Below are positions 1-64,000 of a stretch of DNA of 64,000 nt, piece after piece (position 1 is the stretch's first letter; each line of letters starts with the position of its first letter). The DNA is from an uncultured delta proteobacterium (GTDB taxonomy: Bacteria > Desulfobacterota > Binatia > UBA9968). The DNA is taken from positions 416,001 through 480,000 of the forward strand of contig CAVSHR010000002.1 of assembly GCA_963727625.1 (NCBI GenBank). The letters run 5' to 3'. Below the pieces are notes generated by a model. It ran no database searches. It was given only the letters and a program-made list of their open reading frames with translations, and had not been told where the DNA came from. The translations under genes were made by a program, and so were the position numbers.

Positions 1-250
1 ACAGAGGCTCAGAGCTCGCAGAGTTCGGAGTTTTTTTTGATACCATTCTTTTATCGGCGTGCTTCGCGTCTCCGCGGTGAGTTTGCTGCTGGACCGATTC
101 AATTGGCTCGTCGACGGATAAATTGCGTGAGCGGAGAAAACTTTCAACTACAGGAATACAGAGCTCGCAGAGGGTTTGTTCAAGATGCTATTTTTGATTC
201 GAGTTTCTCCCTGCCTTCCGCGCCTCGGCGGCGCAATCTCCGAGCCCTAC
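1..250. repeat. Two decayed REP-like palindromic elements
   Basis: CAGAGCTCGCAGAG occurs at ~10 and ~159; each is followed 50-60 bp later by a GCG(T/C)CTC(C/G)GCGG(T/C)G arm; intergenic. Confidence 0.45.
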
Positions 251-495
251 TTCACAGGAAGACCCGAATTGTAACAGTGTCTTTGGGCCGCCATGCCCGC
301 GCTCATGGTGGGTCTGGTCGCGACCCATCCTGGATTCCGGGTCGCGCTAGCTATCGCTAGCGTGCCCGGAATGGCGGGTGAATCAGAAGTAAACTCCGGT
401 CTGGCCGGACTGAGCCGTCGCAGATGGCGCGGAACTCTCTTTCCCTTCAATTGCGAGCGCGATGTTACCCGCAAGAGTGCCGCGGTTCTCGGCGC

Positions 496-1506
496 TTACT
501 TGCCTAGCCGCTTGAGCGCCTCGAGGCGATAGCTGTCGTCGATGAAGTGCTGCGGCGGATAAGATTTGTCGAGACCTTTGTTTTCAACCTCCAGCTTGAT
601 CACCGTTTCCATGCCTTTGAGGCTTGGTTCCGCGTTATTGTCGATCGGACGCAGCTCCTCCAGGACTTCCTTGTAGGCCTGCTCGGCGTAATTTCTTTTC
701 ACCTTGAAGTGCTTGATCATGCTCTGAATCGACGCTTCCTTGTTTTTCGGATCATTGAGGAAGCGCATCGCTTTGATCATTGCCATCAGGAAGCGCACGG
801 TTTGATCTTTGTGGCTAGAGATCCATTTCTCATTGCCGGCGATCACCGTGAATTGATAATCGGGCAGATATTGAGAAATATTCGCCAATACCTTCAGACC
901 GTCTTCCTTGGCTTGATAGGATGTCGGGATCGTCACCATCGCCGCTGCCACTGCGCCTTTCTTGACCGCGGCGTAGCGCGCCGGCGTGCCACCGACTGTG
1001 AGTAAATCGTAGTCGCCAGGATATTTGAGGCCATGGGCGCCGAGAATCTTCTGCAACAGCACGGTACTCCCGGAAGTAAGATTGATGACGCCCATGGTGC
1101 CGCCTTTGAGATCTTCAACTTTCTTGTATTTCGCGCCGGCGATCATGTCATAGAGCGCCTTGGTAAAATCGCCCCCGATGATTTTGATGGCGGCGCCCTT
1201 GGAAATAGCAACGACGGTGCCCTGAGTATTTCCCGGAAAAAGTAAATTGGTGGAATTCGCCGAAAGCGCCTGCACCGCCTTGGCGACGGAATTGGTTTGG
1301 AACTCGCGCACCTCTAGATTCTGTTGCTTGAAATACCCCTGGTCCCAAGCAACCCAGCGGGGCCAGTGATCGCCGGCGGTGGAGAGAATCCCGAGTTTGA
1401 TTTCGTCGGCCGCCCACAGCCGGTCGGTAAATTTGCCAACGACGGTTAGAACGAGCATGACGCACAACCCGATCGCCGTTTTTTTCACAAGCGTTAAAGA
1501 GACCAT
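496..1506 (-). CDS. ABC transporter substrate-binding protein, NitT/TauT family
   Basis: Signal peptide, GYFKQQNL and EDLKGGTMGV motifs; last gene of an ABC operon. Confidence 0.9.
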   Translation of the reverse strand: MVSLTLVKKTAIGLCVMLVLTVVGKFTDRLWAADEIKLGILSTAGDHWPRWVAWDQGYFKQQNLEVREFQTNSVAKAVQALSANSTNLLFPGNTQGTVVAISKGAAIKIIGGDFTKALYDMIAGAKYKKVEDLKGGTMGVINLTSGSTVLLQKILGAHGLKYPGDYDLLTVGGTPARYAAVKKGAVAAAMVTIPTSYQAKEDGLKVLANISQYLPDYQFTVIAGNEKWISSHKDQTVRFLMAMIKAMRFLNDPKNKEASIQSMIKHFKVKRNYAEQAYKEVLEELRPIDNNAEPSLKGMETVIKLEVENKGLDKSYPPQHFIDDSYRLEALKRLGK

Positions 1507-1545
1507 GATTTTTCCTCCCTTTCTAAATAAAACTTTTGAACCCGA

Positions 1546-2328
1546 TTAGATCTTCGACCCATACCAAGGCGCGATCCTTCGCTCCGCGTACTTGAGAATC
1601 TCGAAGGTGACGTAGCCGCCGATGGCGAGCAGCACCACGCCGACGAACGCGTCCGCCGTCCGGAACGATTCCGACGCGGCCGAAATGAGATAGCCGATGC
1701 CGGCGCGCGAGCCGAAAAACTCGCTCACGATGGCTCCCACGATCGCCCGTCCGACGCTCAGGCGCAGGCCGGTCATCACCATAGGAATCGAGCTCGGCGC
1801 GGTCACCTTGAAAAAAATTTGCCGCGGCGTGCCGCCGAAGGCGCGCACGGCCTCAACCAGCCGGGCATCCACAGTGGTGATGCCGGTGTAGGTGTTGAAC
1901 AAGACCGGAAAGACCGCGGAGATGAACACGATGGCGATCTTTGAGACGATGCCGACGCCGAGGGCGGTGATGAAAAGCGGCGCGAGCAAGATGACCGGGG
2001 CGTTGTAGGCGATCGTCACCCAGGGATTGATGACGTTCTTGATCGCGCGGTTGAGCGCCATGACGATGCCGAGGGCGATGCCGACCACGGCGCCGACGGA
2101 GTAGCCCAGAATGAATTCGACAAAGGTCGCGTGCACGTGGCGCGCGATTTCGCCGCGCGCGAGCAATTTAACGAAGGCTTCGGCGATGCGCACCGGGCCG
2201 ACGGACACGAGAGGATTTTGGATCAGAAACGCGTCGACCAGTTGCCAGATCCCAAGCCCCGCGACGACCGATAGGACGGCGTCAAATTGCTTCTCGTGCG
2301 CGCGGTAGACATTCACGACGGCGCTCAT
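1546..2328 (-). CDS. ABC transporter permease, NitT/TauT family
   Basis: EAVRAFGG (EAA loop), TM helices; start reassigned to ATG at 2328. Confidence 0.88.
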   Translation of the reverse strand: MSAVVNVYRAHEKQFDAVLSVVAGLGIWQLVDAFLIQNPLVSVGPVRIAEAFVKLLARGEIARHVHATFVEFILGYSVGAVVGIALGIVMALNRAIKNVINPWVTIAYNAPVILLAPLFITALGVGIVSKIAIVFISAVFPVLFNTYTGITTVDARLVEAVRAFGGTPRQIFFKVTAPSSIPMVMTGLRLSVGRAIVGAIVSEFFGSRAGIGYLISAASESFRTADAFVGVVLLAIGGYVTFEILKYAERRIAPWYGSKI

Positions 2329-2330
2329 GA

Positions 2331-3182
2331 TTATTCCATCTCCATGCCCCGGACCTGTTGCTGCAACTGATGCGTGTACCAGGGAGAGAGCCAGCTTTGC
2401 AGTTTTTCCAACGCGACAAACGCCGCGATGCCAAAAACGACCAGGACGACGATCCCCACGAATACCGGACCCGGCATGAAAAGCTGGGAATAGAGATAGA
2501 CCATGAAGCCAAGCCCTGCCTCGGCGCCGAACAGCTCCGCTACCACGACCCCGATCACGGCGCGGCCGACCGCAAGGCGCATGCCGGCGATAATCGCAGG
2601 AGTGGCATCGGGAATCATGACTTTGAAAAATATTTGCCGCGGCGAGCCGCCGAAGGCGCGGACGACATCGACCAGATTCTGCCGGACCGATTTGATACCG
2701 GTGTAGGTATTCAGCAAAATCGGAAAGACCGCGCCGAGAAAGACGATCAGCGAGCTCGGCAGAATGCCCAAGCCGAACCACACCACAACGATCGGCGCCA
2801 GGGCAACGCGCGGCGTAGCGTAGATGCACGATACCCAGGGATCGAGGAAGTTGTTGATCTTGTCCTGGGTCGCCATCAGGAAACCGAACGGCACGCCGAC
2901 AACGATCGCCAGAAGAAATCCATCGAAAAATTCCAGGAAGCTGAAGTAACAATTTCTCACCAGCTCGCCGTTCTGGTAAAGCTCCGCGAAGGATTGCGCG
3001 ACTTGCCAAGGCGAAGCGAAAAAATGATTGATCGCGTAGGCCTGAAAATAAACCGTACGGGCCAGCCCATCGTAAAATAATTGCCACAGAACGATGCCGC
3101 CGAGCACAGACAGGGCACCGGTCATCTGCGGCACGCGCCACCCGCTGGGAATGAGCGGCGCTGTTTTCGCCGCGGCCCTCAC
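2331..3182 (-). CDS. ABC transporter permease, NitT/TauT family
   Basis: DVVRAFGG motif; GTG start overlaps the ATPase stop (GTGA). Confidence 0.88.
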   Translation of the reverse strand: MRAAAKTAPLIPSGWRVPQMTGALSVLGGIVLWQLFYDGLARTVYFQAYAINHFFASPWQVAQSFAELYQNGELVRNCYFSFLEFFDGFLLAIVVGVPFGFLMATQDKINNFLDPWVSCIYATPRVALAPIVVVWFGLGILPSSLIVFLGAVFPILLNTYTGIKSVRQNLVDVVRAFGGSPRQIFFKVMIPDATPAIIAGMRLAVGRAVIGVVVAELFGAEAGLGFMVYLYSQLFMPGPVFVGIVVLVVFGIAAFVALEKLQSWLSPWYTHQLQQQVRGMEME

Positions 3183-3997
3183 AAAATCCCTTCTTCCTTT
3201 TCTCGGCCCATGGATTTTAATACCTCTTCCTGAATCAGGTTCCAGACCTGATCGGCCAGATCGAGAAATTTCTGGCTGCGCTTGACCGTCAGCGCGCGCG
3301 GGCGCGGCAGGTCGACTCTGACGATCTCGCGGATCCTGGCGGGCCGCGCGGAAAAAACCACGACGCGGTCGGATAGATAAATCGCTTCCTCGATCTGGTG
3401 CGTGACGAAGATCACGGTTTTGCGCGTCTGGCGCCACATCTTGAGCAGCTCGGCTTGCATGATCTCGCGGGTCTGGGCGTCCAGCGAAGCGAAAGGCTCA
3501 TCCATCAAAAGGATTTCCGGATCGACGATCAGCGCACGTGCCAGATTGACGCGCTGCTGCATGCCGCCGGAAAGCTCGTGCGGGTAGTGCTGCTCAAAGC
3601 CTTTTAGCCCGACCAGGGCGATATATTCCTCGGCCTTTTTACGCGCCTCTTTTTTGTTAGCGCCCTGGAGCTCGAGGCCCAGGATGACGTTGTCGATGAC
3701 CGTGCGCCAAAGCAACAAAGACGAGTCTTGGAAAACGAAGCCCTTGTCCGGTCCCGGTTTGATGACGGCCCTGCCGTCGAGCAGGATTTCGCCCTCGTCG
3801 CGGGGAATCAGGCCGTCGAGGATGCGCAGGAAGGTGGTCTTGCCGCAGCCGCTCGGGCCGACCAAAGAGATAAATTCCGAGGGATGAACCTCGAAGGAAA
3901 TGTCGTCGAACACCTGGATCGGCTCCGCCGATCGCTGGCTGCGAAAACTCTTGCGCAAGTTTTGTACGACGAGTTTCGATGCTGGATTCGGTGTCAT
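3179..3997 (-). CDS. ABC transporter ATP-binding protein
   Basis: Walker A GPSGCGKTT, LSGGM signature, Walker B LLMDEPF. Confidence 0.95.
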   Translation of the reverse strand: MTPNPASKLVVQNLRKSFRSQRSAEPIQVFDDISFEVHPSEFISLVGPSGCGKTTFLRILDGLIPRDEGEILLDGRAVIKPGPDKGFVFQDSSLLLWRTVIDNVILGLELQGANKKEARKKAEEYIALVGLKGFEQHYPHELSGGMQQRVNLARALIVDPEILLMDEPFASLDAQTREIMQAELLKMWRQTRKTVIFVTHQIEEAIYLSDRVVVFSARPARIREIVRVDLPRPRALTVKRSQKFLDLADQVWNLIQEEVLKSMGREKEEGIL

Positions 3998-4233
3998 GTT
4001 GGCTTCACGGCGTACGGCGCTTTATGAAGCCTCTATATACCAACTGGTCTTACAGTCAAGGTGATTTTGCAAACGGCACGCGGTGGTTGTTGCGGTCCGC
4101 CGCGGGGCTTTGCTAATTTCGGCGCATCACGAACGCCGCGCCGCGAAGGTCGCGAATCGCCAAGAACGAACGCGTTGCCAGGATAGCCCGCCTGGTGCTA
4201 GGCTTCTCAAAGAAACAGGAAGGAGCGGCCATC

Positions 4234-5046
4234 ATGCTGGAATCGGTCACTGTCGATATTCCTTACACCGTGGACAGCGGTGAAAAGCTCGTGAACGAGA
4301 CTTTCGGGCCGAACAATATTCGCCGCAGCCGGACCGGCACCGACGACAAAAAGCAGATGACTGTCGCCAACGGCCGGCTGCTCGCCGATCGTTTCTCGTT
4401 GGACGAAAACGGTTTCGTCTTCGTCGAGCACAAGACCCAGGTCACCGACTTTTTCAACGCGGAGCAGTTGAAGACGGTGTACTACCCGGAGGTCGAGGAG
4501 CTGATTAAAAAATTCTCGGGCGCGTCGCGCGTGGCGATCTTTGATCACACGCTGCGCTCCGGCGACGAATCGGAGCGGGAGGAAAAGCTCATCCGCGAGC
4601 CGGTGCTCTCGGCGCACAACGACTACACCGAATGGTCCGGGCCTAACCGGGTGCGCGAGTTTCTCCCCGACGAAGCCGACGAGTTGCTCAAGCACCGTTT
4701 CGCGATCATCCAGGTGTGGCGCGCGATCAATCGGCCGATCCAAGCCAACCCGCTCGCGCTCGCCGACGCCAAAAGCGTCGTGTTTGACGATCTTCTCGTG
4801 GCGGAGCGCCGCTACCCGCACCGGGTCGGGCAGACTTATCGTTTGAAATTCAATCCCAATCACCGCTGGTTTTATTTTCCCGAAATGCGCCGCGACGAAG
4901 CGCTGGTGTTCAAAGTCTACGACTCGGAAAAAGATGGCCGCGCCCGCTTCACGCCGCACACCTCGTTCGCCGATCCCAACTCGCCGCCCAACGCCCCGGC
5001 GCGGCAGAGCATCGAAGCGCGGGCGTTCGCGTTTTTTACAGCTTAA
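4234..5046 (+). CDS. CmcJ/NvfI-like oxidoreductase
   Basis: FDHTLR, HNDYT, VWRAI, PLALAD, TPHTSF and RQSIEAR motifs; AGGAG RBS. Confidence 0.8.
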   Translation: MLESVTVDIPYTVDSGEKLVNETFGPNNIRRSRTGTDDKKQMTVANGRLLADRFSLDENGFVFVEHKTQVTDFFNAEQLKTVYYPEVEELIKKFSGASRVAIFDHTLRSGDESEREEKLIREPVLSAHNDYTEWSGPNRVREFLPDEADELLKHRFAIIQVWRAINRPIQANPLALADAKSVVFDDLLVAERRYPHRVGQTYRLKFNPNHRWFYFPEMRRDEALVFKVYDSEKDGRARFTPHTSFADPNSPPNAPARQSIEARAFAFFTA

Positions 5047-5240
5047 CTTGTAAGCACCAAAAATAATGACTTATCCCAAAAACTCTTCATAACGATTTCT
5101 CGCGGCGTTCACCCTACCGGCGAATTTGTTGATTAACTTTTTTCGGCGACTGTCAACAATTTTGACCTGTAAAGCGGCAAATCAGAGCATTCCCATGGTC
5201 TGACGCCATTGAGGTATTGCGCTTACACGCTACGCGGTTT

Positions 5241-6206
5241 CTAGATTTCTGCCGAGGTTTGAACTGTGAAATGTTTTTGTGCCCAGGCCACGCGAAGCTC
5301 GGGTGTGGAAAAAATTTCTTGCGGCGCTTGATCGACCTGATTCAAGCGACCCCACAGTCCCGCGCCATTCGCCAGTTGTATGGCGAGCCCGGGACGCGCG
5401 TTGAGTTCGAGGAGCACCGGGCCGAGCCGGCAGTCGATCACCAGATCGACGCCCAGATAGCCCAGCCCGGTCATTTCCATCGCCGCGGCTGCCATGAGCA
5501 GCATTTTCTCCCAATAGGGAACGGCGATGCCCGCTACCGGTTTTTGCGTGTCCGGGTGGTGCGTGATGACCTTCGCGCGGCGCACTGCCTTGAGCGTCAA
5601 TCCCGTGCCGATGTCGATGCCGGCACCGATGGCGCCGCGATGGAGGTTGGCCTTGCCGTCGGATGCGAGAGTAGGCAGGCGGACCATGCTCATGACCGGG
5701 ACGCCGCGGTAGACGACGATGCGCATATCGGGGACGCCGCGATAACTCACTTCGGCAAACACCGGATCGGGCTCGACCAAGGCTTCGACGATTGCCGCGT
5801 CGGGTACCCCGCCGAGGGAAAATATCCCGGAAAGCACGTCGGAAAAATGAAAGGCCAGCTCGTCCCAGGACAAAACTTGGCCGCTTGATTTGACAAATCG
5901 ACCGTCGGTGAAATCCGTGATGATGAAGATGCCGCTGCCGCCGGCACCCCGCGCTGGTTTGACGACGAAGCGGCCGAGCGCCGCGAGTTTATCGCGGAGC
6001 TTGCTCACGTCGCCTTGATGCGCGACGACGCAATGGGTTTGCGGCGTCGGGACGCCATGCTTCTCGGCTAGCGATTTGGTGAGGACTTTGTTGTCCACCA
6101 GCGGGAAGGCCGAGCGCGGGTTGCAGCGCATAATATATTCGGCGTTGCGGCGGTTCATGTTCAAGACCCCGGCCTCGGTCAGTTCACGAAAGGCATTTAA
6201 CATCAT
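5241..6206 (-). CDS. Alpha-L-glutamate ligase-like ATP-grasp protein (RimK-like)
   Basis: MNRRNAEYI, KPARGAGGSGI, ANLHRGAIGAG and LELNARPGL motifs. Confidence 0.9.
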   Translation of the reverse strand: MMLNAFRELTEAGVLNMNRRNAEYIMRCNPRSAFPLVDNKVLTKSLAEKHGVPTPQTHCVVAHQGDVSKLRDKLAALGRFVVKPARGAGGSGIFIITDFTDGRFVKSSGQVLSWDELAFHFSDVLSGIFSLGGVPDAAIVEALVEPDPVFAEVSYRGVPDMRIVVYRGVPVMSMVRLPTLASDGKANLHRGAIGAGIDIGTGLTLKAVRRAKVITHHPDTQKPVAGIAVPYWEKMLLMAAAAMEMTGLGYLGVDLVIDCRLGPVLLELNARPGLAIQLANGAGLWGRLNQVDQAPQEIFSTPELRVAWAQKHFTVQTSAEI

Positions 6207-7726
6207 GAGTGCTTCCGTAATTCCCAGAAGCGTGACAGCTCGCCTAAACGAAAACCCGTGTAGCGGCCGAGCATGACTTGTAGCGCGGCGACGAAGCCGA
6301 TGAGCTCCGGATACAGGAAAAACGTCAACTGGAGAGATTCCCAATGAATGATCTCGTAGGTAATCGACGCCACTGCGGCGCTGCCGGCGGCAGTGCGTAG
6401 GCCCTCGCGCACGCCGGCTTCCTCCGTGATCACGAAAAAGCGTTCGATCGTCATGGTCAGAATCACGATGGGCAGCAGCCCCACGGCCATAAACGGACGG
6501 AGGCCGATCTTGTTGCCGATCAGCGCGACGACCGTCAAGCACGCAACCACGAGACTCAGCAGCACCGATAAGCGCGGCACGAGCAATAGACGCAAGCTGT
6601 TGAGGGCGCGCCTGAATACATAGCCGATCGCAATCACCGCTACGAAAACGGACAGGCCGAATACCAGCCCGGTATTGCGGAAGGCCAGCGCCATGAGCAC
6701 GGGCATGAAGATGCCGAAGGTGGGGAAGCCGACTACGTTGCGCAAGAAGGCGATCAACAGGGCGCTGATCGGAATCAGCAGCAGGATGCGAAAGGTGTCT
6801 TGGAATTCTGCCGGCAGGCGAAACAGCGACCATTGATCCAACCAGTGGTCGGAACCGGCGAATCTCTGAAAATAAAGATCCCAGCTGCCGACGCGATGGC
6901 GGGCGAGTGTCCACTGCACTTCATCCAAGCTGCCGGAGAGCAACTGGATCGCTGGAATGTTGCGCGCCAGAGCCAAGATCGAGCCGGAGCTCGGATAGAT
7001 TTCACCGGTGGCAATACGCACGTTTTCCCATTGGCTGCCGGTCCATACTTCGACCCACGAGAGCGGCACCGTGTAGACGCCTTCCGCTAACCGAAGTCCC
7101 TGCACCGCGCGGGCCGGCATTCCGGCGGCGCGGCAGAGAATCACCAGCGTGGTCAACGCGCCATATTTCTTTTGGATGTCCGACCAGCGCTGCAGCGTCG
7201 GGTCCTCCGGCGGCAGAGGTTTCCAAATATGTTGTTTCGACTCGACGATCGCGCGCAGCCGCGCCGCCGCCGGCAAATTTGACCAGCGCGCGGCCAATTT
7301 TTCCGCTGTGGCCTGCTCTTCTTCGCTCACCTCCGCGGGATAGTCGCCGAGCGGGGGCGGCGCGCTCTTGGGCTTGCGGTTGCGCAGCAGAATCTGCGCC
7401 CCATAGCTGATCGAATCCTGGATGTCGCCGGCCTGAGTAGACCAGATGCCGACTCGATTGACGTCATGGCGCGCCAGACTGAAATCGAGCGCGCCGGATG
7501 TGATCTGTTCGTCAAAAACAGTCTGCGAGTCGTCGTTGAGCGGCACCGCGACGGCGATACGTAGGCCTTTTTCACCGGTTTTGACGTCGGCCTTTACGGA
7601 AAATTGCCAGAGCCCGCCGGGAAGCGTCGGTAACAGCGGGTACTGGAGCCAGATCACCCGATAACCGACGGTCAGCGCGGGGATCAATAGCAATGCGGCC
7701 AGGACGAGATAAAGCGGTCGTTTCAA
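6203..7726 (-). CDS. Inactive transglutaminase-like domain plus 7TM membrane protein
   Basis: CRAAGMPARAVQG..WVEVW segment; C-terminal 7TM with TFGIFMP and TMTIERF; typical partner of the ATP-grasp gene. Confidence 0.85.
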   Translation of the reverse strand: MKRPLYLVLAALLLIPALTVGYRVIWLQYPLLPTLPGGLWQFSVKADVKTGEKGLRIAVAVPLNDDSQTVFDEQITSGALDFSLARHDVNRVGIWSTQAGDIQDSISYGAQILLRNRKPKSAPPPLGDYPAEVSEEEQATAEKLAARWSNLPAAARLRAIVESKQHIWKPLPPEDPTLQRWSDIQKKYGALTTLVILCRAAGMPARAVQGLRLAEGVYTVPLSWVEVWTGSQWENVRIATGEIYPSSGSILALARNIPAIQLLSGSLDEVQWTLARHRVGSWDLYFQRFAGSDHWLDQWSLFRLPAEFQDTFRILLLIPISALLIAFLRNVVGFPTFGIFMPVLMALAFRNTGLVFGLSVFVAVIAIGYVFRRALNSLRLLLVPRLSVLLSLVVACLTVVALIGNKIGLRPFMAVGLLPIVILTMTIERFFVITEEAGVREGLRTAAGSAAVASITYEIIHWESLQLTFFLYPELIGFVAALQVMLGRYTGFRLGELSRFWELRKHS

Positions 7727-8244
7727 CGAGCACGCCCCTTTGCGCAATTCGGCGGGAGCATTTTGCGATGACTGACGTCGACGACGAAGCGGCCTGCCAA
7801 CGCATTCCGGCCGATCAAGAGCGAGTACTCCATCTTCGATCGATCATTTAAATTTAGCGCCGTGGAAACAAGCTGGGTGCCGATGCACAGTTGCAATCGC
7901 ACGACCGGCCGGCGCTCTCGACCTTCGGAGGTTCGGACGGTTCGCCACCGGAGAATCGGCAACTTAACCGCCTGCGCTCCGCCCGGCTCGAATAATTTAA
8001 ACTCCACGGTTTCATCTTTGACGCGAATATCGCGCGCGTCGAGCGAAGAGGTCGCCGCTCCGGTGTCGATACGCGCTATCAGCTTGATATTCCAGGGCAG
8101 AACGACGATCTCTTCTACGGCACCCACGGTTTCTTTCGCCGCGGCGACGGCGGGGTCTCGATCGAAGGGAAAAACTGCAAGCCACGTGATCGCCCAGCCC
8201 AGCAGAAGGTAGCTGGGCTTGTTGCTGAAAGTTTTGTCTCTCAT
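7723..8244 (-). CDS. RimK-associated retropepsin-like ('ATP-dependent Zn') protease
   Basis: ARIDTGAATSSL and LLIGRNAL motifs; signal peptide. Confidence 0.85.
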   Translation of the reverse strand: MRDKTFSNKPSYLLLGWAITWLAVFPFDRDPAVAAAKETVGAVEEIVVLPWNIKLIARIDTGAATSSLDARDIRVKDETVEFKLFEPGGAQAVKLPILRWRTVRTSEGRERRPVVRLQLCIGTQLVSTALNLNDRSKMEYSLLIGRNALAGRFVVDVSHRKMLPPNCAKGRAR

Positions 8245-8577
8245 CGGATCACGTCGAATCGTTCCGGTCTAAATTGCCGATCGTTCAAAAAAACCGCCGA
8301 GCAATCGCTCCATAATAGCAGATGCTTTTCCTTGGGCGAGGGATATTGAAAAAATAGGCAGCTTCATTTGTCGCCAGCCGCGTTATTGCGGCAACCTTTG
8401 GCTGTCAAGGCTGTTCGCCGAAGTGACAGCATGTCAAGTGATTTAGCCCGGCGCAATCCGCGGCACAGGGAGACCGTTTCTCCAGGTCACCCCAACTGTC
8501 GTTATCGCGCGGCAAGTTGAGCGGTTTGCCGGGCCGGTATATTAGGAAGCGAGTGCTGCAGCCGAACAAACTCCCAG

Positions 8578-9462
8578 ATGAACCCTTCCACCACACAGCG
8601 TAAAAAACTTCCCGCGGCGATTCGCGGCGGCCTGTGGATGACCGCGGCGGCGGGGGCCTTTACGCTCATGACCAGCCTCATCCGGCAAACGGCGCCGGAT
8701 GTTCACCCCTTCGAGATCGCTTTTTTCCGCGCCCTGGTGAATCTCGTTTTGATGCTGCCGTTTGCGTTGCGCGCGGGCGTCGCCGGACTCAAGACCAACA
8801 ACCGCAAAGCGTTCATGCTGCGCGGCGTTTGCGGTCTGGCGTTTTTGATGACTTATTTTTCCGGCGCGGCGCTGGTGCCGATCGCAGAGTCGCAGGCGCT
8901 GATCTTTACCTCGCCGCTGTGGGGGGCTCTTCTCGCCGTGCTTTTCCTCGGCGAACAGGTCGGCCATGCGCGCGCTCTGGCGTTGATCGCGGGATTCGTC
9001 GGCGTTCTGATCATCCTGCGTCCGGGAGTCGTGCAGCTCAGCTTGGGCGCTGTGCTTGTGCTGGCCGGGGCGTTGTCCGCGGCGGCGAGCAACACTATCG
9101 TGAAGTTCACCACCCGCACGGATCATCCCGACGCCGTGGTCTTTTATCAAATGGTTTACGTCACACCGCTGATATTCGTCCCGGCGTTGTGGGTGTGGAC
9201 CTGGCCGACCTTCAACCAATTGCTTTTGATGATCGGCGTAGGCTTTTTCGCGACTTTGAACCAGCGTTTTTTGTCGCGCGCCTACGCCGCCGCGGATGCG
9301 ATGGCAGTTTTGCCCTTCGAATTCGCTCGACTGCCATTCGCCGCGGTGATCGGCTTTTTTACCTTCCGTGAACTGCCGGATCTCTGGGCCTGGGTGGGCG
9401 GCGCGGTGATCTTCGGCGCGTCACTCTATATGGTGCGACGGGAGACGCGTCCTGCGCGATGA
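8578..9462 (+). CDS. DMT/EamA family transporter
   Basis: About 10 TM helices; EIAFFR and LIILRPG motifs. Confidence 0.9.
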   Translation: MNPSTTQRKKLPAAIRGGLWMTAAAGAFTLMTSLIRQTAPDVHPFEIAFFRALVNLVLMLPFALRAGVAGLKTNNRKAFMLRGVCGLAFLMTYFSGAALVPIAESQALIFTSPLWGALLAVLFLGEQVGHARALALIAGFVGVLIILRPGVVQLSLGAVLVLAGALSAAASNTIVKFTTRTDHPDAVVFYQMVYVTPLIFVPALWVWTWPTFNQLLLMIGVGFFATLNQRFLSRAYAAADAMAVLPFEFARLPFAAVIGFFTFRELPDLWAWVGGAVIFGASLYMVRRETRPAR

Positions 9463-9590
9463 GGCACGCGGGAGCTGAGCGGGGAAATCCTGCCTTGGCT
9501 ATTTCTTCTTCACATTGACACAAAGAATGAGCTCGCATACTTTACTCTCGCACGGATCAAATGCATTCCATGAGCGCAAAGAGGTCGACG

Positions 9591-10571
9591 ATGAAGATCG
9601 GTTTGAGTCCTCTGCAGGGGCAGGTGAGCTTCGAGGAGACCTTGCGCGAATGCGAGCGCGCCGAGGGCGCGGGGTTCGACTCAGTGTGGCTCGGCGAGCA
9701 CCACAACAATCCGATCTTGCATCCCGCGCCGCTGATCGGTCTGGCTGCGATCGCGAGCCGGACGGGCCGTATCAGCCTGGGTACCGGCGTGCTCTTGCTG
9801 CCGCTCTATCATCCCATGATGGTCGCCGAAGAAGGCGCGATGGTCGACATGATTTCCGGCGGCCGATTGATTCTCGGCATTGGCGCGGGCTACGCGCCGG
9901 AAGAGTTCGCCGCCTTCGGCACTTCGCTCAAGGAGCGCGGCAGCCGCATGGAGGAAGGGGCTGCGCTGCTGCTGCGACTTTGGACGGAAGAAAACGTCAC
10001 GCATCGCGGCAAACATTTCCAAGTGACCGATGCCACGGTAGCGCCGCGCCCGGTGCAGCGGCCTCGGCCGCCGATCTGGTTTGGCGCATGGGCGGGGGCG
10101 GCGATCCGCCGCGCCGCGCGCTTGGGCGACGCCTGGTTCGTCGGGCCTTCGGCCAATCTCAGTGAGATCGGGCCGAGCGCGCGCATGTATCACGAAGCTT
10201 GCCGGGAATATGGCAAAGGCCAGGGAGAAGTTGCGCTATTTCGCTATGTGTTCGTCGCCGGCACGACGAAAGCCGCGATCGATACGGCAGGCGGCTCATT
10301 CATCCAGGCGTTTGAAAGAATGTATTTCCGTTGGCCGCACCCGGTGGTCAAAAAGCCGCAAGGCGAACTTACGATCGAAAGGCTAGCCGAAAACCGAATT
10401 ATATTCGGCGACCCGCAAACTTGCATCCACGAAATCAACCGATTTCGACACGAGTTGAACGTCAGCCATCTGGTCTGCCGATTTTCCGTGCCGGGAATTC
10501 CCCGCGACGCGTGCGCCAGATCTTTCGAGCTGTTCACGCGCGAAGTGATGCCGGCACTCAGGTCGAAATGA
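9591..10571 (+). CDS. LLM-class flavin-dependent oxidoreductase
   Basis: GFDSVWLGEHH, DMISGGRLILGIGAGY and PVQRPRPPIW motifs. Confidence 0.92.
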   Translation: MKIGLSPLQGQVSFEETLRECERAEGAGFDSVWLGEHHNNPILHPAPLIGLAAIASRTGRISLGTGVLLLPLYHPMMVAEEGAMVDMISGGRLILGIGAGYAPEEFAAFGTSLKERGSRMEEGAALLLRLWTEENVTHRGKHFQVTDATVAPRPVQRPRPPIWFGAWAGAAIRRAARLGDAWFVGPSANLSEIGPSARMYHEACREYGKGQGEVALFRYVFVAGTTKAAIDTAGGSFIQAFERMYFRWPHPVVKKPQGELTIERLAENRIIFGDPQTCIHEINRFRHELNVSHLVCRFSVPGIPRDACARSFELFTREVMPALRSK

Positions 10572-11469
10572 CCGGGTATAGCGCAGGTGATAGCGACGGG
10601 AGATCACGGACTCTTGATTCGGCCCTGGTGTTTTTGCAGAAGGCGGCCGTTTGCGAGCCGTATCGGTTCTCGGAAAATTTTAGAATAGTGCCGCGTTTCT
10701 CATCCTCGACGTAGCGAGACAAACTCGGTCCAGTCTCCATCGGTGAATACTACCGGGGACGCTCAGCCGAAGGCGGCGCCGGATCTTGATCCAAAAAACC
10801 GAATTATGGCGAAACGACGGGAATCGAATCATTCCTTCGTTGCGCGGAACTCGTTTCGATGCTCACGCAGATGCTCGAGCCGCTCGACCGCTCTCGCTCG
10901 ACATTGGCAGCAGGCCAGATTGGAAAACGAGACATCGCGGCATTTGTGACATTTCCAGTGGCGGCAAAAGGGGCATTTTGCGTCGATGAGGACCCAGAAG
11001 TGTGTCGTGAGTGCCAAGTTGATCAACCTTATGTTTGGGAAAAAATTTAATGGAAAATATTTAGACGCCGGTGAAGTCCTTTGGTTACATCGTGACGCCG
11101 ATAGTAAGTTAGATGATCGCGATCCTCAAGCGATCCGACCGTCCACAGCAAAATTTTTTACGAGCAAATAGAATTGTTGGCAGGTTCGCGAATAACGACG
11201 CTAAAGTGTGGAAACCGATTGTCCGTGCAGGTCAGCTCGGTCGCTGCTAAGCTCCTGATCGCCGCGTTAGCGACCCCGATGAGCGTCGAAACTGCCTGTT
11301 AGAGGTAAACTTATTTTGATATCGATCGACAACGATTCGCGGGCGATTTTGTCCCGCACTTCATTGCGGTACCCATTTGACGGATTCCAACCTGGCCACG
11401 GAAGAGTCCGCTCCAAGCCGGCGACAGTCGCTGCGACGACATTGTTTTGCCGCGCGGCGGACTAACAGC

Positions 11470-11817
11470 TCATTGGTCCGCCCGAACCGGGCGGACGCCG
11501 AAAGGTTCGGAGCGGTTGCCGAAAAGGATCAGTGGGGTGCTGCCAACGTTGGTCAGCTGGTAGTACTCCTTGGCGGGCAGGAAGACGATGTCATTTTTTT
11601 CGATGACCCGCTCGTCACCTTTCAATCCCTTGACCGAGCACCGCCCGTCGATGACCAAAAAAGTTTCCGGCGATTGGTGATAGTGCATCGGCGTGCCGTC
11701 TCCCGGCTCGAAGTGGAGCATCCAGGAGCGAAAGTTGTCGGTGCCGAAGAGGTGGACGTTGCGGAGATTGTCTCTGTCGGCCTCGGTGATTTTCTGTTTC
11801 AAGCTGACAAACTCCAT
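11470..11817 (-). CDS. Cupin domain protein
   Basis: PMHYHQSPETF cupin motif; GAGGAG RBS. Confidence 0.85.
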   Translation of the reverse strand: MEFVSLKQKITEADRDNLRNVHLFGTDNFRSWMLHFEPGDGTPMHYHQSPETFLVIDGRCSVKGLKGDERVIEKNDIVFLPAKEYYQLTNVGSTPLILFGNRSEPFGVRPVRADQ

Positions 11818-12208
11818 AAACTTTTTCTCCTCGTTGACTGGTAATGGCTTAAACTAGAGCAGCCGGGCTTCAGTTGTCAATTCTCGCCGCGCTAATAATC
11901 GCGCGACTACTTTACCGTGCTTGGTACGACCGAAATTGCCAGCTAGTTCCATGGTTGTCCAGACGATGAGCACCGAGCCGGTGCGGGGGAATTGTTTTAT
12001 AGTTCGAGTCCGTGAATCAAGAGTCGTTGCTGCATCGAACATTTTCGCTCCGACCGGGTAATTGTTTCCAAGGTACTTCTAATCGTAGACTTTCAAGTAG
12101 TCGGAAACCCAATAAATTACATGGCCCGATCCCTTGGCATGGGGGTTGCGTTAGACGTCCAGTATAGTCGTGTTGTTTAATCAATTTAAGGAGATAAGGA
12201 GCAGCAAA

Positions 12209-12808
12209 ATGAAATTTACCAAAGCGATAATTTTGGGTGGACTGCTGGTTGGGGCCTTGTCGATCCCAAAAGCCCCGGCGATGGCCGGCGACCGGTATTA
12301 CTTTCGCGTGCCGCCGGGCCATTTACCGCCGGCCGGCAAATGCCGCATTTGGTACCCTGGTACACCTCCAGGTCGTCAGCCCCCGCCGGGAGACTGTCGG
12401 GTGCTTAGCCGCCAGGTTCCACGCGGCGCATACCTGATTGGGTATGGTCGCAGATGGGATTACACCGAGCTGAACGATCGGCGCTTTCGACACCAGGATT
12501 TCTACAGGGACCGCTATGTCGGTCGAAAAGAAATCTACCGGGATGTTCGGGAAGTCCATCAAGCGCGTAAGAAAGTCTACCAAGACACGCGCGACCTGCA
12601 GCATGCCCACGATGAGCTCCGGAAGGATCGCGCGGAGCTGCACAAAGACATTCGAAACGGCGCGAGCAAGCAGGAAATTATTCATGGACGCCGCGAGGTC
12701 CGAGAGGATCTGAAAAAAGTCGGGGACTCGAAGCGCGATCTCCGCCGAAGCCAAGATAAGTTGCAATCGGCCGAGAACGATCCGCGCCGCGATCCGCGCC
12801 GAAGATAG
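12209..12808 (+). CDS. Secreted hypothetical protein with Pro-rich Cys pair and coiled-coil tail
   Basis: Signal peptide; PPGHLPPAGKCRIWYPGTPPGRQPPPGDC; charged heptad-like C-terminus. Confidence 0.75.
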   Translation: MKFTKAIILGGLLVGALSIPKAPAMAGDRYYFRVPPGHLPPAGKCRIWYPGTPPGRQPPPGDCRVLSRQVPRGAYLIGYGRRWDYTELNDRRFRHQDFYRDRYVGRKEIYRDVREVHQARKKVYQDTRDLQHAHDELRKDRAELHKDIRNGASKQEIIHGRREVREDLKKVGDSKRDLRRSQDKLQSAENDPRRDPRRR

Positions 12809-12823
12809 CGCGTAATTCAAAAT

Positions 12824-12868
12824 GGCAACGGCCCGACCGCGTCATTTCCCAGCGGTCGGGCCGTTGCC
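12824..12868. terminator. Strong hairpin, probable terminator
   Basis: Perfect 17-bp stem GGCAACGGCCCGACCGC/GCGGTCGGGCCGTTGCC, 15 bp after the stop. Confidence 0.65.
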
Positions 12869-13204
12869 TAGCAAACTCTCTGAGAATTTGCTCCCCCTAT
12901 CGGTTCCGCTTAAAGAGTTTTCGGCCTTGCCGCAACCTGAAACCGAAATTCGGTTTTCCATCAGCCAATTATATCTAAAAGCTCTGCGCGCTTTCCGGCT
13001 AAGGCCGTTAGAAGGGCGGCGTTAAAGCTCGGTCGATCCTCAGCATTTGGTTTGGGGTGTGCCTGACAGCAAGGACCGTGTGTGGGCCATAGCCGAAAAA
13101 CGCGCTCTGCTCGGACTGCTCAAATTCCGCGGCGAGTTGACATCTAGTGAATGTTTCGAATAAGGCGTTCCTGTTCAAGAGACGTTCTTCGCGGGAGGTC
13201 AACC

Positions 13205-13516
13205 ATGGTGGTATTGCACGTTACCGTTCAAGTTAAGCCGGAACACTTGGCGGAGTTCCTAGAGGTGCTGCGCCATGACGCGGTGCATTCGGAAGAGGAC
13301 GAGCCCGGGTGCTTGCGTTTCGATGTCGTCCAAGACAAGACCGATCCCAACCGGTTTTACTACTACGAAGTTTACAAAAATGAGGCGGCGCTGGAAACGC
13401 ACCGGCAAACGCCCCATTTCAAGCTCTACGCTGAAAAAACCAAGGACTGGATGGCGGCACCGCCGGAAAGACGATTCGGCAGGAATTTGATTCCCAACGA
13501 CGCCGCGTGGCGCTAG
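13205..13516 (+). CDS. Antibiotic biosynthesis monooxygenase (ABM/LsrG-like) family protein
   Basis: EPGCLRFDV, YEVY and HRQTPHF motifs; GGAGG RBS. Confidence 0.88.
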   Translation: MVVLHVTVQVKPEHLAEFLEVLRHDAVHSEEDEPGCLRFDVVQDKTDPNRFYYYEVYKNEAALETHRQTPHFKLYAEKTKDWMAAPPERRFGRNLIPNDAAWR

Positions 13517-13737
13517 CGGAATCGAGAGGCGCGATGATGGCGATATCTTGGGTAAAAATTAGATGTTGTGCCGTCCATCGGCCTTCCTCGATCCAGTTTG
13601 GCCGTTCGATTAGAAATTTCCGCTGTGGCGGAAAAAACGGCCTTGCCTGAAAATTCGCGAAGTCGTAAGTTAATTCCCGGCGAAGGGTTTCGTCGAATCA
13701 GTTGGGCTTTTCCGCGTCGTCTTAATAGGGAGGGATC

Positions 13738-14739
13738 ATGAAGCTTCCGCGGCGATCCTGGTTAATCACTCTTGGGCTGCTTCTCGGCGTATGTTTATCT
13801 TTCCGCGGCGCACAGGCCCAAGACAAAGTCCGGCTCTCGCATAGTGCGTTGGAGAGCAGCAATGCGGTCTGGTACGTGGCGCAGGACCGCGGGTTTTACA
13901 AAAAGTACGGCTTGGATGCCGATTTAATTTTTATCCCCAGCACCACGACGAGCGTGGCGAGCCTGGTCGCGGGCGACGTGCAAGTCGCTAACGCTTCGGG
14001 CGGCGGTGTCGCCAGCGCGGCGGTGGCCGGCGCCGATCTCGTGATGGTCTCGTGTTATCTCAATTCGCTCCCTTACGAGCTGGTCGTCGGCGAGAACATA
14101 AAATCAGCGGAAGACTTGAAGGGTAAGAGCATCGGTATCAGCCGGGTGGGCAGTGCTTCCGACGTAGCGGCACGCGCGCTGATTCGCGGAGTGGGGTTGG
14201 AGCCCGACAAGCAAGTCCCGATCATGCAAATAGGCGGCCCGGCGGAGCGGGCGGCGGCGTTTCGCACCGGCAGGATAGCCGGTTTCCCGTCGCCGCCGGG
14301 TATTATTTATTTGACCAAGGGTATGCCGTTTCGGATTCTCATCAGCACGGCAGATTTTCAGAAGCGGTTTGAATTTCCGTATATCTGCGCGACTACGACG
14401 CGAGGCTATCTCTCGCGCCACCGGGACACGGTCAAAAAAGTGATTATGGCGCATATCGAAGCGACTCAGTTTTTCAAGACCCATAAGGAAGAAACCAAGC
14501 ACAGTATCGCCAAGCACAGCCGCATCAACAACGACAACTATCTGGAGGCCGCGTACAATGCCACGGCAAAGCTCTATGATGAGGTGCCATTGGTAACTCG
14601 CGCGGGTGTCGAGGTGCAAATCAAAGAAGCGACCAGCCGCAAGCCGGGCTCCCAACTTCATTTTGAAGACATGGTCGACCAAAGCATCGTTCAAGAGTTG
14701 GAGAAAAGCGGTTTTATCGACAAGATTTATAAACGTTGA
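13738..14739 (+). CDS. Stand-alone ABC substrate-binding protein, NitT/TauT family
   Basis: Signal peptide; EDLKGKSIGISRVGS motif. Confidence 0.9.
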   Translation: MKLPRRSWLITLGLLLGVCLSFRGAQAQDKVRLSHSALESSNAVWYVAQDRGFYKKYGLDADLIFIPSTTTSVASLVAGDVQVANASGGGVASAAVAGADLVMVSCYLNSLPYELVVGENIKSAEDLKGKSIGISRVGSASDVAARALIRGVGLEPDKQVPIMQIGGPAERAAAFRTGRIAGFPSPPGIIYLTKGMPFRILISTADFQKRFEFPYICATTTRGYLSRHRDTVKKVIMAHIEATQFFKTHKEETKHSIAKHSRINNDNYLEAAYNATAKLYDEVPLVTRAGVEVQIKEATSRKPGSQLHFEDMVDQSIVQELEKSGFIDKIYKR

Positions 14740-15106
14740 CGCACTCACGGATTCGCAGCGTCTGGATCGTGGGCGATCGGCAATGACCAGCGCGATTGAT
14801 CTCTAAGCTGGACGCCTCTTCATCTTCGGAGTGCGGCAAGAGGTGTCACGCCAATTTTTTCCCGTGCATCGGTATGAGAATCGAATGCGGAATGTCGAAA
14901 GCAGCCTGGCTTAGTCTCCTTATTCGATTCGGAACACGCGCCGCTTAACCAGATTTCTTGCGCAAGAACCGCTTCTGCGAATGCGGCGCGGTTGTTCACA
15001 GAAGCGCTGACAATTTCCTATTCGCCGGGCGTTATTGTAAACATGATCTTAGGCCATTTGGGTCCGGCCCAAGGCGATCGGCAATTTTTTATAAGGAGGT
15101 GCTAAC

Positions 15107-15535
15107 ATGAGATGGTGGCGAATGCTTTCAGTGATTGGTTTGGCTTTTCTAATGGCGAACTGTGTGCCGCCCGGGGGGTATCGCGACGACCGTCGCGGTG
15201 TCGCGCGCGGCAACCAGGGGTGGGAGCTTCTCGGCCAACAACAAGCCGATTTTAGGGCCGATCATGATCGGATCGATGTCGGCAGACGCGAGGGAAGGTT
15301 CAGCGCGATTCGCATCGAGGTTCGCGGCGCACCTTTGGAAATGCGCGACATAGTCGTCACGTTCGGCGACGGCAGGAAGTTTTCACCCAACTTGCGCGCA
15401 CGCTTCGACGAAAATTCGCGGAGTCGCGTCATCGACCTCCCGGGCGACCGGAGGGTGATCCGGTCGGTGGTGTTTAGTTATCGCAGCATTGATCGCCGTG
15501 AGGGACGGGCCACCGTGATGCTTTACGCTCGGTGA
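15107..15535 (+). CDS. Putative lipoprotein (DUF2541-like)
   Basis: Lipobox-like MANC; WELLG..DHDRI..SRVIDLPG pattern; AGGAGG RBS. Confidence 0.7.
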   Translation: MRWWRMLSVIGLAFLMANCVPPGGYRDDRRGVARGNQGWELLGQQQADFRADHDRIDVGRREGRFSAIRIEVRGAPLEMRDIVVTFGDGRKFSPNLRARFDENSRSRVIDLPGDRRVIRSVVFSYRSIDRREGRATVMLYAR

Positions 15536-15638
15536 GCGGTTCGCGCGGCGTTGTCGATAGAGCGTCACCAGCGACTTTGGCCATGCGCATTCTGCATTCG
15601 CGCTGACAGAGAAAAGACATGCCACAGGTCAACCAAAG

Positions 15639-16733
15639 ATGAGCACGAAAGGTCGGGCGGCGATATTTGTCGAACCGAGGAAACCGTTGGTTGTCGACGA
15701 AGTGGAGTTTCCCGATCCCGGGCCGGATCAGGTATTGGTGAGGATTTTCGCCAGCGGTGTCTGCCACTCGCAGCTCCATACCATGCAAAGGCCGGCTCGT
15801 CCCGGACATCGTTTGCCCGCGCTGCTCGGTCATGAAGCGACCGGCGTCGTGGTGGCCAAGGGCCGCGAGGTGAAACATATCAAAGAAGGGGACCACGCGA
15901 TAACGACTTGGGTCGATCGCGACAATTCGACGACCAATCAGCCCTTGGTCATGCATGCTCTGAACGATCGCGCACAGTACCAGGCAAGGTGGAACGGCAA
16001 AGAGATAATGCACTCGGCCGCGACCTGGGCGGAATACGCTTTGGCATCGGAAAGAGTGGTGCTGCCGATGCCGGCCGAGCTGCCGACCGATGTGACTGCG
16101 ATCGTCGGCTGCGCCGTAATGACCGGCGCCGGCGCGATCGTCAATACCCTTCAAGTTCACCCAGGGCAGTCCGTAGCCGTGATTGGCGCCGGCGGCATCG
16201 GTCTGTGCGCGATTGCCGCAGCGGCTATCGTCGCGGCCTATCCGATCATCGCCGTGGACGTGAATCCCGACAAACTCGCCTTTGCTCGGCGCTTCGGCGC
16301 CACTCATGTCATCCATGGGAACGACGTCGAAACTGTGCAGGCGATCAAAGATCTCACCGGCGGCGGGACTGATTATGCCATCGACGCGGTCGGCCTACCG
16401 CAGACCCAAGAACAAATTCTCCGCGCCGTGCGTCCCGGCTATTCGGGCATGAACAGAGGCGGCACGGCGTTGCTCATCGGCATCACGCCGCCCGACGCCA
16501 AAGCTACGCTCGATACGAGTTTATTCGCCGGCAACCGCTCATTTACGCGCACCAGCGGCGGCGATTGCAAACCGGAGCGCGATTTTCCGATATTCCTTCG
16601 GTGGTATCGCGAAGACAAGTTGAAGCTCGACGAGTTGATCACGAATCGCTACAAGCTGGAACAGATCAACCAAGCAGTCGAAGACTTGGAGCATGGGCGA
16701 ATTCTCGGGCGAGGGATTCTCACCTTTAACTAA
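15639..16733 (+). CDS. Zinc-binding alcohol dehydrogenase
   Basis: GVCHSQ, GHE, GCAVMTG and GAGGIG motifs. Confidence 0.92.
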   Translation: MSTKGRAAIFVEPRKPLVVDEVEFPDPGPDQVLVRIFASGVCHSQLHTMQRPARPGHRLPALLGHEATGVVVAKGREVKHIKEGDHAITTWVDRDNSTTNQPLVMHALNDRAQYQARWNGKEIMHSAATWAEYALASERVVLPMPAELPTDVTAIVGCAVMTGAGAIVNTLQVHPGQSVAVIGAGGIGLCAIAAAAIVAAYPIIAVDVNPDKLAFARRFGATHVIHGNDVETVQAIKDLTGGGTDYAIDAVGLPQTQEQILRAVRPGYSGMNRGGTALLIGITPPDAKATLDTSLFAGNRSFTRTSGGDCKPERDFPIFLRWYREDKLKLDELITNRYKLEQINQAVEDLEHGRILGRGILTFN

Positions 16734-16769
16734 TCACAAACGCGCATCAAAGGGCGGATTGATTCAATC

Positions 16770-17747
16770 ATGGACGGAAGCACTCCCGGTAATACGAAAC
16801 CTGCGTCGGTGGGCAGGGACACGATAAGATCGCGGTTGGTTCTTGAAATTGCCTCACAGTTGGTCGATCAACCGGACTGGCCCAGCCGCCAGGCGCAAGT
16901 GAGCCTGCGGCCGCAGGGGGCGGATCAATGGGCGATAAACATGATCGCAAGCGACGGCCCCGCGGCGATCGATCTCGTCGCCAGTGGCAAGATGCATCTG
17001 GCCATCAGCAATCCGTCGATCTTTTTGGCGCTTGCTGTGCGCGGCACCGGACCGTTTGCCGCGCCGATCCCGTTGCGCGCAATCACGGTCATCCCGTCGC
17101 CCGACCAGCTTGCGTTCGCGGTGACTGAAAAAACCGGACTCAAGTCATTCAACGATATCCGCGAGCGGCGCTATCCTTTGCGCGTCTCCATGCGCGGGCA
17201 AAAAGACCACGCGCTCCACCCGATCATCGACGAAGTTTTGAAGGCGGCCGGTTTTTCCCTCGATGACGTTGTCTCCTGGGGCGGCCAGGTGCGCTACGAC
17301 GGCGGTCTGCCGATGAAGAGCAACCGCTTCGGCGCCATGCAGCGCGGCGAGGTCGACATGATCGTCGACGAAGCGGTGCGCGGCTGGATCAATGCCGCCG
17401 CGGGTGCGGGCATGCGCGTGCTGCCTTTCGACGAGCCCATGCTAACGCAGCTGGAAGCGATCGGCCTGCGCCGCGCAGTGATTCCCAAGAGCCGCTATCC
17501 GAATTTGCCGGATGACGTGCCGACGCTGGATTTCAGCGGCTTCGCCGTCTACACCCACGCCGAAGTGTCCGACGACGTCGTCACATCGATCTGCGCCGCT
17601 CTCGAAGCGCGCAAAGAGCGCATCGGCTGGCAGGAGCCCGGACCGCTGCCGCTCGACCAGATGTGCCGCGACACCGCCGCGGCGCCGCTGGCGATTCCGC
17701 TCCATCCCGCGGCGGAAAAGTTCTGGCGCGGGCGGGGTTATCTGTAA
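16770..17747 (+). CDS. TAXI-family TRAP solute-binding protein
   Basis: C-terminal IPLHPAAEKFW is typical of the TAXI family. Confidence 0.75.
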   Translation: MDGSTPGNTKPASVGRDTIRSRLVLEIASQLVDQPDWPSRQAQVSLRPQGADQWAINMIASDGPAAIDLVASGKMHLAISNPSIFLALAVRGTGPFAAPIPLRAITVIPSPDQLAFAVTEKTGLKSFNDIRERRYPLRVSMRGQKDHALHPIIDEVLKAAGFSLDDVVSWGGQVRYDGGLPMKSNRFGAMQRGEVDMIVDEAVRGWINAAAGAGMRVLPFDEPMLTQLEAIGLRRAVIPKSRYPNLPDDVPTLDFSGFAVYTHAEVSDDVVTSICAALEARKERIGWQEPGPLPLDQMCRDTAAAPLAIPLHPAAEKFWRGRGYL

Positions 17748-17837
17748 TAGCAAAGGGTCCTTCTGTACACGAGGCATCATCTACCGCGCTTTCCGACCAC
17801 CGTGCCCAAGTGACCAAGACATGCTAGACTCCTGCCT

Positions 17838-18137
17838 GTGGCGTACCGCGTTCAGTTCGCGAGTTCTGTAGAGGAACAGTTCGCTGGGCTCTCTGCTCGT
17901 GAACAAGCGATCGTGCTCAGCGCTGTAAAGGTTCAGTTACGACACGAGCCGACAAGGGAGACGCGAAACAGAAAACTGTTGCGTCCTAACCCATTAGCGC
18001 CTTGGGAATTACAAATCGGTTCTCTGCGGATTTTCTATGAGGTGGATGCATTGGAATCTGATTTGGTAAACATTCTCGCCATTGGGGTTAAGAAAAGGAA
18101 TCGGCTTCTGGTTGCAGGCAAGGAGATTCGGATATGA
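17838..18137 (+). CDS. Type II TA toxin, RelE/ParE family
   Basis: 99 aa; WELQIGSLRIFYEV..VNILAIG. Confidence 0.85.
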   Translation: MAYRVQFASSVEEQFAGLSAREQAIVLSAVKVQLRHEPTRETRNRKLLRPNPLAPWELQIGSLRIFYEVDALESDLVNILAIGVKKRNRLLVAGKEIRI

Positions 18138-18436
18138 AGGCAATAAAGCTACCCAAAGAGATTCAGTCATTTCTCGATGTTGCCGAGGCTGCAGAGGAAG
18201 AAACGCTCGTCTTCACGAAGAAGAAACGACCGGTCGCTGCTCTGGTCTCTCTCAGAAGGGTGGATCGAGAGTCAGTCGCGCTTAGCACGAACCCACAGTT
18301 TTTGAAGATTGTAGAAACTGCGAGAAGAGAAATTCGGGCAGGAAAAATAATTTCGCTGGAGACATTGGAGAAAAAATATCGCGTAAAAACGCCTAGCAAA
18401 AGAATGGAGCGAACGCGAAAAACACGTCGCCAGTGA
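18134..18436 (+). CDS. Type II antitoxin (Phd/YefM-like)
   Basis: ATGA overlap with the toxin; LVFTKKKRPVAALV. Confidence 0.75.
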   Translation: MKAIKLPKEIQSFLDVAEAAEEETLVFTKKKRPVAALVSLRRVDRESVALSTNPQFLKIVETARREIRAGKIISLETLEKKYRVKTPSKRMERTRKTRRQ

Positions 18437-18437
18437 G

Positions 18438-18497
18438 GGCGATGCTGCTCCAACCGGCAGCGAAAAAATTCTGGCGCGCCCAGGGTATCTGAGTTAA
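18438..18497 (+). pseudogene. Displaced copy of the TAXI gene 3' end
   Basis: Reads AMLLQPAAKKFWRAQG versus gene end AIPLHPAAEKFWRGRG (17690-17747). Confidence 0.8.
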
Positions 18498-18537
18498 ATT
18501 GCCCCGGATCTCCCCGCATATGGCTGGCTGATGCACG

Positions 18538-20934
18538 ATGAATGAATCCATTGAAATCCCAGTGAATACCGTGCGCGGATTTTGCGCGCTGTGCACGGCG
18601 CACTGCGCGACCGTCGCAACAGTGACGGACGGCAAAGTCGTTCGCCTCGAAAGTGATCCCGACCATCCCAACGGCGGAGTATTTTGTCTGAAGGGCAAGG
18701 CCGCACCCGAGCTGGTCTATCATCCCGACCGGCTGAATCATCCTCTCAAACGGACGCGCCCAAAAGGGGATCCCGATCCCGGCTGGCAACGGGTAAGTTG
18801 GGATGACGCGCTCGACGACATCGCGCGACGATTGATCTCTATCCGTGGACAATACGGTCCGCGCGCCGTGGCGCTGGCGAAGGGCACTGGCGGTGGGACG
18901 TCGGTGTCCGACGCGGAGCGCTGGTTGGCGCGGTTTCTCAATTCCTTCGGTAGCCCCAACTGGGTGTCGACGACCCATGTCTGCAATTGGCACAAGGATA
19001 CCGGCTTTACCTACACGTTCGGCGTCGAAATCCCGACGCCGGATGTCGCGCAGAGCGGCGCGTTTCTGCTCTGGGGCCACAACCCGAGCTCCACGTCGCT
19101 GATCTTGGCGCATGACATCGTCGCGGCGAGAAAGCGCGGCATGAAGATCGTCGCGGTGGACCCGCGCCGCGTCGGCATCGCAGCCCAAGCCGATATTCTG
19201 CTGCAAGTGCGTCCGGGCACCGACGGCGCCCTGGCTTTGGCCATGATCGACGTGGCGATTAAAGAGAAGCTTTTCGACGAAGACTTTGTCCGCCGGTGGA
19301 CCAACGGCACTTTTCTGATTCGCCAAGATAACGGCGCCCCGCTGACCGAGGCCGACCTCACCGGTAGCGGATCGCGCGACCGCTTCGTGGTCTGGGACGA
19401 AGTCGGCGGCGATCCGGTGCTGTACAACTCCGGCAGCGGAGACCTCGAGCGACCGACTTCTCGCGCGGCGCTTACGGGAGAGTTTCGAGTCCAGTCCAAA
19501 GACGGCGAGGCAATCGAGTGCGCGCCGGCGTTTGCCGAACTCGCCGCTCTGGCGGCGCGCCACGGACCGGAAATCTCCGCGGCGATCACCTGGGTCGACG
19601 CCGACAAGGTCAAGCAAGCAGTTCATCTCCTCGCGGCCAACCGGCCGGTGAGCATGTTCATGCATAACGGCGTCGGCCAGCATACCAACGCGACGCAGAC
19701 CAGCCGCGCGATCGCGACGTTCTACGCGCTGCTCGGCGACTTCGATCGGCCCGGCGGCAACGTGGTGTTTCCCAAGGCGCCGCTGAACGCGGTGTCCGGC
19801 AAAGAGTTTCTGCCTAAGGAATCGGCCGCGGAGCGAATCGGCCGTGAGCGCAAACCCTTGGGACCGCCGGCCAAGCCGGGCAACTGTGCGGCCTACGATA
19901 TTTTCACCGCGATCCTGGAAAATCTTCCGTATCCGGTGAAGGCGCTGCTGAATTTCGGCTCGAACACGGTGTTGAATACCGGCGACTCGCAGCGGGCGCG
20001 CGAAGCGTTTCGCGCATTGGATTTTGCTGTCGCCGCCGAGCTGTTCATGACGCCGACCGCAGAGCTGTGCGACTACGTGCTGCCGGCCACGAGCTTTCTC
20101 GAAATGGCCAACCTGTCGAACGACTTCAAACACCGCCAGGAGGGCAGGCTGCATGTGCAGTATCGTCCGGCGGTAGTCGAGCCGCTCGGCGAGCGGCGCT
20201 CGGATACCTGGATCGTTTTTCAGCTGGCGAAACGCCTCGGGTTAGGCGAGAGTTTTTGGCAAGGCGATATCGACGCGGGCTATGAGCATGAATTGGCGCC
20301 GAGCGGAATTTCTCTGGACCGCCTGAAAGCCTCGCCTGGAGGCATCACCGTTTCGGCGCCGCCGCGCTATCAAAAATTTTCGGCGATGAATCAGAACGGC
20401 GAGCCGCGCGGTTTCAACACGCCGGACAAGACAGTCGCGATCTATTCCCACAGCTTCGCTGCTCACGGTTTCGCGCCGCTGCCGGAATATGTCGAACCGA
20501 TGATCAGTCCGCTCAGCCGCCCGGAACTCGCCAGTGAATTTCCCTTGGTGCTGACCAATGCGAAATTCACGACGTTCATCCATAGCCAGCTCCGCGGCCT
20601 ACCGAGCCTGCGCAAAGCATCGCCGCATCCGAGCGCCGACATTCATCCGCAAACCGCGGTGCGCTACGGCGTTCAAGACAAAGCGTGGATGATCATCGAA
20701 AGCCCGCGCGGCGCGATGCGGGCGAAAGCGCGAGTCACGGACGGGATCGCCCCCGGCGTCGTCTGCTGCCAGCACGGCTGGTGGCAAGAGTGCAAGGAAC
20801 TGGACCTTCCCGGCTACGACGCCTACAACGAGCACTCCGCCAACCCCAGCCTCCTCATCGGCTCCGACCTCGCCGATCCAATCAGCGGTTCCCTGCCGCA
20901 CCGCTCGTTTTTGTGCCGGGTTCGGCCCGGTTGA
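18538..20934 (+). CDS. Molybdopterin-dependent oxidoreductase (DMSO reductase superfamily)
   Basis: N-terminal CxxCxxxC..C 4Fe-4S motif; HPDRLNHPL and DYVLPA motifs; C-terminal dinucleotide-binding domain. Confidence 0.92.
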   Translation: MNESIEIPVNTVRGFCALCTAHCATVATVTDGKVVRLESDPDHPNGGVFCLKGKAAPELVYHPDRLNHPLKRTRPKGDPDPGWQRVSWDDALDDIARRLISIRGQYGPRAVALAKGTGGGTSVSDAERWLARFLNSFGSPNWVSTTHVCNWHKDTGFTYTFGVEIPTPDVAQSGAFLLWGHNPSSTSLILAHDIVAARKRGMKIVAVDPRRVGIAAQADILLQVRPGTDGALALAMIDVAIKEKLFDEDFVRRWTNGTFLIRQDNGAPLTEADLTGSGSRDRFVVWDEVGGDPVLYNSGSGDLERPTSRAALTGEFRVQSKDGEAIECAPAFAELAALAARHGPEISAAITWVDADKVKQAVHLLAANRPVSMFMHNGVGQHTNATQTSRAIATFYALLGDFDRPGGNVVFPKAPLNAVSGKEFLPKESAAERIGRERKPLGPPAKPGNCAAYDIFTAILENLPYPVKALLNFGSNTVLNTGDSQRAREAFRALDFAVAAELFMTPTAELCDYVLPATSFLEMANLSNDFKHRQEGRLHVQYRPAVVEPLGERRSDTWIVFQLAKRLGLGESFWQGDIDAGYEHELAPSGISLDRLKASPGGITVSAPPRYQKFSAMNQNGEPRGFNTPDKTVAIYSHSFAAHGFAPLPEYVEPMISPLSRPELASEFPLVLTNAKFTTFIHSQLRGLPSLRKASPHPSADIHPQTAVRYGVQDKAWMIIESPRGAMRAKARVTDGIAPGVVCCQHGWWQECKELDLPGYDAYNEHSANPSLLIGSDLADPISGSLPHRSFLCRVRPG

Positions 20935-21168
20935 GTGATGTGTTTGGGACGGGTGGACGCTTTCCGACTAGTAACGTCCGTCGAAAAGTTTTTACCAGAG
21001 ACGTATCCAGCGACGGGACGAATACATCGACTGGCCCCCCGGACGCGCTTCGGACAAAAGCAAAGGGCAGGGCAAATCGCCGCTGTCGCGATTGTTCTCA
21101 CGGCGTAATATAATGGTCACCGTAACTAATGGTTAGACGCTCCGAGCAACTTCAGCTATACGTGGATA

Positions 21169-21505
21169 ATGGCCCGAGCGGACCCTTCCTGACGACGTCC
21201 TATCCTTCATTCGGGAGTGTGTTCGCGGGGGTCGGATCCTTTGGACTTACCACGTCAACATGCGACTTGGACAGAGATTCATCGCGCGGGACACTATTAT
21301 CCGAGCGATCGATACCTACGAAATTGTGGAGTCCTATCCGGAGGACAAGTACTTTCCGAGCTATTTGGTGCTGGGCCGAGAGGGCGCCGATGCGTTTCAC
21401 ATATTGTTCGGTGCCGACGTAGAGGGTCAGAACGTGAGGATCATCACGGCATATTTCCCGAGCCCCGACGAATGGGAAACCGACTTCAAAAGCCGAAGGA
21501 GCTGA
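21169..21505 (+). CDS. DUF4258-like toxin, with a +1 frameshift in CCC just after the ATG
   Basis: WTYHVNMRL, ESYPEDKYFPSYLV and IITAYFP motifs; removing one C at 21173-75 gives MAERTLPDD... Confidence 0.7.
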
Positions 21506-21507
21506 TT

Positions 21508-21729
21508 ATGAAGTGCACTGTCTGCGGCGGCCACATGCATGCCACCACCACCGACTTGCCATTTAAGATGGCGGAGGGGCGGATCGTAATTCTGAAGCAA
21601 CTGCCGGTTCTGCAATGTGAAGCGTGCCGCGAATATCTCATTGAAGATACCGTTATGGCACGGATCGATGAATTGCTGGCGAGACGTGACAGCACTGCCG
21701 AACTGGAAGTGATTCGTTATGCTGCTTAA
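21508..21729 (+). CDS. MqsA/YgiT-type zinc-finger antitoxin
   Basis: MKCTVCGG...LQCEACRE; directly follows the DUF4258-like gene. Confidence 0.85.
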   Translation: MKCTVCGGHMHATTTDLPFKMAEGRIVILKQLPVLQCEACREYLIEDTVMARIDELLARRDSTAELEVIRYAA

Positions 21730-21910
21730 AGACGATAGGAGACGAGTGGTGTGAGAGCGACGTAACACAAACAGACCTTATTCGAGGGTCAAGCGATTTA
21801 AGAATCACAGTTTACCGCCCGGCCTGTAATCCTTGAGGCCCCTATCATTGCGGAGCTTCTTCTAGGACAACCCAATCCTCATGTTGCATGGCGATGTGAA
21901 TCAATGTCGG

Positions 21911-21992
21911 CATCGGCTCCGACATCGCCGATCCGATCAGCGGCTCGCTGCCGCACCGGTCTTTTCTGTGCCGCGTCCGTCCGGCCCAATAG
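21911..21992 (+). pseudogene. Displaced 3' end of the molybdopterin oxidoreductase (copy 2)
   Basis: IGSDIADPISGSLPHRSFLCRVRPAQ* versus gene IGSDLADPISGSLPHRSFLCRVRPG*. Confidence 0.9.
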
Positions 21993-22117
21993 GGGCGAAG
22001 TTTTTTGTCCCATTTGCGGCTTGATTGCGTCGACGCTTTTAGCATAATACGCGCGATCGAACGAAACGCGTGACGCGTCACCAAACCAATTTACATCCGA
22101 ATAATCAGGAGGGAACG

Positions 22118-22795
22118 ATGAGACTTTGGCATTATCTTCTTGTGATAGGCGCGCTTTTGATCGTCGGCAGCGGCCAGTGGGAAAACATCGTGGGCGCCGC
22201 CAGTGCTCCGCCGCCCAGCATGGGCTTCTTCGTTACCAGCGCAAAGAGCAAGACCGGAAATCTCGGCGGTCTAGCCGGTGCGGACAAAACTTGCCAAACC
22301 TTGGCTACCGCTGTGGGTCAGGGAGACAAAACCTGGCGCGCTTACCTTAGCGCGGAGCGCGATCCCTCCAACAACAATAATCCCACCAACGCCCGCGACC
22401 GGATCGGCAACGGGCCCTGGTTCAATGCCAATGGCATCATGGTCGGCAATGATCTCGCCGACCTTCACGCGCGCAGGGGAAATCCGATCTTGTTGGTAGA
22501 CGAGCACGGCCAAATGATTCCCGGCAATTGGCCCAATTCACCGAAGCCTACCGAGCATGACATCCTCACAGGTTCCACGGCTGAAGGCACAGTCATCGCT
22601 GGCAAGACCTGCGACAGTTGGACGTCGGATTCTCCCGACCTGAAGGCGCAAATAGGCCATTTGGACGGCATTGGGCTTGGTGGCAATACGGCGGGACGGA
22701 CTGCGTCGTGGAACTCCGCACATGAGAGTCGAAGTTGCGCCGACACCGCGCCGGGCGGTGGGGCGGGAAGGTTTTATTGCTTCGCGGTGAAGTAG
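22118..22795 (+). CDS. Secreted lectin/endostatin-like fold protein
   Basis: GNLGGLAGADKTCQ, WRAYLS, HDILTGS and RFYCFA motifs; signal peptide. Confidence 0.75.
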   Translation: MRLWHYLLVIGALLIVGSGQWENIVGAASAPPPSMGFFVTSAKSKTGNLGGLAGADKTCQTLATAVGQGDKTWRAYLSAERDPSNNNNPTNARDRIGNGPWFNANGIMVGNDLADLHARRGNPILLVDEHGQMIPGNWPNSPKPTEHDILTGSTAEGTVIAGKTCDSWTSDSPDLKAQIGHLDGIGLGGNTAGRTASWNSAHESRSCADTAPGGGAGRFYCFAVK

Positions 22796-22895
22796 AAGGC
22801 GTTAGCACGATCCACGCGAGTTACAGTTGCTTTGAACGGTGAAATGGCCAACGATCAGCCAAATTGCCATCTCGGTTTTGTTGCGGCCTCAGGAC

Positions 22896-23059
22896 GTGGT
22901 GTGCTGCCAGTACGGCTGGTGACAGATGTGCAACGAACTGGAACTGCCCGGCTACGACGCCTACAACGAACAATCCGCCAACCCCAGTCTCCTCATCGCC
23001 TCGCCGATCCGATCAGCGGCCCTTTGCCGCACCGGTCGTTTCTCTGCCGCGTGCGGCCT
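22896..23059 (+). pseudogene. Displaced 3' end of the molybdopterin oxidoreductase (copy 3, decayed)
   Basis: VVCCQYGW*QMCNELELPGYDAYNEQSANPSLLI/LADPISGPLPHRSFLCRVRP; contains a stop and a 7-nt deletion. Confidence 0.9.
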
Positions 23060-23109
23060 CCGAATTACTTTATTTGCAGCGGCTCGAAAGCCACTTTATC
23101 GCAATCCAA

Positions 23110-24537
23110 GGTTGTGGCCCCGGTTTTGTGGAAATTCGTATTTTCGGTATCCATGCCTGAAAAATTTCTTCTTTAAAAGCCCAACAACGAACGATCTCGA
23201 AGTGACCGAGGCCTAGACTACCCCCCTTCATGCGGCCTTCGACAAAGTCACTTGCTTTAGGTCTCGCCATCCGTCGATACGCCGCATATGGATCTGACCA
23301 CTGATGATCAACCCAAACAGCAACAGCTCGGCTGCCTGCGCGCTCGGCAATGAGCCTTGAGTCTTCACTCTGCGGCGAAACTCTCCGTTAAGCCGCTCAA
23401 TCGCATTGGTCGTGCGCAGCGATTTCCATTGGCTGTTGGGAAAACGGTAAAACGTCAACAGTTCCTCTCCCGCCTCCTCCAAGCTTGCCACCACTTTAGG
23501 AAGAAGCTTTTTCCACTTCACAACAAACTCCCGGTAAGCTTTCTTGGCTTCTTCCAAAGACTTCGCATTCACGATGGCATGATAATCCGTTTTTACTTGC
23601 TCCAAGGCATGCCGGGGTGTGTGCCGCTCTAGATTACGAAGCTTATGCACTGTGCAGCGCTGGACTTCGATCCCCACCCAGGTCTTCTCCACCGCAGCTC
23701 TTAGCCCTTTGTTCCCATCGATGATCACTACGCTCGGTCGCTTCAACCCACGGTCGGCTAACCCTTCAACGAACCCGCCCCAGCACTCGCTGGACTCGCT
23801 CTGTAACAGCTCCAAGCCCAATACCACTTTCTGCCCGTCCACTTTGACTCCTAAGCCCACCAACACCGGCGCCGAAACCACTTTGTTGGCAATCCGGACC
23901 CGCAACGCGATCGCATCCAGATACACAAACACCACCGACTCCGTCTTCAAAGACCGCTCGCGCCACTGGGAAAACAGGGCCTCAAGACGCCCCACTATCC
24001 GCGAGATCGCACTCTTGGAAAGCGGCGCTCCGCGCAAAAGGGGGGAAAGAGCCCCTCGTATGCGCCGCCCGTTCGCGCCGCTGAGGTAACAGCCCAATAG
24101 CGCGCTGTCCACCGACCGCGCTCGACGCTGATAACGCTCAACCAGCCTGCTTTGCCACTCCTTCTCTCCATCCCCCTGCTGCCTCAATCGCGCCCGCGGT
24201 AACTCGATTATCGTCTGACCCAGCCCCGTGCTCATCGAGCGCTCCCGCTTGCCGTTTCGGTACCCCCGTCGCGCGCCATTGCGCTCATAGGGCATGGCCG
24301 CCAACACTTCCCTCAACTCCGCTTCGGCTAGTGTCCAAATCACCTCCCGAATCCTCCCACGCAACGCTTCGCTCAGTGGATCGGGCCCTAAAAGAGCTTC
24401 CATTTGATCGAGAGATTGGATACTTTTCCTCATAGGCGTATTCCTCCTCGGTCTGACTCTCGCCAGAGCCAGTTATTGTTTTGGGATACCGAGAGAATAC
24501 GCCTTTTCCTTTTTTCCACCACAATCGGGACGCCGCC
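23110..24537 (-). mobile_element. IS256-family element
   Basis: Imperfect 24-bp inverted repeats ending GTGGAA; 8-bp target duplication CAATCCAA at 23102-23109 and 24538-24545. Confidence 0.9.
23228..24433 (-). CDS. IS256-family (Mutator) transposase
   Basis: GYRNG, VYLDA, IIDGNKGL, QRCTVH and RTTNAIERLN motifs. Confidence 0.95.
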   Translation of the reverse strand: MRKSIQSLDQMEALLGPDPLSEALRGRIREVIWTLAEAELREVLAAMPYERNGARRGYRNGKRERSMSTGLGQTIIELPRARLRQQGDGEKEWQSRLVERYQRRARSVDSALLGCYLSGANGRRIRGALSPLLRGAPLSKSAISRIVGRLEALFSQWRERSLKTESVVFVYLDAIALRVRIANKVVSAPVLVGLGVKVDGQKVVLGLELLQSESSECWGGFVEGLADRGLKRPSVVIIDGNKGLRAAVEKTWVGIEVQRCTVHKLRNLERHTPRHALEQVKTDYHAIVNAKSLEEAKKAYREFVVKWKKLLPKVVASLEEAGEELLTFYRFPNSQWKSLRTTNAIERLNGEFRRRVKTQGSLPSAQAAELLLFGLIISGQIHMRRIDGWRDLKQVTLSKAA

Positions 24538-24717
24538 CAATCCAAAAGATGGTCTACGGAAGGATCAGCTCGCAGGTAGATCGGTATTATATTGTTCAAG
24601 TATATTGAAACTGTGCTGGAACGAGAATCAATTGACAAGTTGTCGATTGGAAGAGTAATTCTTGCAAAGTCCTGATTGATTGCACGCGGTAATATACAGG
24701 TCAGTATGCTCACTAGT

Positions 24718-26580
24718 CCTCAAATAAGCGCTGTGGACAGGAAAATTTGTTGAGGTGGATTTAAAAACGGGAAAAGCCCTCTGAAATGAGGTATACGAAG
24801 AGTTGCCACACAGCAACGTAACCCCAAAAAGCAGAGGGCTCCCAAGTGAAAATATCTATCGCATTTGGACGTGCAAGTCACGTCAATTCCGGTACGAGCA
24901 TCGATCCTGCCGAACTTCCGTGGCCCGAGACTCAAGGGCGGGTGATGCGCCATCCGCTGCTCCATCTTGAGAGCGATCCACGAGGTAACATTACGCATTA
25001 TGGAGGTTTGGTCTTGGCGCAGCAGTTTGTCCGGCGGTTTCGGGTTGCGCAGCGGTTGGACCAGGCCCTGGTGTTGTTTAGGCGTCATGCCCCCTACTTT
25101 GAGTCGGACCATGTGCTGGCGCTGATGTACACGCTTTATGCCGATGGGACATGTCTGGAGGACCAGGCGGTGCTGCAAGGGAGCGAGGCGATTCGAAGAC
25201 TGGTGGGAGCGTGTCGGATTCCGGACCCGACGACGGCGGGAGATTTTCTGCGTCGGTTTAAGAGCGCACAAGATTTGGAGCAGTTGAGTGGGGTGGGCGA
25301 CGAGGTGCAAGAGGCGGTGTGGTCGAAGTTGCCCGCCCCGGTACGTCGTCACAGGAAGAAGCACGAGATGGCGCTGGTGGATCTCGATGGTCACATCAAG
25401 CCCCTGTACGGGGTGCAGAAAGAGGGGGCGGATTTTAGCTACGACGGGCGTTGGTCGTATCAGCCGTTGGTGGTGACGCTGGGTGGCAGTGGGGAGTGCC
25501 TCAAGGTGGTCAATCAGCCAGGCAGCGGGCATGCTGCGGACGGCGCCGCCGAGGCTCTCAAGGAAGTTTTGCCACGGGTGAAGCGCCATTTCAAAAGCGC
25601 CATTGTGCGGGGCGATACCGACTTTGATCGGGCCGACGTGTACCAGGCGGTGATCGAGCAGGGGGCGTACTTTGCCATTGGGGCCAAGCTGCATCCCAAT
25701 CGCGCCGCGCTGGCCGAGGCGATTGCGGAGAAGCGTTGGCAGCGATTTTGTCCGCGCGCCGAGCGCAACAAGCCAGCCGGGTCTAGTCGTGAGGGGCGCA
25801 CCCCCAACTACCGCAAAACCAAAGCCCAACAGCGAGGGTACCGCACGTTGAGCACGCTTCAGCAGTGGATCAGCGAGATCGACTATCAGCCCGCCGGGGT
25901 GCCCTTTCCGTGTCGCCTGATCGTGCGGCGGATTTTGATTGAAGAGTGCGATGGTCAGGGAGTGCTCTTTCGCCATTTCCGCTACCGGTTGGTGCTGAGC
26001 GATCTGCCGCGTTCTTACACGGCTCAGCGGGTCGTCGATCTGACCTATCAGCGCTGCGACCAGGAAAACCTCATCGAGCAATTCGGTCACGGCATTGCGG
26101 GGTGGCGCATGCCGGTGGCGGAGTTTATGGGCAACTCGGCGTGGCTGGAAATAGCTCGGCTGGCGTGGAATCTGGGCAAGTGGATCGCCCAACTGGTCTT
26201 GCCCGAGGAGGTAGTGCGCTGGGAGTGGAAGCGCTTTCGCCGCCACTTTGTCTACATTGCGGCCAAGGTTCTCAAGCTCGGCAGAAGCTTGGTGGTGCGG
26301 CTGGCCGGATCGCATCGGTATTTGCCCGACATCCTCGCCGCTCATGCTCGATTGCAGACCTAACAGACGGTTGCGACGCGACCTCATCCGGCTGCTCCCG
26401 CGGGCCGACGCACGCCGCGCTGCGCTCAAAATCACTCTCGACCTCGGTTCATCGTCCAACAACATCCGACTGGCTCCGATTTGTGATATAAACGCATGCT
26501 CATGATGGGCTTACGAACCGTCAAGGATCTCCCTATGAACCGACCATGCATACTTTTAGACGCTTGGCGCTTATTTCAGG
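24718..26580 (+). mobile_element. IS1380-family element
   Basis: Inverted repeats CCTCAAATAAGCGC / GCGCTTATTTCAGG; flanked by ACTAGT on both sides. Confidence 0.88.
24846..26363 (+). CDS. IS1380-family DDE transposase
   Basis: THYGGL, PDPTTAGDFLRRF, DLDG, VRGDTDF and YQRCDQENLIEQ motifs. Confidence 0.9.
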   Translation: MKISIAFGRASHVNSGTSIDPAELPWPETQGRVMRHPLLHLESDPRGNITHYGGLVLAQQFVRRFRVAQRLDQALVLFRRHAPYFESDHVLALMYTLYADGTCLEDQAVLQGSEAIRRLVGACRIPDPTTAGDFLRRFKSAQDLEQLSGVGDEVQEAVWSKLPAPVRRHRKKHEMALVDLDGHIKPLYGVQKEGADFSYDGRWSYQPLVVTLGGSGECLKVVNQPGSGHAADGAAEALKEVLPRVKRHFKSAIVRGDTDFDRADVYQAVIEQGAYFAIGAKLHPNRAALAEAIAEKRWQRFCPRAERNKPAGSSREGRTPNYRKTKAQQRGYRTLSTLQQWISEIDYQPAGVPFPCRLIVRRILIEECDGQGVLFRHFRYRLVLSDLPRSYTAQRVVDLTYQRCDQENLIEQFGHGIAGWRMPVAEFMGNSAWLEIARLAWNLGKWIAQLVLPEEVVRWEWKRFRRHFVYIAAKVLKLGRSLVVRLAGSHRYLPDILAAHARLQT

Positions 26581-26680
26581 ACTAGTCAACTCCAGACTTG
26601 AACCTAATTATTCCCCCTAATTATTCCTAATTATTCTAATTATACAATTATTAATTCAATTCCTCCTGACCCCAATTCCC
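26581..26680. repeat. REP-like hairpin plus degenerate (CCTAATTATT)n array
   Basis: ACTAGTCAACTCCAGACTTGA is identical to 30711-30731; followed by nested short repeats. Confidence 0.8.
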
Positions 26681-26721
26681 CCTCCCCCCCAAAGATGCGA
26701 GCACTAATGCTCCCGCTTCAC

Positions 26722-27285
26722 CTACTTTCGGCCATACCGCTGTTGCTGGCGCTGTTCTGCTTTCCGAAGTCGTTCTTGGGTCGGCTTAACATCTACCGAA
26801 AAATGATATTTCCGCCAGGTGGTTTTCATTTGTATTACGTCATCATCATCAAGGTAAATAGTCTTGGAGGCCAGGCCTTGGGTAGGGGGAAAATCGTTGC
26901 GCGGGTCTCCTAAAAGAATTGCGAGCCCATTTTTCCGAACATGTGCCCCTCGATAAACTTCTCCGTGCGGCATAAGCTTATAAATTATCCAGATCAAGCC
27001 CTTAGAGACATGAGGATTAAAATAAATCGGCACATCCTTGCCTGATTTTCCGATATCAAGATAATAACTAGCATAACCCATCGCATAAATCTCGTCTTTC
27101 ACTGCCAAAATAACAGCTTGGACCTCGTGGTCAGTGACCTTCCGTTGTGGTGGAGCGTCAGGTTGTGCAAATACATAGGATGCCCCACTGGCCAATACTA
27201 ATAAATTTAATAGAAGGTGCGTTCCGTAGAATTTTCTACGGAAAAACCTGGATATAAACTGATGCACCTTTGGGTACATCTCCAC
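26722..27285 (-). CDS. Putative periplasmic immunity protein for orphan toxin 3
   Basis: Low GC, signal-peptide-like segment ending VFA-QPD; overlaps the toxin stop. Confidence 0.7.
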   Translation of the reverse strand: MEMYPKVHQFISRFFRRKFYGTHLLLNLLVLASGASYVFAQPDAPPQRKVTDHEVQAVILAVKDEIYAMGYASYYLDIGKSGKDVPIYFNPHVSKGLIWIIYKLMPHGEVYRGAHVRKNGLAILLGDPRNDFPPTQGLASKTIYLDDDDVIQMKTTWRKYHFSVDVKPTQERLRKAEQRQQQRYGRK

Positions 27286-28354
27286 CTCCAGCTACGTTTC
27301 TAAATGGTCCAAAGGTCAATCTCGGCGTTCCTTGGGCCCACCGCGGTATGGGTTGGTTGACGCCTGGAGCATACTGGAAGAAATGTTGTGCCCCACCTGT
27401 CGGATCACCCTTAGGATTACTCAACACATGCTGAGCTGCCGTACTTGATTCGTTGTAAGCTTGCACAGCCGAAGGAACTCCATTTTGAATCGCCGTCGCT
27501 TCATTAACTGTTAAGGTTGTCGACGCTGTTCCTCTACCGAGGGGAACTCCCGTGGCCTCTCGGTTCATACCAACATAACCGATTGCGACCCGCGCGTCGA
27601 ACAAGGGCCCGCGCAGTCCAGCAGTTTCGTTATAGATGACATTTGTCAACCGATTGAGTTGATCTGCTACTTGCGCGGCTTTTAGCCCAAGATATATGGC
27701 CGGGCTGGAGAGGGACGAAAAATCTGAGCCCGGCAGGTCGACTGCGAAACCCAGACCGCCTCCAATCGAGCCTCCGTTTCCCACTCCACCAAACTCTGTC
27801 AACTCTCCCGCGAATCCAAGTATAGCGCTGCCGATTTGACAGCCCGTGTTTTTGCAAAAACCCAATCCACCCGAGGCGGCAAAGAGGAGTCCCGCTGGAT
27901 TTCCGCTGAGCGCCATCCCGATGCCGCCGATGATCTCCAGCACACCCAAAGCCGTTCTAAATTCGGGAACATGGTCCGCGACCGCGCCGAGACCTCCTCC
28001 TATGACAGCTCCTAAAGGCCCGCCGATGAAAAATCCAAAAATCGAGCCGAAGATGTTACCAAAGAACCCGCCCTTTTTCTTATGCCGATGGAAATACCCA
28101 TCGGGGTCGATGTAGTTCTGCGGGTTGTTAACGACGTAGCTGTAGCGGTTGAGATTCTGAGGGTCTAACGGCGTCTGGACGAAGGGATCGGCCGAGACAA
28201 ATCGCCCAGTCTCGGCGTCGTAGTATCTGCCGCCGTAGTAATAGAGCCCCGTCTCGGGGTCGAGCTTCTGACCGGTGAACCTCTGGGTTGGGTCGATCGT
28301 GCCCTCGGATCGGGAAGCAGTGCCCCAGGGATCGTACTCGTTGAGCTGGACTCG
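27236..28354 (-). CDS. Orphan Rhs cassette 3: core tip plus SleB/Hydrolase_2-like cell-wall hydrolase C-terminus
   Basis: Open frame with no start from RVQLNEYDPWG; YVVNNPQNYIDPDG; C-terminus with VIYNETAG..NR..DPTGGAQHF..PRWA. Confidence 0.8.
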   Translation of the reverse strand, partial: RVQLNEYDPWGTASRSEGTIDPTQRFTGQKLDPETGLYYYGGRYYDAETGRFVSADPFVQTPLDPQNLNRYSYVVNNPQNYIDPDGYFHRHKKKGGFFGNIFGSIFGFFIGGPLGAVIGGGLGAVADHVPEFRTALGVLEIIGGIGMALSGNPAGLLFAASGGLGFCKNTGCQIGSAILGFAGELTEFGGVGNGGSIGGGLGFAVDLPGSDFSSLSSPAIYLGLKAAQVADQLNRLTNVIYNETAGLRGPLFDARVAIGYVGMNREATGVPLGRGTASTTLTVNEATAIQNGVPSAVQAYNESSTAAQHVLSNPKGDPTGGAQHFFQYAPGVNQPIPRWAQGTPRLTFGPFRNVAGGGDVPKGASVYIQVFP

Positions 28355-28609
28355 GGTGGCTTTGAGAACTCAGAAAAGAGTCGCATCCCTTTTTCTCCCG
28401 CGAAATGTCAGGGAAGCCGTGATCAGCCGGTTGGAATCGTCGTGCTGGAACGTCTGGCTGTAGGTGAATTGACTGTCGCTGGCGGAGGCAGATTTGATGT
28501 CCCAGGCGGGAATGGATGAGGTCTATGCCAGGGCGAATGCCTGGAATCTGCGCGGTCGCCCTGCGAGAATAGCAATAAGGAGTTACGCAATTTAGGCAAG
28601 TCAGGCACC
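28355..28609. repeat. ~255-bp leader upstream of orphan cassette 3
   Basis: Near-identical to 30075-30329; ends in GTCAGGCACC. Confidence 0.9.
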
Positions 28610-28652
28610 GGTGAGCCACTAAACGCTAAACAGGAAGCTCAACAGCTAAAAA

Positions 28653-28919
28653 TTAATTTGGACAAGAGTGAATTAATATTAAAGTTGTCACGCCAATCGC
28701 AAATAAGGCTCCGCACATCCAAGAGATATTACGCCAAAAAATCCCTTCTGGAGTCAGATACCGATGCCCCCCGAATTGGATGAAAAATGGGTTAAACAGT
28801 AGACGGGCCTGAAACATCGGTATGCCTGGTTTTCTTTTGGCAATTAATAGAAACTGGGATACCGCGCAAATCACCCATAGCAATAAAAGAATCAATAGCA
28901 CGGCTAATCGCAACAGCAT
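28653..28919 (-). CDS. Putative membrane immunity protein (2 TM) for orphan toxin 2
   Basis: 88 aa, low GC, two hydrophobic helices, downstream of the toxin C-terminus. Confidence 0.7.
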   Translation of the reverse strand: MLLRLAVLLILLLLWVICAVSQFLLIAKRKPGIPMFQARLLFNPFFIQFGGHRYLTPEGIFWRNISWMCGALFAIGVTTLILIHSCPN

Positions 28920-29000
28920 GAGTACGATTTCTCCATTAAGGGAACGTTGTCAATATGACCTATTGACCTATTGCTATCGTCAGTCATCTATCCATTACTT

Positions 29001-30074
29001 TCACTTTCCACCACAAAACAACAAACAGGTCGCTATCGTTCTGTCACGCGTAATTGCGACACCTAGGCCAGGACCGGCAATGCCGGCTGTTGGAGATAGG
29101 ATGTTGATGTTGTCGTCATAACTGTATCCCAAACCAATACCCAGTTGTGCTTGGAAATTATTTACCACTCCACCTGGATCAGCGCCAGAATAACCCGACA
29201 CAGTGAGCCCAAGGCCTCCCATCCAGCCTTCACCGCTAGTGGCATAGGAATAATAAATGCCCCAACCGTCGTTTCCTATGTAAATTCCAACACCACCCTG
29301 ATATGCACGACTTAAGAGTCCTTTTGCAATAATTTGTCCCTGTACGCCAAACTGTATGCCACCTTTAGCTCCTCTTTTTGGAGTATCGCGTTGCTGGGAG
29401 GTCTTTGCCTTTGCTTTATTTCCTGCGGCCACTTGTGTGGAGGTACTCCTCACGAGCCCGAGCAAGGTCCGCAGCAGTTCCCAGTTCGTATCCGTGCAGA
29501 CATCGCATCCGGTTTCCATCGCAAGGCGCAAAGCTGGGCTGAAGAACCCCCCTCCCCCTGCATTGCTTAATCCGGGAATCTGTGGTCCGCCGGCATCCGC
29601 AACAAATCCTCCCTGGTTTGCTCCACTAACCGGTCCAGCGCTCTCGGCTACTATTCGACCTAAATCAGCGAGAGCCCATGCTGTACTAGCAAATCCGACG
29701 AGGTCCGCACCTGGCGGGGCACCCATCGATAGCAAGACAATGTCAAAGATAATACTAAAGATCTTTCCGAAGATACTATTAAAGAACCCGCCCTTTTTCT
29801 TGTGCCGATGGAAATACCCGTCGGGGTCGATGTAGTTCTGCGGGTTGTTGACGACGTAGCTGTAGCGGTTGAGATTCTGTGGATCTAACGGCGTCTGGAC
29901 AAAAGGATCGGCGGAAACAAATCTGCCGCTCTCGGCGTCGTAGTATCTTCCCCCGTAATAGTAAAGCCCGGTCTCCGGGTCGCGCTTCTGGCCGGTAAAC
30001 CGCTGGTCGGGATCGATCGATCCCTCGGTTCGGGAAACCGTGCCCCAAGGATCGTATTCGTCGAGCTGGACACG
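29001..30074 (-). CDS. Orphan Rhs cassette 2: core tip plus Gly-rich C-terminal toxin domain
   Basis: Open frame with no start from RVQLDEYDPWG through DPDG to stop at 29001. Confidence 0.8.
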   Translation of the reverse strand, partial: RVQLDEYDPWGTVSRTEGSIDPDQRFTGQKRDPETGLYYYGGRYYDAESGRFVSADPFVQTPLDPQNLNRYSYVVNNPQNYIDPDGYFHRHKKKGGFFNSIFGKIFSIIFDIVLLSMGAPPGADLVGFASTAWALADLGRIVAESAGPVSGANQGGFVADAGGPQIPGLSNAGGGGFFSPALRLAMETGCDVCTDTNWELLRTLLGLVRSTSTQVAAGNKAKAKTSQQRDTPKRGAKGGIQFGVQGQIIAKGLLSRAYQGGVGIYIGNDGWGIYYSYATSGEGWMGGLGLTVSGYSGADPGGVVNNFQAQLGIGLGYSYDDNINILSPTAGIAGPGLGVAITRDRTIATCLLFCGGK

Positions 30075-30329
30075 GGTGGCTTTGAGAACTCAGAAAAAAG
30101 TCGCTTCCCTTTTTCTCCGCCGAAATGTCAGGGAAGCCGTGTGATCAGCCGGTTGGGATCGTTGTGCTGACACGTCTGGCTGCAAGTGAATTGACTGTCG
30201 CTGGCGGAGGCAGATTTGATGTCCCAGGCGGGGATGGATGAGGTCTATGCCAGGGCGAATGCCTGGAATCTGCGCGGTCGCCTGCGAGCCAGCAATAAGG
30301 AGTTACGCAATTTAGGCAAGTCAGGCACC
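30075..30329. repeat. ~255-bp leader upstream of orphan cassette 2
   Basis: Near-identical to 28355-28609. Confidence 0.9.
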
Positions 30330-30357
30330 AGTCACTGGGCAGGCACCAGTCACTGGG
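30322..30357. repeat. 18-bp perfect tandem duplication
   Basis: CAGGCACCAGTCACTGGG twice, at the point where the transposase is truncated. Confidence 0.9.
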
Positions 30358-30683
30358 CCTCGATGAGGATCGCCTTGTATCGGCCGCGGAACAGCGTCCC
30401 GTCGCGCCGGTGGCGCCGGTTGAATCGCTGGGTATAGATACCGTCCACGTGGCGCATGACTCGGGATAGATTCCCTCTCGGTGTTTTCACACAGAGGTGA
30501 TAATGATTGCCCATCAGGGCATAGGCAAAGACTTCGATGTCCCACAGCCGATGGGCTTCGGCCACGGTATCGAGAAAGGCTTGATCGTCCGCCTCGTCGA
30601 CAAACGTCGGCTGTCTTGTCCGACCCCGGTTCATGACGTGATACACCGCTTTGGGGATATTGTATTCTTAGCGGACGCGACAT
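30350..30683 (-). pseudogene. Y1/HUH (IS200-like, RAYT-like) transposase, 3'-truncated and frameshifted
   Basis: MSRPLRIQYP/AVYHVMNRG, YALMGNHYHL (HUH) and FNRRHRRDGTLFRGRYKAIL motifs. Confidence 0.88.
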
Positions 30684-30710
30684 GGATATGAACTATCAAG
30701 GAAGGAGGGA

Positions 30711-30795
30711 ACTAGTCAACTCCAGACTTGACCCCAATTCTGCACCCAATTCTGCACCCCAATTCTGCAATTCTGCTGGACCCCAATTCTGCTCT
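30711..30795. repeat. REP-like hairpin plus (CCCCAATTCTGCA)n array
   Basis: GTCAA-N8-TTGAC stem 27 bp upstream of the transposase ATG, then about 5 nested copies of CAATTCTG. Confidence 0.85.
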
Positions 30796-30827
30796 TCTCC
30801 CCCATTTATCTCACCTATACCGGGTTC

Positions 30828-31187
30828 TTACTCGAGGTCATTGTCTCGGATGGAAGACACATAGACATTAGGCTTAAGCTGAATCATCAAATCGCGCAAC
30901 CCCGCTCCCTCTTTGAATAACAAATGCAGAACCTCCTTTACCGTGGTGATCTCGACCTTTATGCTGTCTATTTCTTCCAAGCATAGATTAATTAAGTCGA
31001 TTTGATTTCGAGACCATCGAAGCTGCGCGCTACCGTATCCTGGCTGGATTTCGAATTCTACGTGGTCGGTATCACGTACGGTAACAAAGGTAAGGTGGTT
31101 ATAACACCAAGGCACACCAGCATCTTTGAGTAAGGGTTCCGATTCAAAGAACTGAATCAATTCGTAGTCCTTAGGAAAATTTTCCAT
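30828..31187 (-). CDS. Putative cytoplasmic immunity protein for the main Rhs toxin
   Basis: Low GC, acidic, no signal peptide; immediately downstream of the toxin tip. Confidence 0.75.
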   Translation of the reverse strand: MENFPKDYELIQFFESEPLLKDAGVPWCYNHLTFVTVRDTDHVEFEIQPGYGSAQLRWSRNQIDLINLCLEEIDSIKVEITTVKEVLHLLFKEGAGLRDLMIQLKPNVYVSSIRDNDLE

Positions 31188-31237
31188 TTCTAATGCTTTT
31201 AATACTAACCGACAACTGATGTATTCTCAACCCATTT

Positions 31238-34200
31238 CTATTTGGTTATGCGCGTGAATAGGAAGTGGACAATTTGTTGCTTGCTAGGGTCCACAACTAA
31301 TTGGTACGTACCAACCCGTCCCGCGAATGTACCAATAACATCCCACCGAAGTCCGCCGGGAATTCCTCCCGGATCCGGTATGGGTGGTCGTGCGGCCATA
31401 ATTTCACGCACAAGTAATGACGAGCTAATATAAGGCCTCTTTAGTGCTTGACTCGCGACCGTCCCTGACAGGGTAAGTCGCCCCACGTTTTATTATAAGG
31501 CTCTCAACAACGCGGTTTACTAGTCCGTCATCATCAGCGGCAATATGCCGTATGTTCCTACTGAGCGCCGTAGGCGAACAATCGATGCATGTATCTCCGG
31601 TCTGTTGTGAGCGTGAATAGATTCCAAGATTGGCGGTTGTGTCGCTAGTAAAACCACCCGCCGCATTGTTAGCTTGCGCGACCTGTATGGCTGGTGAGAA
31701 ACTGCTTGCGAAGACCCCTGCGTGACTCGCAAGTACCGCCTGTGTGAGAAATCCAAAATCCAGCCCTGGCGGAGCCAACCCTGCAAATAGGCCTCCGGTA
31801 AATCCCCCAATAACCCCGCCGAGAAACGGGTTTCCGCCATTGAGCGCAGCGTTCACCGTACCACCGACAAACCCTCCTACGGCAGCAGCAACCTGTATGG
31901 GAGCCCCCGCTCCACCAGTGACTATTGTGACAATCGCCCCGATGAAAAACCCGAAGAAACTCTTGAAAAACCCGCCCTTCTTTTTCTTATGCCGATGGAA
32001 ATACCCGTCGGGGTCGATGTAGTTCTGCGGGTTGTTGACGACGTAGCTGTAGCGGTTGAGATTCTGAGGGTCTAACGGCGTCTGGACGAACGGATCGGCC
32101 GAGACAAATCTCCCGGTCTCGGCGTCGTAGTATCTGCCGCCGTAGTAATAGAGCCCCGTCTCGGGGTCGAGCTTCTGACCGGTGAACCTCTGGGTTGGGT
32201 CGATCGTGCCCTCGGATCGGGAAGCAGTGCCCCAAGGATCGTACTCGTTGAGCTGAACCCGGGTGCCAGCGATATCGGTGATGGCGTTGACGCTGCCCAG
32301 ATGATCGTTGTGGTAGAAGTATTTGTTTGTTCCCTTCTTGGAAGCGAAGTTTTCGATCCCGATCCGGATAAACTTCGTGATCACTCCGTTGGGATCGATC
32401 TCATAGCCCGCAAACGGATAAAGCGTGATGCCAGCGGGGGCGTTCTTTTTTACCCGAGTGCCGGCATAGTCGTATTCCATCGAGGTGCTGCCGCCGCCGG
32501 CGATGGCAATGCTGCTCACCCGGTTGTCGATATCCCAGGTAAGCGTCTGATTGCCCCGGCTGAGCATGTTGCCGTTGGCGTCGTAGGTATAGCTCTTGCT
32601 GAGACCCGCGTGGTTGGTGACCGCCGACGGATGCATCGAGTCGGCGTAGCTGAGAACCGCGCCGCACTTGTCGGTGAGATTGCCGATAGCGTTGTAGGCA
32701 TACGTGCAATTTGCTTGAGACAGGTTTCCCCCGAAGGTTCCGGAAGCGATTTGCAACCGATTCAGATCGTCGTAGGTGAACGTGCGGCTTGCCGTAAACA
32801 AGCTGTCCGTAATCGAAGTGACGTTGCCGTTGTTGTCGTAGCCGTAGGCAAGGTTCTGCTGATTGTTGGAAGTGGTCCGGTTGGTAACTCTGAAGTTGGC
32901 GGCGTTGTACGTCCAGGTGGTGGTGAGATTGTTGGCATAGGTCAGCGCGGTCTTTTGCCCTCTGGCGTTGTACGTGATGGCGTTGATGTAACCGGGCGCG
33001 CTGTTCAACCAGCCCGCTTCGTTGTAGGCGTACGTAACCGTCTCATTGTCGGGGAATGTCTCGCTGGTGATACGGCCGAGCGCGTCATAGCTCTGCGCCA
33101 TCGTCTGCCACACGCCCAAGAAGCTGGCGCTGGGTCTGGGTGGTTCGTCCCAGCTGATCGTACGCAAACTTTGTCGTGGTCGCCTGATCGACGATTTGAG
33201 TCACCCGTCCTTTTGAATAGGGCACCGTGGGATCGTCGTACGTCCAGGTGACCAGCGATACCGTCCCCTGCTTTTTGGTGAGCGGACGGCCGACGGAATC
33301 ATAGGTAAACGTCAGTGTCTGGTTTTTGGCGTCTTTCTGGGTCAGAAGGTCGCCGGCTAGATTGTACGTGTACACCCAGGCGCCAGGCGTGCTGGTGGAA
33401 CATGTGGTCAGACTGGATGCCGTGCCCATGTTGGGGTCGCACATGGCGATCTTGCGGCCCAGATAGTCATACGCGTTCAGGGTGTTGTGGCCGGCGTTAT
33501 TGGTCACTTTGATCAAAGAATCTGCCGCGTCGTACTGGTAGGTCGTAAAATAAGAGGCGCCGCCGTTGACCTCTTCGACCTGGATCACCCGGTGGTGCGA
33601 GTCGGTATAGGTGCGTTTGACCTTACCCCGCGGATCCGTCGCTATGAATTCGTGATGGTCGTAGGCGGTCTGCGCATTGGTGCCGTCGGGAAAATTCACC
33701 CGCGTCTGGCGTCCGAGGACGTCGTACAAAAATTCCGTCCAGACGGCTGTTTCAGTCGTAAAACGCGGCGCCGATGTTTTCCACTGAAGCCCCCGGCCAT
33801 CGAATTGAGTTTCCGAGACGATAGCCTGGCCGCCGGGTCCTTCCTGCGCAGATTGATAGTTCCGGCCCAGGCCGTCGAAGTACGCCTCGCTCCAGATGTA
33901 ATTCGCTGTGCCGTGCTGCTCGGTCCGATAGGTCGTCACCCGCTGCAAACTGGGGTTACCCCAGTTGAGATAGAACGTGCTCACCGTCCCATAGGTCGAG
34001 CTGCCGTCCAGCGGGCCGGTGACTTTGGTTACCCGGCCAAACACGTCGTAAGTCGATGTCATCGTCTGATTGTTGGCATCGGTCTGGCTCGTCATGACGC
34101 CGAAGCGCTCGTCATACGCCATCGTGCTCTGATGATTGAGGCAGTTGGTAACTGTGGAGGGAAATGTTTGGCTGGATTCAAAGACAGTGGAAGTCGTGCA

Positions 34201-36534
34201 GCTCCGCGCATCGGTCACCGACGTGCGATTGCCGTACGCGTCGTAGCTGTACGTAACCGTCGGATTACCTGCGTTTCCGATATTGCCGGCTAGACGCGAT
34301 TCTTCTTTTGTGACCAGGCCCCGGGTGCCGAGTGCGCCGTAAGCGGCGTTGTCGTAGTAAATCCAGCGCTCGCGCACCGTCGCCCCGGTGTTATCGAGGA
34401 GCGCCGTTCGCTTGGGCCGGTGAATCCAGTTGGCACTGTCAACGATCCATTCGGTGACTTCGGTTCTTTCATCGCCCGTGGTGGCCACGTCGCCCAGATC
34501 ATTTTTCTGGGTCGGGTTGCCGTTAGTGTCGTAGGTGAACGTCTCGGCATTTTGGTGGCAGGTGGCCTGGCCTTCGCACTCGAAATAGTCCGTCCGCGTC
34601 AGCGCCACGAAGGTTACGCCGGTGTAAGGATTCGACGTGGTAAAAGTGTTGACGACTTTGTTGTAGAGGGCGCCGGCGGCGCTGCGCGTTTCGATCTGGT
34701 AGGGGCGGCCCTTCTTGATGTCGTCTTGGTAAAACCAGGTATCGGTGTAGTTGCCGATGGGATCGATGGCGCGGACTTTGGCGTGGCCGCGAAATTCTTT
34801 GCGATCGGCGTTAACCGCAGGGTTATAGTAGGTGAAGTTTGTGGTCGAGCTCCAGCCGAGCCCATCGCTCATCGTGCGGCTAATAACCCGGTGTCGCGTG
34901 CGGTCTACTTCTCCCGGGCGGACATAACCATGCAAACTCCCGCCACAGTTTCCTGGACCGCTGGTGGAAAATCCGACGAAGTCACAGTTGCTGTTAAAAT
35001 CCTCGTCCCAAACGTCATAGAGCGCTACCGCATCGAGCACGTTTGAAGTATACGGGTAGCCATGCAGACTCCCGCCACAGTTTCCCGGACCGCTGCTCGA
35101 CAGTCCGGCGAAGATGCAGTTGCTATTAAAATCCTCGTTCCAAACGTCATAGAGCGGAAGTGTGCCGGCTGCGCTTGACGTCAGCACAACGCCGTGCGAA
35201 GTCCACTGACACTCAGTGTCGGTACGAGTGTCGGTCAAGCCGCTGAAAACACAGTTGCTGTTAAAGTCTTCGTACCACACGGAATAAAGCGACTTGATCT
35301 CCTCGTAGGCGAAACTCACCGATCCGCCGATGCCGTTGGTGGCGCTGGCTAGCACCGTGCCGACATAAGTAAAGGACCGGGGCGGTAAGGCGGAGGTTCC
35401 GTCACTGCCGATCGGCGTGACGCTTGTCAGCGTGAGATCGCCGGCGGCGCCGCCACCCCACGTATGATTGGGGTCGCGATCGATCGAGTAGTCGTAACCA
35501 AAGTTGTACTTGCGCACCAGGCTCGTACCGATCCGCACCTCAACGGCATCGAGACGGTAGAGCTCGTGATAGGAGGTGTGCTGACTACCGCTCACATCGG
35601 TCCAATCGGTTCGATTGCCCCGGATAAACGTCACCGTGCGGCTGTTGCCGACGAGCGAGCCCGCGTAGTAGGCATAAGTGATGGTATCGGGGTAGACCGC
35701 CTGATCGTAGGCCTTGTTGTTATAACTTGAGCTTTGCTTGAAGTAGCTATATCGGACGGAAACGCCGCTGGTTGTCGAAACCTCATCGATGAAGTAGCGA
35801 AAAGTGACGGGCACTTCTTTGTTAAGTGCGAAGGTAAGCCCCGTGGCGCGGCTGTTGGAAGTATAGCCGAAGCGGTGCGTGGTTCCATCCTTGGTCCTTA
35901 ACGTCCAGTAATCGCCGCTTGAAAAGTAGGTGATCTGCCAAAACGTTTCATCCTTGGTCCGGTAGCTTCCGCTACCGATAGAAACCAAATCATAGGTATG
36001 ACCGCCGAAGACGAGCTTGAAGCTGTCGTCCGACGTGCCGGTGGTTCCCTTGGTGTCGCGAACAATAAAGCCTCCACTGTCGAGCGACCACCCCAGGCCC
36101 ACCCAATCGGCCTGATCGCGCTCGCTGTTGTTGCCCATGTCATCAACAACGCCGCTGTTGTAATTGAGCAAGATCTTCGGCGCGATGCCGGCCGCTCCTG
36201 GCGGAACCAATATTGGAATCTCGGCGCCGGCTGAGCCGGTGAAAAGATCGGCCTGGAAGGACTGAATATTAAAACCAACGACTGAGGCGTCGAGACCCGC
36301 CGTTGCTGCGCTAGTCGTAACGGTTGCACCTGGCTTGGTCGGTTTCTTGGTTGTTTGAGTCGCAGCACTCGACGCGGCTGATGTTGTTTGAGTTGAACTT
36401 GCGCTGATATGCGACGCCTCTGAAGAAGATTGATCAACAATTGCTATCAGGAATATTAGGGCCGCCACTTGAAATAGATGGGAGAGCATAGGTTGTTGCG
36501 AGATTGAAAAAGTTCCAAGCCTGTGAGTGATCAT
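31238..36534 (-). CDS. Large SpvB/TcB-like plus YD-repeat Rhs toxin, split by two 1-nt frameshifts (~33116, ~31490)
   Basis: Signal peptide; SpvB-like DLFTGSA..IPILVPPG..GLGWSL; EFRGH; YD repeats; Rhs core DPDG; C-terminus PDPGGIPGGLRWDV..HFLF. Confidence 0.85.
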
Positions 36535-36997
36535 CTCCTCGCCTCCGCTTTCAAATTTACGTAAGACCGATTTCTGTTCCGGGAAAATCGTAAGGAGGCT
36601 TTTACAGGGTGGGGTGAGTCTTGTCCAATGCTATTTTTGCATAGACCTATGCACCTTTTGCATGAATCGATTCCGGCCCGTTGCCTTTGGCGGGGGAATT
36701 AGGCGGAGAGAAGCGGACGAAATAATGAGGCTTGCAGCAAGAAATTTAAATTGTTGCCCAATCGAAATAACGCAACCTTGGTTGCATCTCGTGTCAACCA
36801 GGATTGCGGATATGTAAACCAGAGTTGCTCCAGTTTATCTGCCTTCATTTTGCAACTTTCGAAACTTTCACGACTCGGGAGTCGGTTCCTCTCTATTTAC
36901 GGGTTGGTATGACATTTGCGTTTTTGTGCGGGCAAAGTCCGAGGTTGTTCAAATAACTTGCAGAAATATTCATAGTCATCGTGAAGGAAATTGTGGC

Positions 36998-37480
36998 ATG
37001 ACTCTCGATAGAATTCGATTATTCATTTGTGTCGCTAAGAATCGGAGCATTAGCCAGGCGGCACGCGAGCTTGGCATTAGCCAATGCGCGGCCTCCCGTA
37101 AACTGCAACAGCTTGAAGTCAAGGTTTCCTCCAAGCTGTTCGAGAGAAAAGGAGGCGGCATGGAACTGACCGCTTCGGGTCGGACGTTTCGGCATGAAGT
37201 CTCGTCGCTCTGGTCACAGTTTGAAGAGTTGGAGAAAAGATATACTCCGAGCCGAGATTCTCTCACCATCGCGGCCAGTCATCGTCCCTCGAAATACCTA
37301 CTGCCGAGGCTAATGATAGAGTTTAGTAAAATGCGTCCTTCGGCGAAATTGACTTTACTCACCCGGAGCAGCGTGGAAATTGAGAAACTGCTGTTGGAGT
37401 CCAGAGTTGATCTCGCGATCACCAACAATGTTAATATGTCAGGTACGGTGTCGGACCACGGGGTCGAGCCTGAGTTTTGA
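36998..37480 (+). pseudogene. LysR-family regulator, truncated at 37447
   Basis: HTH SISQAARELGISQCAASRKLQQLE; substrate-binding domain cut after VDLAI. Confidence 0.85.
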
Positions 37481-38276
37481 CTTATTGAAGCAGAAAAGGA
37501 TATCAGAACCTTTTTTGAGCCGGCTGTTGAGACATAATCCTGCTCCGTGCAATTCAGAATATCTCCTTAAATTCTTTCGCCTGCGGCACCCGCAGCTTAT
37601 CGGCAAGACGTTCGGCGGCCATATGAAAAAGCGATCACTCGTTGTTCCAACGATATTTCTTCAGGCAGTCACTGTGCTCATAGGCATTGGCGCTCTTGCT
37701 CTCATGCTTTGGGAACCTCACCTCGAAGGCAGAAACGCGCACGCCACGCCCTTTGAAATCTATTTCAAAGACCCATTTTTGTCGTATGCGTATTTAGCGT
37801 CCATTCCATTTTTCGTGGCGCTCCATCAGGCATTCAACGCGTTGGGATACATCCGAGAGAAGGTGTCGGACCACGGGGTCGAGCCTGAGTTTTGACTTAT
37901 TGAAGCAGAAAAGGATATCAGAACCTTTTTTGAGCCGGCTGTTGAGACATAATCCTGCTCCGTGCAATTCAGAATATCTCCTTAAATTCTTTCGCCTGCG
38001 GCACCCGCAGCTTATCGGCAAGACGTTCGGCGGCCATATGAAAAAGCGATCACTCGTTGTTCCAACGATATTTCTTCAGGCAGTCACTGTGCTCATAGGC
38101 ATTGGCGCTCTTGCTCTCATGCTTTGGGAACCTCACCTCGAAGGCAGAAACGCGCACGCCACGCCCTTTGAAATCTATTTCAAAGACCCATTTTTGTCGT
38201 ATGCGTATTTAGCGTCCATTCCATTTTTCGTGGCGCTCCATCAGGCATTCAACGCGTTGGGATACATCCGAGAGAA
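37447..38276. repeat. 415-bp tandem duplication
   Basis: 37447-37861 matches 37862-38276; each copy starts GGTGTCGGACCACGGGGTCGAGCCTGAGTTTTGAC. Confidence 0.95.
37623..37895 (+). pseudogene. Truncated copy of the DUF2975-like gene
   Basis: Same 5' half as the gene at 38038, cut by the repeat junction. Confidence 0.85.
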
Positions 38277-38568
38277 TAAGGCGTTCTCGCAGGCGACCGT
38301 GAAAGCTCTGCGGACTATAAAATTTTGTGCGTTAGCCCTTATCGGTTTTGTTGCGGTTGGAGAACTTTTCATTATGTTGGGCAATAGTGATGACCGTGCA
38401 GGCGAGGTTTTTATAGGCATCCTCATCACCTTCGGCTCTGTCGTTATCGCCACTGCGGCGACGATGTTTGAACGGATTTTGCAGAATGCCGAGGGGGGTG
38501 TAATTCCGAGAGGCCACAATACCAATTTCCTGTTGTGGACAGTCGGCTCGATTGGATTTCGCGCATAG
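38038..38568 (+). CDS. DUF2975-like membrane protein
   Basis: WEPHLEGRN, NKAFSQATVKALRTIKFCA; 4 TM; C-terminus possibly replaced. Confidence 0.8.
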   Translation: MKKRSLVVPTIFLQAVTVLIGIGALALMLWEPHLEGRNAHATPFEIYFKDPFLSYAYLASIPFFVALHQAFNALGYIRENKAFSQATVKALRTIKFCALALIGFVAVGELFIMLGNSDDRAGEVFIGILITFGSVVIATAATMFERILQNAEGGVIPRGHNTNFLLWTVGSIGFRA

Positions 38569-38653
38569 CGCGTCTATCCCGCCTGGTGGCTCCAGGGCTC
38601 CCCATCACGTGAAGCGCCGGGGAGCGCAAATCCGATATTGGATAATTTCAGGA

Positions 38654-38714
38654 CCCTAACCGGCGGGTTGAGAGGACCGCATCGAACCGCGCCTCTCACC
38701 GGAAACGGTTCGTC
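38654..38714 (+). other. Integron attC-like palindrome
   Basis: CTAAC...GGTTGAGAGG / CCTCTCACC...GTT, ~60 bp, with a bulged base. Confidence 0.45.
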
Positions 38715-38761
38715 CGACCGCGGATGTGGCAGGAAAACCATAAAGGTGGCATATTCGGAAT

Positions 38762-38983
38762 ATGAGCAAAACTGCGCTGAATATAAGCGAGCTTACCCCC
38801 GAAGAGCGTCTGCGTTTGATCGAAGAACTATGGGACAGCCTCACGCAAAACCCTAAAGATGTTCCACTGACAATCGCACAGCGGGAGGAACTTGACAGCC
38901 GGCTCGACGATCTCGAACGGTCGGGGCCGGTGGGCATTCCTTGGGATGAGGTCGTCCAGCAAATTCGCTCTCGATCTAGGTGA
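38762..38983 (+). CDS. Addiction module antitoxin (TIGR02574-like)
   Basis: LTPEERLRLIEELWDSL..ELDSRL..IPWDEV. Confidence 0.88.
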   Translation: MSKTALNISELTPEERLRLIEELWDSLTQNPKDVPLTIAQREELDSRLDDLERSGPVGIPWDEVVQQIRSRSR

Positions 38984-39273
38984 AGCCACCGATCTTTCGG
39001 CCTGCCGCCGCGGCGGACGTTGAAGATGCGTCTCGATGGTATGAAAACCAGCGTGCCGGTCTTGGCGACGAGTTCCTTGCCACGGTGGGTGCTGTCGTTC
39101 AATCTTTGGCGGTGTATGCCGAACGCTTTCCTATCGTTTACCGGCAGACGTGCCGTGCAAACTTGCCGCGGTTTCCGTACAGCCTTTTCTATCGAATCGT
39201 TGATGATCAGGTTGTGGTCGTGGCATGCATGCACGGACGCCGACGCCCACGGCGATGGCAATCACGCAACTGA
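38980..39273 (+). CDS. RelE/ParE family toxin
   Basis: WYENQRAGLGDEF, RFPYSLFY and HGRRRP motifs. Confidence 0.88.
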   Translation: MKPPIFRPAAAADVEDASRWYENQRAGLGDEFLATVGAVVQSLAVYAERFPIVYRQTCRANLPRFPYSLFYRIVDDQVVVVACMHGRRRPRRWQSRN

Positions 39274-39286
39274 TGGCTAACCATCG

Positions 39287-39460
39287 CACACCACTGCGAC
39301 GTTCCGGAGGATGTTTGCCGATCTGCCTCTAGAAATTCAGCGTCAGGCTCGCCGCGCATACCGCACCTTCCGAGACAATCCGAAGTCTTCGATTCAAGCC
39401 AATTCATCCAAACGCACGCTATCTACCCTGCCCGGATCAGCTCTGATTATCGCATAGTGA
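39287..39460 (+). pseudogene. Decayed ParE/RelE-like toxin remnant
   Basis: TTATFRRMFADLPLEIQRQARRAYRTFRDNP/SLRFKPIHP/IYPARISSDYR across frameshifts. Confidence 0.6.
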
Positions 39461-39493
39461 AAGGCGACGGTCAGGGAAGAAGAAGAAGAGAAC

Positions 39494-40279
39494 TCAGCTC
39501 ATCAGTCTTCCGCCCGAGACGTTGAGCGATTCTCCGGTCGTGTGCGAGGAGTCGCTGGAGGCGAGAAACAGCGCGGCCTTGGCGACCTCGTCGTGCTTGG
39601 CGTATTTGCGCAGAGGCGTGAGGGAGAGGATTTGCGCTTCGTGGGCTTCCACCGACATGCCGAGATTTTTCGCGCGTTGGGCGTACATCTCGCGCAGGTC
39701 TGGCTCGTCCATGCCGCCGGGGCAGATGATATTCGCTCTGATCCCGTGCGGGCCGTATTCCTTGGCGATGGTTTGAGTCAAGCCGACCACGCCCCACTTG
39801 GCGGCACAGAGCGAGCCGCGCATCGCCATGCCTTCACGTCCGGCGGTACCGGAGATGCTAACGATGCTGCCGCTCTTTTGTTTGACCATTTGCTTCAACA
39901 CTGCCCGGCAGCAGAGAAAGACCAACTTCAAATTGTAAAGAATCACGTCGTCGAATTCTTTCTCACTGATCTCGGTCACCGGCACCAGCGGGCCGCGGAA
40001 TCCAGCGCTGTTGATCAGGATGTCGATCTTGCCGAAGCGCTTCACGGTCTCGTTCACTAGGCCGTTCACCTGGCGGTCGTCGCTGCAATCGGCGGTGAGG
40101 GCGACGGCTTTTCCGCCTTGCTGATTGATCGCTTGGGCGACGCCGTCGAGCTGGAGTTTCATTCTCTCCAAATCGACCAAGACGAGGCTCGCGCCTTCTT
40201 GAGAAAAAGTATGCGCGATCGTCTCACCGATGCCGCGCGCGCCGCCGATAATAAGGGCGGTCTGGCCGCTTAGTTTCAT
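39494..40279 (-). CDS. SDR family oxidoreductase
   Basis: GGARGIG and INSAG motifs; catalytic YxxxK appears as LCAAK. Confidence 0.9.
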   Translation of the reverse strand: MKLSGQTALIIGGARGIGETIAHTFSQEGASLVLVDLERMKLQLDGVAQAINQQGGKAVALTADCSDDRQVNGLVNETVKRFGKIDILINSAGFRGPLVPVTEISEKEFDDVILYNLKLVFLCCRAVLKQMVKQKSGSIVSISGTAGREGMAMRGSLCAAKWGVVGLTQTIAKEYGPHGIRANIICPGGMDEPDLREMYAQRAKNLGMSVEAHEAQILSLTPLRKYAKHDEVAKAALFLASSDSSHTTGESLNVSGGRLMS

Positions 40280-40309
40280 TCTGTCGTTCCTCCGCAAATC
40301 AACCGGCAG

Positions 40310-41395
40310 TTACTTTGACGGGTAATACTTTTCCATCAAGTTCTTAACGCCCGCTTTGGCGCACGCTTCATCAAACATCTGCCGCACGATGGCATCCTCG
40401 TCTTCATATTCGATTTGATTGCCGCCGAGCTTGACGTCGACGTCGGCCTTGCCGCGGCCTTCGCCCCACATCTCATGATATTTTTGGCTGCCCCAGCGCA
40501 GCGCCAAGTAGCGCACCGGTTCCGCACCGGAATTGAAATGTTGGTGAAACCAGCCGCCGGGCGGGACAACCAGACTGCCGGGACGCCAATCAAAGCGTTT
40601 GATCGCTTGTCCGCGCGGCCAGAGCAGCGAATATCCGCGGCCGGCGAGGATGATGACATGCGCGCCCGGCCCGTGAAAATGCGCTTTTTTGTAGCCGCCT
40701 ACGGCAAACTGGGAGATGTGCCCGCATAATGTATTCTCAGATAGCTCCAGACGGACCTGGGAGCCGCCCCCGCCGCGCTCTTTCCATTCCAACAATTTCA
40801 GATTCTTTACATCGGACACGAAGTTGGTTTGCCAAGTTCGGCCGGAGTACCAGGTGCCGGGATTGCCGAAATAGTGCTCTTGCGAATTGAAGCGGTCGCG
40901 AAAGACGTAGGGACAATTGAAAATAAAATCCGTGTTGTGAATCAGATTGATCATGCAGGGCGCGCTGGTCACGGCGAGAAAGCGAGCGGGTTCGTCGCCA
41001 TTGCCGTTGAAAAGCTGGTGCCAGGAATTGAGCGGCGGGGAGAATAGCGAACCCTCCTGCCATTCGAAGGTTCGTTTCGGCTTGCCCTCGTTCCAGATGG
41101 TGGTCGCGCCGCGCCCGCTGATCACGTAGATCAACTCCTCATACATGTGTTTTTCCGGCTCGAGGGCTTTGCCGGGAGGAATCTCGCAAATGTAAGCGTC
41201 GTTGGTTTCGCCCGTGCCTTCCAGGCACAGGCGCACGCCGAGACCTCCGGTGCGCTTCCATGGCTCCAGCGGCACCGTGGCGATGTCTTCGACGAAGAAG
41301 CTTTGAATGAGCGGAATACCTTCACTTTCGATCCACGCTTTGTAGGAACTTTTTTTCGGTGTGAGCGATTCCGTGGAGATTTTCGGCTCTTCCAT
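40310..41395 (-). CDS. Bicupin protein
   Basis: Two cupin motifs (KHMYEE..WHQ; KAHFHGPG..FHQHFN). Confidence 0.85.
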   Translation of the reverse strand: MEEPKISTESLTPKKSSYKAWIESEGIPLIQSFFVEDIATVPLEPWKRTGGLGVRLCLEGTGETNDAYICEIPPGKALEPEKHMYEELIYVISGRGATTIWNEGKPKRTFEWQEGSLFSPPLNSWHQLFNGNGDEPARFLAVTSAPCMINLIHNTDFIFNCPYVFRDRFNSQEHYFGNPGTWYSGRTWQTNFVSDVKNLKLLEWKERGGGGSQVRLELSENTLCGHISQFAVGGYKKAHFHGPGAHVIILAGRGYSLLWPRGQAIKRFDWRPGSLVVPPGGWFHQHFNSGAEPVRYLALRWGSQKYHEMWGEGRGKADVDVKLGGNQIEYEDEDAIVRQMFDEACAKAGVKNLMEKYYPSK

Positions 41396-41435
41396 CCAGC
41401 TTATTCCTCGATGAAGTCTTACGGCCGCCCGCGCG

Positions 41436-42404
41436 CTATCCGTTCAACTTGGAGTATTTCTCGCGCAGCTTGGCATAGCGCGCGCCGCCTTCTTGGGCGC
41501 CTTTGACGAAGTCTTCGGGCATTACATTGTACGGCGGTCGGATCGGGCCGGGCTTGCAGTAGCCCGAAGCGCCCATCAGGACTTTTTCCATCTGGATATT
41601 GTACGACGCGAACACGTCCTGGGAACCGGTGATCATGTGATGCGGTTCGTTGGCCCAGGCGATGTCATCGGCCACGGCTTTGGCCTGCGGCGCGCTGCCG
41701 TCGGCGAGCGCCTTCATCAAGGCGATCCCGACCTGCGGGCCGACCGACGGCATCCAACAGGTCGTTTGCGACGCCGGGGACATTTGCGCGAACTCATAAG
41801 CGAGGCCGACCGGCGGGACGAAGTTGACCCGGCCTTTGACCGCCGCCACTGATTCTTTCAAGATCGCCTTGCTGGAAAACTTCGCCGACATGACGGTCGG
41901 TGCCTGGTCGACGACCCGCTGCCAGAAATCGACGCCGAAAGGAAAGCGAAAGGCGCGCGGGTTGGCATAAACCATGATCGGAAAATCGGGAAAGGTTTGC
42001 GCCACGTCGTGATAGAATTTCACTGCCATATCGAGGGTCGCGGGCTGCCACATGGGAATGCCGAGAAGCGTGCCGGTGGCGCCGAGCCCCTTGACGAATT
42101 TGATCCGCCGGGCGATTTCATGGCCGCCCAAGGCGGTGGTGCCGATGAACGTAGGAATGCGCCCGCGCACGGTTTTCACCACACAATCCACGTAGGCCTC
42201 GTAATCGCTTTGCGAAGTCGTCGCGCACTCGCCCATGGTGCCGAGTGCCATGATGCCGGCGGCGCCGTCGCGCACCAAACTTTCAGATAACCGCGCGGTT
42301 TCGTCCAAGTCCACGGTATCGGTTGCATCGAGACGGTCGGCTCCGGCTTTCGCCGGCGTCGGCATGATTGCCAAAACTCCTCGTAGATCTTTCGCGCTAA
42401 GCAT
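41436..42404 (-). CDS. DHDPS-family hydratase-aldolase (NahE-like)
   Basis: IMPTPAK, LGTMGECAT and VYANPRAF motifs. Confidence 0.85.
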   Translation of the reverse strand: MLSAKDLRGVLAIMPTPAKAGADRLDATDTVDLDETARLSESLVRDGAAGIMALGTMGECATTSQSDYEAYVDCVVKTVRGRIPTFIGTTALGGHEIARRIKFVKGLGATGTLLGIPMWQPATLDMAVKFYHDVAQTFPDFPIMVYANPRAFRFPFGVDFWQRVVDQAPTVMSAKFSSKAILKESVAAVKGRVNFVPPVGLAYEFAQMSPASQTTCWMPSVGPQVGIALMKALADGSAPQAKAVADDIAWANEPHHMITGSQDVFASYNIQMEKVLMGASGYCKPGPIRPPYNVMPEDFVKGAQEGGARYAKLREKYSKLNG

Positions 42405-42469
42405 ATTGGGACCTCCTCAATTTTGTTTGGGTCTTTTTCTGATCTTCTTGCCTTGTCTAACATGCGTCG

Positions 42470-43189
42470 TCAGCGGCAAGCAACGCGCGGCCTTGACAGC
42501 CGAACTGGCAAACGGCGCGTCAGGACTATGTTCCTCGGGGTCACTCGGGCTTGATAGGGCAGGGCTTCGACGCCTGCCTTGACGGCGCGGCGTAGCCAGC
42601 AGGCGTATTCCGCATCGATTTCGTCCGCTGGACGAAAATAGTCACAGTCGCCGCGTTGGACCACGAAAACAATCGCGGCGCGATGGCCTTGGCGTTTGAG
42701 CCGCATAAGCTCTTTAAGGTGTTTCGTCGCCCGTTCGCTGATCGCGTCGGGAAAGGCCGCGGCGCGCTCGATCGCGAGCGTGACGTTTTTCACTTCGACG
42801 AAGCAGCGCTCCTGGTTTCGTTCCAGGCAAAGGTCGAGGCGGCTGTGGGCGCTGACTTTGACTTCGCGGCGCACAATCGGATAGCCGCGCAGTTCGGCGA
42901 TGATGCCGGCTTCGACCGCTTCAGCGACCAGTCGGTTCGGGTGCATCGTGTTGATGCCGACCCAGGCGCGATCGATCCGAATCATTTCCCAAGTGTGAGC
43001 GAGCTTGCGCTTGGGATTATCGCTCAGGGAGAGATAGACAGCGCTGCCGGGCTCCTTGCAGCCGAGCATGCTGCCGGTGTTGGTGCAGTGCGCGGTGACA
43101 ATCCGGTCGTCGGCCAGTCGAACGTCGGCGAGAAAGCGCTTGTAGCGTTGAATGAGCGTGCCGCGGATGAGCTTCGATGGAAAACGCAT
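42470..43189 (-). CDS. sfsA: DNA/RNA nuclease SfsA
   Basis: RYKRFLAD, HCTNTGSM, VEVKNVT and FPDA motifs. Confidence 0.95.
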   Translation of the reverse strand: MRFPSKLIRGTLIQRYKRFLADVRLADDRIVTAHCTNTGSMLGCKEPGSAVYLSLSDNPKRKLAHTWEMIRIDRAWVGINTMHPNRLVAEAVEAGIIAELRGYPIVRREVKVSAHSRLDLCLERNQERCFVEVKNVTLAIERAAAFPDAISERATKHLKELMRLKRQGHRAAIVFVVQRGDCDYFRPADEIDAEYACWLRRAVKAGVEALPYQARVTPRNIVLTRRLPVRLSRPRVACR

Positions 43190-43299
43190 GACCAGAGTTA
43201 TAGCGAATGACGCCGGCGATTCCCAATCGTCGAATGCTTTCTTGAACTGGAAGTGGCGCTTTGTTAGCTTCGGATGACCAATTCACGGATGGAGACCAG

Positions 43300-45516
43300 A
43301 TGGCGAAGCGATCACTGAAATACGTCGGCCATAGCGTTGCGCGTGTGGACGGCATAGAAAAGGTTACCGGCAAGGCGAAGTTCGTCGGCGACTTGAACAT
43401 TTCCGGCATGCTCCACGGCAAAATTCTCCGCAGCCCCTATCCGCACGCGCGGATTCGTTCGATCGACGCGGGTTCGGCCGAGGCGGTCCCCGGCGTGGTT
43501 GCGGTTTTGACCGCGGCCGATATCGCTGACCTCAATCCGATTTACAACGGTAGACCCGTGATCGCGATGAACAAGGTGCGCTACGTCGGCGAACCGGTGG
43601 CGGCGGTGGCGGCGGTGGATTTGGCGACCGCCGAGGAAGCCCTGGCGCTGATTCAGGTCGAATACGAAGAGCTGCCGGCCGCGGTGGGCATCGAAGCGGC
43701 GCTGAAGAGTGATGCACCGCTGATTCACGAAGAGAAAAGCAGCAATGTCGGCACCCATGAAAAAGTCAGCCGCGGTAACGTCGACGCCGGCTTTGCCGAG
43801 TCTGACGAGATTGCCGAAGATTGGTTTACCTTTCCGATGGTTTATCATTACGCCATGGAGCCGCACTCGGCCATCGCGCACTACGGCGAGGACGAGATCA
43901 CCGTCTGGTCGTCGGCGCAGCATCCGTTTCAGGTGCGCGGCGATATCTCGCGAGTCTTCAAACTGCCGCCGTCGAAAGTGCGCCTGATCATCAGTTATTT
44001 AGGCGGCGGCTACGGCAGCAAGTCCTACACTAAATTCGAACCGCTGGTGGTGGCGCTGGCGCGCAAGGCAAAGCAGCCGGTGCGCATCTGCAACTCGGTG
44101 GGCGAGTCGATGGTGACGGTGCGCCGCCACGGCGCGCGCGTGCGGGTCAAGACCGGCGTCAAACGCGACGGCACGATCATGGCGCGCGAGGCGGAAATTT
44201 ATCTCGACACTGGCGGCTACGACGACAACGGACCGCAGGTGACAGCGCGCTCGGCGACGCGGGTGATCGGGCCCTACTGGATTCCCAACATCCGCACCGA
44301 CGCCTATCAAGTTTATACCAATACCGGCTCGGCGGGCTCATACCGCGCCATCGGCGCACCGCAAGTGATCTATGCCGGCGAGTCGCAGATTGAAATGCTC
44401 GCGGCGAAGATCGGCATGGACCCGGCCGAGCTCCGGCTGAAAAATTTGCTTAAGAGAGGCCAAGAGCTGCGCTCCGGCCTGAAAGGCATCGACGCTAACT
44501 TGGCATCGAGCCTCAAGAGCCTGGTACGGGCGAGCGGCTGGAAAAAGTCGATCAAGAAAAAGCGCGCCGCCATCGGTATGGGTTGCGCGATCACCAACGC
44601 CGGCGCCACACCGGTCTCGGTAGCCTTGATTCGCATGCAGTCCGACGGCATCGCCAACATCGCCGCCGGCAGTACCGAGATGGGGCAGGGGGTGCGCACG
44701 ACCTTGACTCAGATCGCCGCCGAAGAGCTGACGCTGCCGATGGAGCAATTCCGCATGGTCGGAGCGGACACCAAAGTGACGCCTTACGATAGCTCCACCG
44801 GCTCGAGCCGATCGACCACGCTGATGGGCACTGCGGTGCAAAAGGCGGCGCGAGACCTGAAGCAACAGTTGATCAAAATAGGCGCACAGACCATGGGCGT
44901 GAAGCCAAGGCAAGTCCGAGTCGAAGACGGCGCGCTGATCTGCGGCGAGTCGCGGCTTAGCTTCAAAGAGGCCTTCGAGCGGCGCTTCGGCAAGGGCTCG
45001 GGCGGAGAGATGATCGGCCGGGGCGAAGCCGGTCCGGAGATTACCGGCAACCAACTGCCGGTTTTCTGGGAGATCGGGATGGGCATGGCCGAGGTCGACA
45101 TCGATCGCGAAACCGGCGAAGTGACGCTCAAGAAATTCATCTCGGTCGCCGACGTCGGCAAGGCGATCCATCCCGAGCATTGCGCCGCCCAAGAAGAAGG
45201 CGCGGCGATGCAGGGCATCGGCCATACGTTTTTCGAGCAATTGATCTACGACAACGGCCAGCTGGTCAATCCGAATCTGGTCGATTACCGGATTCCAACT
45301 TTTGACGACATACCCGAAGAGTTTCATACCGCGCTGGTCGAGAACGGCGATGGGCCTGGGCCCTTCGGTGTGCGCGGCATGGCCGAGGGCGGCATTCTTT
45401 CCGTGGCGCCGTCGGTTTGCAACGCCATCGATCGCGCCACTGGCGTGCGTATCAAAGATTTGCCGCTGACGCCCGAACGGGTTTGGCGCGCGTTGAAGGA
45501 TGGTTCGAAGCCGTGA
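43300..45516 (+). CDS. Xanthine dehydrogenase family molybdopterin-binding subunit
   Basis: KVTGKAKF, GGGYGSK, YRAIG, EMGQG and GVRGMAE motifs. Confidence 0.93.
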   Translation: MAKRSLKYVGHSVARVDGIEKVTGKAKFVGDLNISGMLHGKILRSPYPHARIRSIDAGSAEAVPGVVAVLTAADIADLNPIYNGRPVIAMNKVRYVGEPVAAVAAVDLATAEEALALIQVEYEELPAAVGIEAALKSDAPLIHEEKSSNVGTHEKVSRGNVDAGFAESDEIAEDWFTFPMVYHYAMEPHSAIAHYGEDEITVWSSAQHPFQVRGDISRVFKLPPSKVRLIISYLGGGYGSKSYTKFEPLVVALARKAKQPVRICNSVGESMVTVRRHGARVRVKTGVKRDGTIMAREAEIYLDTGGYDDNGPQVTARSATRVIGPYWIPNIRTDAYQVYTNTGSAGSYRAIGAPQVIYAGESQIEMLAAKIGMDPAELRLKNLLKRGQELRSGLKGIDANLASSLKSLVRASGWKKSIKKKRAAIGMGCAITNAGATPVSVALIRMQSDGIANIAAGSTEMGQGVRTTLTQIAAEELTLPMEQFRMVGADTKVTPYDSSTGSSRSTTLMGTAVQKAARDLKQQLIKIGAQTMGVKPRQVRVEDGALICGESRLSFKEAFERRFGKGSGGEMIGRGEAGPEITGNQLPVFWEIGMGMAEVDIDRETGEVTLKKFISVADVGKAIHPEHCAAQEEGAAMQGIGHTFFEQLIYDNGQLVNPNLVDYRIPTFDDIPEEFHTALVENGDGPGPFGVRGMAEGGILSVAPSVCNAIDRATGVRIKDLPLTPERVWRALKDGSKP

Positions 45517-45530
45517 GCGACTCCCAACCC

Positions 45531-46025
45531 ATGGCAAATTTTTTGATTCGCCCGGCGACAACGGCGGATGTGCCGGTGATCCTCGGCTTCATCAAGAAGC
45601 TCGCCGAATACGAGCGGCTTTCCCATGAAGTCGTAGCGAGCGAAGAGCTGCTTCGCGAAACTCTCTTCGGCCAGCGCCGCACCGCCGAGGTAGCGATCGC
45701 TTGCTTCGAGAAAGAGCCGGTCGGTTTCGTCTTGTTCTTTCACAACTACTCGACGTTTCTCGGCCGTCCGGGCATTTATATCGAAGATCTGTTCGTTGAC
45801 GAGGCGTACCGTCGGCGCGGTTTCGGCACGGCTTTGCTTCACTACGTCGCCTACCTGGCGAATGAACGGCAGTGTGGCAGACTGGAATGGTCGGTGCTGG
45901 ATTGGAACCGGCCGGCGATCAACTTTTATAAAAAACTCGGTGCCGTGCCGATGAGCGACTGGACGGTGTTCAGGGTGACCGGAGAAGCGCTGAATAAATT
46001 GGGCGGCGCGGAGAAGGAGAGTTAA
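45531..46025 (+). CDS. GNAT acetyltransferase (SSAT-like)
   Basis: YIEDLFV..RRRGFG and WSVLDWN motifs. Confidence 0.92.
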   Translation: MANFLIRPATTADVPVILGFIKKLAEYERLSHEVVASEELLRETLFGQRRTAEVAIACFEKEPVGFVLFFHNYSTFLGRPGIYIEDLFVDEAYRRRGFGTALLHYVAYLANERQCGRLEWSVLDWNRPAINFYKKLGAVPMSDWTVFRVTGEALNKLGGAEKES

Positions 46026-46074
46026 AATCAGTTCTCTTTTCGCGTTGGGTGCTCGCGTTGGCGACGATCTCGCC

Positions 46075-46737
46075 TCAATCGCCTTCCAAGGGGATTGTAA
46101 TCTTGATTTCCGTGCCTTTGCCGGGCGCCGTTTCGATTGTCAGTTGACCGCCGATTCTGCGAATTCTTTCTTCCATGCCTTTGAGCCCATAATGGCTGCT
46201 GCCGCTGCTCGATGCAGGATCAAACCCCACGCCATTGTCGCGCAGGCTGGCTTCGCAAGCCTGTTGCGTCTTTGTGAGGGCGAGATGCAACTCGGTGGCG
46301 CGGGAGTGACGGACGGCGTTTAAAATTCCTTCGCGCAGCGTAAAGTACAACTCGCGTTCGATCGGCAGCGGCAAGTCATGGGCGCCGACGGCGCAGTGGA
46401 AATCGAGATCGAAGCCCGTACGCGCGCAGAATATGTCCAATTCTTGCTTGAGCCGGCGTTCCAGGGTGCCCGCTTGCAGTTCTCCCCTGCCCTGGTTTTC
46501 GGTCAGTAAGTTGCGGATCTCGGTGATCGCTTTGTCGATGCCTTCTTCAATGGCGCGGAGTTCCGTTGCGAGTGCGGCGCGATTATCGAGCAGCTGGCGC
46601 CGTGAGCTTTCGGCGCGGAGTCGCGCGCCCGATAGCAGTTGTAGCACCCGGTCGTGCAGCTCGCGCGAGATCCGTTGCCGCTCGGCGGCAACGGCATCTC
46701 GCGCCTGATCGGTAGCTTTTTTGGTTATGTCAGCCAA
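46075..46737 (-). CDS. Histidine kinase (HisKA_3 plus HATPase) with no sensor domain
   Basis: ERQRISRELHD, NAVRHS, DNGVGF and GLKGMEER motifs. Confidence 0.88.
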   Translation of the reverse strand: MADITKKATDQARDAVAAERQRISRELHDRVLQLLSGARLRAESSRRQLLDNRAALATELRAIEEGIDKAITEIRNLLTENQGRGELQAGTLERRLKQELDIFCARTGFDLDFHCAVGAHDLPLPIERELYFTLREGILNAVRHSRATELHLALTKTQQACEASLRDNGVGFDPASSSGSSHYGLKGMEERIRRIGGQLTIETAPGKGTEIKITIPLEGD

Positions 46738-46894
46738 GTTTCTTGCTCCGTCCCTTGCGCTTATTCAATAACCTTCGAGCGAATCAATCAATTAGCCAGG
46801 CCGGTACCTGGTACCTGCCCCGCCGCTCCATAGCTCGGGCGTCCGGCAATTGTTTGTCTCTTGGAACTACCGAGGCCTGCGGTTATCCGCCTTT

Positions 46895-47611
46895 TTACTT
46901 AGCGCTCAGATGGCGCGCCAGAAAATCCAGCGTGCGTGGCCAGGACGCCTCGTCGGCGTGACGCCGGTAGCTGTCCTTGGTGCTATCCATGAACGCATGC
47001 GCTGCGTCGGCATAAGAGTAAAATTCATGGGGCTTGTCGAGTTTCCTGAGCTCGGCGTCAAGCTTCGCCATGTCTTCGGGGGATGGATTGGCGTCATTCG
47101 CTCCGAAATGGCCTTGGATTGGACAATGAAGCTCGGCGGTGCGCTCGAACGGCGAAGGAAGGTCACGGCCCCATGCACGGAAGGTGTTGCCGGGGTAATA
47201 CACCACGGCTGCTTTGAAGGCCGGATGGGCTGCGGCCAGCAGATAAGCGACGCGGCCGCCCATGCAAAATCCGATGACGCCGAGACGGGAACCGTCGACC
47301 GATCTCTGGCGCTTTAGAAATTCAATCGTCGCAGCAGCGTCGTTGATTATGCGCCGATCGCTGAGCCGCGAGCGACGGGTGACGAGATCGTCTTTACAGT
47401 CCGGTCCGTCGCGGTGGTAAAGGTCCGGCGCGGCAGCGAGATAACCGGATTGGGCAAGCCGTTGGGTCATCTGCTGGATAAACTCATCCACACCGCCTTG
47501 GTGCTGGATTACGACCATGGCCGGAAACGGATCGACGCCTTCGGGAACGCTCACATGCAGGCGCATGGAGCTGTTATCGGATTCCGTGGTTTGCCAGCTT
47601 GATTGAGTCAT
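46895..47611 (-). CDS. Dienelactone hydrolase family protein
   Basis: GFCMGG and HAF motifs. Confidence 0.92.
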   Translation of the reverse strand: MTQSSWQTTESDNSSMRLHVSVPEGVDPFPAMVVIQHQGGVDEFIQQMTQRLAQSGYLAAAPDLYHRDGPDCKDDLVTRRSRLSDRRIINDAAATIEFLKRQRSVDGSRLGVIGFCMGGRVAYLLAAAHPAFKAAVVYYPGNTFRAWGRDLPSPFERTAELHCPIQGHFGANDANPSPEDMAKLDAELRKLDKPHEFYSYADAAHAFMDSTKDSYRRHADEASWPRTLDFLARHLSAK

Positions 47612-47680
47612 ATCGCCTCCATAGTCGAACAGCTGCGCGCTCTTGATGCTCGCAGAGCCGTCTATTTTTGTTTTGGTTGT

Positions 47681-48379
47681 TTACGCCAACAGATCGACGA
47701 TTGATAGAAGACTCGTCACCCGATCCGGGTCGGGGCGATCGTCCGTATTGTGCCGGTCGACGAGCATGCCCCTCAGGCCGGCGTCATTGGCGCCGCGTCG
47801 GTCGTTGATCTCGCTGTCGCCGACATGCAGACTCTCTTCGGGTCTGAGTTCGTAACGCGCCAGAGCGGCGTGAAAAATCTCGGGATCCGGTTTGGCATAG
47901 CCGACCCGGCTCGAAACAAAAATATCTTCGAACCATGAGCCGATCCCAAGACCCTCCAGGATTTGCACCAAGCGCGAATCGAAATTGGAAATGACGCCGA
48001 GAACCAAGCCCTGTTGTTTGAGCGCGACCAGCGTGCCGGTCACCTCGGGGTAGATCATCCACGAGCCGGCTTGGGCGAAATAGGCGAACAGCTCGTCGAA
48101 AAATTCGTCAAAGCGCGCCATCGGGCCCCAGGGCCGGAATATTTCCGCTACCACACGCTTCCACCAATCTTTTTCCAAGGCGCCGATGGTTGCCTCGCTG
48201 GCGCCGGGGAAAGCGAGCCGCGGTGCGGCCTCAAAGCAGGTTCGGAAGCGCTCCGCAATCTCGGCGGGCGAGAGCTGGACGCCATACTTGGCGGCGAACG
48301 CTACGTAGCTTTCACCGACGCCGCGGGTGGGTTTGATCAGTGTACCCGCTGCGTCAAAAAAAACCGCTTTGATCGTCAT
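47681..48379 (-). CDS. HAD-IA family hydrolase
   Basis: FDAAGTL, SNFD, KPDP and HVGDS motifs. Confidence 0.92.
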   Translation of the reverse strand: MTIKAVFFDAAGTLIKPTRGVGESYVAFAAKYGVQLSPAEIAERFRTCFEAAPRLAFPGASEATIGALEKDWWKRVVAEIFRPWGPMARFDEFFDELFAYFAQAGSWMIYPEVTGTLVALKQQGLVLGVISNFDSRLVQILEGLGIGSWFEDIFVSSRVGYAKPDPEIFHAALARYELRPEESLHVGDSEINDRRGANDAGLRGMLVDRHNTDDRPDPDRVTSLLSIVDLLA

Positions 48380-48449
48380 GATGTGTGCCCGGTGAAGTGG
48401 CGCTTTTGCGCAATTGCAACGACGCTAGCATGCTTTATAATTAAAATCG

Positions 48450-49040
48450 ATGCAGGAAAAGGCCGCGCTTATAATCGTCGACGTGCAAAACGACTTCTGT
48501 CCCGGTGGGACCCTCGCCGTGCAGGACGGCGCGGCGGTGGTGCCGGCCTTGAATCGCTACATTGCCCGCTTCAAAGCCGCCGGACTGCCGGTCTTTGCCA
48601 CGCGCGATTGGCATCCCGCCAGGACCGGTCATTTTAAAGACTTCGGCGGCGCATGGCCGGCGCATTGTGTGCAGGGCACAAAGGGCGCCGCGTTCCACCC
48701 CGATTTGAAGCTCGATGATGACATCATCGTCGTATCCAAAGGTACGGCGGCGGACGAAGACGCCTACTCGGGTTTTCAGGGGGCGGATCAAGCGCACATT
48801 CCGCTTGCCGAGCTCTTGCGCGCGCAGGGCATCAACAGGATTTTTATCGGCGGTTTGGCGACCGACTATTGTGTGAAAGCCACCGCGCTCGACGGTCTCA
48901 AACATGGCTTCAAAGTGGTTTTGCTCGGCGATGCGATTCGCGGTGTTAATCTTAACCCCAACGATTCCGACCTGGCTCTGAGCGCCATGGCGGAGGCCGG
49001 CACCGATCGCATTGCAAATGTTGAGGAACTGCCGTTCTAA
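48450..49040 (+). CDS. pncA: Nicotinamidase/pyrazinamidase
   Basis: DVQNDFCPGG, DWHP, WPAHCVQ and ATDYCV motifs. Confidence 0.92.
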   Translation: MQEKAALIIVDVQNDFCPGGTLAVQDGAAVVPALNRYIARFKAAGLPVFATRDWHPARTGHFKDFGGAWPAHCVQGTKGAAFHPDLKLDDDIIVVSKGTAADEDAYSGFQGADQAHIPLAELLRAQGINRIFIGGLATDYCVKATALDGLKHGFKVVLLGDAIRGVNLNPNDSDLALSAMAEAGTDRIANVEELPF

Positions 49041-49125
49041 GCGGCGCGCCGTCAACCGGGTTGCCCAATCGCTGGTTCTAGGGTTGAATGGCTAAATAAA
49101 TTTCAAGTGAGAGTAAGGAGCACAG

Positions 49126-49956
49126 TTGACGAATCAATTCGAATTTAGCATGGAATTGGCGGCGGCGGAGGCGTCCGCCCGGGACGCCGGCGCCGCGGTC
49201 ATGAGTCTTTTCAAGGGCAAATACGACGTGCGGGAGAAAAGCAAAAATAATCCGGTCACCTCCGCTGACCTCGAAGCCAATCGCATTATTCGCGAAAGGA
49301 TCGGCGAGAGTTTTCCGCGCGATGGCTGGCTGTCCGAAGAAGATCAAGACAATTCTCGTCGGTTGGCCCTATCGCGCGTTTGGGTGGTCGATCCGATCGA
49401 CGGAACCAAAGAGTTCATCGAGGGCGTGCCGCAATTTGCCATCTCGATCGCCTTCGTCGTCGAAGGGCGGCCCAAAGTCGCCGTGGTTTTCAATCCGGCC
49501 AACCAGCGTTTCTACAAAGCGTCGTCGGGGCAGGGCGCCTATCTAAACGATGCGCCGATTCACGTGAATCCGCGCAACGATATCGCCGGAGCTTTGCTGC
49601 TTGTGAGCCGTTCGGAGCCGCAGAAAAAATTTCAGGTGTTCGTCGACAGCTGCGAAATCAAACCCGTCGGCAGTATCGCCTACCGGCTAGCCAAGGTCGC
49701 CGGCGGCGACGGCGACGGCACGATCACTTTTCGAACCATCCATGAGTGGGACATCTGCGCCGGCGTATTGATGGTGGAAGAGGCCGGCGGCACAGTCGTC
49801 GACGGCGCCGGCGCGCGGCTGATGTTCAATCGCCAATTGCCCAAGCATCGCGGCGTCGTGGCCGCCAACCCCGCCTTGACGGCGGGTCTTCAGGGATTGT
49901 GGGCGCATGCGATGGGCGACAAACCGTTACCGGAGGCGAGCGGAGGTCGCAACTGA
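49126..49956 (+). CDS. cysQ: CysQ/inositol monophosphatase family protein
   Basis: LSEE, WVVDPIDGTKEF and EWDICAG motifs. Confidence 0.8.
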   Translation: MTNQFEFSMELAAAEASARDAGAAVMSLFKGKYDVREKSKNNPVTSADLEANRIIRERIGESFPRDGWLSEEDQDNSRRLALSRVWVVDPIDGTKEFIEGVPQFAISIAFVVEGRPKVAVVFNPANQRFYKASSGQGAYLNDAPIHVNPRNDIAGALLLVSRSEPQKKFQVFVDSCEIKPVGSIAYRLAKVAGGDGDGTITFRTIHEWDICAGVLMVEEAGGTVVDGAGARLMFNRQLPKHRGVVAANPALTAGLQGLWAHAMGDKPLPEASGGRN

Positions 49957-50285
49957 TGCGTAAATGCTTGTATTGCGGTGAACGGGCCGGATTGTTGGGC
50001 CGTGTCTGCGGCGATTGTAAAAAGCTCCTCGCGCGGGTTGAGGAGCTGCGCGGCAAGGTGAGCTACGGGCAATTCCTCGACGGTCTGGGACAAACCGGTG
50101 TCGCCAAGGAAAAGATTTTAGTCTTTCTCAACGCCGATCCGGACAGTAACGGCAGCATTCAGGATCAGGTGACCGCTGAGATGTCCACTGAGTTGATGAA
50201 CATCATGGGCATGTCCGGGCGCCAGACCGCCAAAGAGGTCAAACGAATCCGCGGTACCGTGGAGAAAGAATCCGAGAAAGCTTAA
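49956..50285 (+). CDS. Hypothetical protein with N-terminal CxxC..CxxC
   Basis: MRKCLYCGERAGLLGRVCGDC; overlaps the upstream stop. Confidence 0.75.
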   Translation: MRKCLYCGERAGLLGRVCGDCKKLLARVEELRGKVSYGQFLDGLGQTGVAKEKILVFLNADPDSNGSIQDQVTAEMSTELMNIMGMSGRQTAKEVKRIRGTVEKESEKA

Positions 50286-50298
50286 ATTCGAGCCCGGC

Positions 50299-50778
50299 AT
50301 GGAAGTCACAATTTATCTATCGCTGATTTTTTTGACACTTTACTTGGCGGGTTTGGTGATTCATCGCTGGATTTTTCTGCGCGATAAACGGCGCATGGCG
50401 GAAGAGAGCCGTAGCGGCGGACGGCTGGTTGCCAAGGTCGGCGATCTCGCTCCCGGGACGGTAAGAAAGTTCTGGCTGATCTGCCAGAAATATCGATTGG
50501 ATGCATTTTTGATCAACGATAGAGGAAACTTTCACGCCTACGTGAATCGCTGCCGGCATATGCCGACGCCGTTGGATTTTGTCCGCGACGAATTTGTCAG
50601 CGATGACGGCCGATTTTTGAGATGTTATACCCATGGCGCGCTTTATGAGTTCGCTACCGGCGAATGCGTGGACGGTCCGTGCAAAGGCGAATTTCTTTAC
50701 CGCCTACCGGTTCGGGTGGACCGGGAAGATGTTCTGGTGGGCTGTCCGGACGGCGACTTGAAGCATCTTGCAGATTGA
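50299..50778 (+). CDS. Membrane-anchored Rieske 2Fe-2S protein
   Basis: CRH..CYTHG motifs; N-terminal TM. Confidence 0.88.
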   Translation: MEVTIYLSLIFLTLYLAGLVIHRWIFLRDKRRMAEESRSGGRLVAKVGDLAPGTVRKFWLICQKYRLDAFLINDRGNFHAYVNRCRHMPTPLDFVRDEFVSDDGRFLRCYTHGALYEFATGECVDGPCKGEFLYRLPVRVDREDVLVGCPDGDLKHLAD

Positions 50779-50789
50779 GGAGCGACTCG

Positions 50790-51167
50790 ATGGGCAAAGC
50801 GGAAAAAAAATCGGCGCGAAAAATGGTCGGTGCGGTGGGCGAGATCGAACATGGCAAAAGCAAGAAGTTCACCTTGCGCCGCGGCCAACGCGAACTGGAG
50901 GCTTTGCTGGTCAATTATAAAGGGCAGCACTTTGCCTACATCAATCGTTGCCCGCACACCGGCATTACGCTGGACTGGGTCAACAATCAATTCTTCAGCT
51001 CGGACAACCGTTACATCATGTGCGCGACCCATGGCGCGGTGTTCGAGCCGCCGACCGGAGAATGCGTCTGGGGGCCCTGCTTTGGTTTGTCGCTCCAGAG
51101 CGTGCCGGTGGAAATCGAAGAGGGACGGATTTACGCGCGTTTGCCAGGCGCGGCGGACGACGAGTGA
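50790..51167 (+). CDS. Rieske 2Fe-2S protein
   Basis: CPH..CATHG motifs. Confidence 0.9.
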   Translation: MGKAEKKSARKMVGAVGEIEHGKSKKFTLRRGQRELEALLVNYKGQHFAYINRCPHTGITLDWVNNQFFSSDNRYIMCATHGAVFEPPTGECVWGPCFGLSLQSVPVEIEEGRIYARLPGAADDE

Positions 51168-51212
51168 GGTTTCGGCATCATTGAGGCGGCAAGCGAAACT
51201 CAGGAGCGCGCG

Positions 51213-51557
51213 ATGGCAGATTGTCTTTTTTGCGGTATTGTTGAGGGAAGGATCAAGGCAAATCTCGTCTATCAGGACGAGCGCGTGGTCGCCTTCAAAG
51301 ATATCAACCCCAAGGCTCCGGTCCACATTCTGATCATTCCGCGCAAGCATCTGCCCGGCGTGCTCGATATCGAGCCATCAGACGGCGCTTTGATCGGCGA
51401 GATTTTTCAAGTCGCCGGGCGCTTGGCGCGCGAGCATGGCATTGCCGAACCGGGCTTTCGCATCGTCGTCAATTCCGGCTCCGATGCGGGCCAGAGCGTT
51501 TTTCATCTGCACTACCATCTTCTTGGCGGGCGGCAGATGAGCTGGCCACCGGGATAG
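51213..51557 (+). CDS. HIT family nucleotide-binding protein
   Basis: CLFC and HLHYH motifs. Confidence 0.93.
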   Translation: MADCLFCGIVEGRIKANLVYQDERVVAFKDINPKAPVHILIIPRKHLPGVLDIEPSDGALIGEIFQVAGRLAREHGIAEPGFRIVVNSGSDAGQSVFHLHYHLLGGRQMSWPPG

Positions 51558-51604
51558 CCTAGTCACAATCTGCAGCTTCTTAATCAGCGATCGTGGAGGG
51601 TCCG

Positions 51605-52864
51605 ATGATTGCCGACCAACCCTTTAGCGGGGCAAACGAGATGGCGGTGCAGCAATTTGTCGCCGCCGCCGACAAGCTGGGCATCGATCCCAACATAGCC
51701 GGCAGGCTGCGCCGGCCTGATCGCGCTATGATCGTCAGCGTGCCGACGCGCATGGATGACGGCCGCGTCCATGTGTTTACCGGCTATCGGGTCCAGCACA
51801 ACGACGTGTTGGGCCCGTTCAAGGGCGGCATCCGCTACCACCCCGCGGTGACTCTCGGCGAAGTTTCCGCGCTGGCAATGTGGATGACTTGGAAATGTTC
51901 CTTGGTCGGCTTGCCGCTGGGTGGCGCGAAGGGCGGCATCGCCTGCGATCCGGCCGAACTGTCGCGTCACGAATTGCAGTCGATGACCCGGCGCTTCACC
52001 GCGGAGATCTTAAATATCATCGGACCCGATGTGGATGTGCCGGCGCCCGACATGGGCACCAACGAGCAGGTCATGGCCTGGATCATGGACACCTATTCTC
52101 AACATAAGGGCCATTCCGTTCCCGAGATCGTGACCGGCAAGCCGGTGGCCATCGGCGGCACGCTGGGTCGGCGCGATGCGACCGGCCGCGGCGTTGTTTA
52201 CACGATCATAGAAGCGGCCAAGGAATTGCAAGTCGACTTGAGCAAGTGCACGGCGGTGGTACAGGGCTTCGGCAACGTCGGCTCGGTGGCGGCAAAAGAA
52301 CTGGCCAACATCGGCGTAAAAATCATCGGCGTGGCGGACCGCACCGGCGGTTTCGTCGACACCAAGGGGCTGCCGGTCGACAAGCTCCTGGAAGTCGCGG
52401 ACAAAAACCACAGCTTCGAGGGCTGCCCCTACGGCGACAAGATCAGCAATCAGGAACTTTTGGAGATACCCTGCGACGTGCTCGTTCCGGCCGCGTTGGA
52501 GATGCAAATCACTGAAGCCAATGCGGCTCGCTTGCGATGCCGCATCCTTGCCGAAGGCGCCAACGGCCCGACGACTCCCGAGGCCGACGCGATCCTTAGG
52601 GAGAAGGGAGTTTTCCTGATCCCTGACATCCTAGCCAACGCCGGCGGCGTGGTGGTTTCATATTTCGAGTGGGTGCAGGATCTGCAGAATTTTTTCTGGA
52701 CCGAAGACGAAGTGAACAGCAAACTGCGCGATATTTTGGTCAAGGCTTTCCATCGAGTGCTTGAGATGAGCCGCAAACATTCGGTGGATATGCGTCTTGC
52801 GGCGCTGATGATCGGCATCGACCGCGTCGTCCGAGCGATGCTTTGGCGCGGACTTTACGCGTGA
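51605..52864 (+). CDS. gdhA: Glutamate dehydrogenase (Glu/Leu/Phe/Val family)
   Basis: GPFKGGIRYHP, GGAKGG, PAPDMGT and GFGNVG motifs. Confidence 0.92.
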   Translation: MIADQPFSGANEMAVQQFVAAADKLGIDPNIAGRLRRPDRAMIVSVPTRMDDGRVHVFTGYRVQHNDVLGPFKGGIRYHPAVTLGEVSALAMWMTWKCSLVGLPLGGAKGGIACDPAELSRHELQSMTRRFTAEILNIIGPDVDVPAPDMGTNEQVMAWIMDTYSQHKGHSVPEIVTGKPVAIGGTLGRRDATGRGVVYTIIEAAKELQVDLSKCTAVVQGFGNVGSVAAKELANIGVKIIGVADRTGGFVDTKGLPVDKLLEVADKNHSFEGCPYGDKISNQELLEIPCDVLVPAALEMQITEANAARLRCRILAEGANGPTTPEADAILREKGVFLIPDILANAGGVVVSYFEWVQDLQNFFWTEDEVNSKLRDILVKAFHRVLEMSRKHSVDMRLAALMIGIDRVVRAMLWRGLYA

Positions 52865-52968
52865 CGGGCGCGGTCATTTTCGAGTTGTGCGGCTCGGGTG
52901 TCGCATTGAAGCTCAGCCAAGAAACTGCTAACCAAATGGGCAAGTAAACGGAGGAAGGATTCTGGAGA

Positions 52969-53529
52969 ATGGTTCAAGCGACGCAACTCAGACCGGGGAT
53001 GATCATCGTCCATGAGAGCGATCTTTACCGGGTCACCGCAGTGCATCATTTAACGCCGGGCAACAAGCGCGGTTTCATGCAGACCAAAATGAAAAACCTC
53101 AGGACCGGCATCGGCACGGAATACAAGTTTCGTTCGGAAGACCGCGTCGACCAGGCAATTTTGGACAACCGCCAGATGCAGTATTTGTACGCCGAGGGGG
53201 ATCTCCATACTTTCATGGATATGGAAAATTACGAGCAAATCACTTTGTCGCCGGAGGACATCGGCGATTTGCTGTCCTATTTGTTGCCGAATTCCGTGGT
53301 GGGTATCGAATTTTACGAAGGTAAACCGGTGGGCATCAATCCGCCGTCGACGGTGGATCTGGAAGTCATCGACACCGAGCCGTCGATGAAAGGCGCCACC
53401 GCCAGCGCGTCGTACAAGCCGGCGAAGCTGGAGACCGGCGTGATTGTGCAAGTTCCGCCGTTCGTACAAGTTGGCGATAAAGTGCGTGTCGATCCGACCG
53501 ATGGATCGTATCAGGAACGGGTCAAGTAG
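52969..53529 (+). CDS. efp: Elongation factor P
   Basis: TPGNKRG loop; KPAKLETG..VPPFV. Confidence 0.95.
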   Translation: MVQATQLRPGMIIVHESDLYRVTAVHHLTPGNKRGFMQTKMKNLRTGIGTEYKFRSEDRVDQAILDNRQMQYLYAEGDLHTFMDMENYEQITLSPEDIGDLLSYLLPNSVVGIEFYEGKPVGINPPSTVDLEVIDTEPSMKGATASASYKPAKLETGVIVQVPPFVQVGDKVRVDPTDGSYQERVK

Positions 53530-54118
53530 CCTTAATTTTTTCCAAGACTATCCGCACTTGTCGTTCGAGGCTGTCCAAGTCGCCGTCGTTTTCGATAACG
53601 AAATCGGCTAGCCGGCGTTTTTCTTCCAAGCTCATCTGCGCTTCGATATGCTTTTGAGCCGCGGCGGCGTCGAGCTGATCGCGCTGCTGGAGTCGCCGTC
53701 GCTGGGTATCGATGTCGCAGGCAACCAAAATCACCGGCCGAAGCGAATCTTGCAGGTTGCCCTCGAAGAGCAACGGAACTTCGTAGACCACGACTTGGAA
53801 TCCCGCCGCCGCATGTTGGCGAATGCGCTCCTCGGCGAGGGCGCGGACACGCGGGTGAATGATCGATTCCAGCGTTTTCCTGGCCTCGGGATGGTTAAAG
53901 ATGATCGCACGGAGTTTTTGCCGGTCGAGGGTTCGGTCGGGCTGCAATACTTCGGAGCCGAATGCGTCGACAATGTCTTGCCAAGCTTCGCGGCCGGGCT
54001 CGACAACCTCGCGGGACAAAGCATCCGCGTTGACGATAGCAGCGCCGAGCCGCTCGAGGATTTTCGCGACGGTGGATTTTCCCGAGGCGATGCCGCCGGT
54101 TAGGCCGATCAATTTCAC
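53522..54118 (-). CDS. coaE: Dephospho-CoA kinase
   Basis: GLTGGIASGKS, IIHPRV and VPLLFE motifs. Confidence 0.95.
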   Translation of the reverse strand: MKLIGLTGGIASGKSTVAKILERLGAAIVNADALSREVVEPGREAWQDIVDAFGSEVLQPDRTLDRQKLRAIIFNHPEARKTLESIIHPRVRALAEERIRQHAAAGFQVVVYEVPLLFEGNLQDSLRPVILVACDIDTQRRRLQQRDQLDAAAAQKHIEAQMSLEEKRRLADFVIENDGDLDSLERQVRIVLEKIKAT

Positions 54119-54202
54119 GCCACACTATTGGCAAAATTGGTTTCGCCTTTCAACCGGCATGATCGAAACCCCCCGGTAAAAACCAGTGGAGGTGAAAAGA
54201 AG

Positions 54203-54466
54203 ATGGCCAAGGTTGTGATCTACACAACCAACTATTGCCCCTATTGCACCGGAGCCAAGGCCTTGTTGCAATCCAAGAACGTCGAGTTCGATGAGATCGA
54301 CGTGACCGAAGACCCGCAGCGCCGCCAGGAGATGGAACAGCGATCGCGCCGCTGGACCGTGCCGCAAATATTTATCGATGGAAAGCCGATCGGCGGTTAC
54401 GATGACGCGCGGCTATTGGATGCCAAGGGCGAACTCGACCGTTTGCTCGGAATTGATGCGAAGTAA
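54203..54466 (+). CDS. grxC: Glutaredoxin 3
   Basis: CPYC, TVPQIFI and GGYDD motifs. Confidence 0.93.
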   Translation: MAKVVIYTTNYCPYCTGAKALLQSKNVEFDEIDVTEDPQRRQEMEQRSRRWTVPQIFIDGKPIGGYDDARLLDAKGELDRLLGIDAK

Positions 54467-54520
54467 TCAGTTCCGCTGAGGTTAAGCCGAACCCTATTTA
54501 GCGAGGCGAGTGGATGAGAA

Positions 54521-54560
54521 AATTGGAGGCGGCGAGCGGATTCGAACCGCTGCATCGAGG
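54521..54560. repeat. att site: duplicated 3' half of tRNA-Cys
   Basis: 40-bp identity with 62546-62585. Confidence 0.92.
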
Positions 54561-54601
54561 CCAAAAGACTAAAAACAAGAAGTGATACGGAGTGTGAAAG
54601 G

Positions 54602-54623
54602 GCCTGGATTACCAGGCTTTTTT
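54602..54623 (+). terminator. Rho-independent terminator
   Basis: GCCTGG-ATTA-CCAGGC followed by T6. Confidence 0.7.
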
Positions 54624-54822
54624 ATTTTGGGGTTGTTACCGGGTGCTACGGTTTGTCACCTGGTTTGGCACAAAACCGGAACGTTTTCTGGAACGTTTTT
54701 TTTGCCTATCCGGCAACCTTCAACGGTCGCGGTCGGAGAAGGCACGACATGCGATTAGGCTATTTTTCGCGCTCCGATAGGTTGACCTGGTTTCGGCATT
54801 CAATCTTGGTGGATTCAAATTT

Positions 54823-55497
54823 TTAGACGATCCCCTGCCGGCGCAGCGAAAACAGCGTGGCACCGAGACCCAACAACATGAGGAGAGCAGACCCGGGTTC
54901 CGGTACCGCAGCGGAAGGAGTTGAGGGCGTAAAAGTTAGGTTCTCGATATGCCCTACCACGGTTCGGAAGTCTGGAGGTACGGTGGAGCTGTTACTATAA
55001 GAAAAAGCGACATCATCAACCCAAAGCTCGAACGCTCCGCTACCCTGGGCGTTGGTATACGTAAGATTTTGATGGGTGTTGTCGAAGTTAATCGTAAGCG
55101 AACTGCCGTTTTGGAACTTACCAGCTCCTTGGGTGCTAATGGTACCGTAGATATCCGCGGTGAACTGCTCGGGGCTTCCTGACACTGTCGGATCTGTAAA
55201 AGTGATTTTCAAAGTGAAATCTGCAACCCCATCCTGGGTGCCAAAGGGCTCAGTACAACTATTACCGCATCCGTCTAATGTAAATGTACCAAGGTTTGTA
55301 AGATCAGTCGGTCCTGGACCCACTGGCACATTAAGATTAAAGCTGGCACCCGAGAAGGTCAGGTAAGTGGCGATCGTGGTCGGCGAACTGCTGTTTGTAT
55401 CGCCCGTGAAGGTGACAGCCTGTGCGGTCCCTCTGAAGCCGAGAGCTCCAATGAGAAGTGTTGCCGCTAATAAACTCTTACGTATCCTGAGATTCAT
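54823..55497 (-). CDS. PEP-CTERM sorting domain protein
   Basis: Signal peptide; VPEPGSALLMLLGLG..RR tail. Confidence 0.9.
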   Translation of the reverse strand: MNLRIRKSLLAATLLIGALGFRGTAQAVTFTGDTNSSSPTTIATYLTFSGASFNLNVPVGPGPTDLTNLGTFTLDGCGNSCTEPFGTQDGVADFTLKITFTDPTVSGSPEQFTADIYGTISTQGAGKFQNGSSLTINFDNTHQNLTYTNAQGSGAFELWVDDVAFSYSNSSTVPPDFRTVVGHIENLTFTPSTPSAAVPEPGSALLMLLGLGATLFSLRRQGIV

Positions 55498-55950
55498 ATA
55501 TGTTTTGCTCTCCTTTTGCCGCAGTTCGACGCTTGTTCGTGAGGGCCATCACTGCCACCCGGTGCCTCAGCATCGGCAACATGCGCCCTTGGTTTTTTAC
55601 TGTTGGAGCAATTACCGGACCATTTTGGGAGATTTGAAATTACTCGGGTTTTTTCAATCGTAGATGGAGCTATGTGTAAACAAAGATTGCAAAAAAAACG
55701 ATCAAAAATTCGTTTCTCAAAATTTTCTGACTTTGTAAACGTTCATTGAGTAAAAGTGTAAAAGTCCCTTATACTTTTTGGCTTGGGATTCTCGCCGGCG
55801 GTTGTCTTAACCCTAAGACACAATGGCAACTCTGCCACGCCGCGCGACAGAATTGGCAATTGAAGAGTTCAACCCGTCGAGAGTATGGAATCACCTCTAT
55901 AGTTTCTTTGAACGCAGTGGATGTTTTTGGCGCTATTGGAAAGAAATAGA

Positions 55951-56577
55951 ATGATTACTCCGACTCTAGATAAGACCAAACCCTATGAACCGACGGAGCG
56001 AGAACAGGCGGCGCTTGAGGCGCACGCCGGGCGGGTGAAGAAAAGCCCGCCGGCACCGCGGCTTAAGTCGTGGCATCAAGACAACGTCGCGCAAGTCGTG
56101 GTGGATCACCCGAGCGGCGGTCACGGGCAAGCGTTGCTTATGGAAGCGCTGGGAACGACCGACACGGACTTTTTGGTGGGCATCGTAAGCCAGCTTGGCA
56201 ACGCCGGTTCGATCGGTCCGAAGGTGGACGAGCAGGCGCTGAATTTTTTGCTCTCCGTGGTGAAAGGAATCCAGCCCAAGGACCAGTTAGAAACGATGCT
56301 GGCGGCGCAAATGGCCGCGGTTCACTCGCTGACCATGAACTACGCCCGGCGGCTTGCTAACGCGAACGCATTGCCGCAACAGGAGAGCGCGGAGCGCGCC
56401 TTGAACAAGCTGGCGCGGACGTTTGCGGCTCAAGTGGAGGCGCTGAAACGCTACCGCACCGGGGGCGAGCAAAAAGTGACGGTCGAGCATGTGACCGTCA
56501 ACGAGGGCGGGCAAGCGATCGTCGGAAACGTCTCGAACAACCAAGCGCGGGGGGCGGGTGCCTCAGAAAATCGTTGA
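55951..56577 (+). CDS. Hypothetical protein, commonly paired with HGGxSTG genes in mobile elements
   Basis: PKDQLETMLAAQMAAVH..EQKVTVEHVTVNEGGQAIVGNV. Confidence 0.75.
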   Translation: MITPTLDKTKPYEPTEREQAALEAHAGRVKKSPPAPRLKSWHQDNVAQVVVDHPSGGHGQALLMEALGTTDTDFLVGIVSQLGNAGSIGPKVDEQALNFLLSVVKGIQPKDQLETMLAAQMAAVHSLTMNYARRLANANALPQQESAERALNKLARTFAAQVEALKRYRTGGEQKVTVEHVTVNEGGQAIVGNVSNNQARGAGASENR

Positions 56578-56584
56578 TTACCCC

Positions 56585-56821
56585 ATGCCACGGGTGCATT
56601 GCGGAGCCCGAACCAGGGCCGGCGGTTCATGCCGACAACCCGCCATGTGCAACGGTCGTTGCCGACTCCACGGCGGCAAAAGCAAATCAGGCAGGGACCA
56701 CGGGCGCTACAAGCACGGGTATTTTACACGGGAGGCCATGACCAGTAGACGGGAGTGCGCGGATCTGTTGAGGCTGGCGAAAAGACAAGTAGATGATCTA
56801 AATAAGGCAAGACTTTACTAG
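56585..56821 (+). CDS. HGGxSTG-domain protein
   Basis: CGARTRAGGSCRQPAMCNGRCRLHGGKS..KHG. Confidence 0.8.
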   Translation: MPRVHCGARTRAGGSCRQPAMCNGRCRLHGGKSKSGRDHGRYKHGYFTREAMTSRRECADLLRLAKRQVDDLNKARLY

Positions 56822-57243
56822 TCTTAGTGCTTTAAGGCCCATCACTAACCGGTCGCTGGAGTTCGGAGAGCGAGCGGCGCGAAAAAAATCGATCTGGTTT
56901 CACGTCGCCAACGCGTTTTCGCTTCTGATCTCGACCTTCGAGCCGGCGGAGCGGGTCAGCTTGACTAAATCAAGGTGATCTCGAACTACAAGGGATAAGG
57001 ACGCACCGCGGCGAATTTCACAGGATTGAGTCGTAGGAAAATCAGTTCAATCCTGCGATAGCCGCTTGGTTTCTCCATCGCCTGGTTGATCGTTTTCAAT
57101 TTCGCAGTGACAGTTAATTGATCATTTCTTTTTTGGTTCAGCAGCTCGAAGATTCTACCGATTTCCGTTCTCGGTTATTTAGGAATATTATAATCGAGTA
57201 CGATCTTGTTTTTCTCCGGCAAGTTTTCTAGAGGAGCGGAACC

Positions 57244-57567
57244 ATGAAAGTTACGCGAGTCTACTCCGGAGCGGATGGCCAGTCTCCTTTCGACGAGATC
57301 GAGGTGGAGATTGAAAAACTCCAGCCTGGCGATGGTATCATATTCCGCCACGCTCCCCCTGACTATCTCAACGACTGGCATCGGGCGCCTACACGGCAGT
57401 ATGTCATCAACCTGTCAGGTGAAAGCGAGATTGAGATCGGCGATGGCACCAAACGGCGCTTCGGGCCCGGCGATATCTTTCTGGTAGACGATACTTCTGG
57501 GCTCGGTCATATATCACGAGCCGTGGGTAACCGGCCGCGCGTCTTTGTGACAGTCCCCATAAAATAG
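57244..57567 (+). CDS. Cupin-like protein
   Basis: WHRAPTRQY..GDG..DTSGLGH; GAGGAG RBS. Confidence 0.82.
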   Translation: MKVTRVYSGADGQSPFDEIEVEIEKLQPGDGIIFRHAPPDYLNDWHRAPTRQYVINLSGESEIEIGDGTKRRFGPGDIFLVDDTSGLGHISRAVGNRPRVFVTVPIK

Positions 57568-57696
57568 CCCCAATCGTATCCATCCCCCTAGAGCGGAGCC
57601 AATGGTCTATAGTCAATTACGCTTGGCCTCGGTCCATAAGAATCAAGACCAAATTTCGCGTCAGTTTGAACTGTAAGGCGCTACAGTTTGATTCCC

Positions 57697-57930
57697 TCAC
57701 TCCTTAATCGCCCTCACCATCGTCACCACACTTTTGTTGACGGCAAGAAACGGCGCCTCCCATTTCATTTCCGGGTCGGGTAACGCCTCAACTTTAACCT
57801 CGGTCAACGCAAGAAAATGTTTGTCCGGGCTGTTGAGGAAATCTGATAATCGGGAACCGTAACCGCCCTCACCGGCGAGCGGTATAAACAGTTTCCCTCT
57901 AATCTTGTAGGTAAAGGTGCTGGGGCGCAA
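57697..57930 (-). pseudogene. 5'-truncated small protein (DUF6812-like)
   Basis: RLSDFLN..FLALT..FLAVNK; no convincing start codon. Confidence 0.5.
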
Positions 57931-57985
57931 CTCCCCGGCACCTTCGACCTATGCAGACAAAAAACAATCCACTAACCGCGAAATT

Positions 57986-58951
57986 TCAACAACCGCCGAC
58001 GCATTTCCCATTGCGGTTAAATCGCATCTCAACGCCGCTTAAGGGCACATGCACGTCGATCATTCGGTCGACAAGACCGATGAATCTTGCCGTCTTGGTT
58101 CCAGGCTGAACCACTCCGCCGGAGGTGGCCGCTTCGTTCGCGTGCGAAGGGATCACGGAGTTGGGCTTGACGAGTTTGTTTATTGCGAAGGCGGCTTCTT
58201 CAGGACCCGTGCTGAAAACATCGCCGATATTGATCACGGCCAGCTTAGCACCGTATTGCTGCCGAACGACCGTTTCCATATCGGATACTACGCCGGTGTC
58301 ACCGGACAGATACACGACCAGGCCGTTAGAGAACTTAATGATATAGCCCTCTTCGGGACCGACATAGGCTGTAAGGCCGTCAGCGGGAGGGTTTGTAAGA
58401 AACACGGCGGACACACCATTGCTGTGTAGGGCGCGCACCGTGGCAAACGTGACACCATTGATCGTTATCTTTCCGCCGGGACGCAGGGTTGCGGCTTGGT
58501 TGGCCGCTCCCCCCGCAGCCGAAATCTTGGCATTCAGGAAAGCAGGCATCTCCCCGCCTACGAGTACTGTGGAACCTTTTGCGGCCGCGATTTCGGCGAA
58601 GTTGGAATTGGGAGTCTTGTCGACCGTGGCGGTGTTGTCGCCGCAGGCCCCGGGATTAACCGTAGGAATCGCTTTATCGCCGATATGGTCGACGTGGACA
58701 TGGGAAAGCAGCATGACGTCGATAACGTCCAGCCTTGTATCCGACCCTCCCGTTACCGTGCGACCGGGATCGTAAAGGATCCTTAACCCGTTTGGATCCT
58801 CGAATATCAGTGCCCGATCGTTCCGGCAAAATTCTCCATCATTGCTACCGAGGGGTGTAATACGCACCTGATTCTGTGCCCACGCCGAAGACCATCCGAG
58901 AAACAGAAAGCTGGCAACAAGAACGGCATACATTGCACATCTTGGCTTCAT
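57986..58951 (-). CDS. Secreted MBL-fold metallo-hydrolase
   Basis: SHVHVDH, SGDTG and PSH motifs; signal peptide. Confidence 0.9.
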   Translation of the reverse strand: MKPRCAMYAVLVASFLFLGWSSAWAQNQVRITPLGSNDGEFCRNDRALIFEDPNGLRILYDPGRTVTGGSDTRLDVIDVMLLSHVHVDHIGDKAIPTVNPGACGDNTATVDKTPNSNFAEIAAAKGSTVLVGGEMPAFLNAKISAAGGAANQAATLRPGGKITINGVTFATVRALHSNGVSAVFLTNPPADGLTAYVGPEEGYIIKFSNGLVVYLSGDTGVVSDMETVVRQQYGAKLAVINIGDVFSTGPEEAAFAINKLVKPNSVIPSHANEAATSGGVVQPGTKTARFIGLVDRMIDVHVPLSGVEMRFNRNGKCVGGC

Positions 58952-59340
58952 CGCTTATTCCTCCCTTTTCTAGCTTTTTGATTTGTGTCGATTTAACCGG
59001 AAAAGATCCGGTGCGGCGGGCTTCGAGCATGACCTGAAAATCGGAAAAGAAGAGCGGGTTTCACCTTTATCTCGCAAGCCAAATTTTGGAACGAAGGAAG
59101 AAAATACTAGAAACAGTTTAGAACATTTGTCGCATATCGAGATATTTTCGGACAGTCAAGTACGAAATATCGGTCGAATGGGACGATCGGCCGAGCTGCA
59201 TCAGTGCGAAAATAAGTTCTTTGTCATTAAAAATCCCCGTATTTTGGGTAAAGTTCGCGTTAAAAAACGAAGTTCAACCAGCGGGGAGCTTCACAGCAAC
59301 CTCGGGCCAGAGGTGATCAGGGGCGGGCCGGCGTCAACGC

Positions 59341-60015
59341 TTAATCAGCCGGCCGAATGCACTCCGGGCTGTCGTTCGCAGGAGAGTTAACCAGCGTCGA
59401 AACGTCGTGCGTTTCCATTAGCTCTGAGGGAAAGGGCTGTAAGTTCGCCGCAAGCATCATTGCAGAATTGACGGCGCATCTTGGATCGAGCCACTGTAAT
59501 CCCATCTCCCTGTCATAGATCACCGGCATTCGGTTGTGGATCGGACGTAGCAACGCGTTGGGCTCGCACGTGATGATTGTGAACGTGTAAAGCTCCCTGC
59601 CGCTCTCACGGTCGCGCCAGAAATCCCACAGCCCCGCAAAGACAAAAGGCTCGCGTTTCTTGAGACCCACCCACACCGGCACCTTACGCTTGCCCTCCCT
59701 GCGCCATTCGTAAAATCCATCCGCTGGAATGACGCAACGCTTTGTGCCCACCAAACGCTTGAACGACGGCTTTTCAAGCAGGGTTTCGGCGCGGGCGTTA
59801 ATCATCCTGTTTCCAATTGTGTGATCTTGTGCCCACGACGGCACCAAACCCCATTTCATTAACTTGCTTTCGTTATTCTCGTCGTTCTGTAGGATTACCG
59901 GCACCTCCTGTGACGGCGCAATGTTGTAGCGGGGACCAAAGGAAAGATCGCCTTGGAGGCTCCACCGGACTTTAATCTCGCGGAAGCTGAATGTTGCTGT
60001 GAATCGGCCACACAT
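59341..60015 (-). CDS. SOS response-associated peptidase (SRAP/YedK family)
   Basis: MCGRF, RYNIAP, NARAET, GFYEW and HNRMP motifs. Confidence 0.95.
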   Translation of the reverse strand: MCGRFTATFSFREIKVRWSLQGDLSFGPRYNIAPSQEVPVILQNDENNESKLMKWGLVPSWAQDHTIGNRMINARAETLLEKPSFKRLVGTKRCVIPADGFYEWRREGKRKVPVWVGLKKREPFVFAGLWDFWRDRESGRELYTFTIITCEPNALLRPIHNRMPVIYDREMGLQWLDPRCAVNSAMMLAANLQPFPSELMETHDVSTLVNSPANDSPECIRPAD

Positions 60016-60066
60016 GGGAACGATTAAAAAACGTTCTAGTCTAGAATCCGGTGCGAGGGGAAGCGT

Positions 60067-60714
60067 TCAAAGCCGTTCTCGCTTGAGAATTTTTCGCCCT
60101 GCGATGATGGCAACATAGGCGAATGCAAGCGCAATGATAATGACCCAGTACAATTCGAGACTCGCGAGCATACCATCGCCGATGAAGGCGAAAATACAAG
60201 CGATAGCGAGAAAAATAGAGAATTGTAACCAGTATGCATAGCCGTTCCCTTCAATACGTCGTATCTGTAACTGAGACGATTGCCATCAAAACAGCCCCCA
60301 CCCCATGCCTACGCGGTAAAGCATTTTGGTTGGAGCACATTCATATCGCACGATCGGCAACTCATCCTCAGTGTATAGATTAGGCGAATCCTCTCTGACG
60401 GTCGCTTTTGCTTTCAATTTGCGCTGTCTCTCTTTCACCCAATCTTTCTGCTTCACGCTCCTATCCCAGTCGCACAACAATTCATATTGATAGAAGTCGA
60501 GAAGTTCCCATTTTGGCAGGGGCGTTTTAAAGGGTTGTGGCATGATTTCTACCAGTCGTCTTGAAGAAATAGTTCTTTCGTAAAGCCCGTACCCTGGAAC
60601 TTCTACACCTGTCTTATTTATCCAACCTCGATAGATTAGCAACGCCTCATCGGTAACCGTAATTAATAGCCCTATGCCAAAAAATAGAACGAGGATTTTC
60701 GCAACATTGTTCAT
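60067..60714 (-). pseudogene. Membrane protein with in-frame TGA at 60286-60288
   Basis: The frame stays open for 72 more sense codons encoding two TM helices. Confidence 0.55.
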
Positions 60715-60723
60715 CGAGTCTGG

Positions 60724-62001
60724 CAGGCTGCTGAAAGATTGACTCGCAGCATGTTTTGTCTTGTTGTTTTCATTGTTGAGGGGGTCGAAGAGATTGATTG
60801 TCGGTATTTTTCAGACCTCAGACGCGCTTGCGAGGCTCCCGCGGACACACGACGGCCCTCGATTTACGTGGCCGGAACTGCGGAGGCCAGATTTCGCATG
60901 CGCGCCAGATTATAGGCAGCACAGGCAAAGGTAAAGATCCAATGGACTTTGCACACCCGCGATGGCGCACCTTGCGCATCAGCGCGATGGTCTTCAGCCA
61001 GCCGAAGCATTCCTCTATCCGTTTCCTCTTTCTCTGGCTGAGGGCATACCCAGCATGTCTGGTGGTGCGGCCATCAATAGCGCTCCCGCCGCGCCTTGCG
61101 AGGTTATGCGCTACATGTGGCACCACTCTCCTATGCCGGCACTCTTTCACGAAGTCCCGGGTGTCAAATCCTTTATCTCCAACGCTCAGCGGTTGGGTTC
61201 CCCCAATCTGCTCCAGCATTACCAGTACGGCATCGCGTTCCGCGGTCCCGTTGGCCTGGAAGACTTCCGTGTCCATGATCAGTCCATTGCGGTTTTCCAC
61301 CAACAGATTCCCGCTGTAACTCAACTTCGACTCCTTGCCCTCGCCTTTGCGCGCCAGCAGCGCCTCGCCATCGGTCTTCGACTCGTGCGTCTCATTGGAT
61401 CGCCGCTCGCCGCGAAAGTTCACCGTGGGATCGCCCGGATCATCCGGCGGAGGCAATGGCTTTCCCTTTTTCGGCTGGAAACTCTTTGCGCTCGCCCAGG
61501 CCTCCAGCAGCGTACCGTCCACCGTGAAATGCTCGTCCGAGGTCAGACCCCTTGCCCGGGCCACTACCCGCGCCAGAAACTCTTTGGCCACCTCGGCCTC
61601 CAACAATCGGTCGCGGTTCTTGGTGAAGGTGGTCGCGTCCCAGACTCCCTAGTCTGCATTCAGCCCCACGAACCAGCGGAACAAAAGGTTGTAGTCCATC
61701 TCTACCATCAGCAACCGCTCCCTACGGATCGAATACAGCATCTCGAGCAACTGCGCTCGCAACAGTTTCTCCGGCGCTATCGAAGGACGGCCTACGCAGG
61801 CGTACATGCTATCGAATCGTCGCGAAAGCTGGCTGAGGACTTGATCCACCATCGCTCGGATGCCACGCAACGGATGGTCTTTGCCCACCCGCGCCTCCGG
61901 CGACAAATAACTGAACATGTGATTCTGCTGCTGGTCTTCTCCACGCATGTCTTTTTCTACCATAGTCGCCTGTGGATTAGGACTAGTTTTTCAGCAGCCT
62001 G
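60724..62001 (-). mobile_element. IS5-family element with a degenerate transposase
   Basis: Inverted repeats CAGGCTGCTGAAA/TTTCAGCAGCCTG; GRPSIAPE, VDGT, DKGFD and RKRIEE motifs; internal TAG at 61649 and a 3' frameshift. Confidence 0.88.
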
Positions 62002-62703
62002 CTAGAGCGCGGGTCGATCACGATCATTCAGAGCAAGACTCTGCGGCGAAAGACCATCGCTATCAACGAGCCGGCGCGGCAGGCGCTCAACTGGCTTCAA
62101 GAGAACCGCTACGGAGAGCTGCTCTTTATGTGGCCGTGGGGCGCGCCAATCGGCAAGGTGACCGTCTACGATGCCTTCAAAAAGGCCTGTGGTGCGGTCA
62201 AAATCGACGATTTCCGGTTTCATGACCTGCGGCATACCTTTGCGTCTCATCTCGTCATGGCGGGTGTGGATTTGGTCACGGTGAAGGAATTGCTTGGCCA
62301 CAAGACTATCAACATGACGAACCGCTACACTCACCTTGCCCAAGAGCACAAGGCGCAAGCCGTGGCGAAACTGAGCGAACGGATGCACGCGGAGAAAACC
62401 GCGACGGACGCTCAAGCGGAGATCGTTTCAGAAGAATTGAAACACGCTATCAACGCGGTTTTGACACCGAAGTTGGCACAAAACCGGAACATTTTTTTAG
62501 TGAGAAGAGGGCGCGGACTCGGAATCGTCAACGATTTCAAAGATGAATTGGAGGCGGCGAGCGGATTCGAACCGCTGCATCGAGGTTTTGCAGACCTCTC
62601 CCTTAACCACTTGGGTACGCCGCCTTGTTGTCTAGCTAACATGAAGATTTCACGACTTGCAACAACGGCGCAAATTATTGACAATCCAGAGGGAAACACG
62701 TAA
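62002..62703 (+). pseudogene. Tyrosine integrase C-terminal fragment, reading antisense through tRNA-Cys
   Basis: HDLRHTFASHL, LLGH and RYTH motifs; N-terminus missing at the IS5 end. Confidence 0.88.
62549..62624 (-). tRNA. tRNA-Cys(GCA)
   Basis: GGCGGCG acceptor stem, CTGCAAA anticodon loop, GGTTCGAATCC, encoded CCA. Confidence 0.95.
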
Positions 62704-62717
62704 TTAAAACAAACTGA

Positions 62718-64000
<1,283 letters not shown>

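Follow-up and report, generated by a model that had tools for sequence, protein, structure and literature searches.

The repeated motifs in the Rhs toxin-immunity array of the window (the whole stretch of 64,000 nucleotides analysed here) are terminal inverted repeats (TIRs) of TIRtrons, elements that encode a Y1/HUH enzyme with a DnaA-type helix-turn-helix (HTH) tail (TIRYT; TnpA-REP subclass 2.1 or RAYT group 1), and are left in the array as solo or truncated ends of several TIRtron families. The enrichment of such ends and enzymes behind Rhs immunity genes in the sampled bacteria suggests an enzyme for the non-matching joints in arrays of this kind. In our preferred reading, to which we give somewhat better than even credence, generic TIRtrons that were recruited many times land behind immunity genes and make the non-homologous joints of cassettes, and homologous recombination multiplies the modules.

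The locus combines the features of Rhs polymorphic toxin arrays: TIGR01643, three TIGR03696 cores, variable tails, small downstream ORFs and orphan modules. Judged from sequence, the tails and downstream ORFs are putative toxins and immunity genes; none of the three Rhs tails and three putative immunity ORFs matched a Pfam or NCBIfam family above the cut-off. The features are as follows (window coordinates).

24718..26580, plus strand: IS1380-family element with a DDE_Tnp_1_4 ORF at 24846-26363 (Pfam) and a terminal inverted repeat; copies on C4, C6 and C14 have CTAG flanks
26581..26605, minus strand: outer 25 nt of an A-family TIRtron left end, tip 26605; 2 mismatches to the end at 30735
26606..26677, no strand: nested tandem duplication (stutter) outside the 26605 tip, with a 12-nt exact repeat of period 13; takes in an older partial tip
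26722..27279, minus strand: putative immunity gene 3, 185 aa, from its position after C-terminal domain 3
27236..28358, minus strand: orphan Rhs module 3, core 28097-28336 (TIGR03696) and variable C-terminal domain; homology to other cores stops at 28358
28353..28390, minus strand: H-family-like TIR, tip 28390, inner side at the Rhs core; aligned by eye to three H-type ends of the genome, no stutter
28580..28609, minus strand: P-family TIR at the head of orphan leader 3; the same TIR family forms an inverted pair around an intact TIRYT in G007:C182
28653..28919, minus strand: putative immunity gene 2, 88 aa, from its position
29001..30078, minus strand: orphan Rhs module 2, core 29817-30056 (TIGR03696) and variable C-terminal domain
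30079..30110, minus strand: second copy of the H-family-like TIR, tip 30110, from sequence comparison
30300..30329, minus strand: P-family TIR at the head of orphan leader 2; identity with the 28609 copy begins exactly at the tip (0 to +39, offset 1720)
30322..30358, no strand: 18-nt tandem duplication in the sequence, about -11 to +7 of the P tip
30353..30683, minus strand: TIRYT pseudogene, approximately 90% DNA identity to intact C5 copies
30711..30735, minus strand: A-family TIRtron left end in the sequence, tip 30735, upstream of the TIRYT start codon
30736..30793, no strand: nested tandem stutter between the 30735 tip and immunity gene 1; 15-nt exact repeat, period 12
30828..31187, minus strand: putative immunity gene 1, 119 aa; Atlas feature score of 0.95 to hypothetical small-protein clusters
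31425..36534, minus strand: main Rhs/YD-repeat gene, core 32004-32243, with SpvB- and TcdB-midN-like N-terminal matches
36998..37448, plus strand: LysR gene, cut short at the junction; the C5 paralogue has it intact
37447..37490, plus strand: 13-nt outer flank and B-family-like TIR, tip 37460, resembling the solo end C5:696097 and B-family ends
37447..38276, plus strand: exact 415-bp tandem duplication, -13 to +402 of the 37460 tip, extending into a DUF2975 gene

As originally predicted, a 21-mer lies after immunity genes 3 and 1, at 26581 and 30711; the 6.62-Mb genome contains no other exact copy, and two that differ at one position are found at the left ends of elements in the paralogous Rhs locus on contig C5. 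The copy at 26581 starts there because the IS1380 element, which is not a part of the TIRtron, inserted in its CTAG within the TIRtron left end; the remainder of that TIRtron is lost. The 10-mer reported for both orphan leaders was found at 28600-28609 and 30320-30329 and has 7 exact copies genome-wide, and a 35-mer occurs in the genome only at 37447 and 37862; the motifs are members of different TIR families. Four of the five motif sites in the original prediction do adjoin duplications: nested repeats cover 26606-26677 and 30736-30793, an 18-mer is duplicated at 30322-30358, and the two exact copies of the 415-mer fill 37447-37861 and 37862-38276. The exception is 28609, which lies 44 nt past the stop codon of putative immunity gene 2. 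Two more TIR-like ends, with tips at 28390 and 30110 and both free of duplications, had been overlooked.

The TIRYT copy in the window has a frameshift near its start and, at the outer flank of a P tip, breaks off after approximately codon 110, short of the catalytic Tyr; the HUH motif is kept, and the C-terminal Bac_DnaA_C/HTH part is missing. The main Rhs gene is in two frames, split near 33,100-33,170. The sequence at 37447..37490 is the boundary of the Rhs island, and the proposed truncation of LysR by the motif at 37447 is confirmed by the C5 paralogue, which matches to 37448 and then runs on as a 325-aa LysR. The 13 nt at 37447 look like N-family ends and are taken here as outer flank.

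The assignment of the motifs to the ends of a Y1/HUH element is upheld by the identity of the TIRtron/TIRYT family, and the intact Y1 copy for which a search had been suggested exists as a relative in the paralogous Rhs locus of the same genome, on contig C5 (L022). This protein contains the HUH motif NHYH, of the pattern NH[VYF]H, and a catalytic Y119 and matches both Y1_Tnp and Bac_DnaA_C above the cut-off (38.5 bits against a cut-off of 31.5 for the latter); the alignment profile matches DnaA chains and the TnpA-REP 4er8, and the HUH motif and the Tyr are invariant across 11 aligned proteins. The intact copy is flanked by a TIR pair with 7 of the 8 positions of the GGGGWSAS consensus, and TIR pairs also surround other copies as well as 51 of the 87 full-length Y1 matches in other genomes, with a P-family pair in G007. 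Compared with the class-2 Y motif Y---NP and the W[EQ]/FQ motif, the A-family enzyme carries YIHLNA and FR; several other families in the genome carry YIHLNP or YVHLNP with FQ. In the phylogenetic tree, the A-family enzyme nests among subclass-type proteins.

Several other classes of elements were considered and rejected. The ends had been described as REP-like hairpins, a description that fails: they fold into no stable hairpin (mean z of -0.06 over 100 tips; -1.5 to +1.2 for the window ends) and belong to the described TIRtron/TIRYT class. Membership in the REPtrons is rejected on account of the lack of stable GTAG-footed hairpins and of the low copy number, with only 77 ends of all families in 6.6 Mb; the NCBIfam REP_Tyr_transpos model scores 72 bits, under its cut-off of 80. 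Elements of the IS200/IS605 group encode a TnpA of approximately 150 aa with a Y---Q motif and have subterminal hairpins and no TIRs; the enzyme described here is 315 aa long, comes with TIRs and scores 17 bits with the NCBIfam IS200 model, against a cut-off of 55. A DDE-type IS or MITE is rejected for want of a target-site duplication, the best flanking repeats of 49 paired elements being comparable to those of mismatched-pair controls, with a small excess of 5-nt flanking repeats (9 against 2.5).

The principal trace of activity is a duplication footprint at the TIR tips. Exact tandem duplications of at least 10 nt that touch the tip are present at 20 of the 77 TIR tips in this genome (counted after removal of matches with more than one mismatch to the noisy 18-nt N-family seed), compared with a mean of 0.13 in 30 flank shuffles; thus, in the comparison with shuffled controls that the original prediction proposed, they are strongly enriched. 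Exact duplications occur at 0.33% of 3000 random positions, and the footprint is seen at 24 of 100 tips of other genomes. The duplications, including the 415-mer, begin no more than 13 nt outside the tip and extend inward, none of the 32 clean tandem duplications begins beyond -13, and the long ones have a common start region (-13 to +402 and -12 to +892); the bound of -4 on the outer range is set by the metric used. Both TIRs of the element show the footprint. The outer boundary has no clear dinucleotide preference beyond G-richness, and a tandem duplication does not tell which strand is nicked.

It appears very improbable that these duplications arose with no catalysis, through polymerase slippage at a G-run or at a protein roadblock on the TIR, or through assembly error. 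The tips are G-rich, microhomology of 2-3 nt accompanies 13 of the 32 duplications, and the copies of the 415-mer, known from the assembly alone, are 100% identical, all as such an origin would have it; however, microhomology is limited to 0-1 nt in the other 19 and is zero in 8 unambiguous cases, 5 of which end at the same base, +7, positions shifted by 60-200 nt from the tips yield 0-1 cases of 75-77, and the footprint recurs in many independent assemblies, including those of the cultured isolates behind L097 and L129. Furthermore, slippage leaves unexplained why translocation breakpoints share these offsets.

Several non-homologous Rhs and LysR breakpoints sit 6-13 nt outside a tip: at -13 for the C5 orphan, which shares 99.5% identity with the resident gene over 1024 bp, at -6, -9 and -11 on C8, at -10 for a toxin-immunity segment common to C5 and C8, and at -13/-11 for LysR. 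Locus L156 has four TIRs that share one 24-nt head, each of them located behind a putative immunity ORF, and the mutual identity of the copies begins at or beside the tip; on C4, an Rhs core fragment adjoins a TIRtron in a housekeeping region. Four junctions in the window depart from this outer-flank rule: both H-like ends adjoin the Rhs core at a point approximately 32 nt inward of the tip, stutter is absent at 28609, and IS1380 bounds the end at 26581. Of the REP-guided HUH nuclease that had been proposed as the source of non-homologous junctions, the nuclease gains support from these breakpoints, the enriched duplications and the recurrent Rhs link, and the REP guidance falls away.

Of the 80 Rhs loci, 24 have a TIR or a class-2 Y1 gene no more than 2.5 kb downstream of the Rhs core, and neither is found near the core in the other 56, many of which are at contig ends. 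When equal 3-kb intervals are compared, 16 of 60 Rhs loci are positive against 2 of 45 ParE/HsdS controls (49 loci less four overlapping HsdS loci; p=0.003); this comparison replaces a value of 16/37 from a genome subset, which is inflated because the genomes were chosen partly for being positive. TIR tips number 21 in 257 kb near cores versus 1 in 996 kb farther off, a zone that includes housekeeping genes and the body of the Rhs gene, where fewer insertions are tolerated. The association, which the original prediction had suggested seeking in related genomes, recurs in three genome samples, with the proviso that the genomes are related rather than independent and that repeated TIRs of one array may be copies of one event. 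With a broader motif set, 10 near and 27 far matches were obtained, little over the near-zone share of 20%, and it is therefore the matrix-defined TIR type and the Y1 profile that carry the signal.

A rather unlikely alternative is that TIRYT makes the stutter and the junctions merely as insertions or adjacent deletions in damage-tolerant DNA behind immunity genes, the cassettes being gained by homology-facilitated illegitimate recombination and RecA while the TIRs hitchhike. Against this scenario, other variable loci of the same genomes are struck far less often (the 2 of 45 above), nine queries with other mobile elements, a set of low power, gave 1 near and 2 far matches, and TIRYT is co-oriented with the upstream ORF in 17 of 18 cases near cores, above the 70% baseline (p=0.016); moreover, the recent C5 copy of 1024 bp begins in the flank of a tip, and therefore DNA was gained at that joint. 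What the alternative accounts for well is that TIRtrons adjoin genes of all kinds (in a neighbour scan of 70 of 130 candidate ORFs, called simply as the longest ORFs) and that low-GC DNA is generally rich in tips (6 of 39 stretches under 50% GC), that many arrays have no TIRs, that several junctions are destructive (the truncated LysR, the truncated TIRYT and a truncated gene on C4), and that co-orientation is common anyway (43 of 61 sampled TIRYT loci); also, the published model, in the passages that set it out, requires no enzyme (PMC5361080).

The opposite possibility, that a domesticated line of TIRYTs specialises in Rhs arrays and uses TIRs as programmed sites for cassettes, much as integrons use attC, is quite improbable. 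The regular direct-oriented TIR-cassette repeats in L156, L163 and L032, the orientation bias and the presence of a class-2 Y1 gene within about 4 kb at all 5 Rhs loci of this genome would fit it, but an Rhs core is absent near 77 of the 80 sampled TIRYT loci and present at 3 (within fetched DNA of up to 10 kb on each side), several TIR families occur within one array, and the array copies are often truncated. Nor do the Rhs-linked TIRYTs cluster in the tree, where 15 label changes are found versus 17.5 in shuffles, at least 9 of them forced by well-supported branches (L159_7880, L099 and L031 being labelled Rhs-linked though outside the 2.5-kb downstream zone). The dedicated diversification system of the original prediction is accordingly not supported.

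Returning to the preferred reading, we infer, from the footprint only, that TIRYT cleaves DNA at the TIR and transfers the strand. The enzyme, provided in trans by intact copies, would bind the TIR and nick some 4-13 nt outside the tip, staying linked through its Tyr to the strand that runs into the element. Extension of the freed 3'-OH and its rejoining, in many cases preceded by a second cut immediately after the first 7 bases of the TIR, would yield a short or long tandem duplication, and joining of the Tyr-linked end to another 3'-OH would create a non-homologous junction. Joins behind an Rhs immunity gene would delimit orphan core-toxin-immunity modules and, in this case, also the boundary of a whole second Rhs locus; an existing TIR-leader-core unit would allow modules to be multiplied and swapped by ordinary homologous recombination. 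If confirmed, this scheme would identify a catalyst that makes the junctions of toxin cassettes, and an HUH activity that joins DNA in a polar manner and needs no hairpin. The locus joins two questions, that of the non-homologous joints of arrays and that of the function of subclass 2.1, and supplies an intact enzyme, cognate ends and cut positions predicted from natural products (outer -13 to -4, inner +7). As a bolder and tentative extension, which we think possible rather than probable, TIRYTs could catalyse the formation of the non-homologous end during C-terminal displacement in a considerable fraction of Rhs arrays across phyla. The tips would then serve as polar, rolling-circle-like sites of capture and copying, at which core-toxin-immunity cassettes are inserted, duplicated and circularised, and hosts would keep TIRs behind immunity genes because toxin turnover is sped up. 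If this were true, the largest class of TnpA-REP-like HUH enzymes would, together with the prochlorosin link discussed below, gain a general role in diversifying competition gene arrays.

The element class itself is known: the TIRtrons and TIRYT (Di Nocera et al. 2013, PMC3733652) correspond to TnpA-Y1 subclass 2.1.2 (Quentin et al. 2018, PMC6006769) and RAYT group 1 (Bertels et al. 2017, PMC5581495), and subclass 2.1 is given as the largest class-2 group of Y1 enzymes, found in 14.9% of strains (PMC6006769). The elements described here share with TIRtrons a Y1/HUH enzyme of approximately 310 aa with a Bac_DnaA_C-like tail, TIRs that start with GGGGWSAS, the lack of REP hairpins and dispersed solo TIRs; they differ in the YIHLNA and FR of the A-family enzyme, where the subclass table lists Y[IV]HLNP and FQ (PMC6006769). 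The relevant passages of these three papers mention no tip-anchored duplications and no link to Rhs, the words 'tandem' and 'rhs' do not occur in the main text of Quentin et al. (PMC6006769) nor 'target site duplication' in that of Di Nocera et al. (PMC3733652), and our literature search found no earlier paper on a TIRtron-Rhs link and no biochemical or in vitro study of subclass 2.1.

The closest parallel is the subclass 2.1 TnpA-REP beside prochlorosin (procA) genes in picocyanobacteria, proposed to be a diversifying recombinase (Laurenceau et al., bioRxiv 10.1101/2020.03.09.984088). Both cases involve the same subclass, full-length and truncated copies scattered in a hypervariable array, a fixed orientation and no phylogenetic linkage; the Rhs case differs in its cargo of Rhs modules and in that TIR tips, cut-like offsets and controls are at hand. 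Because the TIRtron class is already described and a diversifying role has been proposed for its subclass at prochlorosin genes, the system cannot be called undescribed. From an integron-like dedicated system, the locus differs in its mixture of TIR families, rather than a single site family at all cassettes, and in an enzyme lineage that is not restricted to arrays.

One-ended rolling-circle transposition of IS91/ISCR elements creates a polar junction at one end, with no target duplication and with flanking DNA carried along; the IS91-family enzymes are of another HUH type and act on distinct ori and ter ends. The joints described here are similarly polar and carry flanking DNA, as with the C4 core fragment, whereas the enzyme is of the Y1 type and has two similar TIRs. 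The nick-prime-recleave chemistry that TIRYT may use would be the same as that proposed for REPtron/BIME amplification in E. coli, where the first cut primes host synthesis and a second cut, with attack on the Tyr-5'P intermediate, adds a tandem unit (Ton-Hoang et al. 2012, PMC3333891, Fig. 7B); the E. coli enzyme, however, recognises GTAG-footed hairpins and cuts at CT, whereas the TIRs are unstructured. Finally, the locus resembles the Rhs, CDI and T6SS orphan arrays, in which, according to the relevant passages (PMC3150448; PMC5361080), a main gene is followed by orphan core-toxin-immunity modules with a conserved core that were formed by C-terminal displacement, the far junction being ascribed to homology-facilitated illegitimate recombination. 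Junctions without homology are there usually attributed to rare illegitimate recombination with no enzyme known, and evidence for a facilitating integrase in the T6SS arrays is stated to be lacking (PMC5361080, same passages); in the arrays analysed here, by contrast, the far junctions fall at the ends of an HUH element.

The positions of the motifs and adjacent duplications in the original prediction were all confirmed by re-checking the sequence of the window, which maps to contig C2 of the host genome (6.62 Mb in 15 contigs). The ends of terminal inverted repeats (TIRs) in the window are:

26581 and 30711: the 21-mer (TIR family A)
28609 and 30329: the 10-mer (TIR family P)
37460: an end similar to the B-family ends on contigs C8 and C4
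28390 and 30110: further TIR-like ends (H-like)

The 21-mer occurs genome-wide in two exact copies and two more with one mismatch, on contig C5, where it forms the left terminus of a 1-kb element whose TIRs enclose a gene for a 315-aa protein with Y1_Tnp and Bac_DnaA_C domains, both over the cut-off. The HUH and Tyr residues are invariant across an 11-protein alignment, and many of the 35 Y1_Tnp matches in the genome are such TIR-flanked elements. Judging by sequence, the element is a TIRtron, with TIRYT as its enzyme, as described by Di Nocera et al. (PMC3733652); the same class is called subclass 2.1 by Quentin et al. (PMC6006769), and group 1 by Bertels et al. (PMC5581495). The 10-mer is the tip of a different TIR family, an inverted pair of which encloses an intact TIRYT in another genome (G007). 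The ends did not form stable hairpins on folding, so the hairpin reading of the motifs fails, and the paired elements showed no target duplication. The TIRYT gene in the window is frameshifted and cut off upstream of the catalytic Tyr, so that any activity must be supplied in trans; this copy and one on C8 are cut off by the outer flank of another TIR at codons ~110 and ~128.

The start position of the 26581 motif is explained by an IS1380 inserted in its CTAG. IS1380 right ends lie at CTAG within a left TIR at window 24718-26580 and C6:137843 (2 of the 4 right ends found), another IS, presumably IS1182-like, is inside a right TIR at C5:1071115, and a TIR tip lies at most 400 nt from 6 of the 34 copies of other mobile elements. 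By eye, the middle parts of the two orphan leaders (28391-28580 and 30111-30300) look like a degenerate piece of YD repeat from some other Rhs gene, with a different TIR family on either side. At C9:287700-287861, regularly spaced direct repeats, CRISPR-array-like, adjoin the right end of a TIRtron.

Tips (the outermost TIR bases) were catalogued with 31 seeds from element ends, the window's own included, at up to 3 mismatches, giving 77 tips; in the reversed genome, 2 mismatches or fewer yielded 0 matches and 3 mismatches yielded 9. Of the 77 tips, 20 are touched by an exact tandem repeat 10 nt or more in length, against 0.13 for shuffled flanks, 0.33% for random positions and 0-1 of 75-77 for positions shifted by 60-200 nt. 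In other genomes, where a TIR pair was detectable at 51 of 87 full-length Y1 matches (100 usable tips), the same footprint is found at 24 of the 100 tips (shuffles, 0.13; random, 0.47%), and the genomes that carry it include two cultured isolates. In both sets pooled, clean tandem duplications occur at 32 of 177 tips, none starting farther out than -13 (minus offsets lie outside the element; the metric demanded a start at -4 or beyond), with a microhomology of 0-1 nt in 19 and 2-3 nt in 13; five of the eight unambiguous duplications end after the seventh TIR base. Slippage or assembly error, the alternative on which these controls and microhomologies bear, is a very improbable source of the footprint. 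Relative to its tip at 37460, the 415-mer spans -13 to +402; at locus L114, a 902-nt repeat spans -12 to +892. Both starts match those of the short duplications, so that short and long duplications have one geometry. This geometry fits a model put forward for E. coli TnpA-REP (PMC3333891), in which a strand is nicked, extended, cut again and rejoined; the duplication does not reveal the nicked strand. At locus L091, both ends of one TIRtron have a 14-nt outer flank in common, in inverted form, as if tip and flank had been copied from one end to the other.

Several breakpoints in Rhs loci lie at similar positions. The break of LysR at 37447/8 is a true non-homologous junction, because the paralogue of window 31951-37448 on C5 (1078658-1084151, 93% identity overall) keeps both Rhs (1772 aa) and LysR intact. 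Between window 31900-37450 and the C5 locus, identity is mosaic (84-92% near the core, 99-100% at LysR and in other blocks), a pattern indicative of repeated conversion or of a recent composite origin; both main Rhs genes contain three 132-135-bp repeats coding a Cys-containing repeat (window 34925-35291). A class-2 Y1 gene lies ~4 kb or less from a core at all five Rhs loci of this genome, and four of the five have related Rhs DNA, yet the TIRtrons come from three different families. Distances outward from a tip are 13 nt for the start of a 1024-bp orphan segment on C5 (99.5% identical to the resident gene; right tip), 6, 9 and 11 nt for the ends of Rhs segments on C8 (right tips), and 10 nt for the end of a toxin-immunity segment common to both contigs (P tip). 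On C4 (222300-225000), a TIRtron in a housekeeping region has a 190-bp core fragment next to its left end. Copies of a housekeeping gene pair, 79% identical to each other, flank the element on its two sides, and the truncation of the second copy falls at the right tip. In the window, the identity of the two orphan leaders begins exactly at the P tip, and the DNA outside differs.

At locus L156, four direct-oriented TIRs with the same head each follow a putative immunity ORF by 17-52 nt, and two of them head a cassette that fuses a TIRtron start with core, tail and immunity gene. The fusion at L032:12013-13187 (Rhs-sense coordinates) joins the first 104 TIRYT codons in frame to Rhs core and tail (374-aa ORF), and the start signals of the element could drive expression of the orphan module. 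Some joints in the window are misfits: the two H-like ends join the core ~32 nt inward of their tips, and no tip duplication is present at 28609. A 170-bp segment, 98% identical between otherwise different Rhs loci (C8:236761-236930 and C5:957775-957944), carries several tip-like remnants directly after a putative immunity gene both times, with further partial copies at C8:234544 and C9:176410. Toxin-antitoxin-like pairs and a DUF1554 gene (window 17690-18486 and 20757-23058) are bracketed by partial duplicates (repeat families D4, D5 and D13) of the 3' ends of the genes before them, a displacement-type pattern; no TIR was found there.

The association with Rhs cores was examined in three samples. 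Thirteen relatives contributed 20 loci; a phylum draw contributed 40, taken from 40 of the 49 other core-bearing genomes; and a set of 18 genomes, built around the class of a gammaproteobacterial isolate, contributed 20. A TIR (matrix trained on TIRtron elements) or class-2 Y1 gene is present within 2.5 kb downstream of the core at 11/20, 9/40 and 4/20 loci, respectively, and is absent at 56 of the 80, many of which end at contig edges. Pooled, there are 21 tips in 257 kb near cores against 1 in 996 kb far from them, and 18 against 8 Y1 matches; 17 of the 18 near genes are on the Rhs strand (baseline 43/61). With windows equalised at 3 kb, the first 60 Rhs loci include 16 positives, compared with 2 of 45 ParE and HsdS loci, from genomes picked partly for carrying TIRtrons (p=0.003); p-values for the association overstate it, because the Y1 profile also picks up other class-2 enzymes, kin are non-independent and coding DNA makes up most of the far zone. 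The Rhs zones of this genome, 24 kb in all, hold 14 of the 77 tips (expected 0.28), and a tip is present in 8 of 13 Rhs-zone windows versus 6 of 39 windows below 50% GC, with fewer at higher GC. The feature is real: a known, unstudied element linked to Rhs cassette joints across lineages, with controls.

Given the observed element family, tip footprint, breakpoint offsets, enrichment and orientation, we lean towards a mechanism in which TIRYT would cut at the tip-flank offsets and link the tip-side end with foreign 3' termini, founding orphan modules that RecA would then multiply via repeated leader and core. That the enzyme leaves scars at the joints without contributing to cassette gain is possible but less likely. 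Evidence against a dedicated Rhs diversification system comes from the neighbourhoods of TIRYT, with a core in the fetched DNA at only 3 of 80 loci and, in a scan of 70 of the 130 candidate ORFs, many genes of ordinary metabolism and housekeeping, and from a 68-protein tree in which Rhs-linked enzymes need 15 label changes (17.5 in shuffles), a scatter implying that the association arose many times; with the 56 negative Rhs loci, these results make such a system improbable.

PMC5361080 attributes Rhs and T6SS arrays to displacement with homology-facilitated illegitimate recombination, no integrase being known to take part; PMC3150448 describes, at a CDI orphan junction, sequence resembling a transposable element, as well as orphans disrupted by IS; and a 2026 Stenotrophomonas Rhs preprint (10.64898/2026.07.13.738213) lacks the string 'transpos'. 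We found no literature on a TIRtron-Rhs array link or tip duplications, which subscription papers and supplements, largely outside the search, may record; the tip-duplication footprint is apparently unpublished so far. The nearest precedent is that of Laurenceau et al. (bioRxiv 10.1101/2020.03.09.984088), which reports subclass 2.1 genes clustered alongside those for prochlorosins and proposes them as diversifiers, although without inverted repeats and with doubt noted later.
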